Of a stretch of DNA of 64,000 bases, positions 1 to 64,000 are shown one piece after another. Under the pieces are notes generated by a model. That model was not told the DNA's origin. It did no database searches and was given only the letters and a program-made list of their open reading frames with translations. Origin of the DNA: an uncultured delta proteobacterium (GTDB lineage Bacteria > Desulfobacterota > RBG-13-43-22); NCBI GenBank assembly GCA_963790475.1, contig CAWBOS010000015.1, forward strand, positions 416,001 to 480,000, written 5' to 3'. Numbering within the stretch: the first letter of the stretch is position 1; each line of letters begins with the position of its first letter. Made by a program: the position numbers and the translations under genes.

Positions 1-979
1 CAGGCAGGCAGGGGTGCCCCTCCGCTGGTGGCCACCTGAACGGAAGAGAGTTGGGGTCCGGCAATCTCGGCCGGAAGGGACAGGATGGCCGCCCACAGGC
101 TGGGTACGACCGGGAAGGAAATCGGCCGGTAAGTCTCATTGATTTTCAGCAAGGAAAGGATATCCAGGGGGTCGATCCTGGGCAGGAGGACCATCCGGTA
201 TCCCTTTAGTACGGAAACAAGAAGACAAGCCGATAACCCGAAAACATGGAAAAAAGGAATCACGCACAGAGCCGCGGCATTGCCGGCATTCTGTTCTCCC
301 ATCCAGGCATCGGACTGGAGCACACTGGCAATAAGATTGGCGTGGGTCAGGACAGCGGCCTTGGGGATCCCGGTGGAACCGCTTGTAAACTGCAAGCACG
401 GCCACATCTTCGGGAGAGACCTGAACCGGCGGTTCTTCCGCACTTGAGGCCGAGGCGGTTACTTCCTGGAATATTTGAGGTTGCGGGTCTCCTGCTTCCA
501 AAGGAATTTTCTTTTCCAACCCGAATATGGAGTGAAGGATAACGGTTTTCACCCCGGTTTTTTTAATCACCTGATAGATATTCTGGGCAAACAGATCCAG
601 GGTGATAACCATCCCGGCCCCGGAGTCGTTGAGGCAGCGGGCCAGTTCTTCTCCCTGAATCCCCACACTTATATTGACCACAATGGCCCCGAGTTTCATA
701 ACGGCAAAAAAGGCGATCACATAGGTCGGGGAGTTAACTAGAATAAAAGCGATCCGGTCTCCCTTTTTCAACCCCCTGCTCCCGAAGGGCCTGGGCGAAC
801 CGGTTTACTCTCTCATTCAGTTCCCGGTAGGTCAGGTGGGTTTCATTAAAGGAGAGGGCGGTATAGTCCGGGTGGTTGGTCGCCGTGTCCGTCAGGAAAC
901 GTTGGAGGGGAATCGGCGGATAAGTTAGGGAATGGGGAACATGTCCCTCATAGTGCTTGAGCCACGGTTTTTCTTTCAT
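1..979 (-). CDS. Long-chain fatty-acid--CoA/AMP-dependent ligase, N-terminal part (runs off left edge; frameshifts near 770 and 390)
   Basis: MKEKPWLKHYEGHVPHSLTYP... continues as KKGDRIAFILVNSP and DVAVL, then a YTSGSTG-type AMP-binding motif in another frame; ATG at 979. Confidence 0.85.
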
Positions 980-1049
980 CGACTCTCCAATATTTTGAAA
1001 CCTGTTTTCCGAATAACAATGAAAAAGTTCAAAAACGCCCGTGGCCCTT

Positions 1050-1310
1050 CTACCCATTTTTCCGGTTGGCCTCAATATAGTCCGCCAGGGAGGAAAGGGT
1101 AATAAAGACTTTCTCGCCCAGATCCTTACTGAAGATCTCCACCCCGTAATCTCTTTCTACCAGGACTACCAGGACCAAAAGGTCCACGGAAGCCAGACCG
1201 AGGCCTCCATCAAAGAAAGGGGTGTCGTCTGCCAATTCATTGGGGTCCATATCTTCGAGTTGGAGTTCTTCTACGATTTTTTCTTTTAATTCTTGCAGGA
1301 GTTGTTTCAT
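1050..1310 (-). CDS. Acyl carrier protein with atypical GLGLASVD attachment motif
   Basis: 86 aa, acidic; DDTPFFDGGLGLASVDLL...ERDYGVEI. Confidence 0.85.
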   Translation of the reverse strand: MKQLLQELKEKIVEELQLEDMDPNELADDTPFFDGGLGLASVDLLVLVVLVERDYGVEIFSKDLGEKVFITLSSLADYIEANRKNG

Positions 1311-1515
1311 AGTTGATCCCATATTGAGCGCCCTCTATCCGGAAGTTTTTTGCTTTCTGCTTCAAATTCCCCATCATTTTCCTATCCCCTTTTATTAGAG
1401 AAATAGAGGACTTTAAGATTTTAGGCGTAGAGATTGCCGGGGAAAAAACGCCTTTGTTTTTCTAACATAACAAGGGTTAATGTCAATATCAAATAAATGT
1501 TTCCCATAATTTTCC

Positions 1516-1545
1516 TTGACCCCGGTTCCTTTTTCCATTTATAAT
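1516..1545 (+). promoter_or_regulatory. Putative sigma70 promoter for the ACP-rSAM-FabF operon
   Basis: TTGACC-N18-TATAAT in the AT-rich divergent intergenic region. Confidence 0.45.
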
Positions 1546-1661
1546 TATTAGAATAATTTAAAAGGTCCTGATAAAGATGATTTTCTTTGAGAAACTAATT
1601 TTCCTGCACTCTTTTCTTAAAGAACCCCGAAGAACAAATACTTAAGTCAACAAGGAGGATA

Positions 1662-1937
1662 ATGATGCCTAAAGGCCATGATATTAAAGGCATTATTGAA
1701 AAGGTAGCCCAAATCATCATTTCTGAACTCAAGCTGGAAGACGTTACGCTTGAGACGTTCAATCCTGATTTGGATCTGATTGATGAACTGGGAATTGACA
1801 GTATGGATTTGGCTACTATCGCTTTGGTTTTGCAGGACGAATACAAGATTATGATTGACGAAGACGATTATCCCAAATTAAAGACCATTCGACTGATCGC
1901 GGAATATGTCGGGGAAAAAATTTCAGCCCGGGGTTAA
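1662..1937 (+). CDS. Acyl carrier protein
   Basis: ELGIDSMDLATIAL phosphopantetheine motif; AAGGAGG RBS. Confidence 0.92.
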   Translation: MMPKGHDIKGIIEKVAQIIISELKLEDVTLETFNPDLDLIDELGIDSMDLATIALVLQDEYKIMIDEDDYPKLKTIRLIAEYVGEKISARG

Positions 1938-1996
1938 TATTCCTGCAGCTCAATCCCGGTATTGGGAACAATCAACTTAAGAGGAACACATTGGCT

Positions 1997-3067
1997 ATGA
2001 CCATCAACCATCAGGCATCCCTGGAACCGGAAAAACCGAAGTTTTCCGATCTCCTCGCCCATCCGGAAGTCAGGCAACGCTGGGAAAAAGTCAAGAAATA
2101 TTTTTTTCTGCGGGAATCCACCTACGACATGAGCAACCGTTGCAACCTCCGCTGCGACGGCTGTTATTATTTTGAAGGCGAAAAGCAGTTTGCCGTGGAA
2201 AATACCCAAGTGGAAGCTTGGCGCGAGCTTATGCAATCCGAAAAAAAACGGGGCATCACCTATGTGGTTCTGGCCGGGGCCGAGCCTTCGCTCGTCCCCG
2301 AGCTGTTGGAGGTTTGTTTTCAAGAACTGCCGCTGGGCAGCATAGCGACCAACGGTTTTAAAAAAATACCGGAATCGGTGGGTTATAAAATCCATATTTC
2401 CGTTTGGGGGAATGATGAAACCAGCCTCCGAATACGGAAGGCCAAAGATCTCTTAAAAAAACAAATTGAAAATTATCGCAATGATCCACGGGCCGTTTTT
2501 GTCTATACCTTTACCCGGGAAAATATGGAAGAAGTCTCTGAAGTGGCCAAGCGGCTCGTTTCCGAAAACTGTAAACTGACTTTTAATGTCTTTTCTTCTC
2601 CGTTAGGATATAATGGAGCGTTGCGCCACGATAGGGAGTCGTTGGCGAGGGCTCGAACCTCCATGATTGAGCTCTTGGAGAAATATCCAAAACATGTCCT
2701 TTTTTCGGTTTATAATGCCGTGGCTCATACCCATCAAGGCAGTTTGCACGATCTTTTCTCCTGCTTGTATCCCCGGCAAAACCCTTCCCAGGATCTTGGC
2801 CTGGGGCGGTCTTTTCGCCAATACCGGACCGACTTGAAATGGGATCGATCAGCGGCCTGCTGTGTGCCAGACACCGACTGCGCCGACTGCCGACATTACG
2901 CATCGGGTTCGGCTATTGTCACCGCTCGCCTTTTTCGCCATGCCGATAAGTTGGAAACCTTTCAGGCCTGGTTGGATTACGTGGACACCTATTTGGCGGT
3001 TTGGGTGATGGGGTATCCCAAAGGGGAGAATCTTTGCTCGACTCCGGTCAACCCCCCACTGGCTTAA
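1997..3067 (+). CDS. Radical SAM enzyme (paralogue A) with C-terminal Cys cluster
   Basis: CNLRCDGC motif, AGAEP, ATNG; C-terminal CCVPDTDCADC. Confidence 0.88.
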   Translation: MTINHQASLEPEKPKFSDLLAHPEVRQRWEKVKKYFFLRESTYDMSNRCNLRCDGCYYFEGEKQFAVENTQVEAWRELMQSEKKRGITYVVLAGAEPSLVPELLEVCFQELPLGSIATNGFKKIPESVGYKIHISVWGNDETSLRIRKAKDLLKKQIENYRNDPRAVFVYTFTRENMEEVSEVAKRLVSENCKLTFNVFSSPLGYNGALRHDRESLARARTSMIELLEKYPKHVLFSVYNAVAHTHQGSLHDLFSCLYPRQNPSQDLGLGRSFRQYRTDLKWDRSAACCVPDTDCADCRHYASGSAIVTARLFRHADKLETFQAWLDYVDTYLAVWVMGYPKGENLCSTPVNPPLA

Positions 3068-3116
3068 TAGTCGAACGGGAAACAGATAATCATATGGGTC
3101 TCAAAGGATCGGCTTC

Positions 3117-4115
3117 ATGATCACCGTTAGTTCATTACTGGATCAACCTTGGTACGAACGCTACAAACGGATATCCAATCTGAATATCCGCAGTTCCATT
3201 TATGACGTCACCAACCAGTGCAATTTACGCTGCAAGGGTTGTTTCTTCTTTTCTTCCAACGAACACCAGGCGGCCCGGGAAGAAATGGATCTCCAAAAGT
3301 GGGAAGCGTTTATCGACCGGGAAAAAGAACGAGGGGTCAATCTGGCCATATTGATCGGCGGCGAGCCGACTCTTTACCTGGATCGGGTCGAGGCCTTTTA
3401 CCGGCGTCTGCCGTCCTATTGCGCGACCAACGGGTTAATTAAAATTCCGCGGGACCGCTTTCCCGACATGATGGTCGGGATCTCGCTCTGGGGCAGTCCC
3501 GAAGACGAAAAAGTCCTCCGGGGACGGGACACCTTTGCCATCTCCAGTAAGAGTTATGCCGGCGATCCTTTTACCTATTATTTGTTCACCATCACCCCGC
3601 GGCAGGTGGGAAAGATCGAGCCGGTCATTCAAAGAATTGCGGATGTGGGATTGAAGGTCCATCTTCAGCTTTTGTCAAATGACGAACATGTGGACGGCTT
3701 TTCCTGGCAGGAGAACGAACTGAAAGACTTGTGTAGTGAAATGGATGCCATGCTGGACCGGTATCCCCAGACGGTCATCTCCAGTAAATATTACCATCAG
3801 ATCATCACCACCGGAATCATGATGGGCCGTCCCTTCGGCTGGAACGAATGTCCATCGGTTACCGAGTCCTTAGATGACCGGGACCCCCAGCCCCGCCGCC
3901 TGATCCATTTTATCCGCTGGGCTTCCGATTTAAAGACGGTCCATCGCTGTTGTACTTCGGCCACACGGGATTGCTCCACCTGCAAGGACGGCGCGGCCCA
4001 CATGAGCTGGGCTATGGTCAATAAGCGGGAGCATATCCGGACAACCGAAGATTTACAAAACTGGATCGAAGTCTATGAAATGTTTGCCAAGCTCTATCGC
4101 TTTATCCCCTGGTAA
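3117..4115 (+). CDS. Radical SAM enzyme (paralogue B) with C-terminal Cys cluster
   Basis: CNLRCKGC motif, GGEP, ATNG; C-terminal CCTSATRDCSTC. Confidence 0.88.
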   Translation: MITVSSLLDQPWYERYKRISNLNIRSSIYDVTNQCNLRCKGCFFFSSNEHQAAREEMDLQKWEAFIDREKERGVNLAILIGGEPTLYLDRVEAFYRRLPSYCATNGLIKIPRDRFPDMMVGISLWGSPEDEKVLRGRDTFAISSKSYAGDPFTYYLFTITPRQVGKIEPVIQRIADVGLKVHLQLLSNDEHVDGFSWQENELKDLCSEMDAMLDRYPQTVISSKYYHQIITTGIMMGRPFGWNECPSVTESLDDRDPQPRRLIHFIRWASDLKTVHRCCTSATRDCSTCKDGAAHMSWAMVNKREHIRTTEDLQNWIEVYEMFAKLYRFIPW

Positions 4116-4264
4116 CCCCAGGCGGCCCTCAGGCAACCAGCCTTTGCCGGCACTTCATCGGCTTCTACGATAAAGTCAACGTCCCTGCTGCAAAAGTCTC
4201 GGACCTCCAGCATTCCCGGCTTTGGCGTCATCAGGATTAATATTAAAGCGGACTATTATCCACT

Positions 4265-5515
4265 ATGGTTTCAAGAAAAGCAGTCATTTTAGGGTATGAT
4301 GCTGTTTCTCCCTTAGGCACGGATTGGGAAACCCAATGGGAACGTGCCGTTCGCGGGGATTCGGGCATAGGACCTTTAACCCGGTTCCCGTTGAGCGCCG
4401 AATTTCCGGTTCGGGTAGCCGGTGAAGTTCCCCCTTTCGACCCCCGTCCCTTTTCTTTTTTACAGCCTCGGGAGATGGCCCATTGGACCTCGCCCATTTT
4501 TAAATACGCCCTTTTGGTTGTGCACCGCGCGCTGTTAAAAAGTGGGCTGGTGATTACGCCCGAGATCGCCCCCCGCGTGGCGGTCACTTTCAGCACCGCC
4601 GTCGGCGGATTGGATGCGGTTTTAGAGGCCGATCGTCTGATGGTATCTCAACAAAAGATGCCTCCTCCCTTTACCAATCCCAATTCCTGTATCAACATGG
4701 TCGGCGGCCGGGTTTCTGTATTCACCGGGGCCAGCGGGCCTATCTGTTCAACCATAACGGCCTGCGCCACCGGAGTCACTTCCTTGATCATGGGTGAGCT
4801 GCTCCTGCAGCGCGGCCTGGCCGATGTAGTCATCGGCGGCGCCGTCGATTTTCCATTGGTCGAACCGATCGTAGCCGGATTTGCCACTATGAATGGGGCC
4901 TATCGTCCCAAGGAAGGTCAACCTCTGGTGCCGCCGGAAAAAACCAGCCGGCCTTTTTCAGCCAACCGCAGGGGGTTTGTGGTTTCCGAAGGGGCCGGCT
5001 GCATTATTTTGACCACGGCGGATTTTGCCAAAGCCCACGGGCTCCAGGCGCCTATTGAACTGGCCGGCTATGGAATGACCTCAGATGCCACCCACTTTGT
5101 TGCCCCCAATCTGGAAACGGTTCAAAGATGCATCAGTCAGGCTATTGCCGACGCGGGCCTGCAGCCTTCGGATATCCATGCCGTGAATGCCCACGCCACT
5201 TCCACAAAAGTGGGAGACAAAGTGGAAGCCGATGCGCTGCATAATATCTTCGGCACAAATCTCCCCCCGGTAACGGCCAATAAATCGCAATTGGGTCATG
5301 CCATGGGGGCCTCCAGCGCCATCGAGGCCATTTTGGCCATGGATGGCTTGCTTAAAGAGACCTTGCTTCCCACGATTAATTATCTCCCTGATCCGGAGAT
5401 TGAGTTGGATTGCGTGGCTGAGGGGGCCAGAAAATTCAAAGGGGAATTTGTGCTGAAAAATGCCCTGGGGTTTGGCGGATGCAATTCCTGTCTGATTCTA
5501 CGCCGGCTAATTTAG
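4265..5515 (+). CDS. fabF: Beta-ketoacyl-ACP synthase (FabF-like)
   Basis: TACATG (Cys), NAHATST (His), KSQLGHAMGA (His), NALGFGG. Confidence 0.9.
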   Translation: MVSRKAVILGYDAVSPLGTDWETQWERAVRGDSGIGPLTRFPLSAEFPVRVAGEVPPFDPRPFSFLQPREMAHWTSPIFKYALLVVHRALLKSGLVITPEIAPRVAVTFSTAVGGLDAVLEADRLMVSQQKMPPPFTNPNSCINMVGGRVSVFTGASGPICSTITACATGVTSLIMGELLLQRGLADVVIGGAVDFPLVEPIVAGFATMNGAYRPKEGQPLVPPEKTSRPFSANRRGFVVSEGAGCIILTTADFAKAHGLQAPIELAGYGMTSDATHFVAPNLETVQRCISQAIADAGLQPSDIHAVNAHATSTKVGDKVEADALHNIFGTNLPPVTANKSQLGHAMGASSAIEAILAMDGLLKETLLPTINYLPDPEIELDCVAEGARKFKGEFVLKNALGFGGCNSCLILRRLI

Positions 5516-5581
5516 TCGAAACACCCCATCGGATCAATATTAGAATGGAAGGTTAAGATTACAAAGGATGTGCGGTAAGCC

Positions 5582-6846
5582 ATGAAGGCACCTAAAAACA
5601 GAAAAGTATTTGTCGTCGGTTACGGGACGGCTACCCCCCTGGGGAGTACCTTTGAAAAGACCTGGAAGCGCGCCGTTAAAGGGGAAGCCGGTTTCCGGAA
5701 AGTGACCCGCTGTCAGGTGGAATCCGCTTGCAACATTGTCGGTGAGATCCCGGACTGGAATCCTCTGGATCTTGATTTTATCGATGCCAAAGAAATGTAC
5801 AACTGGAATGCCGCTTTTGTTATCCTGACTATGGCCGTCTGCCGGGAGGCCCTGGAAAATGCCGGGATTACCATGGATGACCGGATTGCCCCGCGCATGG
5901 CCTGTCTGATCGGTTCGGCCCTGAATGGGCCGGATGCCTTCCGAGTAGCGATGCAGGATTTGGAACACCGCGGCCCGCTCCGGGTAAGCCCTTATTTACT
6001 GCCCAATTTGTGCGCCAATGTCCCGGCCGGGAAAGCCGGTATGCTTCTGAAATTTACCGGTCCTATCTTTTCCCCCAGGGGGCCTGCGCCTCGGGCAACC
6101 ATGCCATCGGCCTGGGGGCCAGAATGATCCGGGATGGGGATTGCGATTTCGTACTGGCCGGCGGGGCCGATGCCCCCATCCTGCCGGAATTGATTCACGG
6201 CTTTGCCAATATGAATGCCACCATCAAGGTCCATCCCGAGGATCGCGCTTATTCCGATCCGGCTCAGGCTTCCCGTCCTTTCAGTTTCGACCGCAAAGGA
6301 TTTGTCCTTTCGGAAGGGGCAGGAGTAGTCGTCCTGGCGGCGGAAGAGCTGATAAAGGCCTATGGTCTTAAGGCCAGGGCTGAGGTTTTAGGGGTTGGAT
6401 GGACTTCGGATGCTTATCATTACACCAGCCCCAACCCCACCACCATTATCCGGGCCATCAGGGAAACCATTGAGGATGCCGGTCTGAAACCGGCGGACAT
6501 TGAATACATCAATGCCCATGGAACGTCCACACCCAAGGGCGACCGGACGGAAGTAAAATGTCTGCGAGAAGTTTTTGGGAAAACAATAGAACGTATTCCG
6601 GTATCTTCAAACAAGTCCCAGTTGGGACATACCCTGGGCGCGACCGCGGCCATTGAGGCCGCTTTGACCATTGAGGCCATGGGTAGGGGGCTTATTTTGC
6701 CGACCATTAATCATCTTCCCGATCCCGATTTTCCCGATATCGATGTCGTGGCCAATGTGGTCCGCAAAAAAAATTATGAAATTGCGCTTTCCAATGCCTT
6801 CGGTTTTGGCGGAACGAACTGCTGTATCATTTTTAGGGGGGTGTAA
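5582..6846 (+). CDS. fabF: Second FabF-like ketosynthase (frameshift in C-run near 6072, likely sequencing error)
   Basis: ORFs 5582..6127 and 6010..6846 join at FSPQGACASG; NAHGTST, KSQLGHTLGA, NAFGFGG. Confidence 0.88.
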
Positions 6847-6848
6847 AT

Positions 6849-7328
6849 ATGCGGCCCAAACCATTTCGGCCTGAGGTATTCAATAACGATCAAAAATTCG
6901 TCCGCGATCGCTCGACGGGATTGATCTGGCATCGTTCCACCTATAGAACCTTATATGCCGACACGGACCGCTCGGAAGTGGTCTATCATGCCAACTACCT
7001 GCGTTTTTTCGAATTCGGGCGAACCTCCTTGATGCGCGATTTTGGTTACCCCTACAAGGAAATAGAAGCCAGCGGTTTTGTCTATCCTATCATTGATTTG
7101 AAGATCGGTTTTTATTCCCCGTTGTATTATGATGATTTGATGTATATCCATACCCGGCCGACCCACCTGGAGCGGGTGCGTTTGCAGTTCGACTACCTGA
7201 TCACCCAGGCTGAGAACGGTAGGATCGTCTGCGTCGGTTTTACCAAACATTGCGCCTTGAATGCCAAGAGCCTTCCCGTGGCCGTCGATCCCAAAACGGT
7301 TGAGCTCTGGAAATCGTTCCCCGGTTAG
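6849..7328 (+). CDS. Hot-dog fold acyl thioesterase (YbgC/4HBT-like)
   Basis: YADTDRSEVVYHANYLRFFEFGR motif. Confidence 0.85.
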   Translation: MRPKPFRPEVFNNDQKFVRDRSTGLIWHRSTYRTLYADTDRSEVVYHANYLRFFEFGRTSLMRDFGYPYKEIEASGFVYPIIDLKIGFYSPLYYDDLMYIHTRPTHLERVRLQFDYLITQAENGRIVCVGFTKHCALNAKSLPVAVDPKTVELWKSFPG

Positions 7329-7336
7329 ATCAACCA

Positions 7337-8179
7337 ATGCGTTACCCTTTGGAAATCGAAGTCAGTGATTATCTCTATGATCATCACTTCGAAGGCCGGT
7401 TTGTGTTACCAGCCGTTGAAGCACTGATCATCCTGGCCAAGGCCGTTCAAGACCATTTTCCCAACGTGGATGTGTGTTGTTTGAATAAGGCCCGCTTCCC
7501 CCGCTTTTTAGTTATTCCCCCGGGAACACACCGTCTCCCGGTCTTAGTAGAAGTAGAGGAAACACCAGACGGGGCTATTTCCGCTCTGCTGATGACCTCG
7601 GTCAGATCAAAAACCGGAGGCATAGGCCGCAACTTGGAGCATGCCCGGGTAGAATTTTCCTTGGCCGATTCTCCTCCAAATTCTTTCCCTCCCTTAGCTG
7701 ACGCAGATAATCCTGAAGAATCGGGCATCATAGTACCGGCTGAATCGATTTACCCTGGATTGATCCCTTTCGGGAGGGCCTTTCAAAATATCATCAGCCC
7801 GGTCTCTCTTTGGCCCGGAGGGGCAGCGGCTTCTCTCTCAGGCGCGGACCAGGGAACAGAGGATGATTGGCTCGGCTCCCCCTTCCCCTTTGATGCCGCT
7901 ATTCAAGTGGCTTGTGTCTGGGGGCAACGTTTTACCGAGTATATTCTCTTTCCGGTTGGTTTTGAAAAAAGGATCATTCACCAAAAAACAAAAAAAGGCG
8001 GAATCTATCTTGGCCGTATCACGCCAGTGGCCATTGGACAGAACCCATTTTTATTTGATGCCCTGATTTTTGATTCTCAAGGGACGGTCTGTGAAGAAAT
8101 CCGAAGTATTCAAATGCAGGATGTATCCCAGGGCCGCCTCCGCCCGCCATTATGGATCAAGGAGTTGCGACCGGCTTGA
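7337..8179 (+). CDS. Stand-alone PKS-type (double hot-dog) dehydratase
   Basis: YLYDHHFEGRFVLPA (HxxxGxxxxP) and FDAAIQ (DxxxQ) motifs. Confidence 0.72.
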   Translation: MRYPLEIEVSDYLYDHHFEGRFVLPAVEALIILAKAVQDHFPNVDVCCLNKARFPRFLVIPPGTHRLPVLVEVEETPDGAISALLMTSVRSKTGGIGRNLEHARVEFSLADSPPNSFPPLADADNPEESGIIVPAESIYPGLIPFGRAFQNIISPVSLWPGGAAASLSGADQGTEDDWLGSPFPFDAAIQVACVWGQRFTEYILFPVGFEKRIIHQKTKKGGIYLGRITPVAIGQNPFLFDALIFDSQGTVCEEIRSIQMQDVSQGRLRPPLWIKELRPA

Positions 8180-8549
8180 TAACCTGAAAATTCACTTCAA
8201 CCTTTAAGTTCAGCAGACGGGAATTTCGGTTCTGGTCAGGCATTGCGAGGAGTTGATGAATATGAACTCTCCCGTTTTACTCGAAATGACGAATTGAGGA
8301 AAGTTGTATCACCTGACCAAATGGTTTCGAACCGTCAGTCCGGGAAAACGGCTAAAATCCCTGTCTGCGCTCCACAACATATTTACCCCGTAAGGAAAGG
8401 GGGACAAACACAAGGCGTTGCCACTCTTCAGGTAATTATTTGGCCAAAGGCCAGAGTCCCGCCTTGGAGGGATTCAATCCAGCCCCTCACGGGATTGAAA
8501 AAAAGATTCTCTCAGCGTCCTTTGCGTCTGGCGGTGAAAAATAATTCCT

Positions 8550-9809
8550 TTACATCCCCACCCGGCCGAACTTCCGGTCGGCCTTGGTCTGCCATCGGCG
8601 GAAGGTGCCGTCGGCCATTTCCTTGGCGATAACTCTTTTGAAAAGTTCGAACATCCGGTAGGATTGTGGCTTTTCGCGGTAGAAGGTTTCCCAGGACTCG
8701 TCGTATAATTCCTGAAGACGCTCCACACTCATGTGTTTCGGCTGGAAGATGACTTTGTCGCAGGTATAGTCATTCCAATCGTAGGACAGAATCCGCCCTT
8801 CCTGTTGCAGGTCGGTGAAGGCCCGCGTGTGGGGAAAGGGGGTCAGGACGGTGAATTCCGCCAGATCCAGTTCGACCTCCAGGAGAAAATCGAAGAGGCG
8901 GCGGATATAATCTTCGGTGTGGTGGTCGAGACCGAGGAGGATGGTCCCCTCGACCCCGATCCCAAAATCATGGTAGTGTTTGATCCGGTTGCGGATTAAG
9001 TCCGAGGTATCGAAAACCGCCTGATAGACATACCAGGCCCCGGCCTGGGCCGCCAGATCCAGCACCTCTTCATCATCCTCGATAGGGTGGGAGCACCACT
9101 TTTTTTTCAGAGGAATCATCTCCCGGAATAGTTGCTTTTCCCAGGCCTTGTCCTGGGCCAAGGAATTGTCCACAATGAAAAGACGATTATTTTCTATGGC
9201 GGCCAGTTCCTCCACAACCTTGTCCATGGGGCGGGGCCGGAACTGACGTCCCCCCAGAAAACTGACACAGCAGGGATAGCAGTTAAATCGGCATCCCCGC
9301 GAGGCGTGGAAAAGATCGACCATCTGGACGCCCTTGTAGTTGTAAAGCTCCCGTTTAAGGAGGTCCCGTCGGGCCGTGCCGACCGAGGCGATGGGTGGAA
9401 AATCGGTCAGGTAGTCGTAGACGTTTTGAAGCCGGTTATTCTGGAAATCATCCAAAACCTGCTCCATACGTCCTTCCGCTTCCCCCAGGAAGACCGCGTC
9501 GGCATGAAGGGAAGTCTCTTCGGCATGGAGCATAGTGGCAATGCCGCCGCAGATGACCGGCAGACCTCTCCTCCGGTATTCATCGGCAATTTCCCAGCCC
9601 CTTTTCACCTGGCTGGTCAGCATCATGGAGATCCCCACCAAGTCCGCTTGGTCATCGAAATCAATGGTCTCCAGATTTTCATCGACGAAATCTATTTCCA
9701 CATCTTGGGGCAGGGCGGCGGCGAAGACAACGGGGCCATGCGGGGGGAGATGGAACTCGGTCTGGCCTTTGAGCTTTTTCCACTTGGGATAGATGAGTTT
9801 AAATTTCAT
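8550..9809 (-). CDS. Cobalamin-dependent radical SAM enzyme
   Basis: N-terminal B12-binding region (LVGIS...ICGGIATML), SRGCRFNCYPC, LTPFPHT. Confidence 0.88.
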   Translation of the reverse strand: MKFKLIYPKWKKLKGQTEFHLPPHGPVVFAAALPQDVEIDFVDENLETIDFDDQADLVGISMMLTSQVKRGWEIADEYRRRGLPVICGGIATMLHAEETSLHADAVFLGEAEGRMEQVLDDFQNNRLQNVYDYLTDFPPIASVGTARRDLLKRELYNYKGVQMVDLFHASRGCRFNCYPCCVSFLGGRQFRPRPMDKVVEELAAIENNRLFIVDNSLAQDKAWEKQLFREMIPLKKKWCSHPIEDDEEVLDLAAQAGAWYVYQAVFDTSDLIRNRIKHYHDFGIGVEGTILLGLDHHTEDYIRRLFDFLLEVELDLAEFTVLTPFPHTRAFTDLQQEGRILSYDWNDYTCDKVIFQPKHMSVERLQELYDESWETFYREKPQSYRMFELFKRVIAKEMADGTFRRWQTKADRKFGRVGM

Positions 9810-9955
9810 GAGGAAAAAATATCATACCTGACAAGGAAGGTCAATTATTTAGAGCCAGTCAAGTAAAGCACAGACTAACTACCAAAGTTGTCTAAGAATA
9901 AAAAACAGGACCAATAAGATTAACGAGTTCGAAAAAATCATTGAAGATCGTTAAA

Positions 9956-10178
9956 GTCATTCCGTCGGAGAGACTGTGTCACGATTACATTTATGTCATT
10001 CCGTGCAAGCAAAGCGCGACACGGAATCCAGTTTTTCCGATAAGTTCTGGATACCGGCTTTCGCCGGTATGACGACTTTGATGGCGCTTTAAGTAATTAC
10101 GAAACCGCCTCGGAAGCCTGAGTCCAGTATTCTAAAGTGGAAAAAATTATCCTGGACCCCGGTTTTCTCCGGGGTGAC
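9956..10178. repeat. REP-like palindromic element interrupted by a MITE
   Basis: GTCATTCCGTC-GGA|...|AGCCTGAGTCCAG...CTGGACCCCGGTTTTCTCCGGGGTGAC. Confidence 0.65.
9970..10111. mobile_element. 142-bp MITE, copy 1 (3-bp TSD GGA)
   Basis: Near-identical to 53302..53443; imperfect TIR GAGACTGTGTCACGATT...AATTACGAAACCGCCTC; GGA on both sides. Confidence 0.8.
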
Positions 10179-10194
10179 GACTATTATCGATTCT

Positions 10195-10791
10195 TCAATT
10201 CTGAGAAGTTGGAATTATTTTTTCGGATTTCTTTTTATAAGCCGCAATATTGGATTTATGGGCCCAAAAGATCAGAGCCATAGTCAAAGCCACCGCTATA
10301 ATCACCGGCCAATCCCGGGCATAACGGATCATGGTCCCCACTCCCAAAAAAGCGATCATAAAAAAAGACCCGACAAAGGGTATACGAAACACCCCGTAAG
10401 CCAGAACCCAGGCCAGGCAGGAAATCCCGGCCACGACCGGAGACAAAAAAGCAGTGAACCCCAGATAACCGGCTACGCCTTTACCCCCTCGGAACCCATG
10501 AAACAGCGGTTTTTGATTCCCGATCACCAGGACCAGCCCCAAGACAGGTACCAATGGAGCAGGCAAAAACCAAACCCCGACTTGGGCGATGACTACGGCA
10601 CGACCCAGGTCCAGCAAGAGGACCACCGCCCCCCAGAATTTGCCGAGCTGCCTGGAGACGTTAGTAGTCCCGGCATTGCCGCTGAAACGGTCCCTCGGGT
10701 CACCCTGGCCAAGTATTTTAAACAGGATAATGGAAAAATTGATCGAGGCGGCAATATAAGTTGACAGCCCCAATAACAATAAGGTCCCCAA
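10195..10791 (-). CDS. plsY: Glycerol-3-phosphate acyltransferase PlsY family
   Basis: SGNAGTTNVSR, FRGGKGVA, HKSNI motifs; hydrophobic. Confidence 0.88.
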   Translation of the reverse strand: MGTLLLLGLSTYIAASINFSIILFKILGQGDPRDRFSGNAGTTNVSRQLGKFWGAVVLLLDLGRAVVIAQVGVWFLPAPLVPVLGLVLVIGNQKPLFHGFRGGKGVAGYLGFTAFLSPVVAGISCLAWVLAYGVFRIPFVGSFFMIAFLGVGTMIRYARDWPVIIAVALTMALIFWAHKSNIAAYKKKSEKIIPTSQN

Positions 10792-12276
10792 CTAATCCTC
10801 CGCTGCCCCTGGTTCCTTTCCAGGGTCTGCAATCCGACTGTCGGTCCTGACAAAACGGAGGAACCCTCCGAGATTGGACAGGAACCTCTTCCAACTGTCG
10901 GGGGAGCGCCAGATCATGGTCAGGTAGCCGAGGAGCATTTTGGGCCGCATAAAGTGTTTCCGGTAGAACCTGATGAAAAGTTTTTCCAGAAGCTCGGCCG
11001 TCATCCCCCGGGGAACGAAGAGGAAATGCATACAGTCCATTTTTTCCCAGTCTTCTTCAAAGGTCCCCAGCTCGTGGGCCTTTTCATAGAGGGGCGTACC
11101 CGGGAAGGGGGTAAATTTGGAGACATTGATGTCATCAATGGGCAAAGAAAAGACATAATCCATGCTTTTTTGGATACTCGATTCGGTTTCACCGGGCAAA
11201 CCTACCATGAGCAGTCCCTTGACCCGGATACCGACTTTATGGATCAGATGTATTTTTTCGGCCAGCATCTCCAGGTTGGGGTTTTTGCGGTGCTGGGCCA
11301 GAAGGTCCTCATCCCCGGTTTCCACACCAAGACTGATCATCCAGCATCCGGCCTCTTTCATCATCCGGGCCAGAGCGAGATCAATATGCTCGGCCCGGAC
11401 GGCACAGTTAAAGGTCATCCCCAGCGGCTTATCAATCATCATCCGGGCGAAGGCCTCGACCCTTTTACGATTAAAAGTGAACTGGTCATCATAGAAGTTG
11501 ATGTGCCGGATATGAAAACGATCGTTGAGATATTTCAGATGTTCATAAAGGTAGTCGGCGGAATTGTACCGGAAACTGCTCCCGAACACGGAACGGTCAC
11601 AGTAACTGCAGGCATAGGGGCATCCCCGGCTGGATATGCAGCTGGTATTGGGGACCGTCGGATAATTGAAAATGGGCAGCTTGTAGGTTTGAGGATAACC
11701 GTCCAATTTTTCATAGGCGGGAAAAGGCAGACTGTCGAGATCGATGCCTTTGGCCCGGTAGCCGATAAAATGCGGGATCCCTTCCGGGCCGCGCCAGACT
11801 ACGCCGGGAATCGGGGACGCCGCATTAATTTCTCCATTGCAGGACACAAGCTCGGCCAGGGTCTGTTCGCCCTCACCGACCACGGCAAAATCAACCTCCG
11901 GAAAATCGGCCAGGCTCTTGGTTTTCAGGGCCGAGACATGAGGGCCCCCAAAAACCGTTTGTATGCCCGGCAAATCCTTTTTTGCCATCCTGGCGATGCG
12001 GACTCCATCCAGAAAGCTCGACGTGGTGCAACTGAAGCCGATGAAAGCCGGCTTCTTTTCGATCAGATAATCCTTGATGAAACCATCGGAAAAAGGCTTG
12101 GCAAAATAATCGACGATATCAGCTTGAATATTCTCCTTTTCCAGATAGGCTGCCATGCTGGCCAGGCCCAGGGGGGGCATGATATTGGCTATACGCGAAA
12201 CATCCTGCCCCGACCTTTCCACCTTGTAACCCAGGGGATGGACGAGGAGGATTCTATTCTTCTGTAAAACGGGCAT
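10792..12276 (-). CDS. Cobalamin-dependent radical SAM enzyme (BchE/HpnJ-like architecture)
   Basis: PPLGLASMAAYL, VFGGPHVS, VGEGE, SRGCPYACSYC, TPFPGT. Confidence 0.9.
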   Translation of the reverse strand: MPVLQKNRILLVHPLGYKVERSGQDVSRIANIMPPLGLASMAAYLEKENIQADIVDYFAKPFSDGFIKDYLIEKKPAFIGFSCTTSSFLDGVRIARMAKKDLPGIQTVFGGPHVSALKTKSLADFPEVDFAVVGEGEQTLAELVSCNGEINAASPIPGVVWRGPEGIPHFIGYRAKGIDLDSLPFPAYEKLDGYPQTYKLPIFNYPTVPNTSCISSRGCPYACSYCDRSVFGSSFRYNSADYLYEHLKYLNDRFHIRHINFYDDQFTFNRKRVEAFARMMIDKPLGMTFNCAVRAEHIDLALARMMKEAGCWMISLGVETGDEDLLAQHRKNPNLEMLAEKIHLIHKVGIRVKGLLMVGLPGETESSIQKSMDYVFSLPIDDINVSKFTPFPGTPLYEKAHELGTFEEDWEKMDCMHFLFVPRGMTAELLEKLFIRFYRKHFMRPKMLLGYLTMIWRSPDSWKRFLSNLGGFLRFVRTDSRIADPGKEPGAAED

Positions 12277-12441
12277 ATTCTAACCTTGTTTGGTGGATGG
12301 GGTGAGTATAAAATATGGCACAGACAGGGTCAAGAAAGAAAAAAGGCTTTCCCCCCTTCATTTTTAACCTGTTCAGCCGTTTCAACTTCAATCAGAGGGG
12401 AGGGGACTTTTTTTACTTATTTTAATAAAAAAATTTAAATC

Positions 12442-12483
12442 TTGACTTAAGTCAATGGAATTTCCGGCCAAAGTGATTATATT
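12442..12483 (+). promoter_or_regulatory. FNR/CRP-family (HcpR-type) box plus -10 element upstream of hcp
   Basis: Perfect palindrome TTGACTTAAGTCAA (12442-12455); TATATT at 12478-12483 puts the box centre at about -41.5. Confidence 0.7.
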
Positions 12484-12538
12484 GTATCTCAGCAAGCTGA
12501 TCTAACGAAAATATTCAATTATTAGAAAGGAGAATAAT

Positions 12539-14168
12539 ATGTTTTGTTATCAATGTGAACAAACCGCCAAAGGAGAAGGTTGTACTAAAATCGGGGTCTG
12601 CGGAAAGCAGCCGGAGGTCGCGGCCCTGCAGGATCTGGTGGTTTACACCATGAGGGGGTTATCCCAGGTGGCAGTAGAGGGCCGGAAAGTAGGTATCAGC
12701 GACCCAGAGGTAAATGCTTTCACTGCGGAAGCCATGTTTTCCACCTTGACCAACGTGGATTTTGACCCGAACGGTTCAGACCCATTCTTCAAAAAATCGT
12801 CGGCTTAAGGGAAAAGCTGAAGGCCAAAGTCAAAGCCGCCGGGGGCAAGGTCGATTTTCCGGAAGGGCCGGCCAATTTGGCCCTGGCCGACAGTCTGGAA
12901 GGACTGACCGCCCAGGGAGAAAAGGTCGGTATCAAAGCAGATACTACAACGGATAGAGACATTCATGCCCTGATCTGGACCGTTACCTTCGGCATTAAAG
13001 GAATTGCCGCCTACGCCGATCATGCCCGGATCCTCGGTCAGGAAGACGAGGCCATTTACGCCTTCATGCATGAGGGACTGGCGGCCACCTTGAACAAGGA
13101 CCTGACCCTGAACGACTGGATCGGCCTGACCATGAAAGCGGCGAGATCAATCTGAGGACCATGGAAATCCTGGACGCCGCCAACACCGAAACTTATGGCC
13201 ATCCCGTACCTACCAAGGTCCCCTTGGGCCATAAAAAAGGCAAGGCCATCCTGGTTTCCGGCCACGACCTGAAGGATATGGAACTGATCCTGAAGCAGAC
13301 CGAGGGGAAAGGGATTACCGTCTATACCCACGGGGAGATGCTGCCCGCTGCACGGCTATCCCGAACTGAAGAAATATGCCCATTTTTACGGTCATTACGG
13401 AACCGCCTGGCAGAACCAGGGCAAAGGAATTCGCCGAATTCCCCGGGGCCATCCTCATGACCACCAACTGCATCCAGAAACCGAAGGAGTCCTATCAGGC
13501 CAATATCTTCACTACCGGTCTGGTCGGCTGGCCCGGGGTCACCCACATTGCCGATAAAAATTTTACTCCGGCCATTGAAAAGGCCCTGGCCCTGCCCGGT
13601 TTTGCTGAAGACAGCGACGGGAAAACGGTTACCGTGCGGTTTTGGCCGGAATACCGTGATGGGCGTGGCCGGAACGGTCATCGAGGCGGTCAAGAACAAG
13701 GCCATCCGTCATTTCTTCCTGGTGGCCGGCTGTGACGGGGCCAAACCGGGCCGCAATTATTATACCGAGTTTGTGGAAAAGGCGCCGAAGGATACGGTCA
13801 TCCTCACCCTGGCCTGCGGCAAGTTCCGGTTCTTTGACAAGGAATTGGGAGATATCGGCGGTATCCCCCGTCTGTTGGATGTAGGTCAATGCAATGACGC
13901 CTATTCGGCGGTCCAGATCGCCGTGGCCCTGTCCAAGGCCTTTAATGTGGGGGTAAACGATCTGCCTTTATCCATGATCCTGTCCTGGTATGAACAGAAG
14001 GCCGTGGCTATTCTCCTGACCCTGCTTTACCTGGGGATTAAAAATATCCGCCTGGGGCCATCTCTGCCGGCTTTCATCACCCCTAACGTGCTGGATTTTC
14101 TGGTCAAGAATTTCAACATCATGCCCATCAGCACCCCGGAGGCGGATTTGAAGGCGATATTAGGTTAA
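12539..14168 (+). CDS. hcp: Hybrid cluster protein (hydroxylamine/NO reductase), split by several frameshifts
   Basis: [23 protein letters not shown]; [42 protein letters not shown] across ORFs 12539/12877/13161/13376/13548. Confidence 0.93.
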
Positions 14169-14174
14169 AAACTG

Positions 14175-14262
14175 GTCTAAGGTCCAAGGTGTAGGGTGTA
14201 AGGAAAAGCGATAAACCTACACCATTTCCTTGAAATAACCTTACACCTTATACCTTATACCC
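14175..14262. repeat. Heptamer-based inverted repeat (REP-like)
   Basis: AAGGTCCAAGGTGTAGGGTGTAAGG ... CCTTACACCTTATACCTTATACC. Confidence 0.5.
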
Positions 14263-14279
14263 CCGAAGGGAGTTTTGTT

Positions 14280-15009
14280 ATGAAATGCCCCGGTCAAGAC
14301 AGCCGTTATTGGAAACCCGGTTCCATCTTTGAGGCCAATTGTCCCCAATGCGGACAGGAGATGGAGTTCTTTAAAGACGATACCACCCGCCGCTGTAAAA
14401 GTTGCGGGCATCGCCTCCTGAACCCTAAAATGGATTTCGGCTGCGCCTCATATTGTCAATATGCCGAACAATGTCTTGGGGATTTACCCCCGGAGTTGAT
14501 AGCCCAGAAAGAAGACCTGTTAAAAGACCGGGTGGCCATCGAGATGAAAAAGTATTTCGGAAAAGATTTCCGCCGCATCGGACACGCCACCAAGGTGGCC
14601 CGCTATGCCGAACAGATCGGGAAAGAGGAAAAAGGCAATCTGGCCGTGATCCTGCCGGTGTCCTATCTCCACGATATCGGCATCCAGGAGGCGGAAAGAA
14701 GGTACCAGAGCACGGCTGCCCGCTATCAGGAGGAATTAGGTCCGCCCATCGCCCGGGATATCCTGGTCAAATTGGGCGCCCGGGAAGAATTGATCGAAGA
14801 GGTCTGCGATATCGTCGGCCATCACCATCATCCCCGGGATGAGGAAACGCTCAATTTTAAGGCTCTTATATGATGCCGACCTGATCGTCAACCTGGAAGA
14901 GGCTCATAAGGAAAAACCTTCCACACCGGAGCGGATGGAAGAAATCATAGGAAAATCCTTTTTGACCGAAAGCGGCAGGAAACTGGCCCGGGAAGTTTTA
15001 AGACCATAA
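14280..15009 (+). CDS. HD-domain phosphohydrolase with N-terminal Cys-rich zinc-ribbon (frameshift near 14869)
   Basis: CPQCG...CKSCG...CASYCQYAEQC; YLHDIG; HHHH; continues as YDADLIVNLEE in the next frame to TAA 15009. Confidence 0.8.
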
Positions 15010-15014
15010 CAAAC

Positions 15015-15155
15015 GCATAGCGCGAGGAGCAAAGGGCCAAGAGTAAAAAGCAAAGCGCACAGAACACAGCGACAAGAGTATCGGAAGTCATTTCCTCATT
15101 TTCCACCATGTCTTATCTCAAACTCTACGCGCTATGCCCTTTGCCCCATGCCCAT
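15015..15155. repeat. Heptamer-based inverted repeat (REP-like)
   Basis: GCATAGCGCG..GCAAAGGGC ... CGCGCTATGCCCTTTGCCCCATGC. Confidence 0.45.
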
Positions 15156-15169
15156 AAAAGGAGAATGAC

Positions 15170-15904
15170 ATGAAAATAAATCGAAAAATAATCAAAATCG
15201 ATCCGGACCGTTGTGATGGCTGCGGGTTATGCGTACCGTCCTGTGCCGAAGGGGCCATTCAGGTGATTGATGGCAAGGCCCGATTGGCGGCCGAAAAATA
15301 TTGCGATGGATTGGGGGCCTGTCTGGGAGAATGCCCCAACGATGCCCTCCGGATTATCGAGCGGGAGGCCGAAGATTTTGACGAAGCGGCCGTGGAAGAG
15401 CACCTCAAGGGAACGGAAGAAAAAACCGGTTCGTCAGGATCCGTTTTGCCTTGCGGTTGTCCATCCACCCAACTGCAGAGTCTTTCCCCGGCCGATTCCT
15501 GCCGGCAGGCCAATCAGCCTCAAATGCAGGTCGGACAGACATCGGCCCTTGGTCATTGGCCGGTCCAGATCAAACTGGTTCCCCCGACAGCCCCATTTCT
15601 AAAAGGGGCCGATCTGCTGGTGGTGGCCGACTGCACCCCCCTGGCCTATCCCAATTTTCATCGGGATCTCTTGAAAGGCAAGGTGGTCATGATGGGTTGT
15701 CCCAAATTTGACGATGTCCAGGAATATATCGCCAAGTTCACCGATATTTTCAAGACAGCGGGAATCAAGAGCATCACCACGGCGGTGATGGAAGTGCCCT
15801 GTTGTTCCGGGCTGCCCTTCATCGTCAAAAAGGCCCTGGCAGCTTCCGGAAAAAAGATCCCTCTGGAGGAGAAGGTGATAAGCATCAGAGGAGAGCTGAT
15901 GTAA
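15170..15904 (+). CDS. 4Fe-4S ferredoxin-domain protein typical of hcp neighbourhoods
   Basis: CDGCGLCVPSC, CDGLGACLGECP, CGCP, WPVQIKLV, GCPKFDD, MEVPCC. Confidence 0.85.
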   Translation: MKINRKIIKIDPDRCDGCGLCVPSCAEGAIQVIDGKARLAAEKYCDGLGACLGECPNDALRIIEREAEDFDEAAVEEHLKGTEEKTGSSGSVLPCGCPSTQLQSLSPADSCRQANQPQMQVGQTSALGHWPVQIKLVPPTAPFLKGADLLVVADCTPLAYPNFHRDLLKGKVVMMGCPKFDDVQEYIAKFTDIFKTAGIKSITTAVMEVPCCSGLPFIVKKALAASGKKIPLEEKVISIRGELM

Positions 15905-16042
15905 CAGGAAAAGATTAAATTGGTGTGGTGGCTTTTGATTAATAGGTGGGAGAAAGAAGGTAAGGGATTGAATGCTCGAGGATGCAATCCAGCCGTTGGC
16001 GGAATTGGTCCTGGGTACCGGGAGCTTCTTGAATTCAATAAA

Positions 16043-16573
16043 TTACAAATTATCCCGAATGGTCTTAATCAGCCTTTGAATCTCCACAGGGCTTAATTTT
16101 CCCTCTTTTTTGAAAATTAGGTTCCCTTTTTTATCAAAGACAAGCACATCACTATTGTCATCGGCAATTTTCCAGGTTTTTACCAGTACTTTCTTGTAGT
16201 CCCGCACATAAGTGACCTTGGGATACCGGTCCTGTTTTTCTTTAAGGGCCATATTAAGAGCGAAATTGGGCATCCAGGTTGCCGCCATGTTGATGATTCC
16301 GTAAGAATGAAATTTATCTTCGGGGAACTTTTCCTTGTCTATGGCATCGCTTGCCGGATTATTGGTATCCTTTTCGTCGGGATCGACATAAAAAAGGACA
16401 TGGACCTTCCCCCGTAATTCCTCACTACTCCAGGGCTTTCCATCCAGCCTTCCCCCTAACTTTTCCTTCAACTCCACTTTGGGGGGAACTTCACCGATCT
16501 CCAAGGCCTGGGCTATGGGGTTGATTAGAAAGATCCCCAAAACAACCAAAATGATTTTATTGAATAACTTCAT
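16043..16573 (-). CDS. YtfJ-family exported thioredoxin-like protein
   Basis: Signal peptide; PWSSEELRGKVHVLFYVDPD; VLVFDKKG..KKEGKLS. Confidence 0.7.
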   Translation of the reverse strand: MKLFNKIILVVLGIFLINPIAQALEIGEVPPKVELKEKLGGRLDGKPWSSEELRGKVHVLFYVDPDEKDTNNPASDAIDKEKFPEDKFHSYGIINMAATWMPNFALNMALKEKQDRYPKVTYVRDYKKVLVKTWKIADDNSDVLVFDKKGNLIFKKEGKLSPVEIQRLIKTIRDNL

Positions 16574-16708
16574 ATTCCGCCTCCTCATAGTTATGACGAA
16601 TAGAAAGGCACCTTGGTTCCCAAGGGGAATGTTGACAAGTGAAAACGTCTCCTATCCGAAGCTTTTTAGAAGCCATCGATATTTTGCCTTGTTATGACCT
16701 TGAACGCC

Positions 16709-17053
16709 TTATTTGCCACAACATTTTTTATATTTATTCCCGCTTCCACAGGGACAGGGCTCGTTGCGCCCAAATTTTTTCCCGGCAATCAACGGCTTTA
16801 AGGGGGTCAGCAATCTTTCTAAATCGGCAATATCCTCTGGCTGATCCGGTTCCAATCCAATGGTATATTTCCAATTGTTTTCTTCAAATAGGGTTGCCAC
16901 TTCTTTCATTCTTTCATCAGTTTGGACATGTACTACAGCCGGATTTTTTTGAGTCCCTAATTTGGCCGTTTTCTTAATGGCAAAAATTCTTGCCCTCCTT
17001 TCCCCATCGAATGTTTTTGCTTTCTTCGTACCATCAACAAATACCTTCCCCAT
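16709..17053 (-). CDS. SEC-C motif protein (PBPRA1643-like)
   Basis: [16 protein letters not shown]...[10 protein letters not shown]; [18 protein letters not shown]. Confidence 0.8.
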
Positions 17054-17355
17054 TTTTTCCCCTTTACAAGTATTATCGGATTCTTACATTAGATCATCTG
17101 AGAATTTATCTCTAACATTTTATCTACAGGTCGTAGAGGGTCTTGTCTCCGGGGGTTGTCCACCCCATCCCGCCGTGGGCGGGACCATGCCGGACCAAGT
17201 ACTTAATCTATTTCGGAGAAAGACCTTCATCCCACCAGAGGCAGGACTCGGACGGTTGGGAACATCTACTTACCCTTTGGGGACAATCCCCAACAATAAG
17301 CACCCCATGGCCATCCTAAATTTTCAAACAGGTTTGGTTAGGATTCAACTACCGT

Positions 17356-17466
17356 TCAAGGTTTTCTTTTCGGCTGCTTGGCCAGCTTATTTTTTGCTTT
17401 TTGGTCCTGTTTGTTGGTCTTCTGTTTCTGACCCTTGTCCTTATCCTTCTTGCCTTTGTCTCCCAT
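17356..17466 (-). CDS. Small Lys-rich protein (36 aa)
   Basis: MGDKGKKDKDKGQKQK...; AAGGAG RBS 6 nt upstream. Confidence 0.5.
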   Translation of the reverse strand: MGDKGKKDKDKGQKQKTNKQDQKAKNKLAKQPKRKP

Positions 17467-17845
17467 TGGGTATCTCCTTTCCCTGTTGTCATTCATCTTT
17501 TCATCGCCAGGGCCCGGAGGCACAGGCCCGATTGCTTTTGATTCAATACGGTTAATATACTCCCTTTTATCATCGATCACAAAACAAAAGATATAAGGGG
17601 AAGGAACCTTTGGATCCAAGGTGTCCATCGAGACCTTCTGAAATGGAGTCCCCCATATTTAAATTACCGTTGAATAGAGGGACTCCAATTTTGTTGCTTT
17701 CCTATGTCCCCTATTTTAGGTATAATGTAAACTAAAATTTGTAACCTGGCTAGTCAGGAACAAAACCTACTTTCGAACAGCTCAGCCTCCGCCCTAATCG
17801 CCGGTCCTTACGCTGGCTGACCGGTTCATTATTATGTACAAAATT

Positions 17846-19468
17846 ATGTACAAAGAATATTTCGGTCTTAGAGAAAACCCCTTTTCAATTGCGCCCGATC
17901 CTCATTATTTTTACCTGAGCGAGGGCCATCGGGAAGCACTTGCCCACCTTGTTTATGGCATTAATAGCGAGGGCGGCTTTGTCTTGCTCACCGGCGAGGT
18001 TGGAACCGGTAAAACAACGGTCTGCCGCTGTCTTCTTGAACAATTGCCCGAGAATACGGAGATTGCCTTTATCCTCAACCCCAAATTGACTGTCGAGGAA
18101 CTGCTGGCTACGGTTTGCGATGAATTCGGTATCGGCTACCCCGAAGGAAACAGAAGTAACAAGGTCTTGGTCTCGGCCATCTATGAATACCTTCTCCATA
18201 TTCCGGAAAAAGGACGCCGGGCCATTCTGATTATTGAAGAGGCGCAGCTCCTTAGCATGGAAGTACTGGAACAGGTACGGCTTTTAACAAATCTCGAGAC
18301 AAGCCAACGGAAGCTCCTCCAGATTATCCTCCTCGGCCAACCGGAACTCCGGGAGATGTTGGCCCAACCTCAATTTCGGCAACTCTCACAGAGAGTTACT
18401 GCAAGATATCACCTCGGTCCGCTGTCGAAAGATGAGACGTCCGCCTACGTCAATCACCGTTTATCGGTAGCCGGACTCCCCCAAAGAAAGTTGTTTTCCA
18501 AAGGAACACTGAAACTTCTCTATCGGTTAACCGGAGGCATACCCAGACGGATCAACGTGATATGTGACCGGGCAATGCTCGGAGCTTATGTCCAGGGTAA
18601 AGACCAGGTAGACCGGAATACGCTGATGACGGCCACACGTGAAGTATCCGGCAAGAAAGACCGTCATTCGATGATTAAAACAGCGCATCCGGGACTATGG
18701 GCCTTCGCTATCCTTATATTTTTTGCAGCCCTCACGGCGGGTTATTATAACTGGGGAACCCAACCCATTTTGATTTCTGTGCCAAAGGCCATATCTCAAA
18801 AACAGGTTGCGGTCACACCCATCCAGAAACGCCCTTCTGCAGACCTCGAAAAGCCCGATGGCGGCACTCGGGCCGGCGCAAGGGATTTAGCCTACCAGGC
18901 GCTTTTCGGCCAATGGGGGATCCCGGTAAACCCGAAAAACAAGAGAGCCCCCTGTCAACAGGCCTCAGAAAAAGGTTTGCAGTGTCTTAATGAAAAAGGG
19001 GGGCTCCGTGACCTTCAACGTCTGAACAAGCCGGCGGTACTCACCTTGGTTGATGAAAAAGGCGATGAATATTTCGCGGCCATACTATCGATACAGGACC
19101 AGACCGCCACCTTCGCTATCGGCAATGAGACCAGAAAAGTCAATATCAACAGAATAGCCTCCTGGTGGTTGGGTGAGTTCACGCTCTTCTGGAAAGCACC
19201 CTCCAGTTATAAAGGAAAACCGGATCAGGGAAGCCGCGGCCCCCTTGTGGCCTGGATTGATCAGCAATTATCGATCGTTCAAAGACGGGGCGTCAAACCT
19301 GATGAAAAACCAACCTACAATGAACCGATGAAAAAAGAGATCAGAGCATTTCAGATAACCACCGGTCTTGTGCCGGATGGCATCATAGGCCCCAAGACCA
19401 TCATCTGCCTGGCCAATGCAACAAACAGCGGGGGACCGACCCTCACCAGTAAGAAAAGAGACCATTAG
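17846..19468 (+). CDS. gspA: General secretion pathway protein A (ExeA; AAA ATPase + peptidoglycan-binding domain)
   Basis: MYKEYFGLRENPFSIAPDP, GEVGTGKT, LGQPEL, GIPRRIN; TM; AFQ..GLVPDGIIGPKT. Confidence 0.9.
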   Translation: MYKEYFGLRENPFSIAPDPHYFYLSEGHREALAHLVYGINSEGGFVLLTGEVGTGKTTVCRCLLEQLPENTEIAFILNPKLTVEELLATVCDEFGIGYPEGNRSNKVLVSAIYEYLLHIPEKGRRAILIIEEAQLLSMEVLEQVRLLTNLETSQRKLLQIILLGQPELREMLAQPQFRQLSQRVTARYHLGPLSKDETSAYVNHRLSVAGLPQRKLFSKGTLKLLYRLTGGIPRRINVICDRAMLGAYVQGKDQVDRNTLMTATREVSGKKDRHSMIKTAHPGLWAFAILIFFAALTAGYYNWGTQPILISVPKAISQKQVAVTPIQKRPSADLEKPDGGTRAGARDLAYQALFGQWGIPVNPKNKRAPCQQASEKGLQCLNEKGGLRDLQRLNKPAVLTLVDEKGDEYFAAILSIQDQTATFAIGNETRKVNINRIASWWLGEFTLFWKAPSSYKGKPDQGSRGPLVAWIDQQLSIVQRRGVKPDEKPTYNEPMKKEIRAFQITTGLVPDGIIGPKTIICLANATNSGGPTLTSKKRDH

Positions 19469-19469
19469 G

Positions 19470-20168
19470 ATGTCCTACATTCTTGAGGGTTTAAAGAAAC
19501 TCGAGCAGAAACGCAGACAGGAAGAGAGAGCACCCGGTCTCCTGACTTTCGAGGAAGAAAAAACACCCCACTCTGAAAGACCGAACCTATGGCCTTTCCT
19601 CATCTTTCTCGCTCTGTTTCTCAATGTCGGAACCATCATCTGGTGGATCGGTCCCTGGCATTCATGGGAACGCTCCGCCCGGCCGCATCCGACAGTCCCT
19701 GGCCCTACGGCAAAGGCGGCCACCTCAATTCCGGTTGAAAAGATGAAACAGCACCCGCCGGTCCTGAGGGGGGAACTCCCGCCCCCCAAAATGGTCAACG
19801 AACTCCCTAAGAGCCCGGCTGTGGAAAAAACAAAAAAGATCTCGGCTCCGGTAGCGGAAAAAACCCCGCCGCCTAAAAAAACCGCCGAATCCCAGTCCTC
19901 GGTAATAAGTAAAGTTGTGCCGGAAGGGCGCACTGTAAAACTAAGCGACCTGCCGGCCGAGATCAAAAAAAGCCTCCCTGTTTTGAAAATGTCTGTTCAC
20001 TATTACAGCCCGGACAAACAGGCCCGCTTTGCGACGATCAACGACCGGACCCTCCATGAAGGAGAGGCCCTCAGCGAAGGTCTCCGGGTGGTAGAAATCA
20101 ATCCTGACGGAACAGTGTTGCTTTACCGGGGCCATCGTTTTCTGATAAGCGTTAATGAAAACTTTTGA
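19470..20168 (+). CDS. gspB: General secretion pathway protein B (ExeB)
   Basis: MSYILEGLKKLEQKR; TM; Pro-rich linker; LKMSVHYYS...RFATIND..LHEG. Confidence 0.85.
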   Translation: MSYILEGLKKLEQKRRQEERAPGLLTFEEEKTPHSERPNLWPFLIFLALFLNVGTIIWWIGPWHSWERSARPHPTVPGPTAKAATSIPVEKMKQHPPVLRGELPPPKMVNELPKSPAVEKTKKISAPVAEKTPPPKKTAESQSSVISKVVPEGRTVKLSDLPAEIKKSLPVLKMSVHYYSPDKQARFATINDRTLHEGEALSEGLRVVEINPDGTVLLYRGHRFLISVNENF

Positions 20169-20273
20169 CGCCGGATATCGTATCAGGCTTTCATTTTAAC
20201 TACTAAGATGTAAGATGAGACACTGGTCCACATACAACGGGAAATTAATCAAACATCTTTGTGAATAAACAGG

Positions 20274-21197
20274 CTACAACCGGATGGATTTTAGGCTTTC
20301 GGCGGTTTCAATCGCTTCATTCCAACTCGGAATCCCCTTTCTCCCGCCATATTCTCTGCAGGATAAAGAAGCCACCGCTACGGAAAATTTAACAGCCCGA
20401 AGCAGATCAAAACCTTTACTGAGTGCCAGAGCAAAAGCAGCATGAAAATTGTCGCCGGCTCCGATGGTATCGACAATATTTATCAGCGGCGGCAAAACCT
20501 GACAAAGCTTGTTGTTCATGATATAGTAGGCCCCGTTTTCCCCATCGGTCACGACCAGATCACCCCCGACCATACCCTTTAATCGAAAAATTCGTTCCTT
20601 CAACGATAAGCCGTCGAAATGTAATTCTTCTGATTTAAAAAAATCCGATGAAGGGATAAAATAATCCGCTATGGCCATAATATCTTCAATCCCTTCCTGC
20701 CAGCGCTCGCAGTCATATACGATTTTAATTTTTCGATCCGTTTGCTTTTTCAATACTTTCCCGAAATAGGTCGCCTCGGGATCCAGCAATAGTACCGCTG
20801 ATCGATGCAAGAGCGTGTCGATGGCCGGGTACTTTTGAATTTTAGGGAGGGTGCTGCCTTCGTAAATGATCGTCCGATAACCGTTGCGTTTTGTGACAAA
20901 AATGAAGGCAACCGCTGTTTTTCCGCCCGGTATGATCTCGATAAATTTGGTGCTCACACCAAAATCCTGCAAGCGCTTCAGGCAAAACCGGCCTTCCGGG
21001 TCATCACCGAGTTTCCCGACATAGGCCACTTGCCCACCCAATATTGAAATGCAGCAAGAGGCTGTACCGCCCTGTCCGCCGCCTTCCGTCAACCGGAACT
21101 CCAAGGTGGTTTTCTGGTTTTCCTTGGGAAAGCGGTCCACAACAGCAATGTAATCCAAGCAACTGCGCCCGATGACCAGTACATCGATATTTTTCAT
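20274..21197 (-). CDS. PfkB-family carbohydrate kinase
   Basis: GGGQGGTAS, VGKLGDD, VDTIGAGDNF. Confidence 0.9.
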   Translation of the reverse strand: MKNIDVLVIGRSCLDYIAVVDRFPKENQKTTLEFRLTEGGGQGGTASCCISILGGQVAYVGKLGDDPEGRFCLKRLQDFGVSTKFIEIIPGGKTAVAFIFVTKRNGYRTIIYEGSTLPKIQKYPAIDTLLHRSAVLLLDPEATYFGKVLKKQTDRKIKIVYDCERWQEGIEDIMAIADYFIPSSDFFKSEELHFDGLSLKERIFRLKGMVGGDLVVTDGENGAYYIMNNKLCQVLPPLINIVDTIGAGDNFHAAFALALSKGFDLLRAVKFSVAVASLSCREYGGRKGIPSWNEAIETAESLKSIRL

Positions 21198-21357
21198 TTT
21201 TTTATGATTACTTTTGGCTTCAACAGGAAAAGGAGATATTGGGTCTAAGATGTATCGAAGCCCGAGGTCCGGGGGTCAGGTTTATTCGCTCGGCTTTGAG
21301 AATCCGGATAAAAAATATTTACAGAAATAAACCTGACCCTGTTTGAATGCCTATGGA

Positions 21358-22329
21358 TTATTTAAAAAGGCTGTCCATCCTCTTTTTCACTTCCACAGCC
21401 TCATCAATGATCCGCTGCATCAACTCGGCTACGGTCGGAATATCATGGATGCGGCCGACAACCTGTCCACCGGGATACATCCCCTTATCGAATGTCCCCT
21501 CCTTCCAACCTCCGGCCGAGGTTCTTCCGCTGATATAGGGAGCGAGTTCTTGCAGTGAGGCCCCTTTGGCCTCCAATTCCAGAATTTTTTCCGAGCCCGG
21601 TGTCTTCAAGACGCGGCTGGGATTCATTAAGGTCTTCATCACCAGAACGGTTTCCGTCTCCTGAGTTTCGATCAGTTTCTTTTTAAAATCAGGATGGATC
21701 GGGCACTCCTGGGTGGCCATAAAGCGCGTGCCCATGTTCACACCGGCTGCGCCGAAGGCCAAAGCGGCCATCAGCCCTTTGCCGTCGGCAAAGCCTCCGC
21801 CGGCTATCAAAGGTTTCTTGATCCTGTCGAGTGTCGCGGGTATTAAAACAAGGGTCGTTACTTCTTCCATGCTCGGATGCCCGCCGCATTCCGTTCCCAC
21901 GATGGAAACCATATCCACACCCAGACCATCCACTTTGACCGCATCGCGCACACGGGCGCATTTGTGGATGTGAATCAGTCCTCCTTTAACAATCTGTTCT
22001 CGGTGAGGTGCCGGACTGCGCCCGGCGGTTTCCAGTATTTTCACGCCCGATTCTATCACCCAGCCGATCCTTTCTTCCGCGGTAACGGTGGCCGTCATTT
22101 CGGGAAACAGGCCCACGTTGACCCCAAAAGGCTTATCGGTCATGTCCCTGGTCTTTTTGACCTCATCCATAAAGGCCTGTTTGGTTTGAAAGGCGGCGGC
22201 AGGCAGGCAACAAAAACCGCCGGCATTGGCCACCGGCGCCACCAGCGCGGCCATCGAAATAGCCTGCATGGTCCCGCACTGGATAGGATACTTGATCCCC
22301 AATATTTCCGTCATTTTCGTTTGCAGCAT
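21358..22329 (-). CDS. Nitronate monooxygenase / FabK-like flavin oxidoreductase
   Basis: ILGIKYPIQCGTM, KPFGVN, GTECGGHP, IAGGGFADG, MGTRF. Confidence 0.85.
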   Translation of the reverse strand: MLQTKMTEILGIKYPIQCGTMQAISMAALVAPVANAGGFCCLPAAAFQTKQAFMDEVKKTRDMTDKPFGVNVGLFPEMTATVTAEERIGWVIESGVKILETAGRSPAPHREQIVKGGLIHIHKCARVRDAVKVDGLGVDMVSIVGTECGGHPSMEEVTTLVLIPATLDRIKKPLIAGGGFADGKGLMAALAFGAAGVNMGTRFMATQECPIHPDFKKKLIETQETETVLVMKTLMNPSRVLKTPGSEKILELEAKGASLQELAPYISGRTSAGGWKEGTFDKGMYPGGQVVGRIHDIPTVAELMQRIIDEAVEVKKRMDSLFK

Positions 22330-22462
22330 ACATTTCCCCCTTTATTTTTTTAATTTTTTTTGAGACTGCCTACTAACCCACTTCGTTTCCTGAAGAGGAT
22401 TATCTATTAAAAAAAACTAAATATCAAATAAAAGATGCCGGTTCGGAATTTAAGTTAATAGG

Positions 22463-22670
22463 GGTCTCATAATCTTGAATAAAAGGACCGATGGGGTCAT
22501 ATTTTTTGGGGATTGTCCAAATGGTAACTTATCGCCCAATCCCGGCCAGTCCAGTCCCGCCTTGGCGGGATTAAATAATTTTCCCGACAAAGAAGCTTCC
22601 AGGTTCAGGGTGGACAACGCCCAAAAATATGGCCCCATCGGTCCCCTTCATTTCAGACTATTATGAGACC
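22463..22670. mobile_element. MITE-like element with ~55-bp imperfect terminal inverted repeats
   Basis: GGTCTCATAAT...GGACCGATGGGGTCATATTTTTTGGG..TTGTCCA / TGGACAA..CCCAAAAATATGGCCCCATCGGTCC...ATTATGAGACC. Confidence 0.65.
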
Positions 22671-22671
22671 A

Positions 22672-23928
22672 TTAATAAATGTTGACCCCCTTCGATTTCA
22701 GAAACTCCTTGTCTTTATCAATAAAATAGACCCAGGAGTTCCTTGACATCAGGCAGGAGTCTTCTTCGCCCAGGATTTCCAGCAGCTCGATCCTCAACTT
22801 CCGGGCTTCGAGATTCTCGGGATCAGCGCCGATCAGCACATCGAGCACTTGCAGCCCCAGTTGGGCTTTTCCCTGTTGTTTCAATTCCCGGGTTTTGTCC
22901 AATACCCTTTCCGGATCACCGATCAGTTCCAGCAGGGCAGCCTTCACTTCTTTTTCCGGTCTGGGGAGTAGATTGGCGGGGTTGCCGTCAAAATATCCGT
23001 GATACCAATGATAGACGTTATAAACAAAAAACTCCGTCCTGGAATAGGATGAGAGGAGATAGGGGCTGTCCTTCAAATGATCGGGGATTTTGACCTCATG
23101 AATCATCTCGGTGATATGCTTTTTTCGGTTGATGCCATCCACTACCTTATCATGAAGATTCCGGATGACTTCGATATGGTCATCTAACGCTTCCCTGGCT
23201 TGATGCCCTTGATAGAGGGTTCCGGCTCCGTTGCAGAAGAGATATTCCGGATTAAGGGCGCGGACTTTTTCCAGGGTTTTGGCCCAGTCCAGGGCAAAAC
23301 GAGTCGGCTTCCAGGGATTGCCGATATTGGGAAACGACCCGATCATCAGGTCCCCGATGAAAGCTGAACTAATTTCCGGGACCCAGACCCAGCAGGCGTC
23401 ATCGGTCTCCGCCCGGGCCGTATGCAGTTCAAAGGTCTTGCCACCCAATTGAATGGTCAGGTCTCCCTGAAAGGTCTGGGTCGGATAAACCGTCCTTTCC
23501 AGACTCTCAAGGGTTTTTTCCGGTCTATCCGGAATATTGAACTGTTGGGCGCTGATGCGCGCCCGATGCCGATATAGCATTTTATAACGGTCCAACCGGT
23601 CGGATAGATACTGATTGGCGATGATGATCGGATTATCTTTGATAAAGGCAGCGGTCCCCGAAACATGATCCGAATGACCGTGGGTATAGATGATGTATTT
23701 TATCTGCCCTTTGATCCTTTCCGCAGTCTGGATTGCCGCCTGGTAGCTGATCAGAGTATCGATCAACACCACACCTTCTTCGGTATCGATCCAGGCGCAT
23801 CCGGCAATGGGCAAAGAGGCCACGTGAACATCGGGCAACGGATCGGAAAAAACAACTTCCTGTCCGGCTAAGATTTGTTGAGCTTTTACCTTATCAGTTT
23901 TGCTTCCTTCTGTTGGTTTATCAGTCAT
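22672..23928 (-). CDS. Alkyl-sulfatase-like metallo-beta-lactamase-fold hydrolase
   Basis: THGHSDH, AETDD, FPNIGNP, YHWYHGYFDGNPANL. Confidence 0.82.
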   Translation of the reverse strand: MTDKPTEGSKTDKVKAQQILAGQEVVFSDPLPDVHVASLPIAGCAWIDTEEGVVLIDTLISYQAAIQTAERIKGQIKYIIYTHGHSDHVSGTAAFIKDNPIIIANQYLSDRLDRYKMLYRHRARISAQQFNIPDRPEKTLESLERTVYPTQTFQGDLTIQLGGKTFELHTARAETDDACWVWVPEISSAFIGDLMIGSFPNIGNPWKPTRFALDWAKTLEKVRALNPEYLFCNGAGTLYQGHQAREALDDHIEVIRNLHDKVVDGINRKKHITEMIHEVKIPDHLKDSPYLLSSYSRTEFFVYNVYHWYHGYFDGNPANLLPRPEKEVKAALLELIGDPERVLDKTRELKQQGKAQLGLQVLDVLIGADPENLEARKLRIELLEILGEEDSCLMSRNSWVYFIDKDKEFLKSKGVNIY

Positions 23929-24530
23929 GGTTCTCCTTTTGATGCGGGTTAACGATTAATTTAACGAAAGGGGCTTAATAATTTTTCTTTTTAAGTTGAC
24001 TCTAATTTTCATCACGTATTGATTTTTTTGTCAACATTCGTCCACAAATAATTTCTCCCTGAGGTTATCACCCTTCTTACCCGCCCTTTTCCAGACAATG
24101 AAAGACAAAACGCTTTTTTTCTCCTTGACCCTGTATTTTTCCTGTCCTACACTTATCCCAAAAAATCAACTTCCATATACAATTTGCCATAAAGCATCCC
24201 AAATTGATCTTCGTTTTTAAACAGTACGGGAAGAACTTCGGATTTAAACAAATGCGCCCAGGAAGATTCTATACGGCTGCGTAATGAAGGGGATAACTGA
24301 GTTCCTACACCGAACAATTTTTGTTAAGGGGATGTTTTCTTATACATGATTATCTTTAGCATGGTCCGTAGTTGATAACAAGAGTTACTTCTCAGGAATC
24401 AATAAGTAATTAATTCAATCCAATAGACTATAATTAAACTCTTTAGAGATAGTTTCGCCTCTTCGGACAGCATACACAACTCCTGGAGTCGTTACATTCA
24501 ATCGCCTGGCAAGTTCCACCAAAGGTAGGC

Positions 24531-25508
24531 TTACTTGGTTACCGAGTGCCAATACTCGGCGATGCCATACCCTTCTTGCCCGTCCAGGTTGAACTGGGCA
24601 AAGCCCTCATTGATAAAGGTGGCCCCGGCCGGCATGGCGATCTTCGTCGGACAAATCCCCAGAACCCGGCCGATGACACTCCGCCTCTTTCCGTCCTCGG
24701 TTGTCCAGGTCAGTTGCATGGCGCGGTGGAGGATCGAACCGCTCCTGTATTCGCTTTCAACGATTATGTCCCCTAAGGGCTGATTCTTCCCCTCGAACTG
24801 AAGCCATCCAGAGCCTCTCATGGTTCCGTCGGACTGCCGGAAGCACGAACATCCAAAGGCCCTATCCCGTCCGAAGTTACCAGAAAACCAGGTGACGAAA
24901 GGCGCCGGCAGGTGGTCACCCTCTTGAGGACCGGCCATAGCCGGGATCATCCCCGGTTTCCAATCCCTTGGACCCCAGGATTTGTCCCGGACACCCCAAC
25001 CCATGACGGTCCAGTTCTCGGATCCCAGACGGATTTTCCCTGAGGCATTCCCAGTCTGCTCGAAGTGTCCCCTTGGGCCAGTGAAATCGTAAAACGGATC
25101 GGTCCGAGATTGGAATTCCAGCTGCATGTCCAGCTCTGCCGGATGATACCAGCCCTCCGGCCTCTCTTTACTACGGATCATAAGGATGGAGCCGTCGGGA
25201 ATGTCCTGGGCCAACCCTTTGTAGCGGACCATCCAGTGTTTAAAAGGTTTCAGGCATTCGAGCCCCAGCCCAGCGACCTGCAGGAGTTCGTCTCCCCGTT
25301 TCAGTTCGCGCCGGCCGTAGGTAAAGGCCAGGCGATCCCCGCCCAGGAACAGAACATGGAGCCCGTCGGCCCAACCTTCATTAGCCCGGAAGCCCATGCG
25401 GGTGAACAGGCCTATTTTTTTATCCGGATCAACAAAATTGAAATAATAGCTTTCGCTCCAGGCCCTTTCTTCTCCTGCTGGATGCATGAATTCATCGTTT
25501 TTATCCAT
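24531..25508 (-). CDS. Conserved hypothetical beta-barrel protein (tocopherol-cyclase/AttH-like fold suspected)
   Basis: WSESYYFNFVD, HFEQTG, GWGVRDKSWGPRDW, GYGIAEY. Confidence 0.6.
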   Translation of the reverse strand: MDKNDEFMHPAGEERAWSESYYFNFVDPDKKIGLFTRMGFRANEGWADGLHVLFLGGDRLAFTYGRRELKRGDELLQVAGLGLECLKPFKHWMVRYKGLAQDIPDGSILMIRSKERPEGWYHPAELDMQLEFQSRTDPFYDFTGPRGHFEQTGNASGKIRLGSENWTVMGWGVRDKSWGPRDWKPGMIPAMAGPQEGDHLPAPFVTWFSGNFGRDRAFGCSCFRQSDGTMRGSGWLQFEGKNQPLGDIIVESEYRSGSILHRAMQLTWTTEDGKRRSVIGRVLGICPTKIAMPAGATFINEGFAQFNLDGQEGYGIAEYWHSVTK

Positions 25509-25555
25509 CGAATCTTTCTCCTCAGGTTTCCCTTGATAGGTAAAATGCAAGGTTC

Positions 25556-26626
25556 TTAGCGGCCGGATCTGACCATGACCTTTTGCGCCGAACCGATCAG
25601 CAAATGAGAGGTGGATTTAAACATTTCAAACCTCTGATCTTTCGAGAACCCATAGTAATAGCGGTAGTAAATCTGTTGCAGCAGTCCGGCCAGCCGGAAC
25701 ATATTTAACACATAATAATAGTCCGGATTTGGAATGGAAGATCCCGAAAATTTCTGGTAATCCTCGAGAAGATCTTCCCGGCTGATGGACTCTCTTAGGA
25801 TGGCCGGCAGGATAGCTGAGATTCCCAGGGTATCCTGTTCCGCTTTTTCATTGAAATAGATCATGGTGTAGGTTGCATCCATGATAGGGTCTCCAATCGT
25901 GGCCATTTCCCAGTCCAGCACCCCGATGATTTTTGTGGGATCTTCATAATCCAGTACAATATTGTCCGGTTTCCAGTCTCCGTGCACAATAGCCGGATAG
26001 TCCACGTCCGGGGGCCTTTTGGCTTCCAGCCAGGCCATGACATCCTCGCCATCCGGAACATCCGGTGTACGGGCGTCCCGATACCGACCGATCCACCCCT
26101 GAACCTGCCGCTTGATATAGCCCTGAGGTTTCCCGAAATCCTCCAGGCCGATTTTTCGGTAATCCAAAGAGTGCAGCTGGGATAATACCTTCATGAGGTT
26201 ACGACCTAAGTGGCGTGCTGCAGCGGGGGACAGACTGACTCCCGACGGCAGGTGCTGCCGAATGATCTTACCCGGCAATCGCTCCATCACATAAAAGGGA
26301 CAACCGATGATGGCGGTGTCTTCGGTATAGGTAAGCGGTCTGGGGACGTAGGGAAATACCGGAATGAGGGCTTTGAGTACGGTGTATTCCCGCTTCATAT
26401 CGTGGGCCCCCTTGACCTTGCTTCCCAAGGGGGGGCGCCTCAATACCATTTCCCGGTTGCTGAAGGTCAGTAAATAGGTGAGGTTTGAATGTCCCCCCGG
26501 GAACTGCATGAGGGTCAGTTTTCCCTCGATCCCGGGAAGGCTATCCTTCAGGAATTCTTCCAATCTCGCTGTATCCAGTTCCTCGCCCTTCCGGACTTTT
26601 TCTGAAGCATCGTTGCCTTCTGCCAT
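25556..26626 (-). CDS. APH-family phosphotransferase (LvaA / ACAD10-11 kinase-like)
   Basis: QFPGGHSNLTY, VLRRPP, AHDMKRE, HGDWKPDN, VLDWEMATIGDP. Confidence 0.85.
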   Translation of the reverse strand: MAEGNDASEKVRKGEELDTARLEEFLKDSLPGIEGKLTLMQFPGGHSNLTYLLTFSNREMVLRRPPLGSKVKGAHDMKREYTVLKALIPVFPYVPRPLTYTEDTAIIGCPFYVMERLPGKIIRQHLPSGVSLSPAAARHLGRNLMKVLSQLHSLDYRKIGLEDFGKPQGYIKRQVQGWIGRYRDARTPDVPDGEDVMAWLEAKRPPDVDYPAIVHGDWKPDNIVLDYEDPTKIIGVLDWEMATIGDPIMDATYTMIYFNEKAEQDTLGISAILPAILRESISREDLLEDYQKFSGSSIPNPDYYYVLNMFRLAGLLQQIYYRYYYGFSKDQRFEMFKSTSHLLIGSAQKVMVRSGR

Positions 26627-27130
26627 AAATTTTTTATCCTAAAAGAAAGATGACCTCAGCGTTAGGCAAGTCCCCGGAATCCAATGGAGAGGGGCTGGCC
26701 TCGAGCCAAAAGGGAGGTGAAGGTTGATACGCTTGGCGATTGAATGAAAAGAATATAGAATAAGGGAAAATGAAGATCAAGGAGAAAAAAAAGAAGAAGC
26801 AATCACCAAAAAACATGAAAAAGGGTCAGGGGTCCAAGGACCAAGGATTTAAGTGAAAGGCATGGAAGGTATATCCCTTAACCCGTTGAACCTATGAACC
26901 CCATTTTCGTAAAAAATGAATGGGCTTTTATTTTAAATGAAGGGCCTATTATATTGAAGGCTCAGGCGGCTTTTAGAACGGGATCGGCGGAAATGAGCAG
27001 GCGGTCCAGGGCTGCTTCTCAAGGGATTCAATATCATTAAGGTCTCTAATTGGTATAGTGTACCTCGTTGTTCTCATCCTGATCCTTCGATCTTAAATAT
27101 TTTATATTGGTATAACAGGAGCACTCATTT

Positions 27131-27463
27131 TTAATGGACCGCGGCATACAGTATCATTGTCTCGGTTGCCTCAGCCGCCTTGAATTCCTCAACGATACGC
27201 CCCTGACGGGAAACGAGAATGCGGTCCGATAAATGTAGAATTTCCGGCAAATAGGAAGAGATGACTACCACTGGAAGACCATCATCGGCCAGTTTGTTGA
27301 TAATTTGGTGAATTTCAGCTATGGCTCCGACGTCTACTCCGCGAGTAGGTTCATCGAAAATGATCAGCTTGGGACGTTGAGCCAGCGCCAATCACTACCC
27401 TCTGCTGATTACCCCCGGACAACTCGATAACCCGGGCATTGCTGTCCGTTGCCCTGATGTTGG
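27131..27463 (-). pseudogene. C-terminal remnant of a sugar ABC transporter ATPase
   Basis: LSGGNQQRVVI then (frameshifted) LIIFDEPTRGVDVGA...VISSYLPE; 5' part absent, ends at an inverted repeat. Confidence 0.75.
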
Positions 27464-27468
27464 TCGGA

Positions 27469-27536
27469 AATTACGGGGACAGTATACTTAATTCTTTAAA
27501 TCAGAAAAAATAAATAAGCATACTGTCCCCCGAATT
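27469..27536. repeat. Inverted repeat (REP-like)
   Basis: AATTACGGGGACAGTATACTTAATT ... AAATAAGCATACTGTCCCCCGAATT. Confidence 0.6.
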
Positions 27537-27543
27537 CTCCTTT

Positions 27544-27954
27544 TTATTTTTTACGATTAGGATGGCAGTTGCCACATTTATTAAAGGTTCGAAGGTGATG
27601 ACAGGAAACATAACAGTTTTCCACCTCTACCTTGGACAGATCGACTTTTTCCTGGGGCGGATTCGGATGTGTGGTGTGGCAGTCGAGACAGTTAGGCACA
27701 TTCTCGGCCTTCTTTTCATTATGCGGTATGAACTGGTGCGGATTAACAAGAAGTCCGCTTTCGGTTTTGAAGCTCGGCTTTTTATCTACCAGTTTATCAA
27801 ACGATCCCTCGTGGCAGGATAGGCAAAGGGCAGATCCTTGTGGCTCCTTGTCCACGGCAACAGCCACTTTTGCGGCATCAAACAGATAAAAAGCCATTAT
27901 CGGGGTTAAAAGAAGAAATCCTAACAAGGTCATCCTTTTTTGTTTTGGCTTCAT
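27544..27954 (-). CDS. Periplasmic tetraheme cytochrome c (flavocytochrome heme subunit-like)
   Basis: Signal peptide; CLSCH, NPH, CLDCH, CYVSCH, CGNCH. Confidence 0.82.
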   Translation of the reverse strand: MKPKQKRMTLLGFLLLTPIMAFYLFDAAKVAVAVDKEPQGSALCLSCHEGSFDKLVDKKPSFKTESGLLVNPHQFIPHNEKKAENVPNCLDCHTTHPNPPQEKVDLSKVEVENCYVSCHHLRTFNKCGNCHPNRKK

Positions 27955-28103
27955 AATTTCAAGGTTTTTATCTGTGATGAGAGCTTGGTTTTCGTGGGGC
28001 GGACGTTATGCTAAACCCGTCCGCCCATGCACTCTCTCAACTTCCATGGTGCTCTATGAAACAAAAACGTGAGGTCAAAGGTAAAGAATGACATCTGATG
28101 AAC

Positions 28104-29297
28104 CTAAACAATCTTCCACGGCTTTTCTGCCGCAGCATTCCGGCCGGCAGCGCGTCCGAAAAATATCGCAGAACTGAGGTAGATTCCGCAGTGCGGATAC
28201 TGCGCGTTCACGATACCGCCAGTGGCCCGACCCCCTGCGTACAGCCGGGGTATCGGCTTGCCATAGACATCGAGCACCTGAGCCTTGGGATTGATCTTTA
28301 GCCCTTCGTTGTACCCCGCGGCCATGAAGGCCAAATCACCACCCAAGGCCTGGGCCGCTATTATTCCGTCGCCTTGACTCGGGGCCGAAAGTTTGTTGGT
28401 AAAGAAGCCGCCCCAGCCGCCGAAAAAATTGGGGTCCTTGATGTTCTGGAGCAAATGGTTCCGGACCATATTGACGTTAGTCAACCAGTGGCCTGTCCCG
28501 ATCACCACGCCGCGCTTGGCTTTGATCAGCAGCGTCTTGTCTCCGCGCAGGGCTTTAAGACCCACCACTTCTCGATTGGCATTAACGATCAGTTCGCTCA
28601 GGCCGGTCTGCATTAAGGTCTTGATGTTGCGTTTCTTGATGTTGTCGTCGAAGGTCTTGAAGACACCGGTCCCACCAGGACTGGGCCAGCCATCCCGAAA
28701 AACCTCCTTCTGGGTTCCAGTGAACCAGTGGCTCCGAACAGCCTTGGGCATTTTGTATTTGTCGAAAAAGACCGGTGTTCCGCTGACATTCAGGCCCGGC
28801 CCGGGGTGCATCTCCTTTGGGGCGAGATTCCACTCGGAGACGGCTTGTCCGCCAAGGTGTTGGATCACCCAATCAACATTGTCGTTCTTGGAAAAGGGGA
28901 GTAGGAGGTCCGGATCGACATAGCCTTCACCGCAGGCCATCATATAATCGAAAAAGGCCTGTTGGCTGTCCTGGATTCCAAGGGTTTTCTGGACGATACT
29001 CCCCGCCTGAGCAATGGCGCCACCGCACCGGCGCATGTCACCACCCGCCCAATCATTCTTGTCGATGATCAGCACCTTGGCCCCGGCATCGTGGGCTTCA
29101 ATGGCAGCGGGCAGACCCGTGCTGCCATAGCCCGCGATTACCACATCGGCCTCTTCATCCCACTTGGTCGGGACCGGCCCTTTAGCACTCTTGGCTTGGA
29201 GGGGAGAGGAAACCATCCCGACGCCGGCGATGGCGGCCGCGCCGATGGCCGCATCCTTGATAAAATCTCTTCTGGAAAATTTGTTCTCGTCCGCCAT
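28104..29297 (-). CDS. Tat-exported FAD-binding oxidoreductase (flavocytochrome c / FAD_binding_2 family), short form
   Basis: SRRDFIK twin-arginine signal; ADVVIAGYGSTG; AKRGVVIGTG; GDGI; QVLDVYGKPIPRLYAGG; AIFFGRAAG. Confidence 0.85.
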   Translation of the reverse strand: MADENKFSRRDFIKDAAIGAAAIAGVGMVSSPLQAKSAKGPVPTKWDEEADVVIAGYGSTGLPAAIEAHDAGAKVLIIDKNDWAGGDMRRCGGAIAQAGSIVQKTLGIQDSQQAFFDYMMACGEGYVDPDLLLPFSKNDNVDWVIQHLGGQAVSEWNLAPKEMHPGPGLNVSGTPVFFDKYKMPKAVRSHWFTGTQKEVFRDGWPSPGGTGVFKTFDDNIKKRNIKTLMQTGLSELIVNANREVVGLKALRGDKTLLIKAKRGVVIGTGHWLTNVNMVRNHLLQNIKDPNFFGGWGGFFTNKLSAPSQGDGIIAAQALGGDLAFMAAGYNEGLKINPKAQVLDVYGKPIPRLYAGGRATGGIVNAQYPHCGIYLSSAIFFGRAAGRNAAAEKPWKIV

Positions 29298-29456
29298 TTC
29301 AATTACTCCTTTCTGTGAGATAATCAGTGTAAAATCCAAAGACAGCGTGCTAGGCTGTATAATAGCTTATACCTACTATTCAAAGGCAAATCATAGTGGC
29401 AAAACAATAATGGCCGGCAAAAGATACCTTCAAGGGAAATCTTTAGGTACTGAGTC

Positions 29457-30500
29457 TTATTTCTTCCCTGGCACAAAGTCCTTAATTCTAATGGCCACAA
29501 CTGTCTTTAACCTTTGCTCATATGGTAACCCATACGCCAAATTCGCAACATAAAGGATACCATCCCTAAACGCGGAGCCAGTGGGACCCTGGAACAAGGA
29601 GCTGTCAATAGTTATTCGGTTTGGGTATCCCGATGGGGGAATAATAACGATCTCGTTTGCTCCGGGCATGGAACCATAGACGTAACCCTCATCATCAATC
29701 GATATACCATCGAACCAGGTATGTCCCCGCGAGTAAGGTTGTGCTTTATCAGCGCTCCCGTCAGCTTTGATTGGAATTTTGACGATCTTTCCATCCAGGG
29801 TGGTAGTGTCGCAGTAAATGTTTTTCTGGTCTTTATCAATGGTGATAGCATTTACACCCAAAGGTAAGGTAGGATCCGACTGCCAGCCCAAAAGGGGATC
29901 ATCGGACCACATCGTGACTTTTTTACCATCCGGTGAAATCTTCCAAATGCCGGGGTAGGTCAGATCAGTGAGGTAAATATTCCCAGCATTATCGATCGCA
30001 ACGTCGTCTGGAAAACAAAAGGGCCATCCATCCCCCCTGGTGGCTACGGCCGTCACTTGACGGGTCTTGGCGTCAATTTTATAGACTCCGCTCCGTGTAA
30101 CCCTTACATCGTGGCAAGCTGGATGATTAACGTTCGGTATATCTTTGTGAATATCAAGGTACTTAGAATGTTGGAGATAGGCAACGTAAAGGTTGTCATC
30201 CTTGTCTGCTTTGATTCCATAAATTTCTCCCTGACGGGCGTCCCCCTCTGCCTTAGAGGGCACCCAAGCCACGTGCTCAAAAGAACCATCGTCCTTCAGC
30301 ATTACAACTTCACCCGTGTTATGCAGGGTGGTATAAAGTTTCTTGTTAGAGTCGATACAGACACTCTCCGGGGCGGCCGGTAGCTTGGCATAGACCCAGA
30401 TCTTTGGCTCTTCTGCCGAGGTAAGGCGAGGGGATAGGAAACCCATAAACATTATTGTTGTGACTAGGGTGATTACTATAATTTTAATTGAGTTCCTCAT
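29457..30500 (-). CDS. Exported SMP-30/gluconolactonase-like beta-propeller protein
   Basis: Signal peptide; PESVCID, FPDDVAIDNAGNIYLTD, GVNAITID, FDGISIDDEG. Confidence 0.78.
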   Translation of the reverse strand: MRNSIKIIVITLVTTIMFMGFLSPRLTSAEEPKIWVYAKLPAAPESVCIDSNKKLYTTLHNTGEVVMLKDDGSFEHVAWVPSKAEGDARQGEIYGIKADKDDNLYVAYLQHSKYLDIHKDIPNVNHPACHDVRVTRSGVYKIDAKTRQVTAVATRGDGWPFCFPDDVAIDNAGNIYLTDLTYPGIWKISPDGKKVTMWSDDPLLGWQSDPTLPLGVNAITIDKDQKNIYCDTTTLDGKIVKIPIKADGSADKAQPYSRGHTWFDGISIDDEGYVYGSMPGANEIVIIPPSGYPNRITIDSSLFQGPTGSAFRDGILYVANLAYGLPYEQRLKTVVAIRIKDFVPGKK

Positions 30501-30743
30501 TTTTCGTCCCTCCTTTAAATTTTATCATTTTTTGAGCATCCCAACTAACACCTTTTTGACCCCCCTTTCTGTCCAGATTTTACTGAAACACCATACTTTG
30601 GTTAAGATAAGAACGGGATATCTTCATGTTACCTCTTTAACGAAAAAGAATTATTTTATTAAGTTATTAAAAAGCATTTGCTCTTTTGAGATCTTTGAAT
30701 AAATTAGTTAAAATGTAATTTTATATCAAATTTGAACACCATT

Positions 30744-30781
30744 CTTGCCTCTCAGTGCATATTTTTTTGTTATTTAGCGCA
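30744..30781 (-). promoter_or_regulatory. Tandem 16-bp direct repeat, candidate AraC-family operator
   Basis: Minus strand TGCGCT-N6-CAAA and TGCACT-N6-CAAG, 22 bp apart, about 18 nt upstream of a TATAAA. Confidence 0.4.
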
Positions 30782-31074
30782 ATGCAAGGGATAAAACGGA
30801 GGACCTAAAATCCGTTACCCTATAAGAGAAGGCAAAGTGGATTTGTGGAGTTGGGCAATGGGACCTATTTCCTTGACGACATCGAAGTGGGGAAGTGGCC
30901 TTAAAAGGGGGGGCCGGTTCCGGCTTTTGCCCCTTGAACGGTGGCAATCATCGGGTTGCTTAAGGTCGTTAAAACATTGAGGAACGGTCTATTGGTGAGA
31001 CTGAAACTCTACTTTAACCGTTTATGAAATAGGCCTGTCCGGCAGTTAAGCCATAGCCATTGTTTTTAATGGCC

Positions 31075-34010
31075 TCAGTCAACCTGCTTGGCTTTTTGCC
31101 GAATATATCGAGGTGGCCTACCAAATTTTTGTTTGAATAGATGGGTGAAATGAGAAGAGCTATTGAATCCCAAGGAGAAGGCTATGTCGGTGATTGAATC
31201 CTCATCGAACTTGGCGCTGGTGAGCTTCTGGTGACATTTTTCTAGTCTCTGTTCGCGAACCCATTCAGATACCGACTTACCGGTACCCTTGAACAGGTAA
31301 TGCAGATAGCGCACGGAAATCCTGTTATCTTTGGCGATCATCTCAGGAGATAGATCCGGATCATCAAGCCTACTCTCAATATATGATTTCAACGATTGAA
31401 GACGGAATTTATTGGACAGGCTTTCGCCGGCAGGTTTGTGGTCAAGTTCAGCATTAATACATAGAGCTAAAAGATCTGCAATTTCCATAGCCACTTTCGG
31501 GGATAGGTCGTTCCCTATCGACTCCGCTTCGAAGGCGACTAACTTACAGAATTCGGCTACAGCCCACCCCAACCCATCGGCAAAATTCAAAGCGGGGACA
31601 CTCTCGAGCTTGTCGATCGGACATCTATCGATTAAAATCGACCGTGGCATTTCAACATACATCGACTGAGTATTATCGCGGCAACGCAATCGATAGGGCA
31701 CTGCGGCATCAAATAACACCGCCGTCCCTGGCGTGGAAACCTGCTGCTTCCCGGCCTGCTCTACAAGAAGCGATCCTTTAGAAGGGTAGAGTAGAGAGCT
31801 GGAACCTGACTGGTGCCACTTTTGGTCTTTCCGATGCACGCATCTACTACGAGCTATAGTGGTCAGCCGGGGCCAGCCCTCCCTCATCAAACCGTGCATG
31901 CGGTTTTCCCGCACACGGCTTTCCGATGTCCTTCACCGCAGGGCATGCGCTTTGTCCAGCCCGCCGAAGTCGGCACCTTGTAGAGACCGTACTTCTCGTA
32001 TAGCGCCCTTCGTTTGAACCTGAGATACCCCATCTTTCTATCTCTGACCTTGTGCCGCTTTCGCAGGTGTGTGATCAACCGCTCTTCCACATGCCCCCGT
32101 ATCCGAGCCAGTGTGGTACTGCAATTGCGGTAATGAAAGTAGCCGACCCATCCCCGCACGGTGGCGTTAACTTCATTCACCACCCACTCGATAGGCATAA
32201 TGGTTCGGGATCGATCCGTAATTGCCGTCACTCGGTCTTTGATAGATTGTATGGCTTTCTTTGAAGGTTGGACGTGAGGGTAGTACTTCCCCGTTCTATT
32301 GCTCCGTCCCATCCGGATCGTATATCCAAGGAAGTTGTAACTCCCTTTGTAGGCATTGACGGTCTTCGTCTTGGCCTCGTTCAGGGTAAGCCCCAGTTTC
32401 GCCAGTATCCGTCGCAGCATCTGCATCGGGCGTTCGGTTCCGCACCGGCAGAGGACAACAATATCGTCCGCATAGCGCACGATCCGTGCCCCGAGTTTCT
32501 TCTCCAACTGATGCCGTTCCCATATCCTGTCCATTAGATGCAGGTACAGGTTCGCCAATATTGGTGAGATTACCCCCCCTTGCGGGGTGCCTTGACGGTT
32601 TTCCTTGCCACCGCCGATGTTCTTTTTCTTTCCATCCTGGTCCACTTCCATGACCGGGGCTTTGAGCCACATCTTGATGATGCGCAATATCTCACCATCA
32701 CTGATCCGCTCGGCAACTACAGCCAGGAGGTTGGCGTGGGGAATGGTATCGAAGTATTTGCTCAGATCGGCGTCGATGATCTCCGTGTACCCTCTATGCA
32801 TGGCCGAGGCTACATCATCAACGGCGTCGTGGGCTGACTTCCTGGGCCTAAACCCGTATGAGCTGTCGCAAAAGTCTGCTTCAAAGATCGGTTCGATGAC
32901 CAGCTTTTACGGCCATCTGGGCTACCCGGTCCCGTATCGTCGGTATACCCAATGGCCTTTTGTCACCGTTGGCCTTGGGTATCATCACCCGCTTTACCGG
33001 GTCCGGTCGATAAGTCTTGCTCTTCAGTGCTTCTTCCAACTCCGCCATAAAGGCGGTTATCCCTTCTTCCGTCTCGATAGCCTCAAAGGTAACTCCGTCT
33101 ATTCCGGCGCTCCCTTTATTGGCCCGGACAAGACTGTAGGCATGACTGAGAATGTCCGCCCGGTACACCTTGTCATATAAGGCGTAGAAACGATAGGCTT
33201 TCTCCTGCTTGGCCTTCCGGTAGAGCTTCCTCTGTAGTGTCCTGATACTTTCCGGGGTTGTTAGCATCGCTGCAATCCCCTCTCCCTCCACTCTTCGGTT
33301 ACTTGAACAAAGCAGGGTCCCTTCCCTCGGGCCGGGTTTTGTTGTCCCTTGCCCTCAAGCGGTACTATGAACCCCTCCGACTCCCGATACGGCCCAATAC
33401 GATTTCGTCTCCTTATACGTATCGGTTGATGTTCCTCTTCCATCACCTCATCGGGTCTCCAGCACTGGACTGTTTATCTTCCACCGCATGCCGTCCTTGC
33501 TACCCCGGAAGATCTCAAAGGCTGCTTCCGTTTTCCAAGCCCTTAACATCGGCCTTCCCCATATGTCCACTGGGTCGGCATCTTCACTTTATATTTACGA
33601 GGCTACCTATTGGTTCATTTCCATTACGGCCTGTGGCTTTGCCAATTGGGAACTTACGACCCCCGGTTACCCGAACGCCGCTCCCTTGATCTACCGGGGT
33701 GAACGGACAACTCCCCGGACGGGACTTTAACCCGTAAGTGTAAACAGTTGTTACTGCGTACGAACATGATATAATAGCAATCCTTATCCAGCCGGGCAAT
33801 GTGCCGATGATTTCGGACAATATCCTGGGAACAGCCAAAAACCTCAGACAAAACAGTTGGACCCAGGACTGATTTAGTCAAAAAACCTTCATAGTCAGCA
33901 GGGTTTTGGGTGCGGACATCCACTCTTAAGTAGTGCTCACATAAAGCTTCTTGCCAGGCAGCAAAACGTTTCGTTTTTTCTATGTTTTTGGTTGAAAAAA
34001 CGGTTCTCAA
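31075..34010 (-). CDS. AraC/FeaR-like regulator in two exons (34010..33762 and 31785..31075), about 319 aa after splicing
   Basis: FSTKNIEKTKRFAAWQEALC...YYIMF joins in frame to PSKGSLLVEQAG...ISVRYLHYLF...ITDIAFSLGFNSSSHFTHLFKQKFG. Confidence 0.88.
31786..33761 (-). mobile_element. Group II intron (1,976 nt)
   Basis: 5' GTACG; domain V AGCCGTGTGCGGGAAAACCGCATGCACGGTTT; domain VI GAGGGAGGGCTGG...CCAGCTCTCTACTCTAC; removal restores host ORF. Confidence 0.92.
31933..33267 (-). CDS. ltrA: Group II intron reverse transcriptase/maturase without endonuclease domain (frameshifts near 32905 and 31952)
   Basis: RPLGIPTIRDR, SYGFRP, DADLSKYFDTIPH, GTPQGGVISP, RYADD, FLGY, RGWVGYF. Confidence 0.9.
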
Positions 34011-34136
34011 GAAGTTCCCGCCTTTTTGGGCAAGATTTGATACTATTACGCTATTTTCTAATAATATATTCGACGGTTATTTGTCAAGAAAAAATCAAAA
34101 TCTTAAGAGGTCAGGGGGGAAGGGGAATATAAACAC

Positions 34137-34170
34137 AAAAGCCCTTTCCCTCGAGGTGGAAAGGGCCTAT
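34137..34170 (-). terminator. Intrinsic terminator after hdrB
   Basis: GCCCTTTCC...GGAAAGGGC stem with adjacent A-run (U-tract on minus strand). Confidence 0.55.
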
Positions 34171-34194
34171 TTATCAAGATAGTTGTAAAAACTC

Positions 34195-35064
34195 TCATGC
34201 GGCTTTAAGATAAGGATCGGCGGAGATAAGCAGGCGGTCCAGGGCGGCTTCTCTTCTGGAAAGGCCGAAAGCCACGGCCATCAACTGGGTGATAAAAACC
34301 ACCGGGATATTAAAGTTGGTCCCTATGGCCTTGTTCATCCGCTTTTGATAAGCCTCCAGGTTCATCTGGCACATCGGGCAGGCCGTGGAAATAATCTGGC
34401 CGCCATGGGCCTGGGCATCTCCCAGAATATCCCTGGCCAGTTCATAACAAGCCTCCAACTCGGTCAGGAACAATCCTGAACCGCAGCAGCGCATCTTATT
34501 GGGAAAGGGCACCGCCTTGGCTCCCAGGGCCTCAATAATTAGATCCTGGATCACCGGCTTTTCCACACTGTCGTATTCCCCGAAAGGCCTAACGGTCTGG
34601 CAGCCCACATACCCGGCCACCTGAACCCCATTCAGGGGCTTTTTGACCGCAGCTCTGATTTTATCCAGGCCCACATCATTGAACAGGACATCCAATAGAT
34701 GCCGCACCCGAATTTTTCCGCTGTATTTCAGGTTTCCCTCGGCCAGAACTTCATTGACCTCGGCCAGGAGTCCAGGCTTTTCCTGCAATTTATGATTAAC
34801 CTTATTCAAGACGATATAGCAGGAACTGCAAGGGGCGACGATATCCATCCCGCCTTGGGCCTCGGCCAAAGCCAGATTGCGAGCCGCCAGCACATCCACC
34901 GAAAGTTCGTTCCCTCCCACATAAGAAATACTGGCTCCGCAGCAGTTCCAATCCTCGATTTCTTTTAAGGACAGGCCTAATACCTTGGCCACGGCCTTTA
35001 ATGAAACCATATAATGGATTCCGCCGGCTTCCAGAGAACACCCTTGATAAAGGAAATAATTCAT
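34195..35064 (-). CDS. hdrB: Heterodisulfide reductase subunit B-like
   Basis: YQGCS, DWNCCGA, PCSSC, YVGC, RCCGS, ACPMCQMNL (CCG domains). Confidence 0.9.
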   Translation of the reverse strand: MNYFLYQGCSLEAGGIHYMVSLKAVAKVLGLSLKEIEDWNCCGASISYVGGNELSVDVLAARNLALAEAQGGMDIVAPCSSCYIVLNKVNHKLQEKPGLLAEVNEVLAEGNLKYSGKIRVRHLLDVLFNDVGLDKIRAAVKKPLNGVQVAGYVGCQTVRPFGEYDSVEKPVIQDLIIEALGAKAVPFPNKMRCCGSGLFLTELEACYELARDILGDAQAHGGQIISTACPMCQMNLEAYQKRMNKAIGTNFNIPVVFITQLMAVAFGLSRREAALDRLLISADPYLKAA

Positions 35065-35687
35065 CAGACGGCACCCCCCTTTCCCATGGTCTTGGCTTTA
35101 TCCAGCATCTTCCTTAAAGATTTGACATTTTTTATGGGTCTTTCGGGCAGGACCTTCATTCGTTTATGGAGAAGCATACCCAGGCCCATATTCTTATTCT
35201 CCAGCATCAGCTTTATGCCCGGCCCCAGTCCATGACCCAGAAAATACCGCTGGGCCACGTCCTTTTCATCAATCCGCCCCAGTCGATAAATATTACCCCA
35301 GAATTTTTGTCCAAAGAGGGCGGTTTCTGCTCTGGGCTTATATCCCAGACGAAGAGCATAATGGGCCAGCCCATGCATGACGTCCACCACCGGCACCTTC
35401 CGGGGGCAGCGCACTTTACAGGAATAGCAGGAGGTACACAACATGATGGCCCGGCTGCTCAGGACTTTTTCACGTTGTCCGGCCCGGATCAGGGTAAAAA
35501 TCTTTCTGGGAGAAAAATCCATTTTTTCCCTCAAGGGGCAGGAGGCGGCACAAACCCCGCACTGCATGCACATCTTGATTTCATCCCCCGAGTCCACTTT
35601 TTTATAGACCTCGCGGGCAAAGGACTGGTCGTAAGCTTTTCCCGAACCACCTCTTGAACCAGATTTAGGTCCCACTACCTGTTCCAT
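35064..35687 (-). CDS. hdrC: Heterodisulfide reductase subunit C-like
   Basis: CMQCGVCAASCP, CTSCYSCKVRCP; no membrane domain. Confidence 0.88.
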   Translation of the reverse strand: MEQVVGPKSGSRGGSGKAYDQSFAREVYKKVDSGDEIKMCMQCGVCAASCPLREKMDFSPRKIFTLIRAGQREKVLSSRAIMLCTSCYSCKVRCPRKVPVVDVMHGLAHYALRLGYKPRAETALFGQKFWGNIYRLGRIDEKDVAQRYFLGHGLGPGIKLMLENKNMGLGMLLHKRMKVLPERPIKNVKSLRKMLDKAKTMGKGGAV

Positions 35688-35838
35688 TTTTTTGATCCTT
35701 CTCTGTTTATTCTTAGGATTCAAGGAGCCAAAGGGACGGATTCAAGTAAAAAGCCAAGGAACATAAAAATCAACCCACTGAATCTTCGAACCCTTTTTTA
35801 TTCTGACCCCTGCCTCCTGTATTCTAACTTCTATTTTA

Positions 35839-37974
35839 TTAGAACCCCTTATACGGATTCGGTTCCAGTTCCTTAATCCTGGCCATAAAATCATTCAGGA
35901 TGACCGGCAGCCGGTCATAGTCATTTACGGAGATTTCCTCTACCCGGACTCGTTCCGGTTCCAGGGCCAGACGACCCAGAGTTTCAGAAATTTTCTCCAT
36001 CCGGGTATTGGCCAGTTCACTGCCTTTAATGAAGTGGCATTGATAGTCATCGCCCTTGCGGCAGCCCAGCAGGATAACCCCATCGATCCCCTTGGCCAGG
36101 GCGTCGGCGATCCAGACCAGGTTCACCGATCCCAAACAGCGAACCGGGATAAACCGGTAGAAAGGATCAATGGGAATCCGATTGATCCCGGCCATATCCA
36201 GGGCCGGGTAGGCGTCGTTTTCGCAGATCAGGGCAATGACCCTCGGTTTCTCATCATCCGCGTCAGGCACCTCGATACCTTTGATCATGGAGCCAATCAT
36301 ATCCACTGAGTAATTCTTAAAGGAAATAATCCGTTCCGGACAGGCCCCCATACAGGTCCCGCAGCGCCGGCAGCGGGTGGTATTGGGCAATGGGTTGGCC
36401 TTTTCATCTTCATTGATGGCCCCGAAAGGACATTCTTCGGTACACCGTTTACATTGAGTACACCGGGACATCATAAATTCGGGGTAGGTCATATCCCCGG
36501 ACCTGGGGAAGGTCGAAGACCCTATGGCTGTGGATTCGATACACTGAATAGCCTTAAGGGCCGCTCCGGTCGCATCCTCGGCAGCAAGGGCCGTTTCCAT
36601 AGGACTGCGTACACATCCTGCCGTATAAATGCCGGTCCTCTGGGTTTCATACGGAAAACAAATAAAATTGGAATCCGGGAATCCATACTTATTGACGGGC
36701 AAGCCCGGTCCCTGCCGGTAATCGAGATTGAGGGCCGTTTCATCAATCGAGGTCGGCACCAGACCCACAGCCAGGACCACCAGGTCCAGCTCTTCCAGTT
36801 GAATGGTCTCGTTCAGCAGGGCATCATTGGCTTCCACGATCAGGTTCTTGTTGCCATCCTCGGAAATGGAGTTCAATTCACCACGGATAAAAATTCCGCC
36901 GTCCCTTTGTACCTTGCGGTAAAAATCCTCACTCTGGTGAGGCGTCCGTATATCCTTATATAGGATGTAAACTACCGCTTCCGGGTCCTGCTCTTTCACG
37001 TAGGTGGCCTGCTTCAAAGAAACCAGACAACAGACCGAGGAACAATAAGGCAGATGATTTTCATCCCGGGAACCGGCACACTGAATAAAGAGGACGTTTT
37101 TGGCCTCTTTGCCGTCGGAAGGCCGGGTGATCTTCCCGCTCTTGGCCATTTCCTCCATCTGGACGTTGGTAATCACATTGGGGAATTTGCCGTAGCCCAG
37201 GTGTTCTAATTTGTTGGCATCATAAGGCTTCCAGCCGGTGGCCTGGACCACCGAACCGACCCGTTCGGTGGTGGAAGAGCCATTGTGGGAGATAGTCACA
37301 TCAAAGACCCCCGGGCCGCCGGCGATCTTTTCGATTTGGGCGGAGGTGAAGACTTTGATATTGGGTTCGGCTTCCACTTTCTTGATCTGGTTTTCCAGAT
37401 CCACGGATTGTAGTTCCTTATAAGGGGGACGGATGCGTTTATTCATCTTGTTCATGAACCCGCCCAGGACCGGCTCCTTCTCCACCAACAGGACCGGATA
37501 ACCGGCCTGGGCTGCACCGACAGCGGCATTCATGCCGGCAAACCCGCCGCCCACCACCAGCACGGTCTTGCTCATGTTCTCGGCCTGGTAGGGTTCCGGG
37601 GGGGTGCTCTTGTTCAATTTAACCAGCCCCATGCGCATATTGTCCTCGGCCATCATCTGGGTATCTTCGTCATTGGCCGGTAAAACCCAGGCCACCTGTT
37701 CCCGAACATTGACCCGGTCCTGCAAACCAGGACCGAAATCGAAGACATCGTATTTAACCCGAGGGGAACAGGCCACGATGGAAAGGGTGTTGACCCCTTC
37801 ATTGGCCATATCGGACTTGATCATTTCCACCCCTTCGACGCTGCAGAGCCAGGGATGGGTCTTGCATACCGGGGCCTTAAACTCCTTGGTGGCCACCTTT
37901 TTTAACGCCTCTATATCCAGGGAATCTCCGATCCCGCATCCGGTACAAATATATACGCCCAGTTTCTTATCCAT
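35839..37974 (-). CDS. qmoB: QmoB (HdrA-like + MvhD-like)
   Basis: MDKKLGVYICTGCGIG, QCAGSRD, FICFPYETQRTG, CENDAYPALD, GDDYQCHF, PNPYKGF. Confidence 0.95.
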   Translation of the reverse strand: MDKKLGVYICTGCGIGDSLDIEALKKVATKEFKAPVCKTHPWLCSVEGVEMIKSDMANEGVNTLSIVACSPRVKYDVFDFGPGLQDRVNVREQVAWVLPANDEDTQMMAEDNMRMGLVKLNKSTPPEPYQAENMSKTVLVVGGGFAGMNAAVGAAQAGYPVLLVEKEPVLGGFMNKMNKRIRPPYKELQSVDLENQIKKVEAEPNIKVFTSAQIEKIAGGPGVFDVTISHNGSSTTERVGSVVQATGWKPYDANKLEHLGYGKFPNVITNVQMEEMAKSGKITRPSDGKEAKNVLFIQCAGSRDENHLPYCSSVCCLVSLKQATYVKEQDPEAVVYILYKDIRTPHQSEDFYRKVQRDGGIFIRGELNSISEDGNKNLIVEANDALLNETIQLEELDLVVLAVGLVPTSIDETALNLDYRQGPGLPVNKYGFPDSNFICFPYETQRTGIYTAGCVRSPMETALAAEDATGAALKAIQCIESTAIGSSTFPRSGDMTYPEFMMSRCTQCKRCTEECPFGAINEDEKANPLPNTTRCRRCGTCMGACPERIISFKNYSVDMIGSMIKGIEVPDADDEKPRVIALICENDAYPALDMAGINRIPIDPFYRFIPVRCLGSVNLVWIADALAKGIDGVILLGCRKGDDYQCHFIKGSELANTRMEKISETLGRLALEPERVRVEEISVNDYDRLPVILNDFMARIKELEPNPYKGF

Positions 37975-37980
37975 TCGAAT

Positions 37981-39237
37981 TTACCTCCTCACCACAGATT
38001 GAATAGCCCGGAGCGCCGCCCCGGTGGCATCCTGGACCACGCCGGCCACATCCGCCGGCCGTTTGATACAGCCGGCGCCATAAATACCCTTTTGCTCCTG
38101 ATCGGAGACGATAAAGCCATAGTCGTCGTAGGTGACCGGAGCCGGGACCTTGACGGTTGCCGTGGCCGGTTCCATACCGGTGGCCAGGACCACCATATCG
38201 ACGGTTTCCCGGATCCGCTCTCCGGACATGGTGTCCTCCCCCTCCAGGATCAGGTTTTTGGTGACCGGGTCCTCGGTGATCAGGGCGATCTTGGATTTGA
38301 TCAGCGACAACTTTTCGTCCTGTTTCACCTTGACAAAAAAATCTTCCAGTTTGCCCTGGGCCCGAATATCGATGAAATAGATAAAGGCCTGGGCATTGGG
38401 ATTTTTTTCCCGGAGATAAGTGGACTGTTTCAAGGAGGCCAGACAGCAGACACCCGAGCAATAGGCCAGGTGATTTTCATCCCGTGATCCGGCACATTGA
38501 ATAAAGGCTACCTTCTCCACTTCTTTTTGATCCGATGGCCGAAGGATTTTTCCCTGGGTCGGACCGTTGTCCGCGCAAAGCCTTTCCATCATGACATTGG
38601 TGATGACATTAGGATATTGGCCAAACCCGTAATTTTCCAGTTTTTTGGCATCATAGGGGTTCCAACCGGCGGCCCAGACGATGGCTCCGACGTTCAGGGT
38701 AAAGGTTTGGGGTTTCATATCCAATTCGATAGCATCATACTTGCAAGCCTCAACACATTTGGCGCAAGCTTGTCCCAGGCAAACCGAGCCATCGATCACA
38801 TACTGCATGGGAAAGGCCATGGCATAGGGCAGATAGGCGGCCTTGTTTTTATCCAGGCCGTAATTAAAATCATTGGCCCGCTCCACCGGACAGGCTTCGG
38901 CGCATTTATTACAGCCGGTACAGCGCTCATTGACCAGGCGGGGGGTGGTTTTTATGGTCACCTGATAATTCCCTTCTTCCCCGGAAATGGTTTCCACCTC
39001 CGCCAAGGTATAAAAGGTAATTCGGGAATTATTCTTGGTCCTTTTAAAATTAATCTCCAGGCCGCAATTGGGGGGGCACAGTTTGGGAAAATACTGATAG
39101 AGTTGAGCCACCCTGCCGCCCAGATAGGGATTTTTCTCCACAATCACCACCTCGTAGCCGACTTCTGCGGCCTCGATGGCGGAAGTCAGTCCGCTCATGC
39201 CGCCGCCGACAATTAAAATACTTTTTTTATCTCCCAT
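37981..39237 (-). CDS. qmoA: QmoA
   Basis: ILIVGGGMSG, YFPKLCPPNCGLEIN, QCAGSRDENHL, VQDATGAAL. Confidence 0.95.
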   Translation of the reverse strand: MGDKKSILIVGGGMSGLTSAIEAAEVGYEVVIVEKNPYLGGRVAQLYQYFPKLCPPNCGLEINFKRTKNNSRITFYTLAEVETISGEEGNYQVTIKTTPRLVNERCTGCNKCAEACPVERANDFNYGLDKNKAAYLPYAMAFPMQYVIDGSVCLGQACAKCVEACKYDAIELDMKPQTFTLNVGAIVWAAGWNPYDAKKLENYGFGQYPNVITNVMMERLCADNGPTQGKILRPSDQKEVEKVAFIQCAGSRDENHLAYCSGVCCLASLKQSTYLREKNPNAQAFIYFIDIRAQGKLEDFFVKVKQDEKLSLIKSKIALITEDPVTKNLILEGEDTMSGERIRETVDMVVLATGMEPATATVKVPAPVTYDDYGFIVSDQEQKGIYGAGCIKRPADVAGVVQDATGAALRAIQSVVRR

Positions 39238-39295
39238 AGACTCCTCCAGGATTTTATTTTATGGTTTTCGGAAAAAACTTTTTTCTGGATTATGA

Positions 39296-39440
39296 TGAGA
39301 CCTTTGAAAATTGTTCAATTTTGGTCAAGATCAAGGAAGGCGAAAATTTCAACCGTAGGAATATATGTAAATATTTCGAGGATTGAAATTTGAGCCTGAC
39401 ACAGGGATTGGACAAAAGGGGACATTTTTCATAGGTCTCA
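39296..39440. mobile_element. 145-bp MITE-like element between aprA and qmoA
   Basis: TIR TGAGACCTTTGAAAA ... TTTTCATAGGTCTCA. Confidence 0.6.
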
Positions 39441-39575
39441 TTATAAAAAGGAACGGGCTGAAACACATAGGGGTTACACCGGCCGCTTATTGAAAGAGAG
39501 GAATTTTCAGAAAGATCGAGTCCCTGAAAGATGCAGACTCGGTTTTCCTCTCTTTTAATAAACCGCTTTTTGATC

Positions 39576-39612
39576 AAAAAAAACTCCAGGCGCCCTTGGG
39601 CGCCTGGAGGTT
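39576..39612 (-). terminator. Intrinsic terminator after aprA
   Basis: CTCCAGGCGCCC-TT-GGGCGCCTGGAG followed by a T-run on the minus strand. Confidence 0.7.
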
Positions 39613-39628
39613 ATGAAATTATTTTCAA

Positions 39629-41507
39629 TTACGGGATAAGGGGAACCACGTCTCTTTTGATCATGGTCCACTCACCGGTTTTGGGATCATACTTACAATT
39701 GGCAAAGACATGCCAGTTTTTCTCATCCATGGTCGGTTTGTCGGCCCGGAAGTAATAACCCGGCCAGCGGGTCTCCTCCCGGAACAGGATGGTCCGCATA
39801 TGGGCTTCGGCCTGCCAGGTCCTTTGCACGTTTTCCCAGCAGCGTTCCAGCTCATAGACGTTCTTGGCACCCAGTTTGGCCGAGTCTTCCTGCAGCATGG
39901 CCATGAGTTCCAGACCTCTTTCGATCAGCGATTTGCTGGTCTTGAAGCCCGATCCCCAACCACCGGCATATTCATCCATCATCTTCTGGAGACGATGCAT
40001 ATAGGACATGGGTTTGACGTAGTTGGGGTTGATATCCGGATCCGAGGAAAGCTTGCAGAACTGTTCATACAGGTTCAAGCGGAGCCAGGATTTCTTTTTT
40101 CAGGGCCGCAACCTGAGCGGCATCGACATTGGGCATGGCCTTATTCTCCACACAGTACCGCACCGCTTCCTTACCGGTGAAACGGCCTTCGGCATGGGAG
40201 CCGGAGGAGAACTTGTGGCTGGAGGCGCCGGAGGCGTCACCGCAGGCAAACAAGCCTTTTACGGTACACATGTTGCCGTAACCCCATTTATAGGGGGTAT
40301 CCAGGTCTTCAGGACCGCTGACCCAGGCACCGGAGGCACCGGAGTGAGAACCGATAAAGTAGGGCTCACAAGCGGCGATCTCGGAACGGCTGGCCTCGGG
40401 CATGATGTTGCTGGCTGCCCAGAGGATGGCTTGGGAAATGGTCATATCCAGGAAGTCTTCCCAGGCCTCGGATTCCAGTTCCTTCATCTTTTTCTTGAAG
40501 GCCTTTTCATCAGGAGTGCCTTTGGCGATATTCTGAATGGCCTCGGCGGTCTCCATGTAGAGAGGCCCTAAACCGGCTTCCACGTCCAGCATGCCCAGGT
40601 AGTTCCGCAGGTTGGCCGGAATCGGTTTGGCCAGACCATAGGGGGCCCAGTTATTGAGCTCATCCTTACGGACGACCATATATTCACCACCGGTGGCACT
40701 GGTGGCCCGGGATTTGAAAAGCAGGAACCAGGCCCCGACCGGTCCATAGGCATCCTTGAACCGAACCGGAATGAAACGGACTTCCTGACAGGTCATTTCA
40801 GCACCGGCCTTAAGGGTGAAAAAGGCGCTGGACCCGGTATTGAAAGGCGGATACCAGGATCGGCCTTGACCTTCACCTGTGGACCGGGGACGGAAAACGT
40901 GAACCGCTCCACCCATGGCGCAGATTACGGCCTTGGCTTTAAAGACATAAAATTTCTCATCACGGGTCCCGAAACCGACGGCCCCGGCGATCCGGTCTCC
41001 GTCCATAAGAGGAGCCACGATGAAAACCCGCTCATAGATCTCGAAACCGCCGGCATCCATGGCGTTTTTAGCGGCCTCGGCCACGATCACCTTATAGGAT
41101 TCGCCGTTGATCATGAGCTGCCACCGGCCTTCATGGACATACTTGCCGTTTTCATCCAGCCAGATGGGCAAGCCCCATTTTTCAAAAAGGTGGACTGAAG
41201 AATCTACGTGCCGTGCGATATTGAAAACCAGGTCTTCCCGCGAAATCCCCATCAGGTCCTGACGGACGTAATGCACGTAATCTTCACAGGTGTTCTGGCC
41301 GTCGGCAATGCCGATATATTGGTTGATAGCCGAAAGGCCCATGGCCACGGCCCCGGAACGTGTATAGGCGGCCTTATCGACAGCCGTAACTTTAACACCA
41401 TTTTTCTTGGCCCAGTAGGCGGCTTCAACAGCAGCCCCAGTGGCGGCCATTCCTCCACCGACAATCAACAGATCGGTGGTTACTTCTACAGTTGGATAAT
41501 CTGCCAT
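39629..41507 (-). CDS. aprA: APS reductase alpha subunit (frameshift near 40076)
   Basis: RSGAVAMGLSAIN, WQLMINGESYK, FKDAYGPVGAWFL, HKFSSGSHAEGR; C-terminus RLQKMMDEYAGG, REETRWPGYY. Confidence 0.96.
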
Positions 41508-41525
41508 AATCATTTCCCTCCTTCG

Positions 41526-41987
41526 TTACTTTTTTGGTGTGGGTATAGCCGCCACTTTCAAAGAAGCAGGCTCTGTGAACAGGTAAGGGCTCTTCAGATC
41601 GCCGGAACCTTCATCAAATCCGCCGCCCGGAACCGCGCTGCCTTCAGCCGTGGTGCGGATGGGGAACTTAAACCGTTTCAGAGATCCATTCCGGAATTTG
41701 ACGGTCCACATAATGTCCTCGGTACCCCGAAGAGGGGTGACACTGGCACCCATGGGCACGAAGTCGGCATAACCCCGGACGTCAATAGCCTGTTGGGGGC
41801 AGATCTTGACGCAGTTATAACATTCCCAACAAAGGGAGGGGTCCCGGTTAAAGGCCTTCATCTCGCCGTAACCCAGGGAGCCGTCCTTGTCCAGGAACAT
41901 CAGGTCAACAGGGCAAATGTACATACAGGCGGTTTTGTCCTGCCCTTTGCATCCATCACATTTTTCTAACATTACAAAACTTGGCAT
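41526..41987 (-). CDS. aprB: APS reductase beta subunit
   Basis: CDGCKGQDKTACMYICP, CWECYNCVKICP, VRGYADF, IMWTVKFRNG. Confidence 0.97.
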   Translation of the reverse strand: MPSFVMLEKCDGCKGQDKTACMYICPVDLMFLDKDGSLGYGEMKAFNRDPSLCWECYNCVKICPQQAIDVRGYADFVPMGASVTPLRGTEDIMWTVKFRNGSLKRFKFPIRTTAEGSAVPGGGFDEGSGDLKSPYLFTEPASLKVAAIPTPKK

Positions 41988-42161
41988 AATTTCCTCCTTA
42001 TTTTACTTTATTAACCTAAAGTGCATTCATCATTTCTTTTATAAATTAGGACCTTACATAATAAGCTTGGTGACTTGTGGTGACCTCCTTTCTATTGATT
42101 GTTCTTGGAATCAGGGAAATCCCTTTTTGATATTAAAAGCTGAAAAAAAAATGAAAAATCA

Positions 42162-42197
42162 AAAAAAGGGGGCCTTGTTTTTCAAGACCCCTTTTCT
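42162..42197 (-). terminator. Intrinsic terminator between sat and aprB
   Basis: AAAAAAAGGGGGCCTTG...CAAGACCCCTTTT. Confidence 0.55.
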
Positions 42198-42201
42198 AAA
42201 A

Positions 42202-43413
42202 TTAACCGGAATGGCTGTGCAGTTTTATTTCAACCTTGTGTTCCAAATTCTTGTAATAATCCTGTAAAATAACCAAGACCTCAGGACGGCTGAATTCCTT
42301 GGGTACCTCTTCCCCTTCAGAAAGCATCTTCCGGAGTTTAGTGCCGCTCAACAGGAGGCGATCATCTTTTCCGTGGGGGCAGGTCTTCATAGAGGCCATA
42401 CCGCCGCACTTGTAACAATAGAAGGTCCAGTCGATTTTCAGGGGTTTAATCAATAAGGCCCCTTCCGGGATCTTCTCGAAAATATCCTGGGCATCAAAGG
42501 GACCGTAATAATCCCCAACCCCGGCATGGTCACGGCCGATAATCATATCCGTGGCCCCAAAGTTCTGACGGAAGACAGCGTGCAACAAGGCCTCTCTCGG
42601 TCCGGCGTAACGCATTTCCATAGGATAGCCCTTTTGAATGGCCCGGTCTTTGGGGAAGTATAATTCCACCAGGACATCGATACATTTTACTCGAACCTCA
42701 GCCGGGATGTCCCCTTCCTTCAACTTCCCCACTAACTGGTGAATAAAGACCCCGTCGGACACTTCCAGGGCTATCTTGGCCAGGTATTCATGGGAACGAT
42801 GCATGGGGTTACGAAGCTGTAAGGCGGCGATCTTTTTCCAGCCTTTTTCTTCAAAAATCTTGCGGGTTTCCGCCGGACGGGCATAAAGTCCCTTATACCT
42901 CTCCGGATAGTAACTTTCGCTGAACACCTTCACCGGACCGGCCAGATTGATCTCCGGTTGTTCCATAACCTTTTGGACTCCCGGGTGGGCGGGATCCGTG
43001 GTCCAGAATATCTGTTTGCACTCATATTCCTTATCAATAGTATATTTTTCCTTGACCTTCATGGAGCCCATTAATTCCCCAGTCTCATCATCAATCAGGG
43101 CGATCTCCTCACCTTCCTTGATCCCATCTGCCACGGCCTTGCTGGCGGACAAGGTAATCGGAATGGGCCAGAAAGTCCCGTCGATCATCAAGTATTTTTC
43201 ACAAACTCCCTTCCAGTCTGCCTTCCCCATGAATCCTTCCAAAGGGGTAAAAGCCCCGATCCCCAACATAATCAGGTCCGAGGTCTCACGGGTGGTCATT
43301 TTGACCTGTTTCAGACCTTTTGCCTTTTCCTTGGCGGCCTTTAAAGCCTCGCCTTCCAACAATAACGGTTTTAATTTCCCCTCTTTTCCGTGTGGGGGGA
43401 TCAAGTTTGACAT
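42202..43413 (-). CDS. sat: Sulfate adenylyltransferase
   Basis: [49 protein letters not shown]. Confidence 0.97.
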
Positions 43414-43444
43414 AAGATTGTATCCTCCTTAAATAAAATAGAAT

Positions 43445-43462
43445 TTGTGAAAAGACGAACAA
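43445..43462. promoter_or_regulatory. Possible Rex-like operator upstream of sat
   Basis: TTGTGAA-AAGA-CGAACAA; one perfect and one degenerate half-site of TTGTGAA-N4-TTCACAA. Confidence 0.35.
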
Positions 43463-43665
43463 AAGTTGCGTATATCATGTTTTTTATTGCCCTGTCAAGT
43501 GAAAACTTTCTTTAACTGGGGTTTCAAGGGAAATTTGTACTCAGAAATTAAGGTAGTTAAAAATTAAATATAACTAATTATATTTAAATAATAATCTTAA
43601 GCCAATCTGAAATTCTGAGAATTATATTTCTGATGGTTGACCCCTGCTTTAAGCAGGTGTGCTTT

Positions 43666-44610
43666 TTAATCAGAGCAACGGCGATTTTCCAGGGCCAGTT
43701 CAATTAATCGATCCAATAAACCCGAAAAATCAATCCCGGCCGCCCTGGCAGCTAGAGGCAAAAGGCTGGTTTGAGTCATGCCTGGAATGGTATTGGTTTC
43801 CAATAAGATTATTTTTTCTTCTCGAATAATCATATCGGTTCGACTGTAACCTCTTAGATTCAAGGCGGTATGGGCCCGCATAGCGTATTCTTGAGCAAGT
43901 CTGGCCATAGATTCCGGCAATTCGGCCGGGCATATTTCCCGAGAGGCGTTCTCTCTATATTTTGCTTCATAATTAAAAAATTGATGATGTTCTGAGGGAA
44001 TAATCTCTACAATAGGCAAGGCTTGAAGGGATCGGTTTCCCAGTACCCCGGCGGTAATTTCCCGGCCCCTGATATATTCTTCAAGCAGTATCTCCTGATC
44101 TAGAGAAAATGTTTGATCGATTATTTCTGATAATTCTTTAATATCTTTGGCTATTTTAACTCCAATACTCGACCCTTCACAGTTGGGTTTAACCACGATC
44201 GGCCAGCCGAGTTCCCCAGCCACTGAATTCAAATCCAAATGGTCACCTTGGCGGGCAATCCGATCCCGGCCAACCGGCAGTCCTTCCAGTCGATATAACG
44301 CCTTGGTCAACCGTTTGTTAATGGCCATAGCGCTTCCTAAAACCCCGGAACCTTGATAGGGGATACCCAGCAATTCCAATAAGCCTTGAACCGTCCCGTC
44401 CTCCCCAAACCGGCCGTGGAGAATGATCAAGGCCACATCTATCCGGAGGGCATCGGCCACCAGAGGGGCCAAACCCTCTCTCAGATCATAGACAGAAACC
44501 TGATACCTTTCAGGACTTAAGGCCTTTTGAACTTCACCCCCGCTTTTAAGGGAAATCTCCCGTTCATTGGAAATGCCTCCTATCAGCAAGGCTACCCTGA
44601 GTTTCTTCAT
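43666..44610 (-). CDS. ddl: D-alanine--D-alanine ligase
   Basis: GGISNEREISLKSG, LHGRFGEDG, GSSIG, YEAKY, ETNTIPGMT. Confidence 0.95.
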   Translation of the reverse strand: MKKLRVALLIGGISNEREISLKSGGEVQKALSPERYQVSVYDLREGLAPLVADALRIDVALIILHGRFGEDGTVQGLLELLGIPYQGSGVLGSAMAINKRLTKALYRLEGLPVGRDRIARQGDHLDLNSVAGELGWPIVVKPNCEGSSIGVKIAKDIKELSEIIDQTFSLDQEILLEEYIRGREITAGVLGNRSLQALPIVEIIPSEHHQFFNYEAKYRENASREICPAELPESMARLAQEYAMRAHTALNLRGYSRTDMIIREEKIILLETNTIPGMTQTSLLPLAARAAGIDFSGLLDRLIELALENRRCSD

Positions 44611-45281
44611 TTTGATTGATCCTTTTCCGGAAGATAGATTTTTATCTCAATGTTGTGGGATTCTTTAAATCCTTTTAAAGGGGATAGCATCCCAACAATC
44701 CCACTCCGGGCAATATCCTGAACAAAATTATTCAAAGGGATATTTTTCCCATCCAAGATGACCCTGATAGAGGGCTTGTTCCGATTTTTTAAAAAGCGGT
44801 CTTCCACCAATTGAACGAGTCCCTCGGAATCTTCCGGCTTGAAATGAGGCAAGTCCGGTCGGAGGGGGACTTCTCCTACAGTGGCCACTATACTGCCCTT
44901 AATTTCCTTTAGAAGTTTTTCTTCCTGTCCTTTGGTCAACACCGCAATTTTGGGTTTATCCCCTTTTTTAAAACCCTCGGTCAGGATTATATCCCGTTCG
45001 GAGAAAAAGGATTGTTCAATCCGGTCCAGGGCCAGGGCATCCCTTTCTTCCATTTTTCCCCAAAAACCGATCTGTCCGGAACCGACCAGGACCACGCCAT
45101 CAGCCCCGGCCTGTCCGAACTTATGCGTATCTTTCCCGGGTTGATCCAGGGAGAAATCATGTCCGGTGTGTTTTATCATCCCAACGGTATACCCCTTGGC
45201 CTTCAGGATAGGGATCATTTTCTCCAACAGACGGGTTTTCCCGCTGTTGGAATATCCAACAATGGAAATAATCAGGGGCAT
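44607..45281 (-). CDS. mobB: Molybdopterin-guanine dinucleotide biosynthesis protein B
   Basis: GYSNSGKT, IKH, DQPGKDT, EGFK. Confidence 0.9.
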   Translation of the reverse strand: MPLIISIVGYSNSGKTRLLEKMIPILKAKGYTVGMIKHTGHDFSLDQPGKDTHKFGQAGADGVVLVGSGQIGFWGKMEERDALALDRIEQSFFSERDIILTEGFKKGDKPKIAVLTKGQEEKLLKEIKGSIVATVGEVPLRPDLPHFKPEDSEGLVQLVEDRFLKNRNKPSIRVILDGKNIPLNNFVQDIARSGIVGMLSPLKGFKESHNIEIKIYLPEKDQSK

Positions 45282-45717
45282 CTTTTCTCCTTTGTTTATT
45301 TATGAATTCCATGAAGTCGTTCCCAAAGAGGCTTGTTCTGGGAGGGGTCTGCAAAAAAAGACTTAAAGCCGTCTTTGAAATCGCCTATCTTCCCAGGTTA
45401 TCCTCCGGTCAAACGGTCTTCAAACCCCGTTAGAATCCGGGGTACTTATCGTTAGAATAAGCTATAAAAAAAGTCTCACATTTTTTCAAGTAAATAAGGG
45501 GCTCATTTAAATTTTCCCTTATGGAGTAACCTGCCCTCTTCGGTTTTTCTTCTTGATCTGCCGGCCTTCCTCATATATATAAAAAAAGCATCTAATTCCA
45601 AAGATCCCGAACCATCATTCCGGCGTTAGCTGGGATCAGATTTTGCGACGCATCAAGGTTCCCGCCGCCTGTCCCTGACCTGAAACGGGAACTGCCAGGG
45701 TGAGGGAGTTTTGAGAT

Positions 45718-46455
45718 TTGCCAGAACTTCCAAGTGCTGATAAAAAACCATCTTCCAAAGAACCTATGGCTCTGATGAAACCAGGGATATCCCTCAATCT
45801 TGTGGTCAATACCAATATTATTAGGGAAATTAATGACATTCGCGCGACAACTCTTCATGATATTTCGGGGGGAAAACTTATCCTGGCCCAGACCGATCCC
45901 CCTCTCTCAACCACCCATTTAAATAAAAGCATTATTATTTCTTTTTTGACTGAAGAAAAGGAAAATCCTGTTCGTTACGGGTTTCATGCTAAGGTTGTAG
46001 AATTCATCAAAGAATACCGATTGTCTTCATCCCAAACGGCTCCGGCCGTCGTTGTTCTGCAAAAAACACTCCCCGAGCGCTATAATCTTCGAATGTTTTA
46101 CCGCATTCACCCCCCGAGCAATTTTGGTCTGCAGATATCCATTGACGGCCAGCCGATGGGTATTGTTGATATATCAATCGGAGGAGCTACAATAAGCGCC
46201 ACGCTCAGCCAAAATCGGGAATTCAAGTTTGTGACGGGTAAAACCATTAGGGTTACCCTGGCCCTCGACGAACAACACTTTAACGTTGAAACACAAATCA
46301 AAAGAATATCTTTTCCGGACATTCAAAAATGGAGTCGTGAATTAGTATTTATAAGCCTTCAATTTTGTGACCGGAATCTGGAACTGGACCGGGTCCTGGG
46401 AGGGAAACTACTCGATATCCAGAGAAAATTACGTTCCAAGGGCCTTGATCCTTGA
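45718..46455 (+). CDS. PilZ/YcgR-like protein
   Basis: NLRMFYRI (RxxxR) and DISIGG (DxSxxG). Confidence 0.7.
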   Translation: MPELPSADKKPSSKEPMALMKPGISLNLVVNTNIIREINDIRATTLHDISGGKLILAQTDPPLSTTHLNKSIIISFLTEEKENPVRYGFHAKVVEFIKEYRLSSSQTAPAVVVLQKTLPERYNLRMFYRIHPPSNFGLQISIDGQPMGIVDISIGGATISATLSQNREFKFVTGKTIRVTLALDEQHFNVETQIKRISFPDIQKWSRELVFISLQFCDRNLELDRVLGGKLLDIQRKLRSKGLDP

Positions 46456-46654
46456 ATGCTTTCTTTCCTTTACTAATAGGGCTGAATGCCTATACCGGAT
46501 ATTCCGCCTCCCCTAAAACCTCTTCATAAAATCCGGGACCAAAAATTAAGTTAAAAAAATTATTCTTTTCTAACCCTTTTATTATACGTTACGATGAGAC
46601 GGATTGATTCCGGCCAATGATTCAAAGGAAAAAAAACTACTGGAGGCAATGACT

Positions 46655-48094
46655 ATGGATAAAAAGACCGGGTTCCATATGACCGCCGACGAATTTCGCC
46701 GCCATGGACGGGCCGTTGTGGATTGGATCGCCGATTACTATCAGAACATCGAATCGTTTCCGGTCCTGTCTCAGGTTCAACCCGGGCAGATTCGCGCTTC
46801 TCTCCCTAAGGACCCGCCCTTACAGGGTGAGAGTTTTGAGGAAATCCTTGCCGATGTGACCCGACTGATCCTGCCCGGGATCACCCACTGGCAGTCTCCT
46901 AACTTCTTTGCTTTTTTCCCGGCCAATGCCTCCGGACCTTCAGTTTTAGGAGAGCTGCTTTCCGCCGGACTGGGGGTCCAGGGCATGTTGTGGGCTACCA
47001 GTCCGGCCAGTACCGAGTTGGAAACCCATGTCTTGGACTGGCTGGTAGAAATGCTGGGTCTGCCGAAAAAATTCAACTCCCTCGGAAAAGGGGGCGGAGT
47101 GATCCAGGACACGGCTTCCAGTGCCTCACTAAGTGCCCTGCTGGCTGCCCGTGAACGGGCCACTGGTTTTCAGACCAACGAGAAAGGCTGCGACGGCCGG
47201 CTGGTGGCTTACACCTCAACCCAGGCCCATTCCTCCATTGAGAAGGCAGTCAAGATTGCCGGACTGGGGGTGAAGAACCTCCGGCTCATCGAGGTGGATC
47301 ACGGATTTGCCATGCAACCCGAAGCCCTGGCCCGGCAAATCGGGTTGGATCGTCAGACCGGTTTGATCCCCTGTTTTGTATCCGCTACCGTAGGAACGAC
47401 GTCTTCGAATGCCCTGGACCCTTTGCCTGAAATCGGCAGGATCTGCAAAAAGGAAGGATTGTGGTTTCATGTGGATGGGGCCATGTCCGGAACCGCCGCC
47501 CTCTGCCCTGAATATCGATTTATCCTTAATGGATTGGAAACAGCCGATAGCTTCTGTTTCAATCCCCACAAATGGATGTTTACCAATTTCGATTGCGACT
47601 GTTTCTTTGTGGCTGACCGGGAGACCCTGATCAACACCTTCAGTATCCTCCCTGAATATTTACGGAATAAGGCCTCCGAATCAGGAGCTGTTTTTGATTA
47701 TCGGGATTGGCATATCCAATTGGGAAGACGTTTTCGTGCTTTAAAATTGTGGTTCGTCCTTCGCTACTATGGAATCGAGGGCTTGCAGTATCATGTAAGG
47801 CAGCACATCAAACTGGCCCAAGCCTTTGCCCAGTGGGTTCAAGGAGACGACCGGTTTGAATTGGCCGCGCCGGCGCCGTTGAATCTGGTTTGTTTTCGAG
47901 TTAAAGGCAGCGATGAACAGAACCAACAATTGTTGGAAAAATTGAATCAAAGCGGGGTCCTTTATATATCTCATACCGCACTCAATGGTCGATATACCCT
48001 TCGTTTTTGCGTCGCCCAGACTAATACTGAGGAACGCCACGTGGTCCAGGCCTGGAAAAAAATTCAGGAAACCGCCGCACTGATTGTTAGCTGA
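46655..48094 (+). CDS. PLP-dependent aromatic-L-amino-acid decarboxylase (group II)
   Basis: PGITHWQSP, WATSPASTELE, AHSSIEKA, FNPHKW, LGRRFRALKLW. Confidence 0.9.
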   Translation: MDKKTGFHMTADEFRRHGRAVVDWIADYYQNIESFPVLSQVQPGQIRASLPKDPPLQGESFEEILADVTRLILPGITHWQSPNFFAFFPANASGPSVLGELLSAGLGVQGMLWATSPASTELETHVLDWLVEMLGLPKKFNSLGKGGGVIQDTASSASLSALLAARERATGFQTNEKGCDGRLVAYTSTQAHSSIEKAVKIAGLGVKNLRLIEVDHGFAMQPEALARQIGLDRQTGLIPCFVSATVGTTSSNALDPLPEIGRICKKEGLWFHVDGAMSGTAALCPEYRFILNGLETADSFCFNPHKWMFTNFDCDCFFVADRETLINTFSILPEYLRNKASESGAVFDYRDWHIQLGRRFRALKLWFVLRYYGIEGLQYHVRQHIKLAQAFAQWVQGDDRFELAAPAPLNLVCFRVKGSDEQNQQLLEKLNQSGVLYISHTALNGRYTLRFCVAQTNTEERHVVQAWKKIQETAALIVS

Positions 48095-49648
48095 ATGAAA
48101 ACTAAAACTCCTTTGGTCAAAAAAATATTTCTCAAGCTGTCTCCCCCCAGTCTAAAGGATAACACGGCGGAGATCGATCGCCTCAATAAACAAGTCAAAA
48201 ATGTATTGGGGATCGAATCTCTATCCGTGCCCTTTGCTCGCATTTCTGAATGGGTTTCAATCATCCGGGACGCTGGATATCAAGTAACGGCCACAATAAC
48301 GATGACCCCACCATTATGTCCTATCATACATCTGGAACCGGGCGATACAACCCGGAGAAATTTCGGTCTGGCCGTGGATCTGGGAACCACCCGAATGGCC
48401 TATCAGCTCTGGGATCTGGCTCAGGGGAAATTATTAGTAGAAACCTCGAGTGAAAATCCTCAGACCCGATTCGGGGCCGATATCCTGACCCGGATTCATT
48501 ATGCCGACCATCCGGACCGCCTGAAAGAATTACAGGCACGTGTGATTTCCGAAATCAATGCTGTTCTTTCAAACTTCATCAGGGAATACCATCTCTCTTC
48601 TCAGGAAATTTTTGCCCTGACCCTGGCCGGCAACACCACCATGACTCATCTTTTTCTCGGGCTCAACCCGGCCTCTATTTGCCGGGAACCTTATATCCCC
48701 ATCCTCAATACCGTTGAACCCCTGACTGCTCAGGACTTAGGATTGAACCTCCATCCTCGGGCCGTGGTTTATTGCTTTCCCAATGTGGGCAGTTATCTTG
48801 GCGGAGATTTATTGGCCGGGATTCTAAATTCGAGACTCCATCAACAGGAGGCCCTTTCCATATTGGTCGATGTCGGGACCAATGCCGAAGTGGTCTTCGG
48901 CAATTCCGAGTGGCTGATCGGCTGTGCCGGTGCCGCCGGTCCGGCCTTGGAAGGTGGAGTGGCCCAGATGGGCATGGTGGCCGACGACGGGGCCATTGAA
49001 AAAGTCCGGATCGATCCGAAAACCAAAGAATTAAGTTATTCCTTGATCGGCCAGGGTCTCCCGAGAGGGATTTGCGGCTCCGGCCTGGTCGACTTGACTG
49101 CCGAATTATTTATGGCCGGCCTTCTGGATATTAGAGGAAAATTTAATTTAAAAGAACCCACGGATCGCTGGATAAAAATTGACGACCAACCGGCTTATTT
49201 ATTGGTCCCGGCCGAGGAAACTGCCAATCATCTCCCCATCGTCCTCACCCAGGTGGATCTGGATATTCTGCTCCGGTCCAAGGCGGCCATGTACACCATA
49301 CTGACCACCCTGGTACAGTCGGTTGGATATGAGTTGAACGATATCGAACAATTTTTTGTCGCCGGCGCCTTTGGCAACCATATCGATCCCCGAAGGGCCG
49401 TCATCCTGGGCTTGCTCCCGGACCTGCCTTTGGAACGCTATATTCCTTTGGGAAATACCTCGCTCAAGGGGGGAGCCGATGTGCTGCTGAATTATCAGGC
49501 CATGGAAGAGGTAAATAAAATCGCCGATAAGATTACCTACCTGGAAATGAACGTCAACCAGGATTTTATGAACCGTTTCAGTGCCGCCCGCTTCATCCCC
49601 CACACCGACCCGAACTTGTTTCCTTCGGTACTACGACCCGAGAATTAA
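48095..49648 (+). CDS. RACo/DUF4445 ASKHA ATPase (reductive activator of corrinoid proteins) lacking the N-terminal 2Fe-2S domain
   Basis: AVDLGTT, GADILTRI, GNTTM, DVGTNAE, AAGPALEG, GICGSG, AGAFG, FIPHTD. Confidence 0.85.
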   Translation: MKTKTPLVKKIFLKLSPPSLKDNTAEIDRLNKQVKNVLGIESLSVPFARISEWVSIIRDAGYQVTATITMTPPLCPIIHLEPGDTTRRNFGLAVDLGTTRMAYQLWDLAQGKLLVETSSENPQTRFGADILTRIHYADHPDRLKELQARVISEINAVLSNFIREYHLSSQEIFALTLAGNTTMTHLFLGLNPASICREPYIPILNTVEPLTAQDLGLNLHPRAVVYCFPNVGSYLGGDLLAGILNSRLHQQEALSILVDVGTNAEVVFGNSEWLIGCAGAAGPALEGGVAQMGMVADDGAIEKVRIDPKTKELSYSLIGQGLPRGICGSGLVDLTAELFMAGLLDIRGKFNLKEPTDRWIKIDDQPAYLLVPAEETANHLPIVLTQVDLDILLRSKAAMYTILTTLVQSVGYELNDIEQFFVAGAFGNHIDPRRAVILGLLPDLPLERYIPLGNTSLKGGADVLLNYQAMEEVNKIADKITYLEMNVNQDFMNRFSAARFIPHTDPNLFPSVLRPEN

Positions 49649-49765
49649 ATCTCAAATCCGCCGGGATTCCCGGAGCGAAAAAATAAGCTTTAACCTGAAG
49701 GAGAAACCTCCCAGGGTCGGCAAAAAGAGGACTAAAAAGAATGAGATTAAAGGCCTTTTCCTTAA

Positions 49766-51138
49766 CTAAATTAATAGATTTAGAGCCTCCTGGGCATACA
49801 CTATTTTTATCCGGCATTCATCCTTCTTATTGAAGGTTAATGTGGCGCTTTTTAAGAAAGAGTTGGAATTTCTATCCATAACAAAAGTCTTACCGGAAAT
49901 TCTGGCAGCGGTGACCGGGAACTGAATATCGGTTTTTGCTGCCGGATGTTTTAGAGCCAGGAGAAGGGACTGTAATGATTTATTCTTTTCCGGATTGGGT
50001 TTAAGCGAAACCGATGATTTGACCGCAGGCGCCAAATAATCATTGACATAAGACGGTATCATCGTTCGTCCCTGTTTCACCCCTGCTGTAAATACAGCCA
50101 CTAAATCCAAATCCGGCATTATACAAATGGTTTGCCCAAATCGTCCCTCTGCCTCAAATCTTTTGTTAGTAAATCCAGGCCCCCCCATCACCCACCACTG
50201 GTAACCATAACCATAGCCGCTGGAATCATTGAAATCTACTTGCTTTTTTGTGGCTTCTTCCACCCAATCCGCGGGAACAACCTGCTTGTCCTCCCAAACA
50301 CCATGATTCAAAAAAAGAAAGCCGAATTTCTCCATATCCCGTGGTGTTAAATAAAGGCCCCAGCCGCCGATGGTTAAATTTTGGCTATCTGATAACCAAA
50401 AATCAGAAATGCCAATGGGTTTAAATAGTTTCTTTCTGGCATAACCCGAAGGATTATAACCCGTGGTCTTTTTTACAATCGCGGATAGGAGATGAGACAC
50501 TCCGCTATTATAATTGAAAGTATCTCCAGGGTTGCTGATCATGGGTTGATTAAGAACGAATCCGACCCAGTCGCTACTTCTGGCCATTATAAATATCGGA
50601 TCAGTTATATCATAAGTGCGCTCTTTCCATTCCAGACCGCTGGTCATGGTTAAGAGGTTTTTCAAGGTCACCGATTTTTTTCTATCATCAAGGTTGGTTA
50701 ATTTATATTCAAGAAAGAAATCAAAGACCCTCTGTTCAACCGATTCAATCAATCCCTCACCTTTAGCAATCCCGATCAATGTGGAAGTAAAGCTTTTGGT
50801 GCAGGAGAGATGATGAAAATAGGCTTCATCATAAGGATTAAAATAGGCTTCCGTAACCAGGTACCCGTGGCGGACAATCAAAACACTGTGAATATCCTCA
50901 TTTTGATCGATGATAGCCTTAAACATCTTAAGCAACATCTCAGAATCCATTCCCTGTTCTTCGGGCGTAGAAATTTTCCAGGCGTCAGTAGGCCAATAAT
51001 CCCCCTGAATAGCTGATTGGCTTACTGTCTTAGTAAAAGAATTATCAGATTTATTGACATTGGGTATGGTGCCAGAACAGGCAAAGAGAAAAATAGCTGC
51101 TAATATAACTGGAATATTTTGGAAATTTTGATTTTCAT
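49766..51138 (-). CDS. Serine hydrolase / class C beta-lactamase-like lipoprotein (frameshift near 51090)
   Basis: SCTK (SxxK), FNYNS, YGYQWW; upstream frame gives an LFAC lipobox and YWPTDAWKISTPEEQGMDS. Confidence 0.75.
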
Positions 51139-51161
51139 TTTCCCCCCCTTACCCTTTTTGC

Positions 51162-52355
51162 TCAATTTATGGCTAAAAGCGCCCAGAAAAGGACCCCCTT
51201 CCAGAACACGCCTTCGTCCGGGTTGAACGTGGGTGAATGCTGCCCGCCCGACCCCGGTGTGTAGGCATCAATCAGGAACATCGCGCCAGGGACGCCATAA
51301 AGGTAGTGAGCGAAGTCTTCACCCCCCAGTAAGGGAGGAATTTCTCTCACCTCCTGACCGTTCCGTCTAAGCAGGGCGAAAACGCGGTTGAAAATCTCAG
51401 GGTCGTTATGGAGCGCGGGATGCCCATAAAAGGGCGTAGCTTCAAGTTCAGCCCCCATGCTGTCGGCCACTGCCTTGACCTCGGCGATGAGCTTACCGGT
51501 CATCTCCTTGTGCCGCTCGCTTGGAAAAAGTGTCCGAAATCCATACCACAACTCGGCCTGGGCCGGCATCACGTTACTACCTTTACCCGTGTTCAAGATG
51601 ACTGGCTCGAGAGCGACCGGGTCTGTGGGTCTGAAATAGCGGGCGGCAAACGTGTCCAGGCGACTCATCACCGCGTGAGCCACCCGAAGCGCATTCACTC
51701 CCAGGCTGGGTTCGCCGGCGTGGCCTCCCGATGCAGTCAAGAGAAAACGAACGCGGCCCGAATTGCCGAGCATGGCCCCTGCGCGAGACAGGAACACACC
51801 GTGAGTTCCCTCCTCTCCGGCCCCGATGTGGAGGGCATAGGCCGAGCTTATACTATGCAGCACACCCTCCTTGACGAGGAGGTAGCCCCCCGAGACAGGC
51901 TCCGGAGATGTCCCCGGGTTCTCCTCGGCGTCCTGGAAGACTAAACGAAGGTGATGATTTGGCAAAACGCTTCCCTCGGAAACACACCTGAGAAATCCCA
52001 GGAGCATCGCGGTATGCGTATCATGGCCGCAGGCATGTGAGATTCCCTCCGTCTGCGAGGAATACTCAAGTCCAGTCTTTTCGGGCACCGGTAGAGCGTC
52101 AAAATCGGCCCGGAATAGAAGGCGGTCATGACTTCCTTCGATGTCAATATCGACCATGATACCGCCCCTCAATTTGAGCGGGGGCTGAATGGCCACATTC
52201 CCATAGTTCCGGTCAGCCAGGGAGATCACCTCATCCAGAATGCGCCGGCGGGTGAGAACCGTCTCATACCGGATTTCAGGATGGCGGTGGAACTCGCGAC
52301 GTATCTCCACTACATAGCTCTGTTGGCTCTGAGCCGCTTTCATCAGATTCTTCAT
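51162..52355 (-). CDS. M20D amidohydrolase
   Basis: RREFHRHPE, RADFDALP, HACGHD, AEE, GGHA, GEDF, HSPTF. Confidence 0.88.
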   Translation of the reverse strand: MKNLMKAAQSQQSYVVEIRREFHRHPEIRYETVLTRRRILDEVISLADRNYGNVAIQPPLKLRGGIMVDIDIEGSHDRLLFRADFDALPVPEKTGLEYSSQTEGISHACGHDTHTAMLLGFLRCVSEGSVLPNHHLRLVFQDAEENPGTSPEPVSGGYLLVKEGVLHSISSAYALHIGAGEEGTHGVFLSRAGAMLGNSGRVRFLLTASGGHAGEPSLGVNALRVAHAVMSRLDTFAARYFRPTDPVALEPVILNTGKGSNVMPAQAELWYGFRTLFPSERHKEMTGKLIAEVKAVADSMGAELEATPFYGHPALHNDPEIFNRVFALLRRNGQEVREIPPLLGGEDFAHYLYGVPGAMFLIDAYTPGSGGQHSPTFNPDEGVFWKGVLFWALLAIN

Positions 52356-52397
52356 CAATGCCTCTTCTAATGATGCCAAATAAATGGAAGAAATAGT

Positions 52398-53122
52398 TCA
52401 TTCATTTTTGATTGAATCCCATAATAGTAATTCATGTTCAGCAAGTTTTCGGAGATTGCCTACTAATAACTCCCTATTTTCATATTTCATTCCAACAGTA
52501 GCGATCTCATTTAAAAACTTCACCGTAACTTTTCCTGGTCTTATTTTCCATTCTCCATAGGGTAAACAATTATTAGAACCATGGAACATTACGGGAAAAA
52601 TTTTAGCGTTTGCTTGAATTGCGAGAACAGCCGGTCCCTTTTTGTATGGGATCAATGACCCATTAACAGATCGTTTGCCTTCAATCGAAAGATAAACAGC
52701 CCGCCTTTTCGAAGATAAGACTCTGCCTTCTTAAATTTTCTCTTGGATTGCTTTGGGAGTTGCCGAATAATCACCCAACCAAAAATCCATGATATCCAAC
52801 CCATAAAAGGGATTAGAGCGTATTCAATGTTCCAAATTGACATAAATACCCTTGGTGCTATTATCTGGCCGATTATTGGATCTATCAGGCTTTGTTGCGT
52901 AAGTCCGACCACAACACCTCCTGAAGATAGGTCAAAGTTTTGGTCTTCATATTCGACAATTACTCCAACTCCAAACATTTTTAAAAAAATCCGACCCCAG
53001 GTGACAATGATCACCCATGCAGCAGATCGGCTTATAAGTCCTACTGGTATTGCAATTGAATACATAAGAATTAATAGAATAAAAGAGTTCAGATAACGGA
53101 ATAGGTAGCTGAAGAGGTTCAT
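52398..53122 (-). CDS. PlsC-like acyltransferase with atypical catalytic motif (frameshift near 52697)
   Basis: TQQSLID, IPFMGW, then SIEGKRS...PYKKG, IRPGKVTV. Confidence 0.65.
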
Positions 53123-53266
53123 TCAAACAATCCTTTGTATCGAATTATTTGTGGTGGGTGACATCCTGCCGGAGGAAATGAATGTTTTATTGGATGGATC
53201 TTTTGGGATATGGATCTGGGCCATGAATCTCCTCAAGATCTTCAGGAAGGGTATTTGAAAGATTAA

Positions 53267-53589
53267 CAGGTTGCTGAAAAAGGCTCATCTATCCCGCCAA
53301 CGAGGCTGTGCCACAATTGTATTTATGTCATTCCGTGCAAGCGAAGCGAGACACGGAATCCAGTATTTCCAATAAGTTCTGGATACCGGCTTTCGCCGGT
53401 ATGACGCCTTTGATGGCACTTCCAGTAATTGCGACACAGCCTCAACGGCGGGATTGTCCTTATTCCTCGGGATTTCTTCGCGTAAAGGGCAACGCTCAGT
53501 CCCACCCTTTCGAGGCGGTTCTCGGTTTTGGGCGCGTTCTATCTGAACCTTTTTGACCAACCTGTAAGAATCAGTTTTTCAGCATCCTG
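53267..53589. mobile_element. IS5-like MITE hosting a nested 142-bp MITE
   Basis: TTAA|CAGGTTGCTGAAAAA ... TTTTTCAGCATCCTG|TTAA; second internal right end CTTTTTGACCAACCTG. Confidence 0.7.
53302..53443. mobile_element. 142-bp MITE, copy 2 (3-bp TSD AAC)
   Basis: TIR GAGGCTGTGCCACAATT...AATTGCGACACAGCCTC; AAC on both sides; same length as copy 1. Confidence 0.82.
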
Positions 53590-53771
53590 TTAATGCTGAG
53601 GGGGATTGTAGAATATAACCAGCTAATTTGCAAAGAAATATTTAAGGCTTCCCGGGAGGAGTGGACTAAGCGGCTTTTCCCAAAAAAAATTGTTCAAACG
53701 GAATTTCCCTTGGATCATAGAAGTAAAAGGATCAGCCCAATGAACAGAAGGGGGAAAGGATTCCAATCTTA

Positions 53772-53800
53772 TTGACAATTGTATATGATTGAAATATACT
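53772..53800 (+). promoter_or_regulatory. Sigma70 promoter of brnTA
   Basis: TTGACA-N17-TATACT, 9 nt before ATG 53810. Confidence 0.7.
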
Positions 53801-53809
53801 TATTCACTA

Positions 53810-54133
53810 ATGAACAATATTCTATTTAAATGTACCGGGTTTGAATGGGATGACCACAATACTGAAAAGATCAGAGCGAGGCACGATGTTGCCCCAACTG
53901 AGTGCGAACAGATATTTTTTAATTTGCCTTTTGTAATTGGGGATGATTCGAAACATTCGGAGAAAGAAAATCGCTTTTTTGCACTCGGTAAAACCGACAC
54001 CCGCAGGCTGGTTTTTCTTGTTTTTACTGTTCGAATCGATAGAATCAGAGTCATCTCGGCACAAGACATGAATAGAAAAGAAAGGGAGGTTTATCGGGCC
54101 CATGAAAAAGAAAATACCTCGATTCAAAAATGA
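53810..54133 (+). CDS. brnT: BrnT-family toxin
   Basis: GFEWDDHN, KHSEKENRF..LGKT, LVFTVR..RIRVISA.DM..KER. Confidence 0.85.
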   Translation: MNNILFKCTGFEWDDHNTEKIRARHDVAPTECEQIFFNLPFVIGDDSKHSEKENRFFALGKTDTRRLVFLVFTVRIDRIRVISAQDMNRKEREVYRAHEKENTSIQK

Positions 54134-54368
54134 AGAGGAAGAAAGACAGTTTTGGCTGTCCCATGATTCAACTGAATATGTTGATTGGAAAAAGGCCAAA
54201 AGAATGGTGTTGCCGAAACTCAAACCCTCAATAAAAACGATTTCGCTTCGCCTCCCCGAATCAGTATTAGAAGAGTTGAAACTGATCGCCAACAAACGTG
54301 ATGTTCCCTACCAGTCTCTGTTGAAGATGTTCTTGGTAGAACGGATTGAACAAGAGCTCATTAGTTAA
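54102..54368 (+). CDS. brnA: BrnA/CopG-family antitoxin
   Basis: IPRFKNEEEERQFW..HDS, ISLRLP, A.KRDVPYQSL. Confidence 0.85.
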   Translation: MKKKIPRFKNEEEERQFWLSHDSTEYVDWKKAKRMVLPKLKPSIKTISLRLPESVLEELKLIANKRDVPYQSLLKMFLVERIEQELIS

Positions 54369-54557
54369 CTGAAAAAGGAGACACCCTCCTCGGTTGTTCG
54401 GCACTTCTCTTCAGTAAATGAGAGGACCTAAACCGTTTTTGCTGCCTGGAAATAAGCTCAAAGATAATGGGGATAAGCTCCTGCCAATAAAAGGTTGACT
54501 TCCTTTTTGGGAATTTTATACTATTATCTTTGATAAAGCTAAAGGAGGTGGGATCAA

Positions 54558-54929
54558 GTGAAGAAGGTGCTATTCGTATTACCCGTTGTTTTATTCCTCC
54601 TGGTCGCATTTGCTTTTGCCGCTGAGCAACAGAAGATGGAATTCAAAGTCGGGGATGAGAAGTATGTTTGCAACTGCGGTGATTCATGCCCCTGTAAAAC
54701 CATCTCGATGAATGCAGGCAAGTGCACCTGTGGCAAGGACATGGTCAAGGCCAAGGTGACCAAAGTTGAAAAAGGGAAGGCCATGTTCAAGGCAGCCGGT
54801 TGGGACAAGGAAAGGGCCTTTCCAACTGCCGCCAAGTATAAGTGCGATTGCGGTCCTGATTGCAAGTGCAACACTATCAGTCAGAATCCCGGCAACTGCA
54901 CCTGCGGAAAAAAGATGAAAAAGGTTTAA
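54558..54929 (+). CDS. Exported Cys-rich protein with two 6-Cys repeats (putative metal-binding)
   Basis: AAGGAGG RBS, signal peptide, YVCNCGDSCPCKTISMNAGKCTCGKDM and YKCDCGPDCKCNTISQNPGNCTCGKKM. Confidence 0.75.
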   Translation: MKKVLFVLPVVLFLLVAFAFAAEQQKMEFKVGDEKYVCNCGDSCPCKTISMNAGKCTCGKDMVKAKVTKVEKGKAMFKAAGWDKERAFPTAAKYKCDCGPDCKCNTISQNPGNCTCGKKMKKV

Positions 54930-54994
54930 GCCCGATCATCCTTGTTTCGAGAAATTAAGGCAAGCGACGCACCCCGGCCTCGTCTGCCTTTCTT

Positions 54995-55243
54995 TATTAC
55001 CGAGAGCATAAAAAAGGTTACATCACAGAAATAATTTTTCACCGCCCACTCGTCCCGATAAAAGAGGGACTCGTTCGAGACGCGAAGAACGCTGAGAAAA
55101 GATTTTCATTTGCCGGCAACATGCAGGCAAATGAAAAAAGGTCTTTTTGCTTTCCGTCCCCTCAACGGAAAGCAAAAAATATTCTTCTCTGCGACCTCTG
55201 AGCCTCTGCGGTGAAAGCAATCTATTATCTGCTCCTCTTAATA
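54995..55243. mobile_element. ~245-bp MITE-like repeat, copy A (left of arsM)
   Basis: Direct repeat of 57093..57338; internal hairpins TTTCATTTGCC/GGCAAATGAAA and TTTTGCTTTCCG/CGGAAAGCAAAA; imperfect TIRs. Confidence 0.75.
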
Positions 55244-55285
55244 AGCTTCGATTCCCTGAACTATGGACGTAGGTGATAGGGTCCT

Positions 55286-56197
55286 TTAAAAAGGTTTTTT
55301 GCCCTCGATATAGGCCGAAACGATATAATCCGCCGCTTTTTTTGTTTTTCCCGGGTCCCATTCCCGAATGATCGCCCTGCTCTTGTCGTTGGGTGTGACC
55401 CTGATTTCCTCGAACCCGGCGGCCGTCAGCATCCCCTCCGTATCTTTGATCGTGGCCGCGCCGCCGATACAGGCGCTAAGCAAGGCGAGGTTATTCTTGA
55501 TGTCGTCCGGCAGAGGGGCCGTGGCCACAACGTCGGAGATGGCCAGTCTCCCTCCCGGCTTTAACACCCGATAGGCATCACGGTAAACGCTCATTTTATC
55601 CGGGGATAGATTGATCACACAATTAGACATGATAATATCGGCGGTATTATCGGCAATCGGCAGGTGTTCTATCTCACCCAGGCGGAACTCCACATTCCTG
55701 GTTTGAATTTTTTCAACATTTCTTCTGGCCTTGGTAATCATGTCCGAGGTCATGTCCACACCGATGACACTTCCGGTCTCGCCTACCTCTTTCGCCGCCA
55801 GGAAGCAGTCAAACCCCCCACCGCAGCCCAGATCAACAACCGTCTCCCCGGGTTTAACGGAAGCGAGAGCCAGGGGGTTGCCGCAGCCGAGCATCATATT
55901 CGCTCCATCGGGAACGCCGGCTAAATCTTCCTTTGAGTATCCGAGCTTGCCCATATAAGCCGCCATTTTTTCAGTAGAAAAATCCTCGGTGCCGCAGCAG
56001 GAGGACGCTTCTGCTTTGGCGGTGGTATCCACAGGCGCACAACATGACGCCATGGGAAGGGTTTGCTTTGGAATCGCGGTTGGCGAGCAGCATGAGGCCG
56101 CAGGGGTTGTTTCCGGCAAAACGCTTCCCCTCTTGGCGATACTGCCATACCTTTCACGTACGGTTTCCCTGATTTTTTCTTTGTCCATTGTTTCCAT
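55286..56197 (-). CDS. arsM: Arsenite S-adenosylmethionine methyltransferase
   Basis: LGCGNP, DLGCGGGFDC, GVDMT, SNCVINLSPDK, ACIGGA; N-terminal SCC repeats. Confidence 0.92.
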   Translation of the reverse strand: METMDKEKIRETVRERYGSIAKRGSVLPETTPAASCCSPTAIPKQTLPMASCCAPVDTTAKAEASSCCGTEDFSTEKMAAYMGKLGYSKEDLAGVPDGANMMLGCGNPLALASVKPGETVVDLGCGGGFDCFLAAKEVGETGSVIGVDMTSDMITKARRNVEKIQTRNVEFRLGEIEHLPIADNTADIIMSNCVINLSPDKMSVYRDAYRVLKPGGRLAISDVVATAPLPDDIKNNLALLSACIGGAATIKDTEGMLTAAGFEEIRVTPNDKSRAIIREWDPGKTKKAADYIVSAYIEGKKPF

Positions 56198-56275
56198 TTA
56201 ATACCTCCAGATTGTTTTGATAACGGTTAATACATATAATTTTTTGTGACAATTTAGACTTCTGAAAAAGATTAT

Positions 56276-56448
56276 TTGACAGGATTAACAGGATTTACAT
56301 GAACTTTGCTCAGGCCCAGTTAGGTCCTGAGCAACCTTGATCCGCTTCCGGCGGAACCCTGCGCTTCTTTCCGCAGGATGAAACGGTTTGTGCCTTTCTT
56401 CCGGAAAGGCAAAAAAAACCCCTGTGATCCTGCAAATCCTGTCTAAAA
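56276..56448. repeat. Inverted-repeat element between arsR and arsM
   Basis: GACAGGATTAACAGGATT ... GATCCTGCAAATCCTGTC. Confidence 0.55.
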
Positions 56449-56510
56449 AAGCTTTTGGATTTCAAAGAACTAAACAGATACAATTTTTTTAGAAATTTAC
56501 ATCGGTTATA

Positions 56511-56840
56511 TTAAAAAAAATTCTTCAGCGCCGCCACGGCATCGGGATCGACGGCATATTCGATTTTTTGCCCTTTTCGCTTCATGCGGACCAACCCAGC
56601 ATGGCGCAATTCCTTGATATGATGAGACAATGTAGAGGGAACAATGTCAAGGTCCTGGCCGAGATCACCGACACAGGCACACCCTGCCAAATCGGAAGTC
56701 AATTTTTCCGGAATACTCCATACGGTTCCCGGAGGGCAACAGGATATAAGACGCAAGAAAATCCTCAGCCGGTTAGGATTGGACAAGGCCTTGAACATCT
56801 CGGCATATTTCGATATATTTTCATCTCGATACTTCGACAT
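56511..56840 (-). CDS. arsR: ArsR-family repressor
   Basis: FKALSNPNRLRI, SCC, CACVGDL, STLSHHIKEL..AGLV. Confidence 0.9.
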   Translation of the reverse strand: MSKYRDENISKYAEMFKALSNPNRLRIFLRLISCCPPGTVWSIPEKLTSDLAGCACVGDLGQDLDIVPSTLSHHIKELRHAGLVRMKRKGQKIEYAVDPDAVAALKNFF

Positions 56841-56875
56841 ATGTCGAAATATAATACTTTTTAATAATATGTCAA
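56833..56875 (-). promoter_or_regulatory. Leaderless arsR promoter with operator palindrome on the start codon
   Basis: TTGACA-N16-TATATT-N7-ATG; perfect palindrome TTCGACATATGTCGAA at 56833-56848. Confidence 0.7.
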
Positions 56876-57092
56876 GAGAAAAAATGACCCTGCTCTCCTT
56901 TTATTCCAAATGTGCCCTGATAATTTTAGTTTTATCCGTGCTCCCCGGGGGTTAGGCCTCGACGACTTCTACTCAATCGTCTGGTGGGACGTTCAGCAGG
57001 ACGGACAAATTTGAGTGGAGGTTCTTGACTAATGGATGCCATCTTCATATACTTCAGCGAAACGAAGCGGATTATATCAATTCATTCGATCT

Positions 57093-57338
57093 TATTGACG
57101 AGAGCATAAAATAGATTACATCATAAAACATTTTTTCACCACCCACTCGTCACGATAAAAACGAGACTCGTTCGAGACGCGGAGAACACTGAGATAAGAT
57201 TTTCATTTGCCGGTGAGAGGCGGCAAATGAAAAGGGCTCTTTTTGCTTTCCGTCCTCTCACCGGAAAGCAAAAAAGTTCTTCTTTGCGCTCTCGGGGTCT
57301 CTGCGGTGAAAGCAATCTACTATCTGCTCCTCCTAATA
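57093..57338. mobile_element. ~245-bp MITE-like repeat, copy B (right of arsR)
   Basis: Direct repeat of 54995..55243. Confidence 0.75.
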
Positions 57339-57363
57339 TCTTCTTGAGAAAGGAATTACGGCA

Positions 57364-58981
57364 ATGAATATCGGAAGACTGGCGGAAGATAATATTAAAA
57401 GATTTAATGAATACGAACTGGTCAATTTCGAAGGGCAATGGCATACCAACGTTCAGATAAACCGAAATGCCAACCGGCTGGGCAACGCTTTAAAAAGCCT
57501 GGGAGTCGAAAAAGGCGACCGGGTAGGGGTTCAGTTGTTGAACTGTCCCCAACTCATGGTGGCTTTTTTCGCTATTTTTAAAATCGGAGCGATCCTGGTT
57601 CCGGTGAATCCGTCCCTGCGTGTCCATGACCTTACCTATCTGTATCAGGATGCCGGGATGACCGTCCTGATCAGCGGTCTGGATTACCTGGACAATATCA
57701 AAGAGGCGCGACAGGAGGCCAAAGAGCTCCAACAGGTTATCCTGATCGAAGAGACGGTCCCCCGGGGTGTCCTTTCCTACAATACCTTAATCCAAAACCA
57801 GCCGACAGAGCTGACCCTCGAAGAAACGGACAAACGACGATACGGCGGTCATGATCTATACCGCCGGGACAACGGGAAGTCCGAAAGGGGTGATGCTCAC
57901 CCATTATAACTGGTACACCCATGTCACCGGATATTATGATCTGGTTCTGCTGGACTCCTGGGGCGTTTCGGCCCAGGGACCGGTCCGGGAAAGGGATGGC
58001 GGAAAAAAACAAACCGCGTTCAAAACGGCGACTAAAACGGAAGAGGTGTACGGCGTTACCCGGAACCGGATCTCTTTAATCACCCTCCCCTTGTTCCATG
58101 GATACGGGGTATTCGCCTTGAGTCTGGAGTTCCTGACCGGAGGAAAGCTGATCCTGCTCAGACGATGGGATACGGAAGAAGCCATGAAACGTATTGAGCA
58201 ATACCAGATCACGGAATTTCGCGGTGTGCCGACCATGTATATTCAGTTGCTGAACCACCCCGCCGCCTCAAAATATGATTTGAGTTCTCTGAAGACCTGC
58301 ATCTGCGGTTCGGCCCCGATGCCTCTGGAGGTGGCCCGTAACTGGAAGGAAAAATACGGCCTTGATATCTGGGAAGGGTATGGACTCAGCGAAGCGACCA
58401 CCGTAAACTGTGGAAACGTAGCCGAACGGAGGCCGCCTAAATACGGCTCCATCGGTAAGTGTTACCAAAAAGCCAATACCATCAGAATATTCGATGACCA
58501 TGACCGTGAGGTCCCTCCCGGGCAGTTGGGAGAAATCGTCATCAAAGGGCCGGCAGTGATGAAGGGGTACTGGAATAAACCCGTGGAAACGGCGGCAGCC
58601 ATCCGCAACGGCTGGCTCCACACCGGTGATATCGGATATACGGACGAAGAGGGCTACCTTTATTTAACGGACCGGAAGAAGGACCTGATCATGCGCGGGG
58701 GAGAGAACATTTATCCCAAGGAAATTGAGAATGTCCTCCATATGCATCCTCAGGTGTTGGAAGCGGGGGTCATCGGCGTGCCCGATCCTGTTTATGGTGA
58801 AGTGGTCAAGGCCTTTATCGTTCTCAAAACGGCCGGAGCAGTCTGTGAGGAAGACCTGATAGGATTTTGCAAGGAAAAATTACCCACCTACAAGAGACCG
58901 AAAACGATACAGTTTATGGACGAACTGCCGAAGAGTGCGCTCGGTAAAATTCTGCGGAGGGAACTTCGGAGTATCGGCTGA
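57364..58981 (+). CDS. Long-chain fatty-acid--CoA ligase (frameshift near 57835)
   Basis: IYTAGTTGSPKG, EGYGLSE, WLHTGD, DRKKDLI, GKILRR. Confidence 0.88.
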
Positions 58982-58991
58982 GTCCAAAGCC

Positions 58992-60794
58992 TTATGGGCG
59001 GTAAAGCCTCCTCGGGAGTTTATCCCGGCTTCCAGGCAGCACGCGGCGGATCGCCTCGGCCATCTCACGTTTGGCTACGGGCTTCAGGAGCAAGGCTTTG
59101 ATCCCTGCTTCCCGTGCCTCTTCCGGAGAGACACTATCGCTGTTACCGGTGCAGAGAATGATCGGAATATGGGCTTTCACTTTCGACAGTTCCGCGGCCA
59201 GATTCATCCCGGTCAGATCTGGCATGGTCTGGTCGGTAATAACCAAAGCGAATTTATCGGGCTCTTTCCGGAAGATGTCCAGGGCGTCTAAACTGCTCGT
59301 GGTGGCAACAACCTCATAGCCAAGCCTGCCCAATCTCTGTTTGTTTAACTCAACCAGGACCTCCTCATCATCTACGAGAAGCAGGCACTCTTTTCCTCCG
59401 GCCAGGGGAAGGGCCTCTTGGTCTTCGGGGCCTGGTTGCTCCATGATCTTGGGTAAATAGAGGCGAAAGACGGTCCCCTTTCCCGGTTCGCTCTCAACGG
59501 CAATGCAACCGCCATAACTGGTTACAATACCATGAACGACCGAAAGCCCCAAACCTGTGCCTTCCCCCGGCTTCTTGGTGGTAAAAAAAGGATCAAATAT
59601 CCGTTCCAGGGTTTCGGGATTTATTCCCGGGCCGGCGTCGCGCACTTCCAGAACAACATATTCCCCCGGCATCATTTCGGGGACAGGCGCGGGGTCACCT
59701 TCCGCAAAAGAGGTTTTAGAGACGCTTATGTCCAGGACCCCACCTTTCTCGTGCATGGCATGGGCCGCATTCGTGCAGAGGTTCATCAGGACCTGGTATA
59801 TTTTCGCGGGATCAGCAAAGATCAGGTCGTCATCCGTTGAAGACCGCGATATGATTTGAATCGTGGATGGGAGTGTCGCTCTCAGGAATTTGAGTCCTTC
59901 TTCGACGGTCTGGTTTAAGGCCAAGGGTCTTCGATCCTGTTCAGTCTGACGGCTGAAAGTAAGAATCTGCTTTACAAGATCGCGCCCCCTGCGGGCGCCT
60001 TTCAGCACCAGTTCCAGTCTCCTATGCTCGGGGCCGTCCGGAGTTATATCTTCCATCACCATCTCGGTAAACCCGATAATGCCGGCCAGGATATTATTGA
60101 AGTCGTGGGCCACGCCACCGGCAAGTGTGCCTAAGGCTTCCAACTTCTGAATCCGGATGAGATGTTCCTCGGCCTGTTTGCGCTCCTCCACTTCTTTCTG
60201 GAGGGTTTCGTAAGCCTCGGTCAACTGGAAGGTTCTTTCCTGCACACGGCGCTCTAACTCATCGTGGGCCTCACGTAATACTTCCTCGGCCCGCTTGCGT
60301 TCGGTGATGTCGTATCCGATAGCCATAACCCGGGAGGGTTTTTCATTCGGGTAGGTGTATGCTCCCATGTTGAAAGACGTATATATCCATTGGCCATCTT
60401 TCCTCTTTATACGGTATTCGATCGTTTCATCTATTTTTTCTCCGGCCAGTTTTTTCCTGGTCCTTTCCTTAAAAAGGAATCGGCCCTCCCGGTCCAGAAG
60501 ATCGGTAGGCTTCAGGGAAAGCAGTTCCTCCCTCGAATACCCGAGGATGTCGCACATGGCCTCGTTTACACTAAAGAACTTCGTGCCCTGCAGATCCATC
60601 TCATAGATAGCGGCCGGGGCATATTTCAGCAGGTTTCTGTATTTCTCCTCGCTCTCCCGCAGCACCTCCTCGCGCAATTCCAATTCTTCCTTGGTTCTAC
60701 GCAGCGCCTCTTCGGCCTGCCGGCGTTCAACGACCTTCCTGTTGAGCCTTTCATTCGTACCGGTCAGAGCAAGCATCGGTGATATCCCTTTCAT
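58992..60794 (-). CDS. Hybrid PAS sensor histidine kinase / response regulator
   Basis: PAS; GGVAHDFNNIL; NLCTNA; FFTTK..GTGLGL; receiver LLVDDE, ITDQTMP, KP. Confidence 0.92.
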   Translation of the reverse strand: MKGISPMLALTGTNERLNRKVVERRQAEEALRRTKEELELREEVLRESEEKYRNLLKYAPAAIYEMDLQGTKFFSVNEAMCDILGYSREELLSLKPTDLLDREGRFLFKERTRKKLAGEKIDETIEYRIKRKDGQWIYTSFNMGAYTYPNEKPSRVMAIGYDITERKRAEEVLREAHDELERRVQERTFQLTEAYETLQKEVEERKQAEEHLIRIQKLEALGTLAGGVAHDFNNILAGIIGFTEMVMEDITPDGPEHRRLELVLKGARRGRDLVKQILTFSRQTEQDRRPLALNQTVEEGLKFLRATLPSTIQIISRSSTDDDLIFADPAKIYQVLMNLCTNAAHAMHEKGGVLDISVSKTSFAEGDPAPVPEMMPGEYVVLEVRDAGPGINPETLERIFDPFFTTKKPGEGTGLGLSVVHGIVTSYGGCIAVESEPGKGTVFRLYLPKIMEQPGPEDQEALPLAGGKECLLLVDDEEVLVELNKQRLGRLGYEVVATTSSLDALDIFRKEPDKFALVITDQTMPDLTGMNLAAELSKVKAHIPIILCTGNSDSVSPEEAREAGIKALLLKPVAKREMAEAIRRVLPGSRDKLPRRLYRP

Positions 60795-60865
60795 CTTTCC
60801 AATATCATAATGCGGTCAAAAGCAATATCAGACCACAATATATCAGTTAGCTTCCTTCTCCTTCC

Positions 60866-61531
60866 TTATTTTTCGACCCGGCAACTGACGGAGATGCCCT
60901 CTCCGCTGCCCTTTTCAATACGGGTTTGGAATGCGTGATCCCCTTTGACATAGTCAAGGAACTTTTTGATGTGCGGATCAAACCGCCACAACACGTTATG
61001 GGCGGTAAAGCATCCCGGGGGACTTATCTTGGCTTCCAGGTTGAGGAAATATTGCAGGTACCAGTCTTTGTCGGCATCACAAAAGATAAAATCATAGGAG
61101 GCGTTGAGACGACGGACAAGCCGGTGGGCGTTGGCCAGTCCGGCATCGATATAAGAGGCCACACCGGCTTTTTTGAAATTGGCCAAGGCTTTTTCATAAC
61201 GTTCCCGATTGATTTCAACGGTCGTCACCCGGCCACCGGTTTTTGAGGCCGCCCAGGCCAGCCAAATCGTCGAATGCCCGGTTGAGGTGCCGATCTCCAG
61301 GATATTTTTGAATCGACCCTGGAGAATGAGGGAATACAAGATCTTTCCATCCTCAAAAGGGACGTTCAAATCAGACCAGGAGTTCCGGGCCTCATCCAGA
61401 AAGCGGGAGACCTGGCTATCCAGAGCGGATAAGCCGGTTGACTGTTGAGCAAATAAAAATCCGGATAAACCCAGGCTGATCGATACCGCTAACAAGGTCA
61501 TCAGGACACCTTTAATCTGTTTTTTAACCAT
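60866..61531 (-). CDS. O-methyltransferase (family 3) with N-terminal signal-like segment
   Basis: ILEIGTSTGHS, FIFCDADKDWY, AHNV. Confidence 0.82.
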   Translation of the reverse strand: MVKKQIKGVLMTLLAVSISLGLSGFLFAQQSTGLSALDSQVSRFLDEARNSWSDLNVPFEDGKILYSLILQGRFKNILEIGTSTGHSTIWLAWAASKTGGRVTTVEINRERYEKALANFKKAGVASYIDAGLANAHRLVRRLNASYDFIFCDADKDWYLQYFLNLEAKISPPGCFTAHNVLWRFDPHIKKFLDYVKGDHAFQTRIEKGSGEGISVSCRVEK

Positions 61532-61666
61532 GATTACCCGGAGATGGAAAGAGGCGGATATTCGGTAGCAACAGGATAATAATCGGGACTGCTGTCCCTG
61601 GTGTTCCCGGCGCAGGGACCTTTAAAAAAATCCATCATCCTTCCCGGAGCTGTCTTTTCGATCCGT

Positions 61667-62005
61667 TCAGTCGATCTTTTTCAAATAAAGGTATAGAGGC
61701 CCGGGGAGTCTCACCAGAAGCCGGCCGCCCCAGGCGTGGGCCACAATAGTCCCCCCCGAGCTGGTATGGATCCTTATGCGGTGACCTCTAACCACCCATT
61801 GAAAGGGCACATCATTTCCATGAATTCGGCGGACGCCCTCTCCCCCTGTCTTCAACTCCAAAGATAAGTCAGCGAATTCGGGAGGAGTCCCGGGGACGGC
61901 CTGGTAAGTCCCTATGAATTGCTCCTCTCTGGAACAGGCGAAGGTAAATATCACCAAAACAACTGCCAGGATGATAAAATATTTAGGGGTTATCCGTAAT
62001 CTCAA
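61667..62005 (-). CDS. Hypothetical lipoprotein
   Basis: Hydrophobic leader ending TFAC; GGAGG RBS. Confidence 0.55.
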   Translation of the reverse strand: MRLRITPKYFIILAVVLVIFTFACSREEQFIGTYQAVPGTPPEFADLSLELKTGGEGVRRIHGNDVPFQWVVRGHRIRIHTSSGGTIVAHAWGGRLLVRLPGPLYLYLKKID

Positions 62006-62019
62006 AATATCCCTCCAGG

Positions 62020-62502
62020 TTAGGAACGCTTTTTAAATATGAACCCGCTCCCTCTGAAAAAAGAAACCTTATCAAAGAAAAAAATTTGAATGGTCATGGT
62101 CAGCCAACCCAAATTGGTGGCGACTTTTTTCCAGCCGATCGGTTCCCCTACGGTGTCAAAGCATCCGCAATTCATATTCGCGCCCCTGAATATGTTGATG
62201 ATGACGAAAACAGTAAACAGAAAGAGTAATCCGCCGACCAAGGAAGACGCCGCTTTGGTCCTTATGCCGATGATCAGATAAAAGCCGCTAATCAGTTCCA
62301 TCCAGGGCAAAACGATGGCTACCAGGTTAAGTGCATAATAGGGAATGAGCCGATAGTTGGCCACGTTTTCCGCAAACAGGGCCGGATCAGGTATCTTGCT
62401 CAGGCTGGCATCGATAAATACCCATCCGATATAAATTCTAAGAATCAGGGACAGATATTCACTGGTTACAATTTTGTTTATAAATTTTAACAGGCTCTTC
62501 AC
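62020..62502 (-). CDS. MauE/DoxX-family membrane protein
   Basis: KIPDPALFA..VANY, LPWMEL, NCGCF. Confidence 0.85.
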   Translation of the reverse strand: MKSLLKFINKIVTSEYLSLILRIYIGWVFIDASLSKIPDPALFAENVANYRLIPYYALNLVAIVLPWMELISGFYLIIGIRTKAASSLVGGLLFLFTVFVIINIFRGANMNCGCFDTVGEPIGWKKVATNLGWLTMTIQIFFFDKVSFFRGSGFIFKKRS

Positions 62503-63410
62503 GATTCCACCGGGTAATTTTTTTCCTTCCAGGCCGTCAATCCGTCCCTCAGAATTTTCACGTTGGTGAAGCCTCGGATAACCAGTTTTTCGGCCACTTT
62601 TTCGTCATAATGCTCGCTGATGGTTCTTCCATAGACAATGATTTCTTTGGACTTGTCCGTCTTTTCCAGTCTCAAATCATACATAAAATCGAATGTGGAC
62701 AAAGGAAGATTCAGTGCGTTCTTGATGTGTTCCTGTTCAAAAAAAATGGCGGGTGTGGCATCTACCATGAGGAGCTCTCCTTGTTGGTATTTTTCATAAA
62801 TATCCGAAGGATTCGTGAAGGAAATGGCCGGATCCGCAAAACTTTTTTGAAAAAGAGGGATACCCGTGGGGTTGGAGGCATTAAAAACAAAAGCCATTAA
62901 TACGCTGATGAAAACAATAGGAATGTAGTCAATCCATCTGAAGCGGGGACGTTCAAGTTGCAATTTGGTCTGCTTTTCGATTAAGGAACCGGCCCTCTGA
63001 AGCCAGTGAGAAAACCCTTTGCCGAGCGCCGCCGTCACCTCAGGATAATCTTTCATAATGGGTTCAAACCGATCCCTGGAAATCATGATCAAACGGGTTT
63101 CCTCAAGGGTCTTTACCGAAGCTGGGACCGGTTCGCTGGAGAGGAGGTTGAATTCACCGAAACTCTCGCCCGGACCTAATTGCCCCAGCTCATATTCAAG
63201 ACCTCCCTTACCGGGTCTGGATAGCTTTACTTTTCCGGAGATGATAATACAGCAAACTTTGCCTATGTCTCCCATTTTAGCAAGGGTAGTGTCCTTGGGG
63301 ATCGTCATGGTAAGGGAAACTTCGGCAATGGCCTCGAGGGCTTCCTGACTTAAGCTCCCGAACAAGTGGCTTTTAGCGAGGGTTTCTCTGATTTCGGTTT
63401 TCTCATCCAT
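62499..63410 (-). CDS. cNMP-binding domain + TM + rhodanese-like domain fusion
   Basis: LFGSLS, IISGKV, LGPGESFGE, ASVKT; TM; FEQEHIKNALNLP, IIVYG, GLTAWKEKNYPVE. Confidence 0.8.
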   Translation of the reverse strand: MDEKTEIRETLAKSHLFGSLSQEALEAIAEVSLTMTIPKDTTLAKMGDIGKVCCIIISGKVKLSRPGKGGLEYELGQLGPGESFGEFNLLSSEPVPASVKTLEETRLIMISRDRFEPIMKDYPEVTAALGKGFSHWLQRAGSLIEKQTKLQLERPRFRWIDYIPIVFISVLMAFVFNASNPTGIPLFQKSFADPAISFTNPSDIYEKYQQGELLMVDATPAIFFEQEHIKNALNLPLSTFDFMYDLRLEKTDKSKEIIVYGRTISEHYDEKVAEKLVIRGFTNVKILRDGLTAWKEKNYPVES

Positions 63411-63698
63411 AATTAAATTGAAGCTTCCTACGACAAGACTACGGCGAGCTCTTGGCCTCGCTCTAAGTGAGGCTGAACGTTGTTGGGCGCGCGAATAAAT
63501 CTTTAACAAAAAGATTTATTCAGAACATAGGCCGCAGTGAAGAAAGGTAAATCGCAATCCTGCGAAATGCCGACCGAACAACCTTTTCGAGTCTATCATG
63601 TTTAAATATATCACAAAGACGTCACTTTGGCAATCAAAACTACCCGACAGGGAGTGTAGTCAAGGGCGAGGTCGACCGGACCTTCTTATTGACAGGGC

Positions 63699-64000
63699 TT
63701 AGCCCTCGACCGCCACTTCAATCGGCACCCCTTGCGGAAAGCTCAAGATGACGGCCGGGACTTGGAGTTCATCGTTGTGGTCATAGGTCTCCCGCAGCGT
63801 CTTCCAGTCAAGATCCGGGTCGGCGATCAGTTTGGCGAGAGAATCAATTCGCACAATTCTTTTCTCTGAGAGGCTGATCCCTGGCCCCATATCCCGAGCG
63901 ATCCCCCAGTAGTCCCAGGGCAGCATTTCGCGTTTGTTGAGGGCGGCCAGATCGCGTACCACGCTTGAGGCCACAAACCACTCGCCGGTGATGCCAACTG
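63699..64000 (-). CDS. C-terminus of a transglutaminase-like protein (runs off right edge)
   Basis: WFVASSVVRDLAALNKREMLPWDYWG. Confidence 0.55.
   Translation of the reverse strand, partial: VGITGEWFVASSVVRDLAALNKREMLPWDYWGIARDMGPGISLSEKRIVRIDSLAKLIADPDLDWKTLRETYDHNDELQVPAVILSFPQGVPIEVAVEG

Follow-up and report, generated by a model that had tools for sequence, protein, structure and literature searches.

A conserved fatty-acid synthesis operon with paired radical-SAM enzymes in a sulfate-reducing bacterium, candidate for making an unusual glycerolipid acyl chain

[quoted passage not shown] Similar clusters of Desulfobacterota are called 'ladderane' by antiSMASH, according to a passage of PMC9902471. 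As for lipid assembly, it is established that FakAB forms acyl-phosphate, the substrate of PlsY (stated in the abstract of PMC11586512). A search of the literature found no paper describing the operon considered here.

The locus comes from a sulfate-reducing bacterium and was analysed within a stretch of 64,000 nucleotides (the window), the first 12,276 of which hold a conserved gene set. Pfam and NCBIfam searches confirmed, each in its place, all the genes named in the initial annotation, listed here together with one promoter-like site:

1-1075, minus strand: AMP-ligase, running off the left edge, in three frames (Pfam AMP-binding)
1050-1322, minus strand: acyl carrier protein ACP1 (PF00550, NF006617)
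1516-1545, plus strand: putative promoter upstream of ACP2 (TTGACC, 18 nt, TATAAT)
1662-1937, plus strand: acyl carrier protein ACP2 (PF00550), gene 1 of the core operon
1991-3067, plus strand: rSAM1, radical-SAM enzyme of twitch/SPASM type (motif CNLRCDGC)
3117-4115, plus strand: rSAM2, paralog of rSAM1 (motif CNLRCKGC)
4265-5515, plus strand: ketosynthase KS1 (Pfam ketoacyl-synt N and C domains)
5582-6846, plus strand: ketosynthase KS2, FabF type, in two frames (5582-6127, 6010-6846)
6849-7328, plus strand: 4HBT thioesterase (4HBT_2, TIGR00051)
7337-8179, plus strand: PS-DH double-hotdog dehydratase (PS-DH, HxxxGxxxxP)
8550-9809, minus strand: B12-rSAM of 419 aa (B12-binding, CRFNCYPC)
10195-10791, minus strand: PlsY2, PlsY family (PF02660)
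10792-12276, minus strand: B12-rSAM of 494 aa, HpnJ/BchE-like (B12-binding, Radical_SAM, CPYACSYC)

The plus-strand genes are separated by gaps of 2-149 bases, an operon-like spacing. The site at 1516-1545 matches 11 of 12 consensus positions but is suggestive only as a possible ACP2 promoter, promoter-like sites in the region being no more numerous than in shuffles (13 versus 11.6 +/- 3.6). An ORF at 8243-8632 (129 aa) matches no family and is probably not a gene, because in relatives it is matched only antisense to the B12-rSAM gene. The frameshifts of the AMP-ligase and KS2 genes were absent from the initial annotation. The three AMP-ligase frames, which match positions 2-47, 44-167 and 166-300 of the AMP-binding profile, are broken by two 1-base insertions (~394-396 and ~759-760), and KS2 is one C short in the C-run 6071-6076, immediately upstream of the active-site Cys codon, relative to two close relatives (L004, L005). 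Public short-read contigs (one of the runs compared being at least 99% identical to the window) have one base fewer at ~396 and ~759 and one more C at 6071-6076, inserted behind 6071 in contigs of runs X2 and X3, while contig X1 continues with one extra C; because these contigs correct all three frameshifts, the shifts are assembly errors, not pseudogenes. Elsewhere in the window, piecewise Pfam matches were seen for Hcp (12539-14168), AprA (40065-41513) and a second AMP-ligase (57364-58981).

The core consists of seven genes (ACP2, rSAM1, rSAM2, KS1, KS2, the thioesterase and the PKS-type dehydratase), found complete and in the same order in 55 of the 80 loci retrieved with rSAM1, in 64 of the 80 retrieved with the rSAM1 profile and in 14/16 regions taken from further families within the phylum, many of the misses being loci on short contigs that are shorter than the core. 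This arrangement is far beyond chance. Carriers belong to the Syntrophales, Desulfobulbales and Desulfobacterales, with some Spirochaetota and one purple sulfur bacterium. Several cultured strains are among them, candidates being Desulfofustis glycolicus DSM 9705, Desulfogranum japonicum DSM 18378, Desulfopila aestuarii DSM 18488, Thiorhodococcus mannitoliphagus DSM 18266 and strain NaphS2; the core is intact across at least three orders. These synteny counts bear out, across orders and even phyla, the co-conservation on which the initial annotation depended, and in the window the genes correspond to no characterised cluster. The distribution is patchy (31 of the 401 genomes sampled in the phylum, and 18 of 254 genera). 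The co-occurrence counts below refer to these 401 genomes (30 counted as carrying the rSAM pair, 371 as non-carriers), in cross-tabulations assembled by hand from four separate search outputs, and they overstate support, related genomes being non-independent.

ACP2 (PF00550, 38.2 bits; motif LGIDSMDL) lies immediately upstream of rSAM1 in 78/80 and 80/80 related loci and is the dedicated carrier protein of the core operon. rSAM2 adjoins rSAM1 in nearly all loci, KS1 intervening in two; the two enzymes are paralogs (27-31% identity, with paralog matches in 30 genomes). In rSAM1 the residues C51, C55, C58, C290, C297 and C300 are invariant, and its AF2 model (pLDDT 91.4) is closest to SkfB (Z 18.3), anSMEcpe (Z 17.5) and BlsE (Z 17.2), which places it in the SPASM/twitch group of structures, with a single auxiliary Cys cluster at its C-terminus, although its identity to these fold neighbours is only 14-20% and the reactions that they catalyse are of many kinds. 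The neighbours (SkfB, anSME, BlsE, SuiB, ChlB) carry out bond formation or oxidation aided by auxiliary clusters. Against NCBIfam, rSAM1 has no match above 34 bits. Besides CNLRCKGC, rSAM2 contains C245, C278, C279, C286 and C289. Orthologs share 63-88% (rSAM1) and 70-92% (rSAM2) identity across orders, with a mean column identity of 83% for rSAM2 (14 orthologs, several families); this identity is unusually high, so both enzymes appear to be under strong constraint.

Judging by their motifs, both ketosynthases are of FabF type with a complete Cys-His-His triad (TACATG, NAHATST and GHAMGAS in KS1; GACASG, NAHGTST and GHTLGAT in KS2). KS1 reaches 327 bits with TIGR03150, under the cut-off of 494, and its best solved-chain match is a canonical FabF (269 bits). 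Together the ketosynthases score 282 and 269 bits against canonical FabF versus 205, 172 and 138 bits against chains 9s5h_B and 9s5h_C; 9s5h may be the anammox heterodimer. The thioesterase (4HBT_2, 45.5 bits; TIGR00051, 82.5 bits versus a cut-off of 68.7) is a YbgC/FadM-type hotdog enzyme, followed in related loci by the dehydratase (PS-DH, 28.0 bits versus a cut-off of 23.7; HxxxGxxxxP at H16-P25). Neither an enoyl reductase nor a malonyl transferase was found in the cluster, which counts against the reading preferred below.

As had been suspected, the cluster continues leftward: adjoining the window on that side are the remainder of the AMP-ligase, an acyltransferase of LpxL/PIM type, a FakA-like+DegV fatty-acid kinase fusion, a PPTase of Sfp type and two reductases of the SDR family. 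The window holds the N-terminal two thirds of the AMP-ligase, which is FadD-like and has orthologs in three related loci (L004, L005, L010; 54-92% identity by segment); the enzyme probably loads an acid onto ACP1. This second carrier is of PRK09184 type (PF00550, 32.6 bits; NF006617, 73.1 bits versus a cut-off of 70) and shares 41-53% identity (60-95% for the closest relatives) with the ACP preceding the TIGR04072 B12-rSAM in Smithellaceae loci. The kinase fusion, 2.5 kb left of the window, is composed of Dak2, a FakA middle domain and DegV (149.5 bits versus a cut-off of 99.7); a FakA-like/DegV kinase occurs in 30/30 carriers of the rSAM pair versus 3/371 non-carriers, and it adjoins the core in twelve further loci (L004, L009, L010, L099, L145, L146, L149, L151, L152, L156, L169, L172).

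PlsY2 (PF02660, 114.6 bits) reaches 91 bits with TIGR00023, under the cut-off of 137, compared with 172.6 bits for the housekeeping PlsY on contig C12; it keeps the conserved blocks common to housekeeping PlsY and would be a second, divergent acyl-phosphate:glycerol-3-phosphate acyltransferase. This type occurs in 22/401 genomes (19 of the 30 rSAM1 carriers versus 3/371 non-carriers) and lies directly after the dehydratase in 44/51 Syntrophales-rich loci, but beside the core in only 2/61 Desulfobulbales-rich loci. The phyletic patterns of kinase and PlsY2 thus lend support to the earlier proposal that the fatty acid is put into glycerolipid. Since PlsY2 is absent from 11 of the 30 carriers and so rarely beside the core in Desulfobulbales-rich loci, this route may be lineage-specific.

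The two B12-rSAMs differ in their conservation. The 419-aa enzyme (B12-binding, 33.2 bits) has close orthologs (at least 71% identity) in 26/30 rSAM1 carriers and 0/371 non-carriers, and is a core partner of the system; on contig C10, the genome under study has a 61% paralog of it next to the TIGR04072 gene. The 494-aa enzyme (B12-binding, 82.6 bits; Radical_SAM, 85.5 bits; HpnJ, 195.7 bits, under the cut-off of 577.6) abuts PlsY2, its stop codon being followed directly by the PlsY2 start, and is a lineage-specific accessory: orthologs at 85-89% identity are limited to the closest relatives (L004, L005), with homologs at 43-45% downstream of the dehydratase in L009, L011 and L062. Against TIGR04072 the two score 45.9 and 95.5 bits. 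Thus, PlsY and both B12-rSAMs are present in the window as originally described, but the adjacency of PlsY and the 494-aa enzyme are features of particular lineages.

From these predicted functions, we give about an even chance that the cluster is a dedicated type II line for an unusual, radical-SAM-modified acyl chain with its own glycerolipid route. The chain would grow on ACP2 through KS1 and KS2 from malonyl units, keto reduction being provided by the SDRs beyond the window's left edge or by housekeeping FabG and dehydration by the cluster's own dehydratase. rSAM1 and rSAM2 would abstract hydrogen from unactivated carbons of the tethered chain and then form a ring or cross-link through a new C-C bond, or else a double bond, with the auxiliary cluster carrying the second electron; methyl groups would be added by the cobalamin enzymes. 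The thioesterase would then release the free acid, the kinase would convert it to acyl-phosphate, and PlsY2, or the housekeeping PlsY where PlsY2 is absent, would transfer it to sn-1 of glycerol-3-phosphate, while the AMP-ligase, ACP1 and the LpxL-type acyltransferase may add or load a second chain. Alternatively, the kinase could activate an incoming free acid as starter, a direction that sequence does not fix.

A possible, though doubtful, alternative is that the core belongs, as a module, to an aryl-polyene-like pathway, where it would help to make or modify a polyene or lipid-anchored pigment exported to the outer membrane by LolA-like and MMPL proteins, and that the window shows a version of this module detached from the rest. 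In most other lineages the core does lie within an aryl-polyene-like cluster: in Desulfofustis glycolicus (L165) it is preceded by LolA-like, ApeP-like, ACP and KS/CLF-type fusion (PRK09185, 351 bits) genes, a TIGR04072 B12-rSAM (361 bits versus a cut-off of 360) and an ApeI-like gene, and followed by an MMPL-methyltransferase. A TIGR04072-type gene stands beside the core in 50/80 loci (rSAM1-profile set), the commonest order being B12rSAM_419, ACP, KS-like, TIGR04072-type, FabZ-like and core. This company of LolA-like, MMPL, ApeI/ApeP-like and KS/CLF genes in Desulfobulbales-rich lineages speaks for an exported outer-membrane product over bulk phospholipid, and counts against the main reading. 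The genome under study also has an aryl-polyene-like cluster on contig C10, which includes the paralog of the 419-aa enzyme, but the core in the window is unlinked from it and neighbours PlsY2, the fatty-acid kinase, an acyltransferase and an acyl ligase. Moreover, Pfam searches of 1-12276 gave no ApeI, ApeP, LolA or MMPL match, the two ketosynthases are FabF types with intact catalytic residues instead of a KS/CLF pair, and a kinase in all 30 carriers is more in keeping with a free fatty acid than with a pigment.

It is unlikely that the operon makes unsaturated or polyunsaturated fatty acids by an oxygen-independent route, in which the rSAM pair would be an anaerobic desaturase and the ketosynthases and dehydratases would handle unsaturated intermediates. 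We know of no radical-SAM desaturation of an unactivated alkyl chain. The PS-DH dehydratase, the dehydrogenase anSME among the nearest folds and a FabA gene adjoining the cluster in Smithellaceae loci (NF003509, 196.9 bits versus a cut-off of 124) would agree with it, but FabA is not conserved beyond this family. The proposal made for the clusters common to Kuenenia and D. psychrophila also favours it, yet the genes named there, Kuste3342/3343 and DP1853/DP1855 (PMC2649909), could not be linked to rSAM1 and rSAM2 as relatives, and D. psychrophila is absent among the loci listed. Five anammox genomes contain no orthologs of the rSAM pair, their best matches reaching 39-50 bits over the N-terminal core only, and no related FAS genes were found in the surroundings of the three such matches searched.

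That the line makes a secondary metabolite, a polyketide-like signal or an antibiotic, in place of a membrane lipid seems very improbable: a PPTase of Sfp type, an AMP-ligase paired with an ACP of its own, a releasing thioesterase, the patchy distribution and weak matches of ACPs and KSs to cispentacin ACP and KS models would suit it, but lipid assembly is the role of PlsY2, the kinase and the LpxL-type acyltransferase, which co-occur with the core, conservation across orders is unusually high for such pathways, and Pfam searches of 1-12276 revealed no antibiotic-type tailoring, resistance or regulator genes. Finally, identity with the ladderane (cyclobutane fatty acid) pathway of anammox bacteria is close to refuted and was rejected, despite the combination of FASII and radical-SAM genes, the TIGR04072 ('rSAM_ladder_B12') gene adjoining the core in other lineages and the antiSMASH label in that passage of PMC9902471, since both ketosynthases keep Cys-His-His, unlike anammox amxFabFmut as described in a preprint (10.64898/2026.05.19.726425), and score nearer to canonical FabF, neither B12-rSAM of the window reaches the TIGR04072 cut-off of 360, the anammox genomes gave only the weak matches above and Pfam found no phytoene-dehydrogenase-like gene in the cluster.

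The initial reading is, thus, partly upheld: co-conservation, leftward extension and glycerolipid routing gained support, while the likeness to anammox clusters, drawn by analogy, has the KS triads, TIGR04072 scores and genome searches against it. The importance of the preferred reading, a dedicated line for a radical-modified acyl chain, is that such an oxygen-independent radical-enzyme fatty-acid pathway would be one with no known product.

Every gene that the initial annotation had named in this cluster was recovered with Pfam and NCBIfam models. The cluster had also been suspected to run beyond the left end of the window and does so, the rest of the AMP-ligase, an acyltransferase, a kinase fusion, a PPTase and two SDR reductases lying there. 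The genes are the following (coordinates in the window; those to its left in order of increasing distance):

1-1075, minus strand: AMP-ligase, continuing beyond the left end of the window
1050-1322, minus strand: ACP1, of the PRK09184 type (73.1 bits against a cut-off of 70)
1662-1937, plus strand: ACP2
1991-3067, plus strand: rSAM1
3117-4115, plus strand: rSAM2
4265-5515, plus strand: ketosynthase KS1
5582-6846, plus strand: ketosynthase KS2
6849-7328, plus strand: YbgC-type thioesterase
7337-8179, plus strand: PS-DH double-hotdog dehydratase, with the motif HxxxGxxxxP
8550-9809, minus strand: 419-aa B12-rSAM, converging on the plus-strand genes
10195-10791, minus strand: PlsY-family gene (PlsY2), starting directly after the stop of the 494-aa B12-rSAM
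10792-12276, minus strand: 494-aa B12-rSAM
left of the window, nearest: C-terminal part of the AMP-ligase (FadD-like)
left of the window, next: LpxL/PIM-type acyltransferase, 313 aa
left of the window, after the acyltransferase: fusion of Dak2, FakA middle domain and DegV, 613 aa
left of the window, after the kinase fusion: Sfp-type PPTase
left of the window, after the PPTase: two SDR reductases, then hrcA-grpE-dnaK

The seven plus-strand genes, hereafter the core, are separated by gaps of 2-149 bases, and all four radical-SAM proteins of the cluster contain a CxxxCxxC motif. The spacer between PlsY2 and the 419-aa B12-rSAM (9810-10194, 385 bases) holds two similar GC-rich hairpin-like elements (GTCGTCA..CCGG....CCGG..TCCAG), which may belong to a short repeat family. 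Rfam gave no riboswitch or other RNA in positions 1-13000 (a single match of 22.5 bits against a cut-off of 35), and promoter-like and terminator-like sites were no more frequent than in shuffled sequence. Nine kb to the right of the cluster, an NMO/FabK-like gene (PF03060; 21358-22329) is a possible enoyl reductase.

The core operon is widespread and strongly conserved. Synteny was scored by tblastn with fixed identity thresholds in three sets of loci, which overlap in a few contigs and in which many of the incomplete cases are loci shorter than the core. All seven genes were found in the same order in 55 of the 80 loci fetched with rSAM1 (set 1, mostly Smithella, Syntrophaceae and Smithellaceae plus two Spirochaetota MAGs), in 64 of the 80 fetched with an rSAM1 profile (set 2, mostly Desulfobulbales and Desulfobacterales) and in 14 of 16 regions from other families of the phylum (set 3), which bears out the expected co-conservation of the cluster genes across genomes and excludes a chance adjacency of housekeeping FASII genes. 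Among the core carriers of set 2 are Desulfofustis glycolicus DSM 9705, Desulfogranum japonicum DSM 18378 and Thiorhodococcus mannitoliphagus DSM 18266; a further search yielded Desulfopila aestuarii (DSM 18488), Hydrosulfovibrio ferrireducens, strain NaphS2 and Leptospirales/Spirochaetes MAGs, and Desulforhopalus sp. IMCC35007 is another cultured carrier. The genes of rSAM1 and rSAM2, which are paralogs (27-31% identity), lie side by side in nearly all loci; among 14 orthologs from several families, mean column identity is 73% for rSAM1 and 83% for rSAM2. Two loci (L100 and L103, from genomes G269 and G297) have the order rSAM1-KS1-rSAM2-KS2, and these two genomes match the 419-aa B12-rSAM at only 50-51%. 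A conserved small ORF of about 134 aa that matches no family (L066:6237-6641, in a Smithellaceae locus, and homologs) lies beside the dehydratase or the core in most lineages; a search of the window genome did not recover this "orf134".

In a protein set clustered at 90%, rSAM1 has 2092 relatives at E ≤ 0.001, the best 120 of which are 76-100% identical. The 507 representatives from a library clustered at 50% comprise essentially one full-length cluster (70%), one protein at 42% and a thin tail at 23-37%, the named members of which (20 distant representatives) are alphaproteobacterial "radical SAM/hypothetical" proteins. A related-locus search with the protein at 42% (P0130, the nearest out-group) found no locus, and the ESM Atlas yielded only clusters labelled "putative radical SAM". 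Of 401 genomes sampled evenly over the phylum, 31 have an rSAM1 match, in 18 of 254 genera; 30 of these matches reach at least 63% identity and the other, in G038, is a lone homolog at 35%. The rSAM1 profile matches at least 598 stretches in contigs taken from one genome per species. FASII clusters with SAM-radical genes were described as common to Kuenenia and Desulfotalea psychrophila, with anaerobic PUFA synthesis proposed, in excerpts of Rattray et al. 2009 (PMC2649909). D. psychrophila is neither among the best 80 of the at least 598 stretches nor among the best 80 of 84 relatives, which is uninformative, as both sets extend beyond these 80. No paper describing the operon was found in the literature outside subscription journals and supplements.

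Three partners accompany the core. In a cross-tabulation by hand of searches over the same 401 genomes, the counts of which represent association and not a test statistic because kin are not independent, the kinase is present in 33 genomes, including all 30 carriers of the rSAM1/rSAM2 pair (the extras are G105, G246 and G290); orthologs of the 419-aa B12-rSAM (at least 71% identity) are confined to carriers, 26 of which have one, the remaining four having matches at 50-60% only; and the PlsY2 type is present in 22, of which 19 are carriers (extras G105, G290 and G318). In many genomes, 1.5-3 kb separate the kinase and the 419-aa B12-rSAM. Together with the acyltransferase, the kinase also adjoins the core in 12 fetched loci, and in about ten genomes its match contains one or two internal stops, where it is probably encoded by two genes instead of a fusion. 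A PlsY2 gene no more than 2.5 kb behind the dehydratase is seen in 44 of the 51 set 1 loci with room for it, 2 of 61 in set 2 and 4 of 12 in set 3.

The kinase fusion contains the domains of a fatty-acid kinase (Pfam scores of 61.8 bits for Dak2, 31.1 for FakA-like_M and 136.2 for DegV) and matches the DegV model TIGR00762 (149.5 bits against a cut-off of 99.7), staying below the equivalog cut-offs of FakA (95.8 versus 975) and FakB1 (46.5 versus 350). PlsY2 belongs to the PlsY family according to its PF02660 match (114.6 bits against a cut-off of 24.1) and its conserved blocks. With the housekeeping PlsY of the same genome it has 31% identity, 27 invariant columns and the blocks S-x-N-x-G-x-x-N-V-x-R, G-G-K-G-V-A and H-x-x-N-I in common, which we take to be catalytic; it remains under the TIGR00023 equivalog cut-off (91.1 versus 137.2 bits) and is outscored by the housekeeping protein on Pfam (114.5 versus 172.6 bits). 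In Firmicutes, the FakAB-PlsY system serves the uptake of external fatty acids, its kinase producing an acyl-phosphate and PlsY acylating glycerol-3-phosphate. The Dak2, FakA middle and DegV domains resemble this system, as does the presence of a PlsY-family protein with its conserved blocks retained, although here kinase and binding subunits form one 613-aa fusion within the biosynthetic cluster of a Gram-negative anaerobe, and PlsY2 is a second copy that falls below the TIGR00023 cut-off.

No curated family claims rSAM1 or rSAM2 (best NCBIfam match 33.5 bits). Both have the CxxxCxxC motif and a C-terminal Cys-rich domain with one auxiliary-cluster motif (in rSAM1, CCxPxxDCxxC plus an invariant Cys upstream), and rSAM1, whose structure was predicted with a pLDDT of 91.4, belongs to the SPASM/twitch group because of its best structural neighbours: SkfB (Z 18.3, 240 aligned residues, rmsd 4.2), anSMEcpe (17.5) and BlsE (17.2), followed by SuiB (15.5), ChlB (15.3), viperin, MoaA and, with a middling score, GDGT-MAS (13.2). 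HemN is only the 31st of its fold neighbours (Z 10.4), and neither protein matches the HemN-family models of NCBIfam. The predicted fold fixes no reaction, but is compatible with abstraction of a hydrogen and a subsequent bond-forming or oxidising step, in which the auxiliary cluster would relay electrons. A prediction of the rSAM1-rSAM2 complex scored 0.00, which says nothing on binding. The pair may be compared with Tes/GDGT-MAS, Mss and Jaw5, which act on hydrocarbon chains without oxygen; according to excerpts of the respective papers, Mss is Tmari_0825 of T. maritima (PMC13159169) and Jaw5 takes an enoyl thioester as its substrate while the chain is being extended (PMC13459092). The Tes model (NF045702) gives 30.6 bits for rSAM1 and 23.9 for rSAM2 against a cut-off of 450. 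Further differences from these lipid-modifying enzymes are the length of rSAM1 and rSAM2, about 350 aa with a single auxiliary motif, and the position of their genes beside those of an ACP and ketosynthases. As for the cobalamin enzymes, the 494-aa B12-rSAM does not reach the cut-offs of HpnJ (195.7 versus 577.6 bits) or BchE (162.5 versus 481.35 bits).

In the pathway that we propose, KS1 and KS2 would assemble a chain on ACP2, aided by the dehydratase(s) of the cluster and by borrowed or nearby reductases. While tethered to ACP2, the chain would be modified by rSAM1 and rSAM2; the cobalamin enzymes would probably methylate it. The thioesterase would then free the acid, the kinase would convert it to an acyl-phosphate, and PlsY2 or the housekeeping PlsY would acylate glycerol-3-phosphate, the AMP-ligase, ACP1 and the acyltransferase supplying or attaching the second chain. 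As sequence does not fix the direction of this step, the kinase could instead activate an incoming acid. In the proposed route of thioesterase, kinase and PlsY, the link to glycerolipid assembly made by the initial annotation, which had a dedicated radical-SAM fatty-acid line entering phospholipid through its own PlsY, is strengthened because of the dedicated fatty-acid kinase, and the link to ladderanes loses ground. That rSAM1 and rSAM2 are new acyl-ACP-directed radical enzymes, forming carbon-carbon bonds (rings or cross-links) without oxygen in a product that reaches membrane lipid through a pathway-specific kinase and PlsY, is a speculative proposal that we consider rather improbable.

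Anammox Cluster I (KustE3603-3608), proposed for ladderanes, encodes an ACP, FabZ, a phytoene-dehydrogenase homolog, a B12-rSAM and a dead/active FabF pair, of which amxFabFmut lacks the Cys-His-His triad and acts as chain-length factor (excerpts of preprint 10.64898/2026.05.19.726425). As far as these excerpts and those of PMC13459092 go, the window cluster resembles it in having a dedicated ACP, a FabZ-type dehydratase, two adjacent FabF homologs and radical-SAM gene(s) in a FASII-like cluster of a strict anaerobe. In contrast to Cluster I as excerpted, both window ketosynthases are catalytically intact by their Cys-His-His triads (TACATG, NAHATST and GHAMGAS in KS1; GACASG, NAHGTST and GHTLGAT in KS2) and there is no phytoene-dehydrogenase homolog. 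With scores of 45.9 and 95.5 bits, the two B12-rSAMs of the cluster fall short of the TIGR04072 cut-off of 360, whereas contig C10 of the same genome encodes a true member (627 bits). Features found in the window cluster in addition are its thioesterase, PKS-type dehydratase, PlsY and fatty-acid kinase. In five anammox genomes obtained through a 16S probe (Kuenenia hertensis, Brocadia sp. WS118, a Scalindua, a Brocadiaceae bacterium and H5_AMX3), the rSAM1 profile (A3) gave partial matches of 39-50 bits to the N-terminal core in four and none in the fifth, with no ortholog of rSAM1 or rSAM2, and no related FAS genes lie around the three of these matches for which the surroundings were fetched. 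A ladderane pathway is therefore rejected on the TIGR04072 scores, the intact triads and the lack of rSAM1/rSAM2 orthologs in these five genomes, and the parallel first drawn with the anammox clusters is weakened, as none of the three testable Cluster I features was found.

In Desulfobulbales, Desulfobacterales and Smithellaceae the core is embedded in clusters of the TIGR04072 and aryl-polyene (APE)-like type, and PRK09184-type ACPs, hotdog thioesterases and FabZ/ApeI-like dehydratases are shared with them. In the Smithellaceae locus L066 the order is FabA, small ORF, ACP, TIGR04072 B12-rSAM (382.8 bits against the cut-off of 360), polysaccharide deacetylase, FabZ/ApeI-like dehydratase, core and PlsY. 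In L165, the locus of Desulfofustis glycolicus, the core is surrounded by APE features, being preceded by a 419-type B12-rSAM, LolA-like, ApeP-like, ACP, a KS/CLF-type fusion, TIGR04072 B12-rSAM (361 bits) and ApeI-like genes and followed by a small ORF and an MMPL-methyltransferase; this embedding was found in most of the set 2 loci examined, an alternative pattern with kinase and acyltransferase occurring in L145-L157 and L172. The window region, however, has no LolA, MMPL, ApeI/ApeP, KS/CLF or TIGR04072 gene and so lacks the hallmarks of an APE cluster, PF22818, PF22817, PF03548, PF03176 and PF13723 being unmatched in 1-12276.

In the window genome, such genes lie apart, in an aryl-polyene-like set at C10:311000-325000 (loci L091 and L083) that comprises FabG, polysaccharide deacetylase/DUF3473, LolA, MMPL, a 4HBT thioesterase, two ketosynthases, a B12 protein 61% identical to the 419-aa B12-rSAM, the adjacent TIGR04072 B12-rSAM (627 bits), DUF2062 and an ACP; its APE features are partial (LolA, MMPL and the ketosynthase pair, with no ApeI or ApeP match). 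One more ketosynthase of this set is split in two frames. Paralogs of the 419-aa B12-rSAM of this type (59-64% identity) occur in 31 of the 401 genomes, 29 of which do not have the rSAM1/rSAM2 core. The system is thus modular, and in the window it is lipid-assembly genes that accompany the core. Where LolA and MMPL genes neighbour the core, the final product may be destined for export to the outer membrane. Clusters that antiSMASH calls "ladderane" in Desulfobacterota and other phyla have, according to excerpts of PMC9902471, no known function; in sulfate reducers, such "ladderane-type" calls conceal at least two separable modules.

Among solved structures, the ketosynthases are nearest to canonical FabF (282 and 269 bits), with lower scores against chains B/C of 9s5h (205, 172 and 138 bits), which is perhaps the anammox heterodimer, and against the type II PKS structures 6kxd (161 and 145) and 1tqy (157 and 131). 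They do not reach the housekeeping FabF model TIGR03150 (327.4 bits for KS1, and 88.8 and 282.8 for the halves of KS2, against a cut-off of 493.75). A pair of active KS and CLF without active-site Cys, as in type II PKS, is rejected, both having kept the Cys. In dialkylresorcinol clusters (DarABC) the condensing enzyme DarB is FabH-like (KAS III); such a cluster is rejected as well, since both condensing enzymes here are of the FabF type (PF00109, PF02801) and 1-12276 contains no ACP_syn_III.

The genome (G000; 6.34 Mb in 20 contigs) is that of a Desulfobacterota/Thermodesulfobacteriota sulfate reducer, because sat, aprBA and qmoABC-like genes are present in the window, and the closest records to the cluster bear names of this phylum. 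The dissimilatory sulfate-reduction block, with ATP sulfurylase, AprB, AprA and QmoABC-like/Hdr-like genes, occupies 34195-43413 on the minus strand. The AMP-ligase is split over three reading frames in the window and KS2 over two, the latter being one C short, compared with two relatives, in a C-run directly before the active-site Cys. Contigs from four public runs were aligned to 1-8200. The near-identical contig of run X1, which may stem from the sample that the window was assembled from and so serves as an assembly check and not as independent biology, has one base fewer at 396 and at 759 and stops at 6076, its loose end letters corresponding to one extra C; runs X2 and X3 (95-99% alike) have one base fewer at 760 and 394, respectively, and both add a C behind 6071. 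As short-read contigs correct all three shifts, both genes are most likely intact in the organism, and a pseudogene reading is rejected, the relatives' KS2 and the run contigs marking the frameshifts as assembly errors. Hcp (Prismane; 12539-14168), AprA (40065-41513) and a second AMP-ligase (57364-58981) match Pfam piecemeal or are shorter than usual, which suggests further assembly frameshifts and fits an error-prone assembly. A group II intron reverse transcriptase/maturase ORF (RVT_1 and GIIM; 31887-32801), in which the RVT match starts at profile position 64, may be 5'-truncated.

The cluster thus represents a widespread, uncharacterised and modular radical-SAM fatty-acid pathway, with a concrete and assayable proposed exit route through its thioesterase, dedicated fatty-acid kinase and PlsY. 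Several cultured strains carry the operon, so that, unlike the anammox case, it is directly testable. If the proposed carbon-carbon bond formation were true, an unseen class of carbocyclic or cross-linked fatty acids would be common to sulfate reducers, syntrophs, some spirochaetes and a purple sulfur bacterium, and would add, after ladderanes and the Jaw5 product, a third example of a ketoacyl lipid modified by radical-SAM enzymes, possibly with use as a new sedimentary biomarker. Should the product turn out to be a new lipid present in anoxic sediments, peat and digesters, it could be used as a marker for the organisms that carry the operon.
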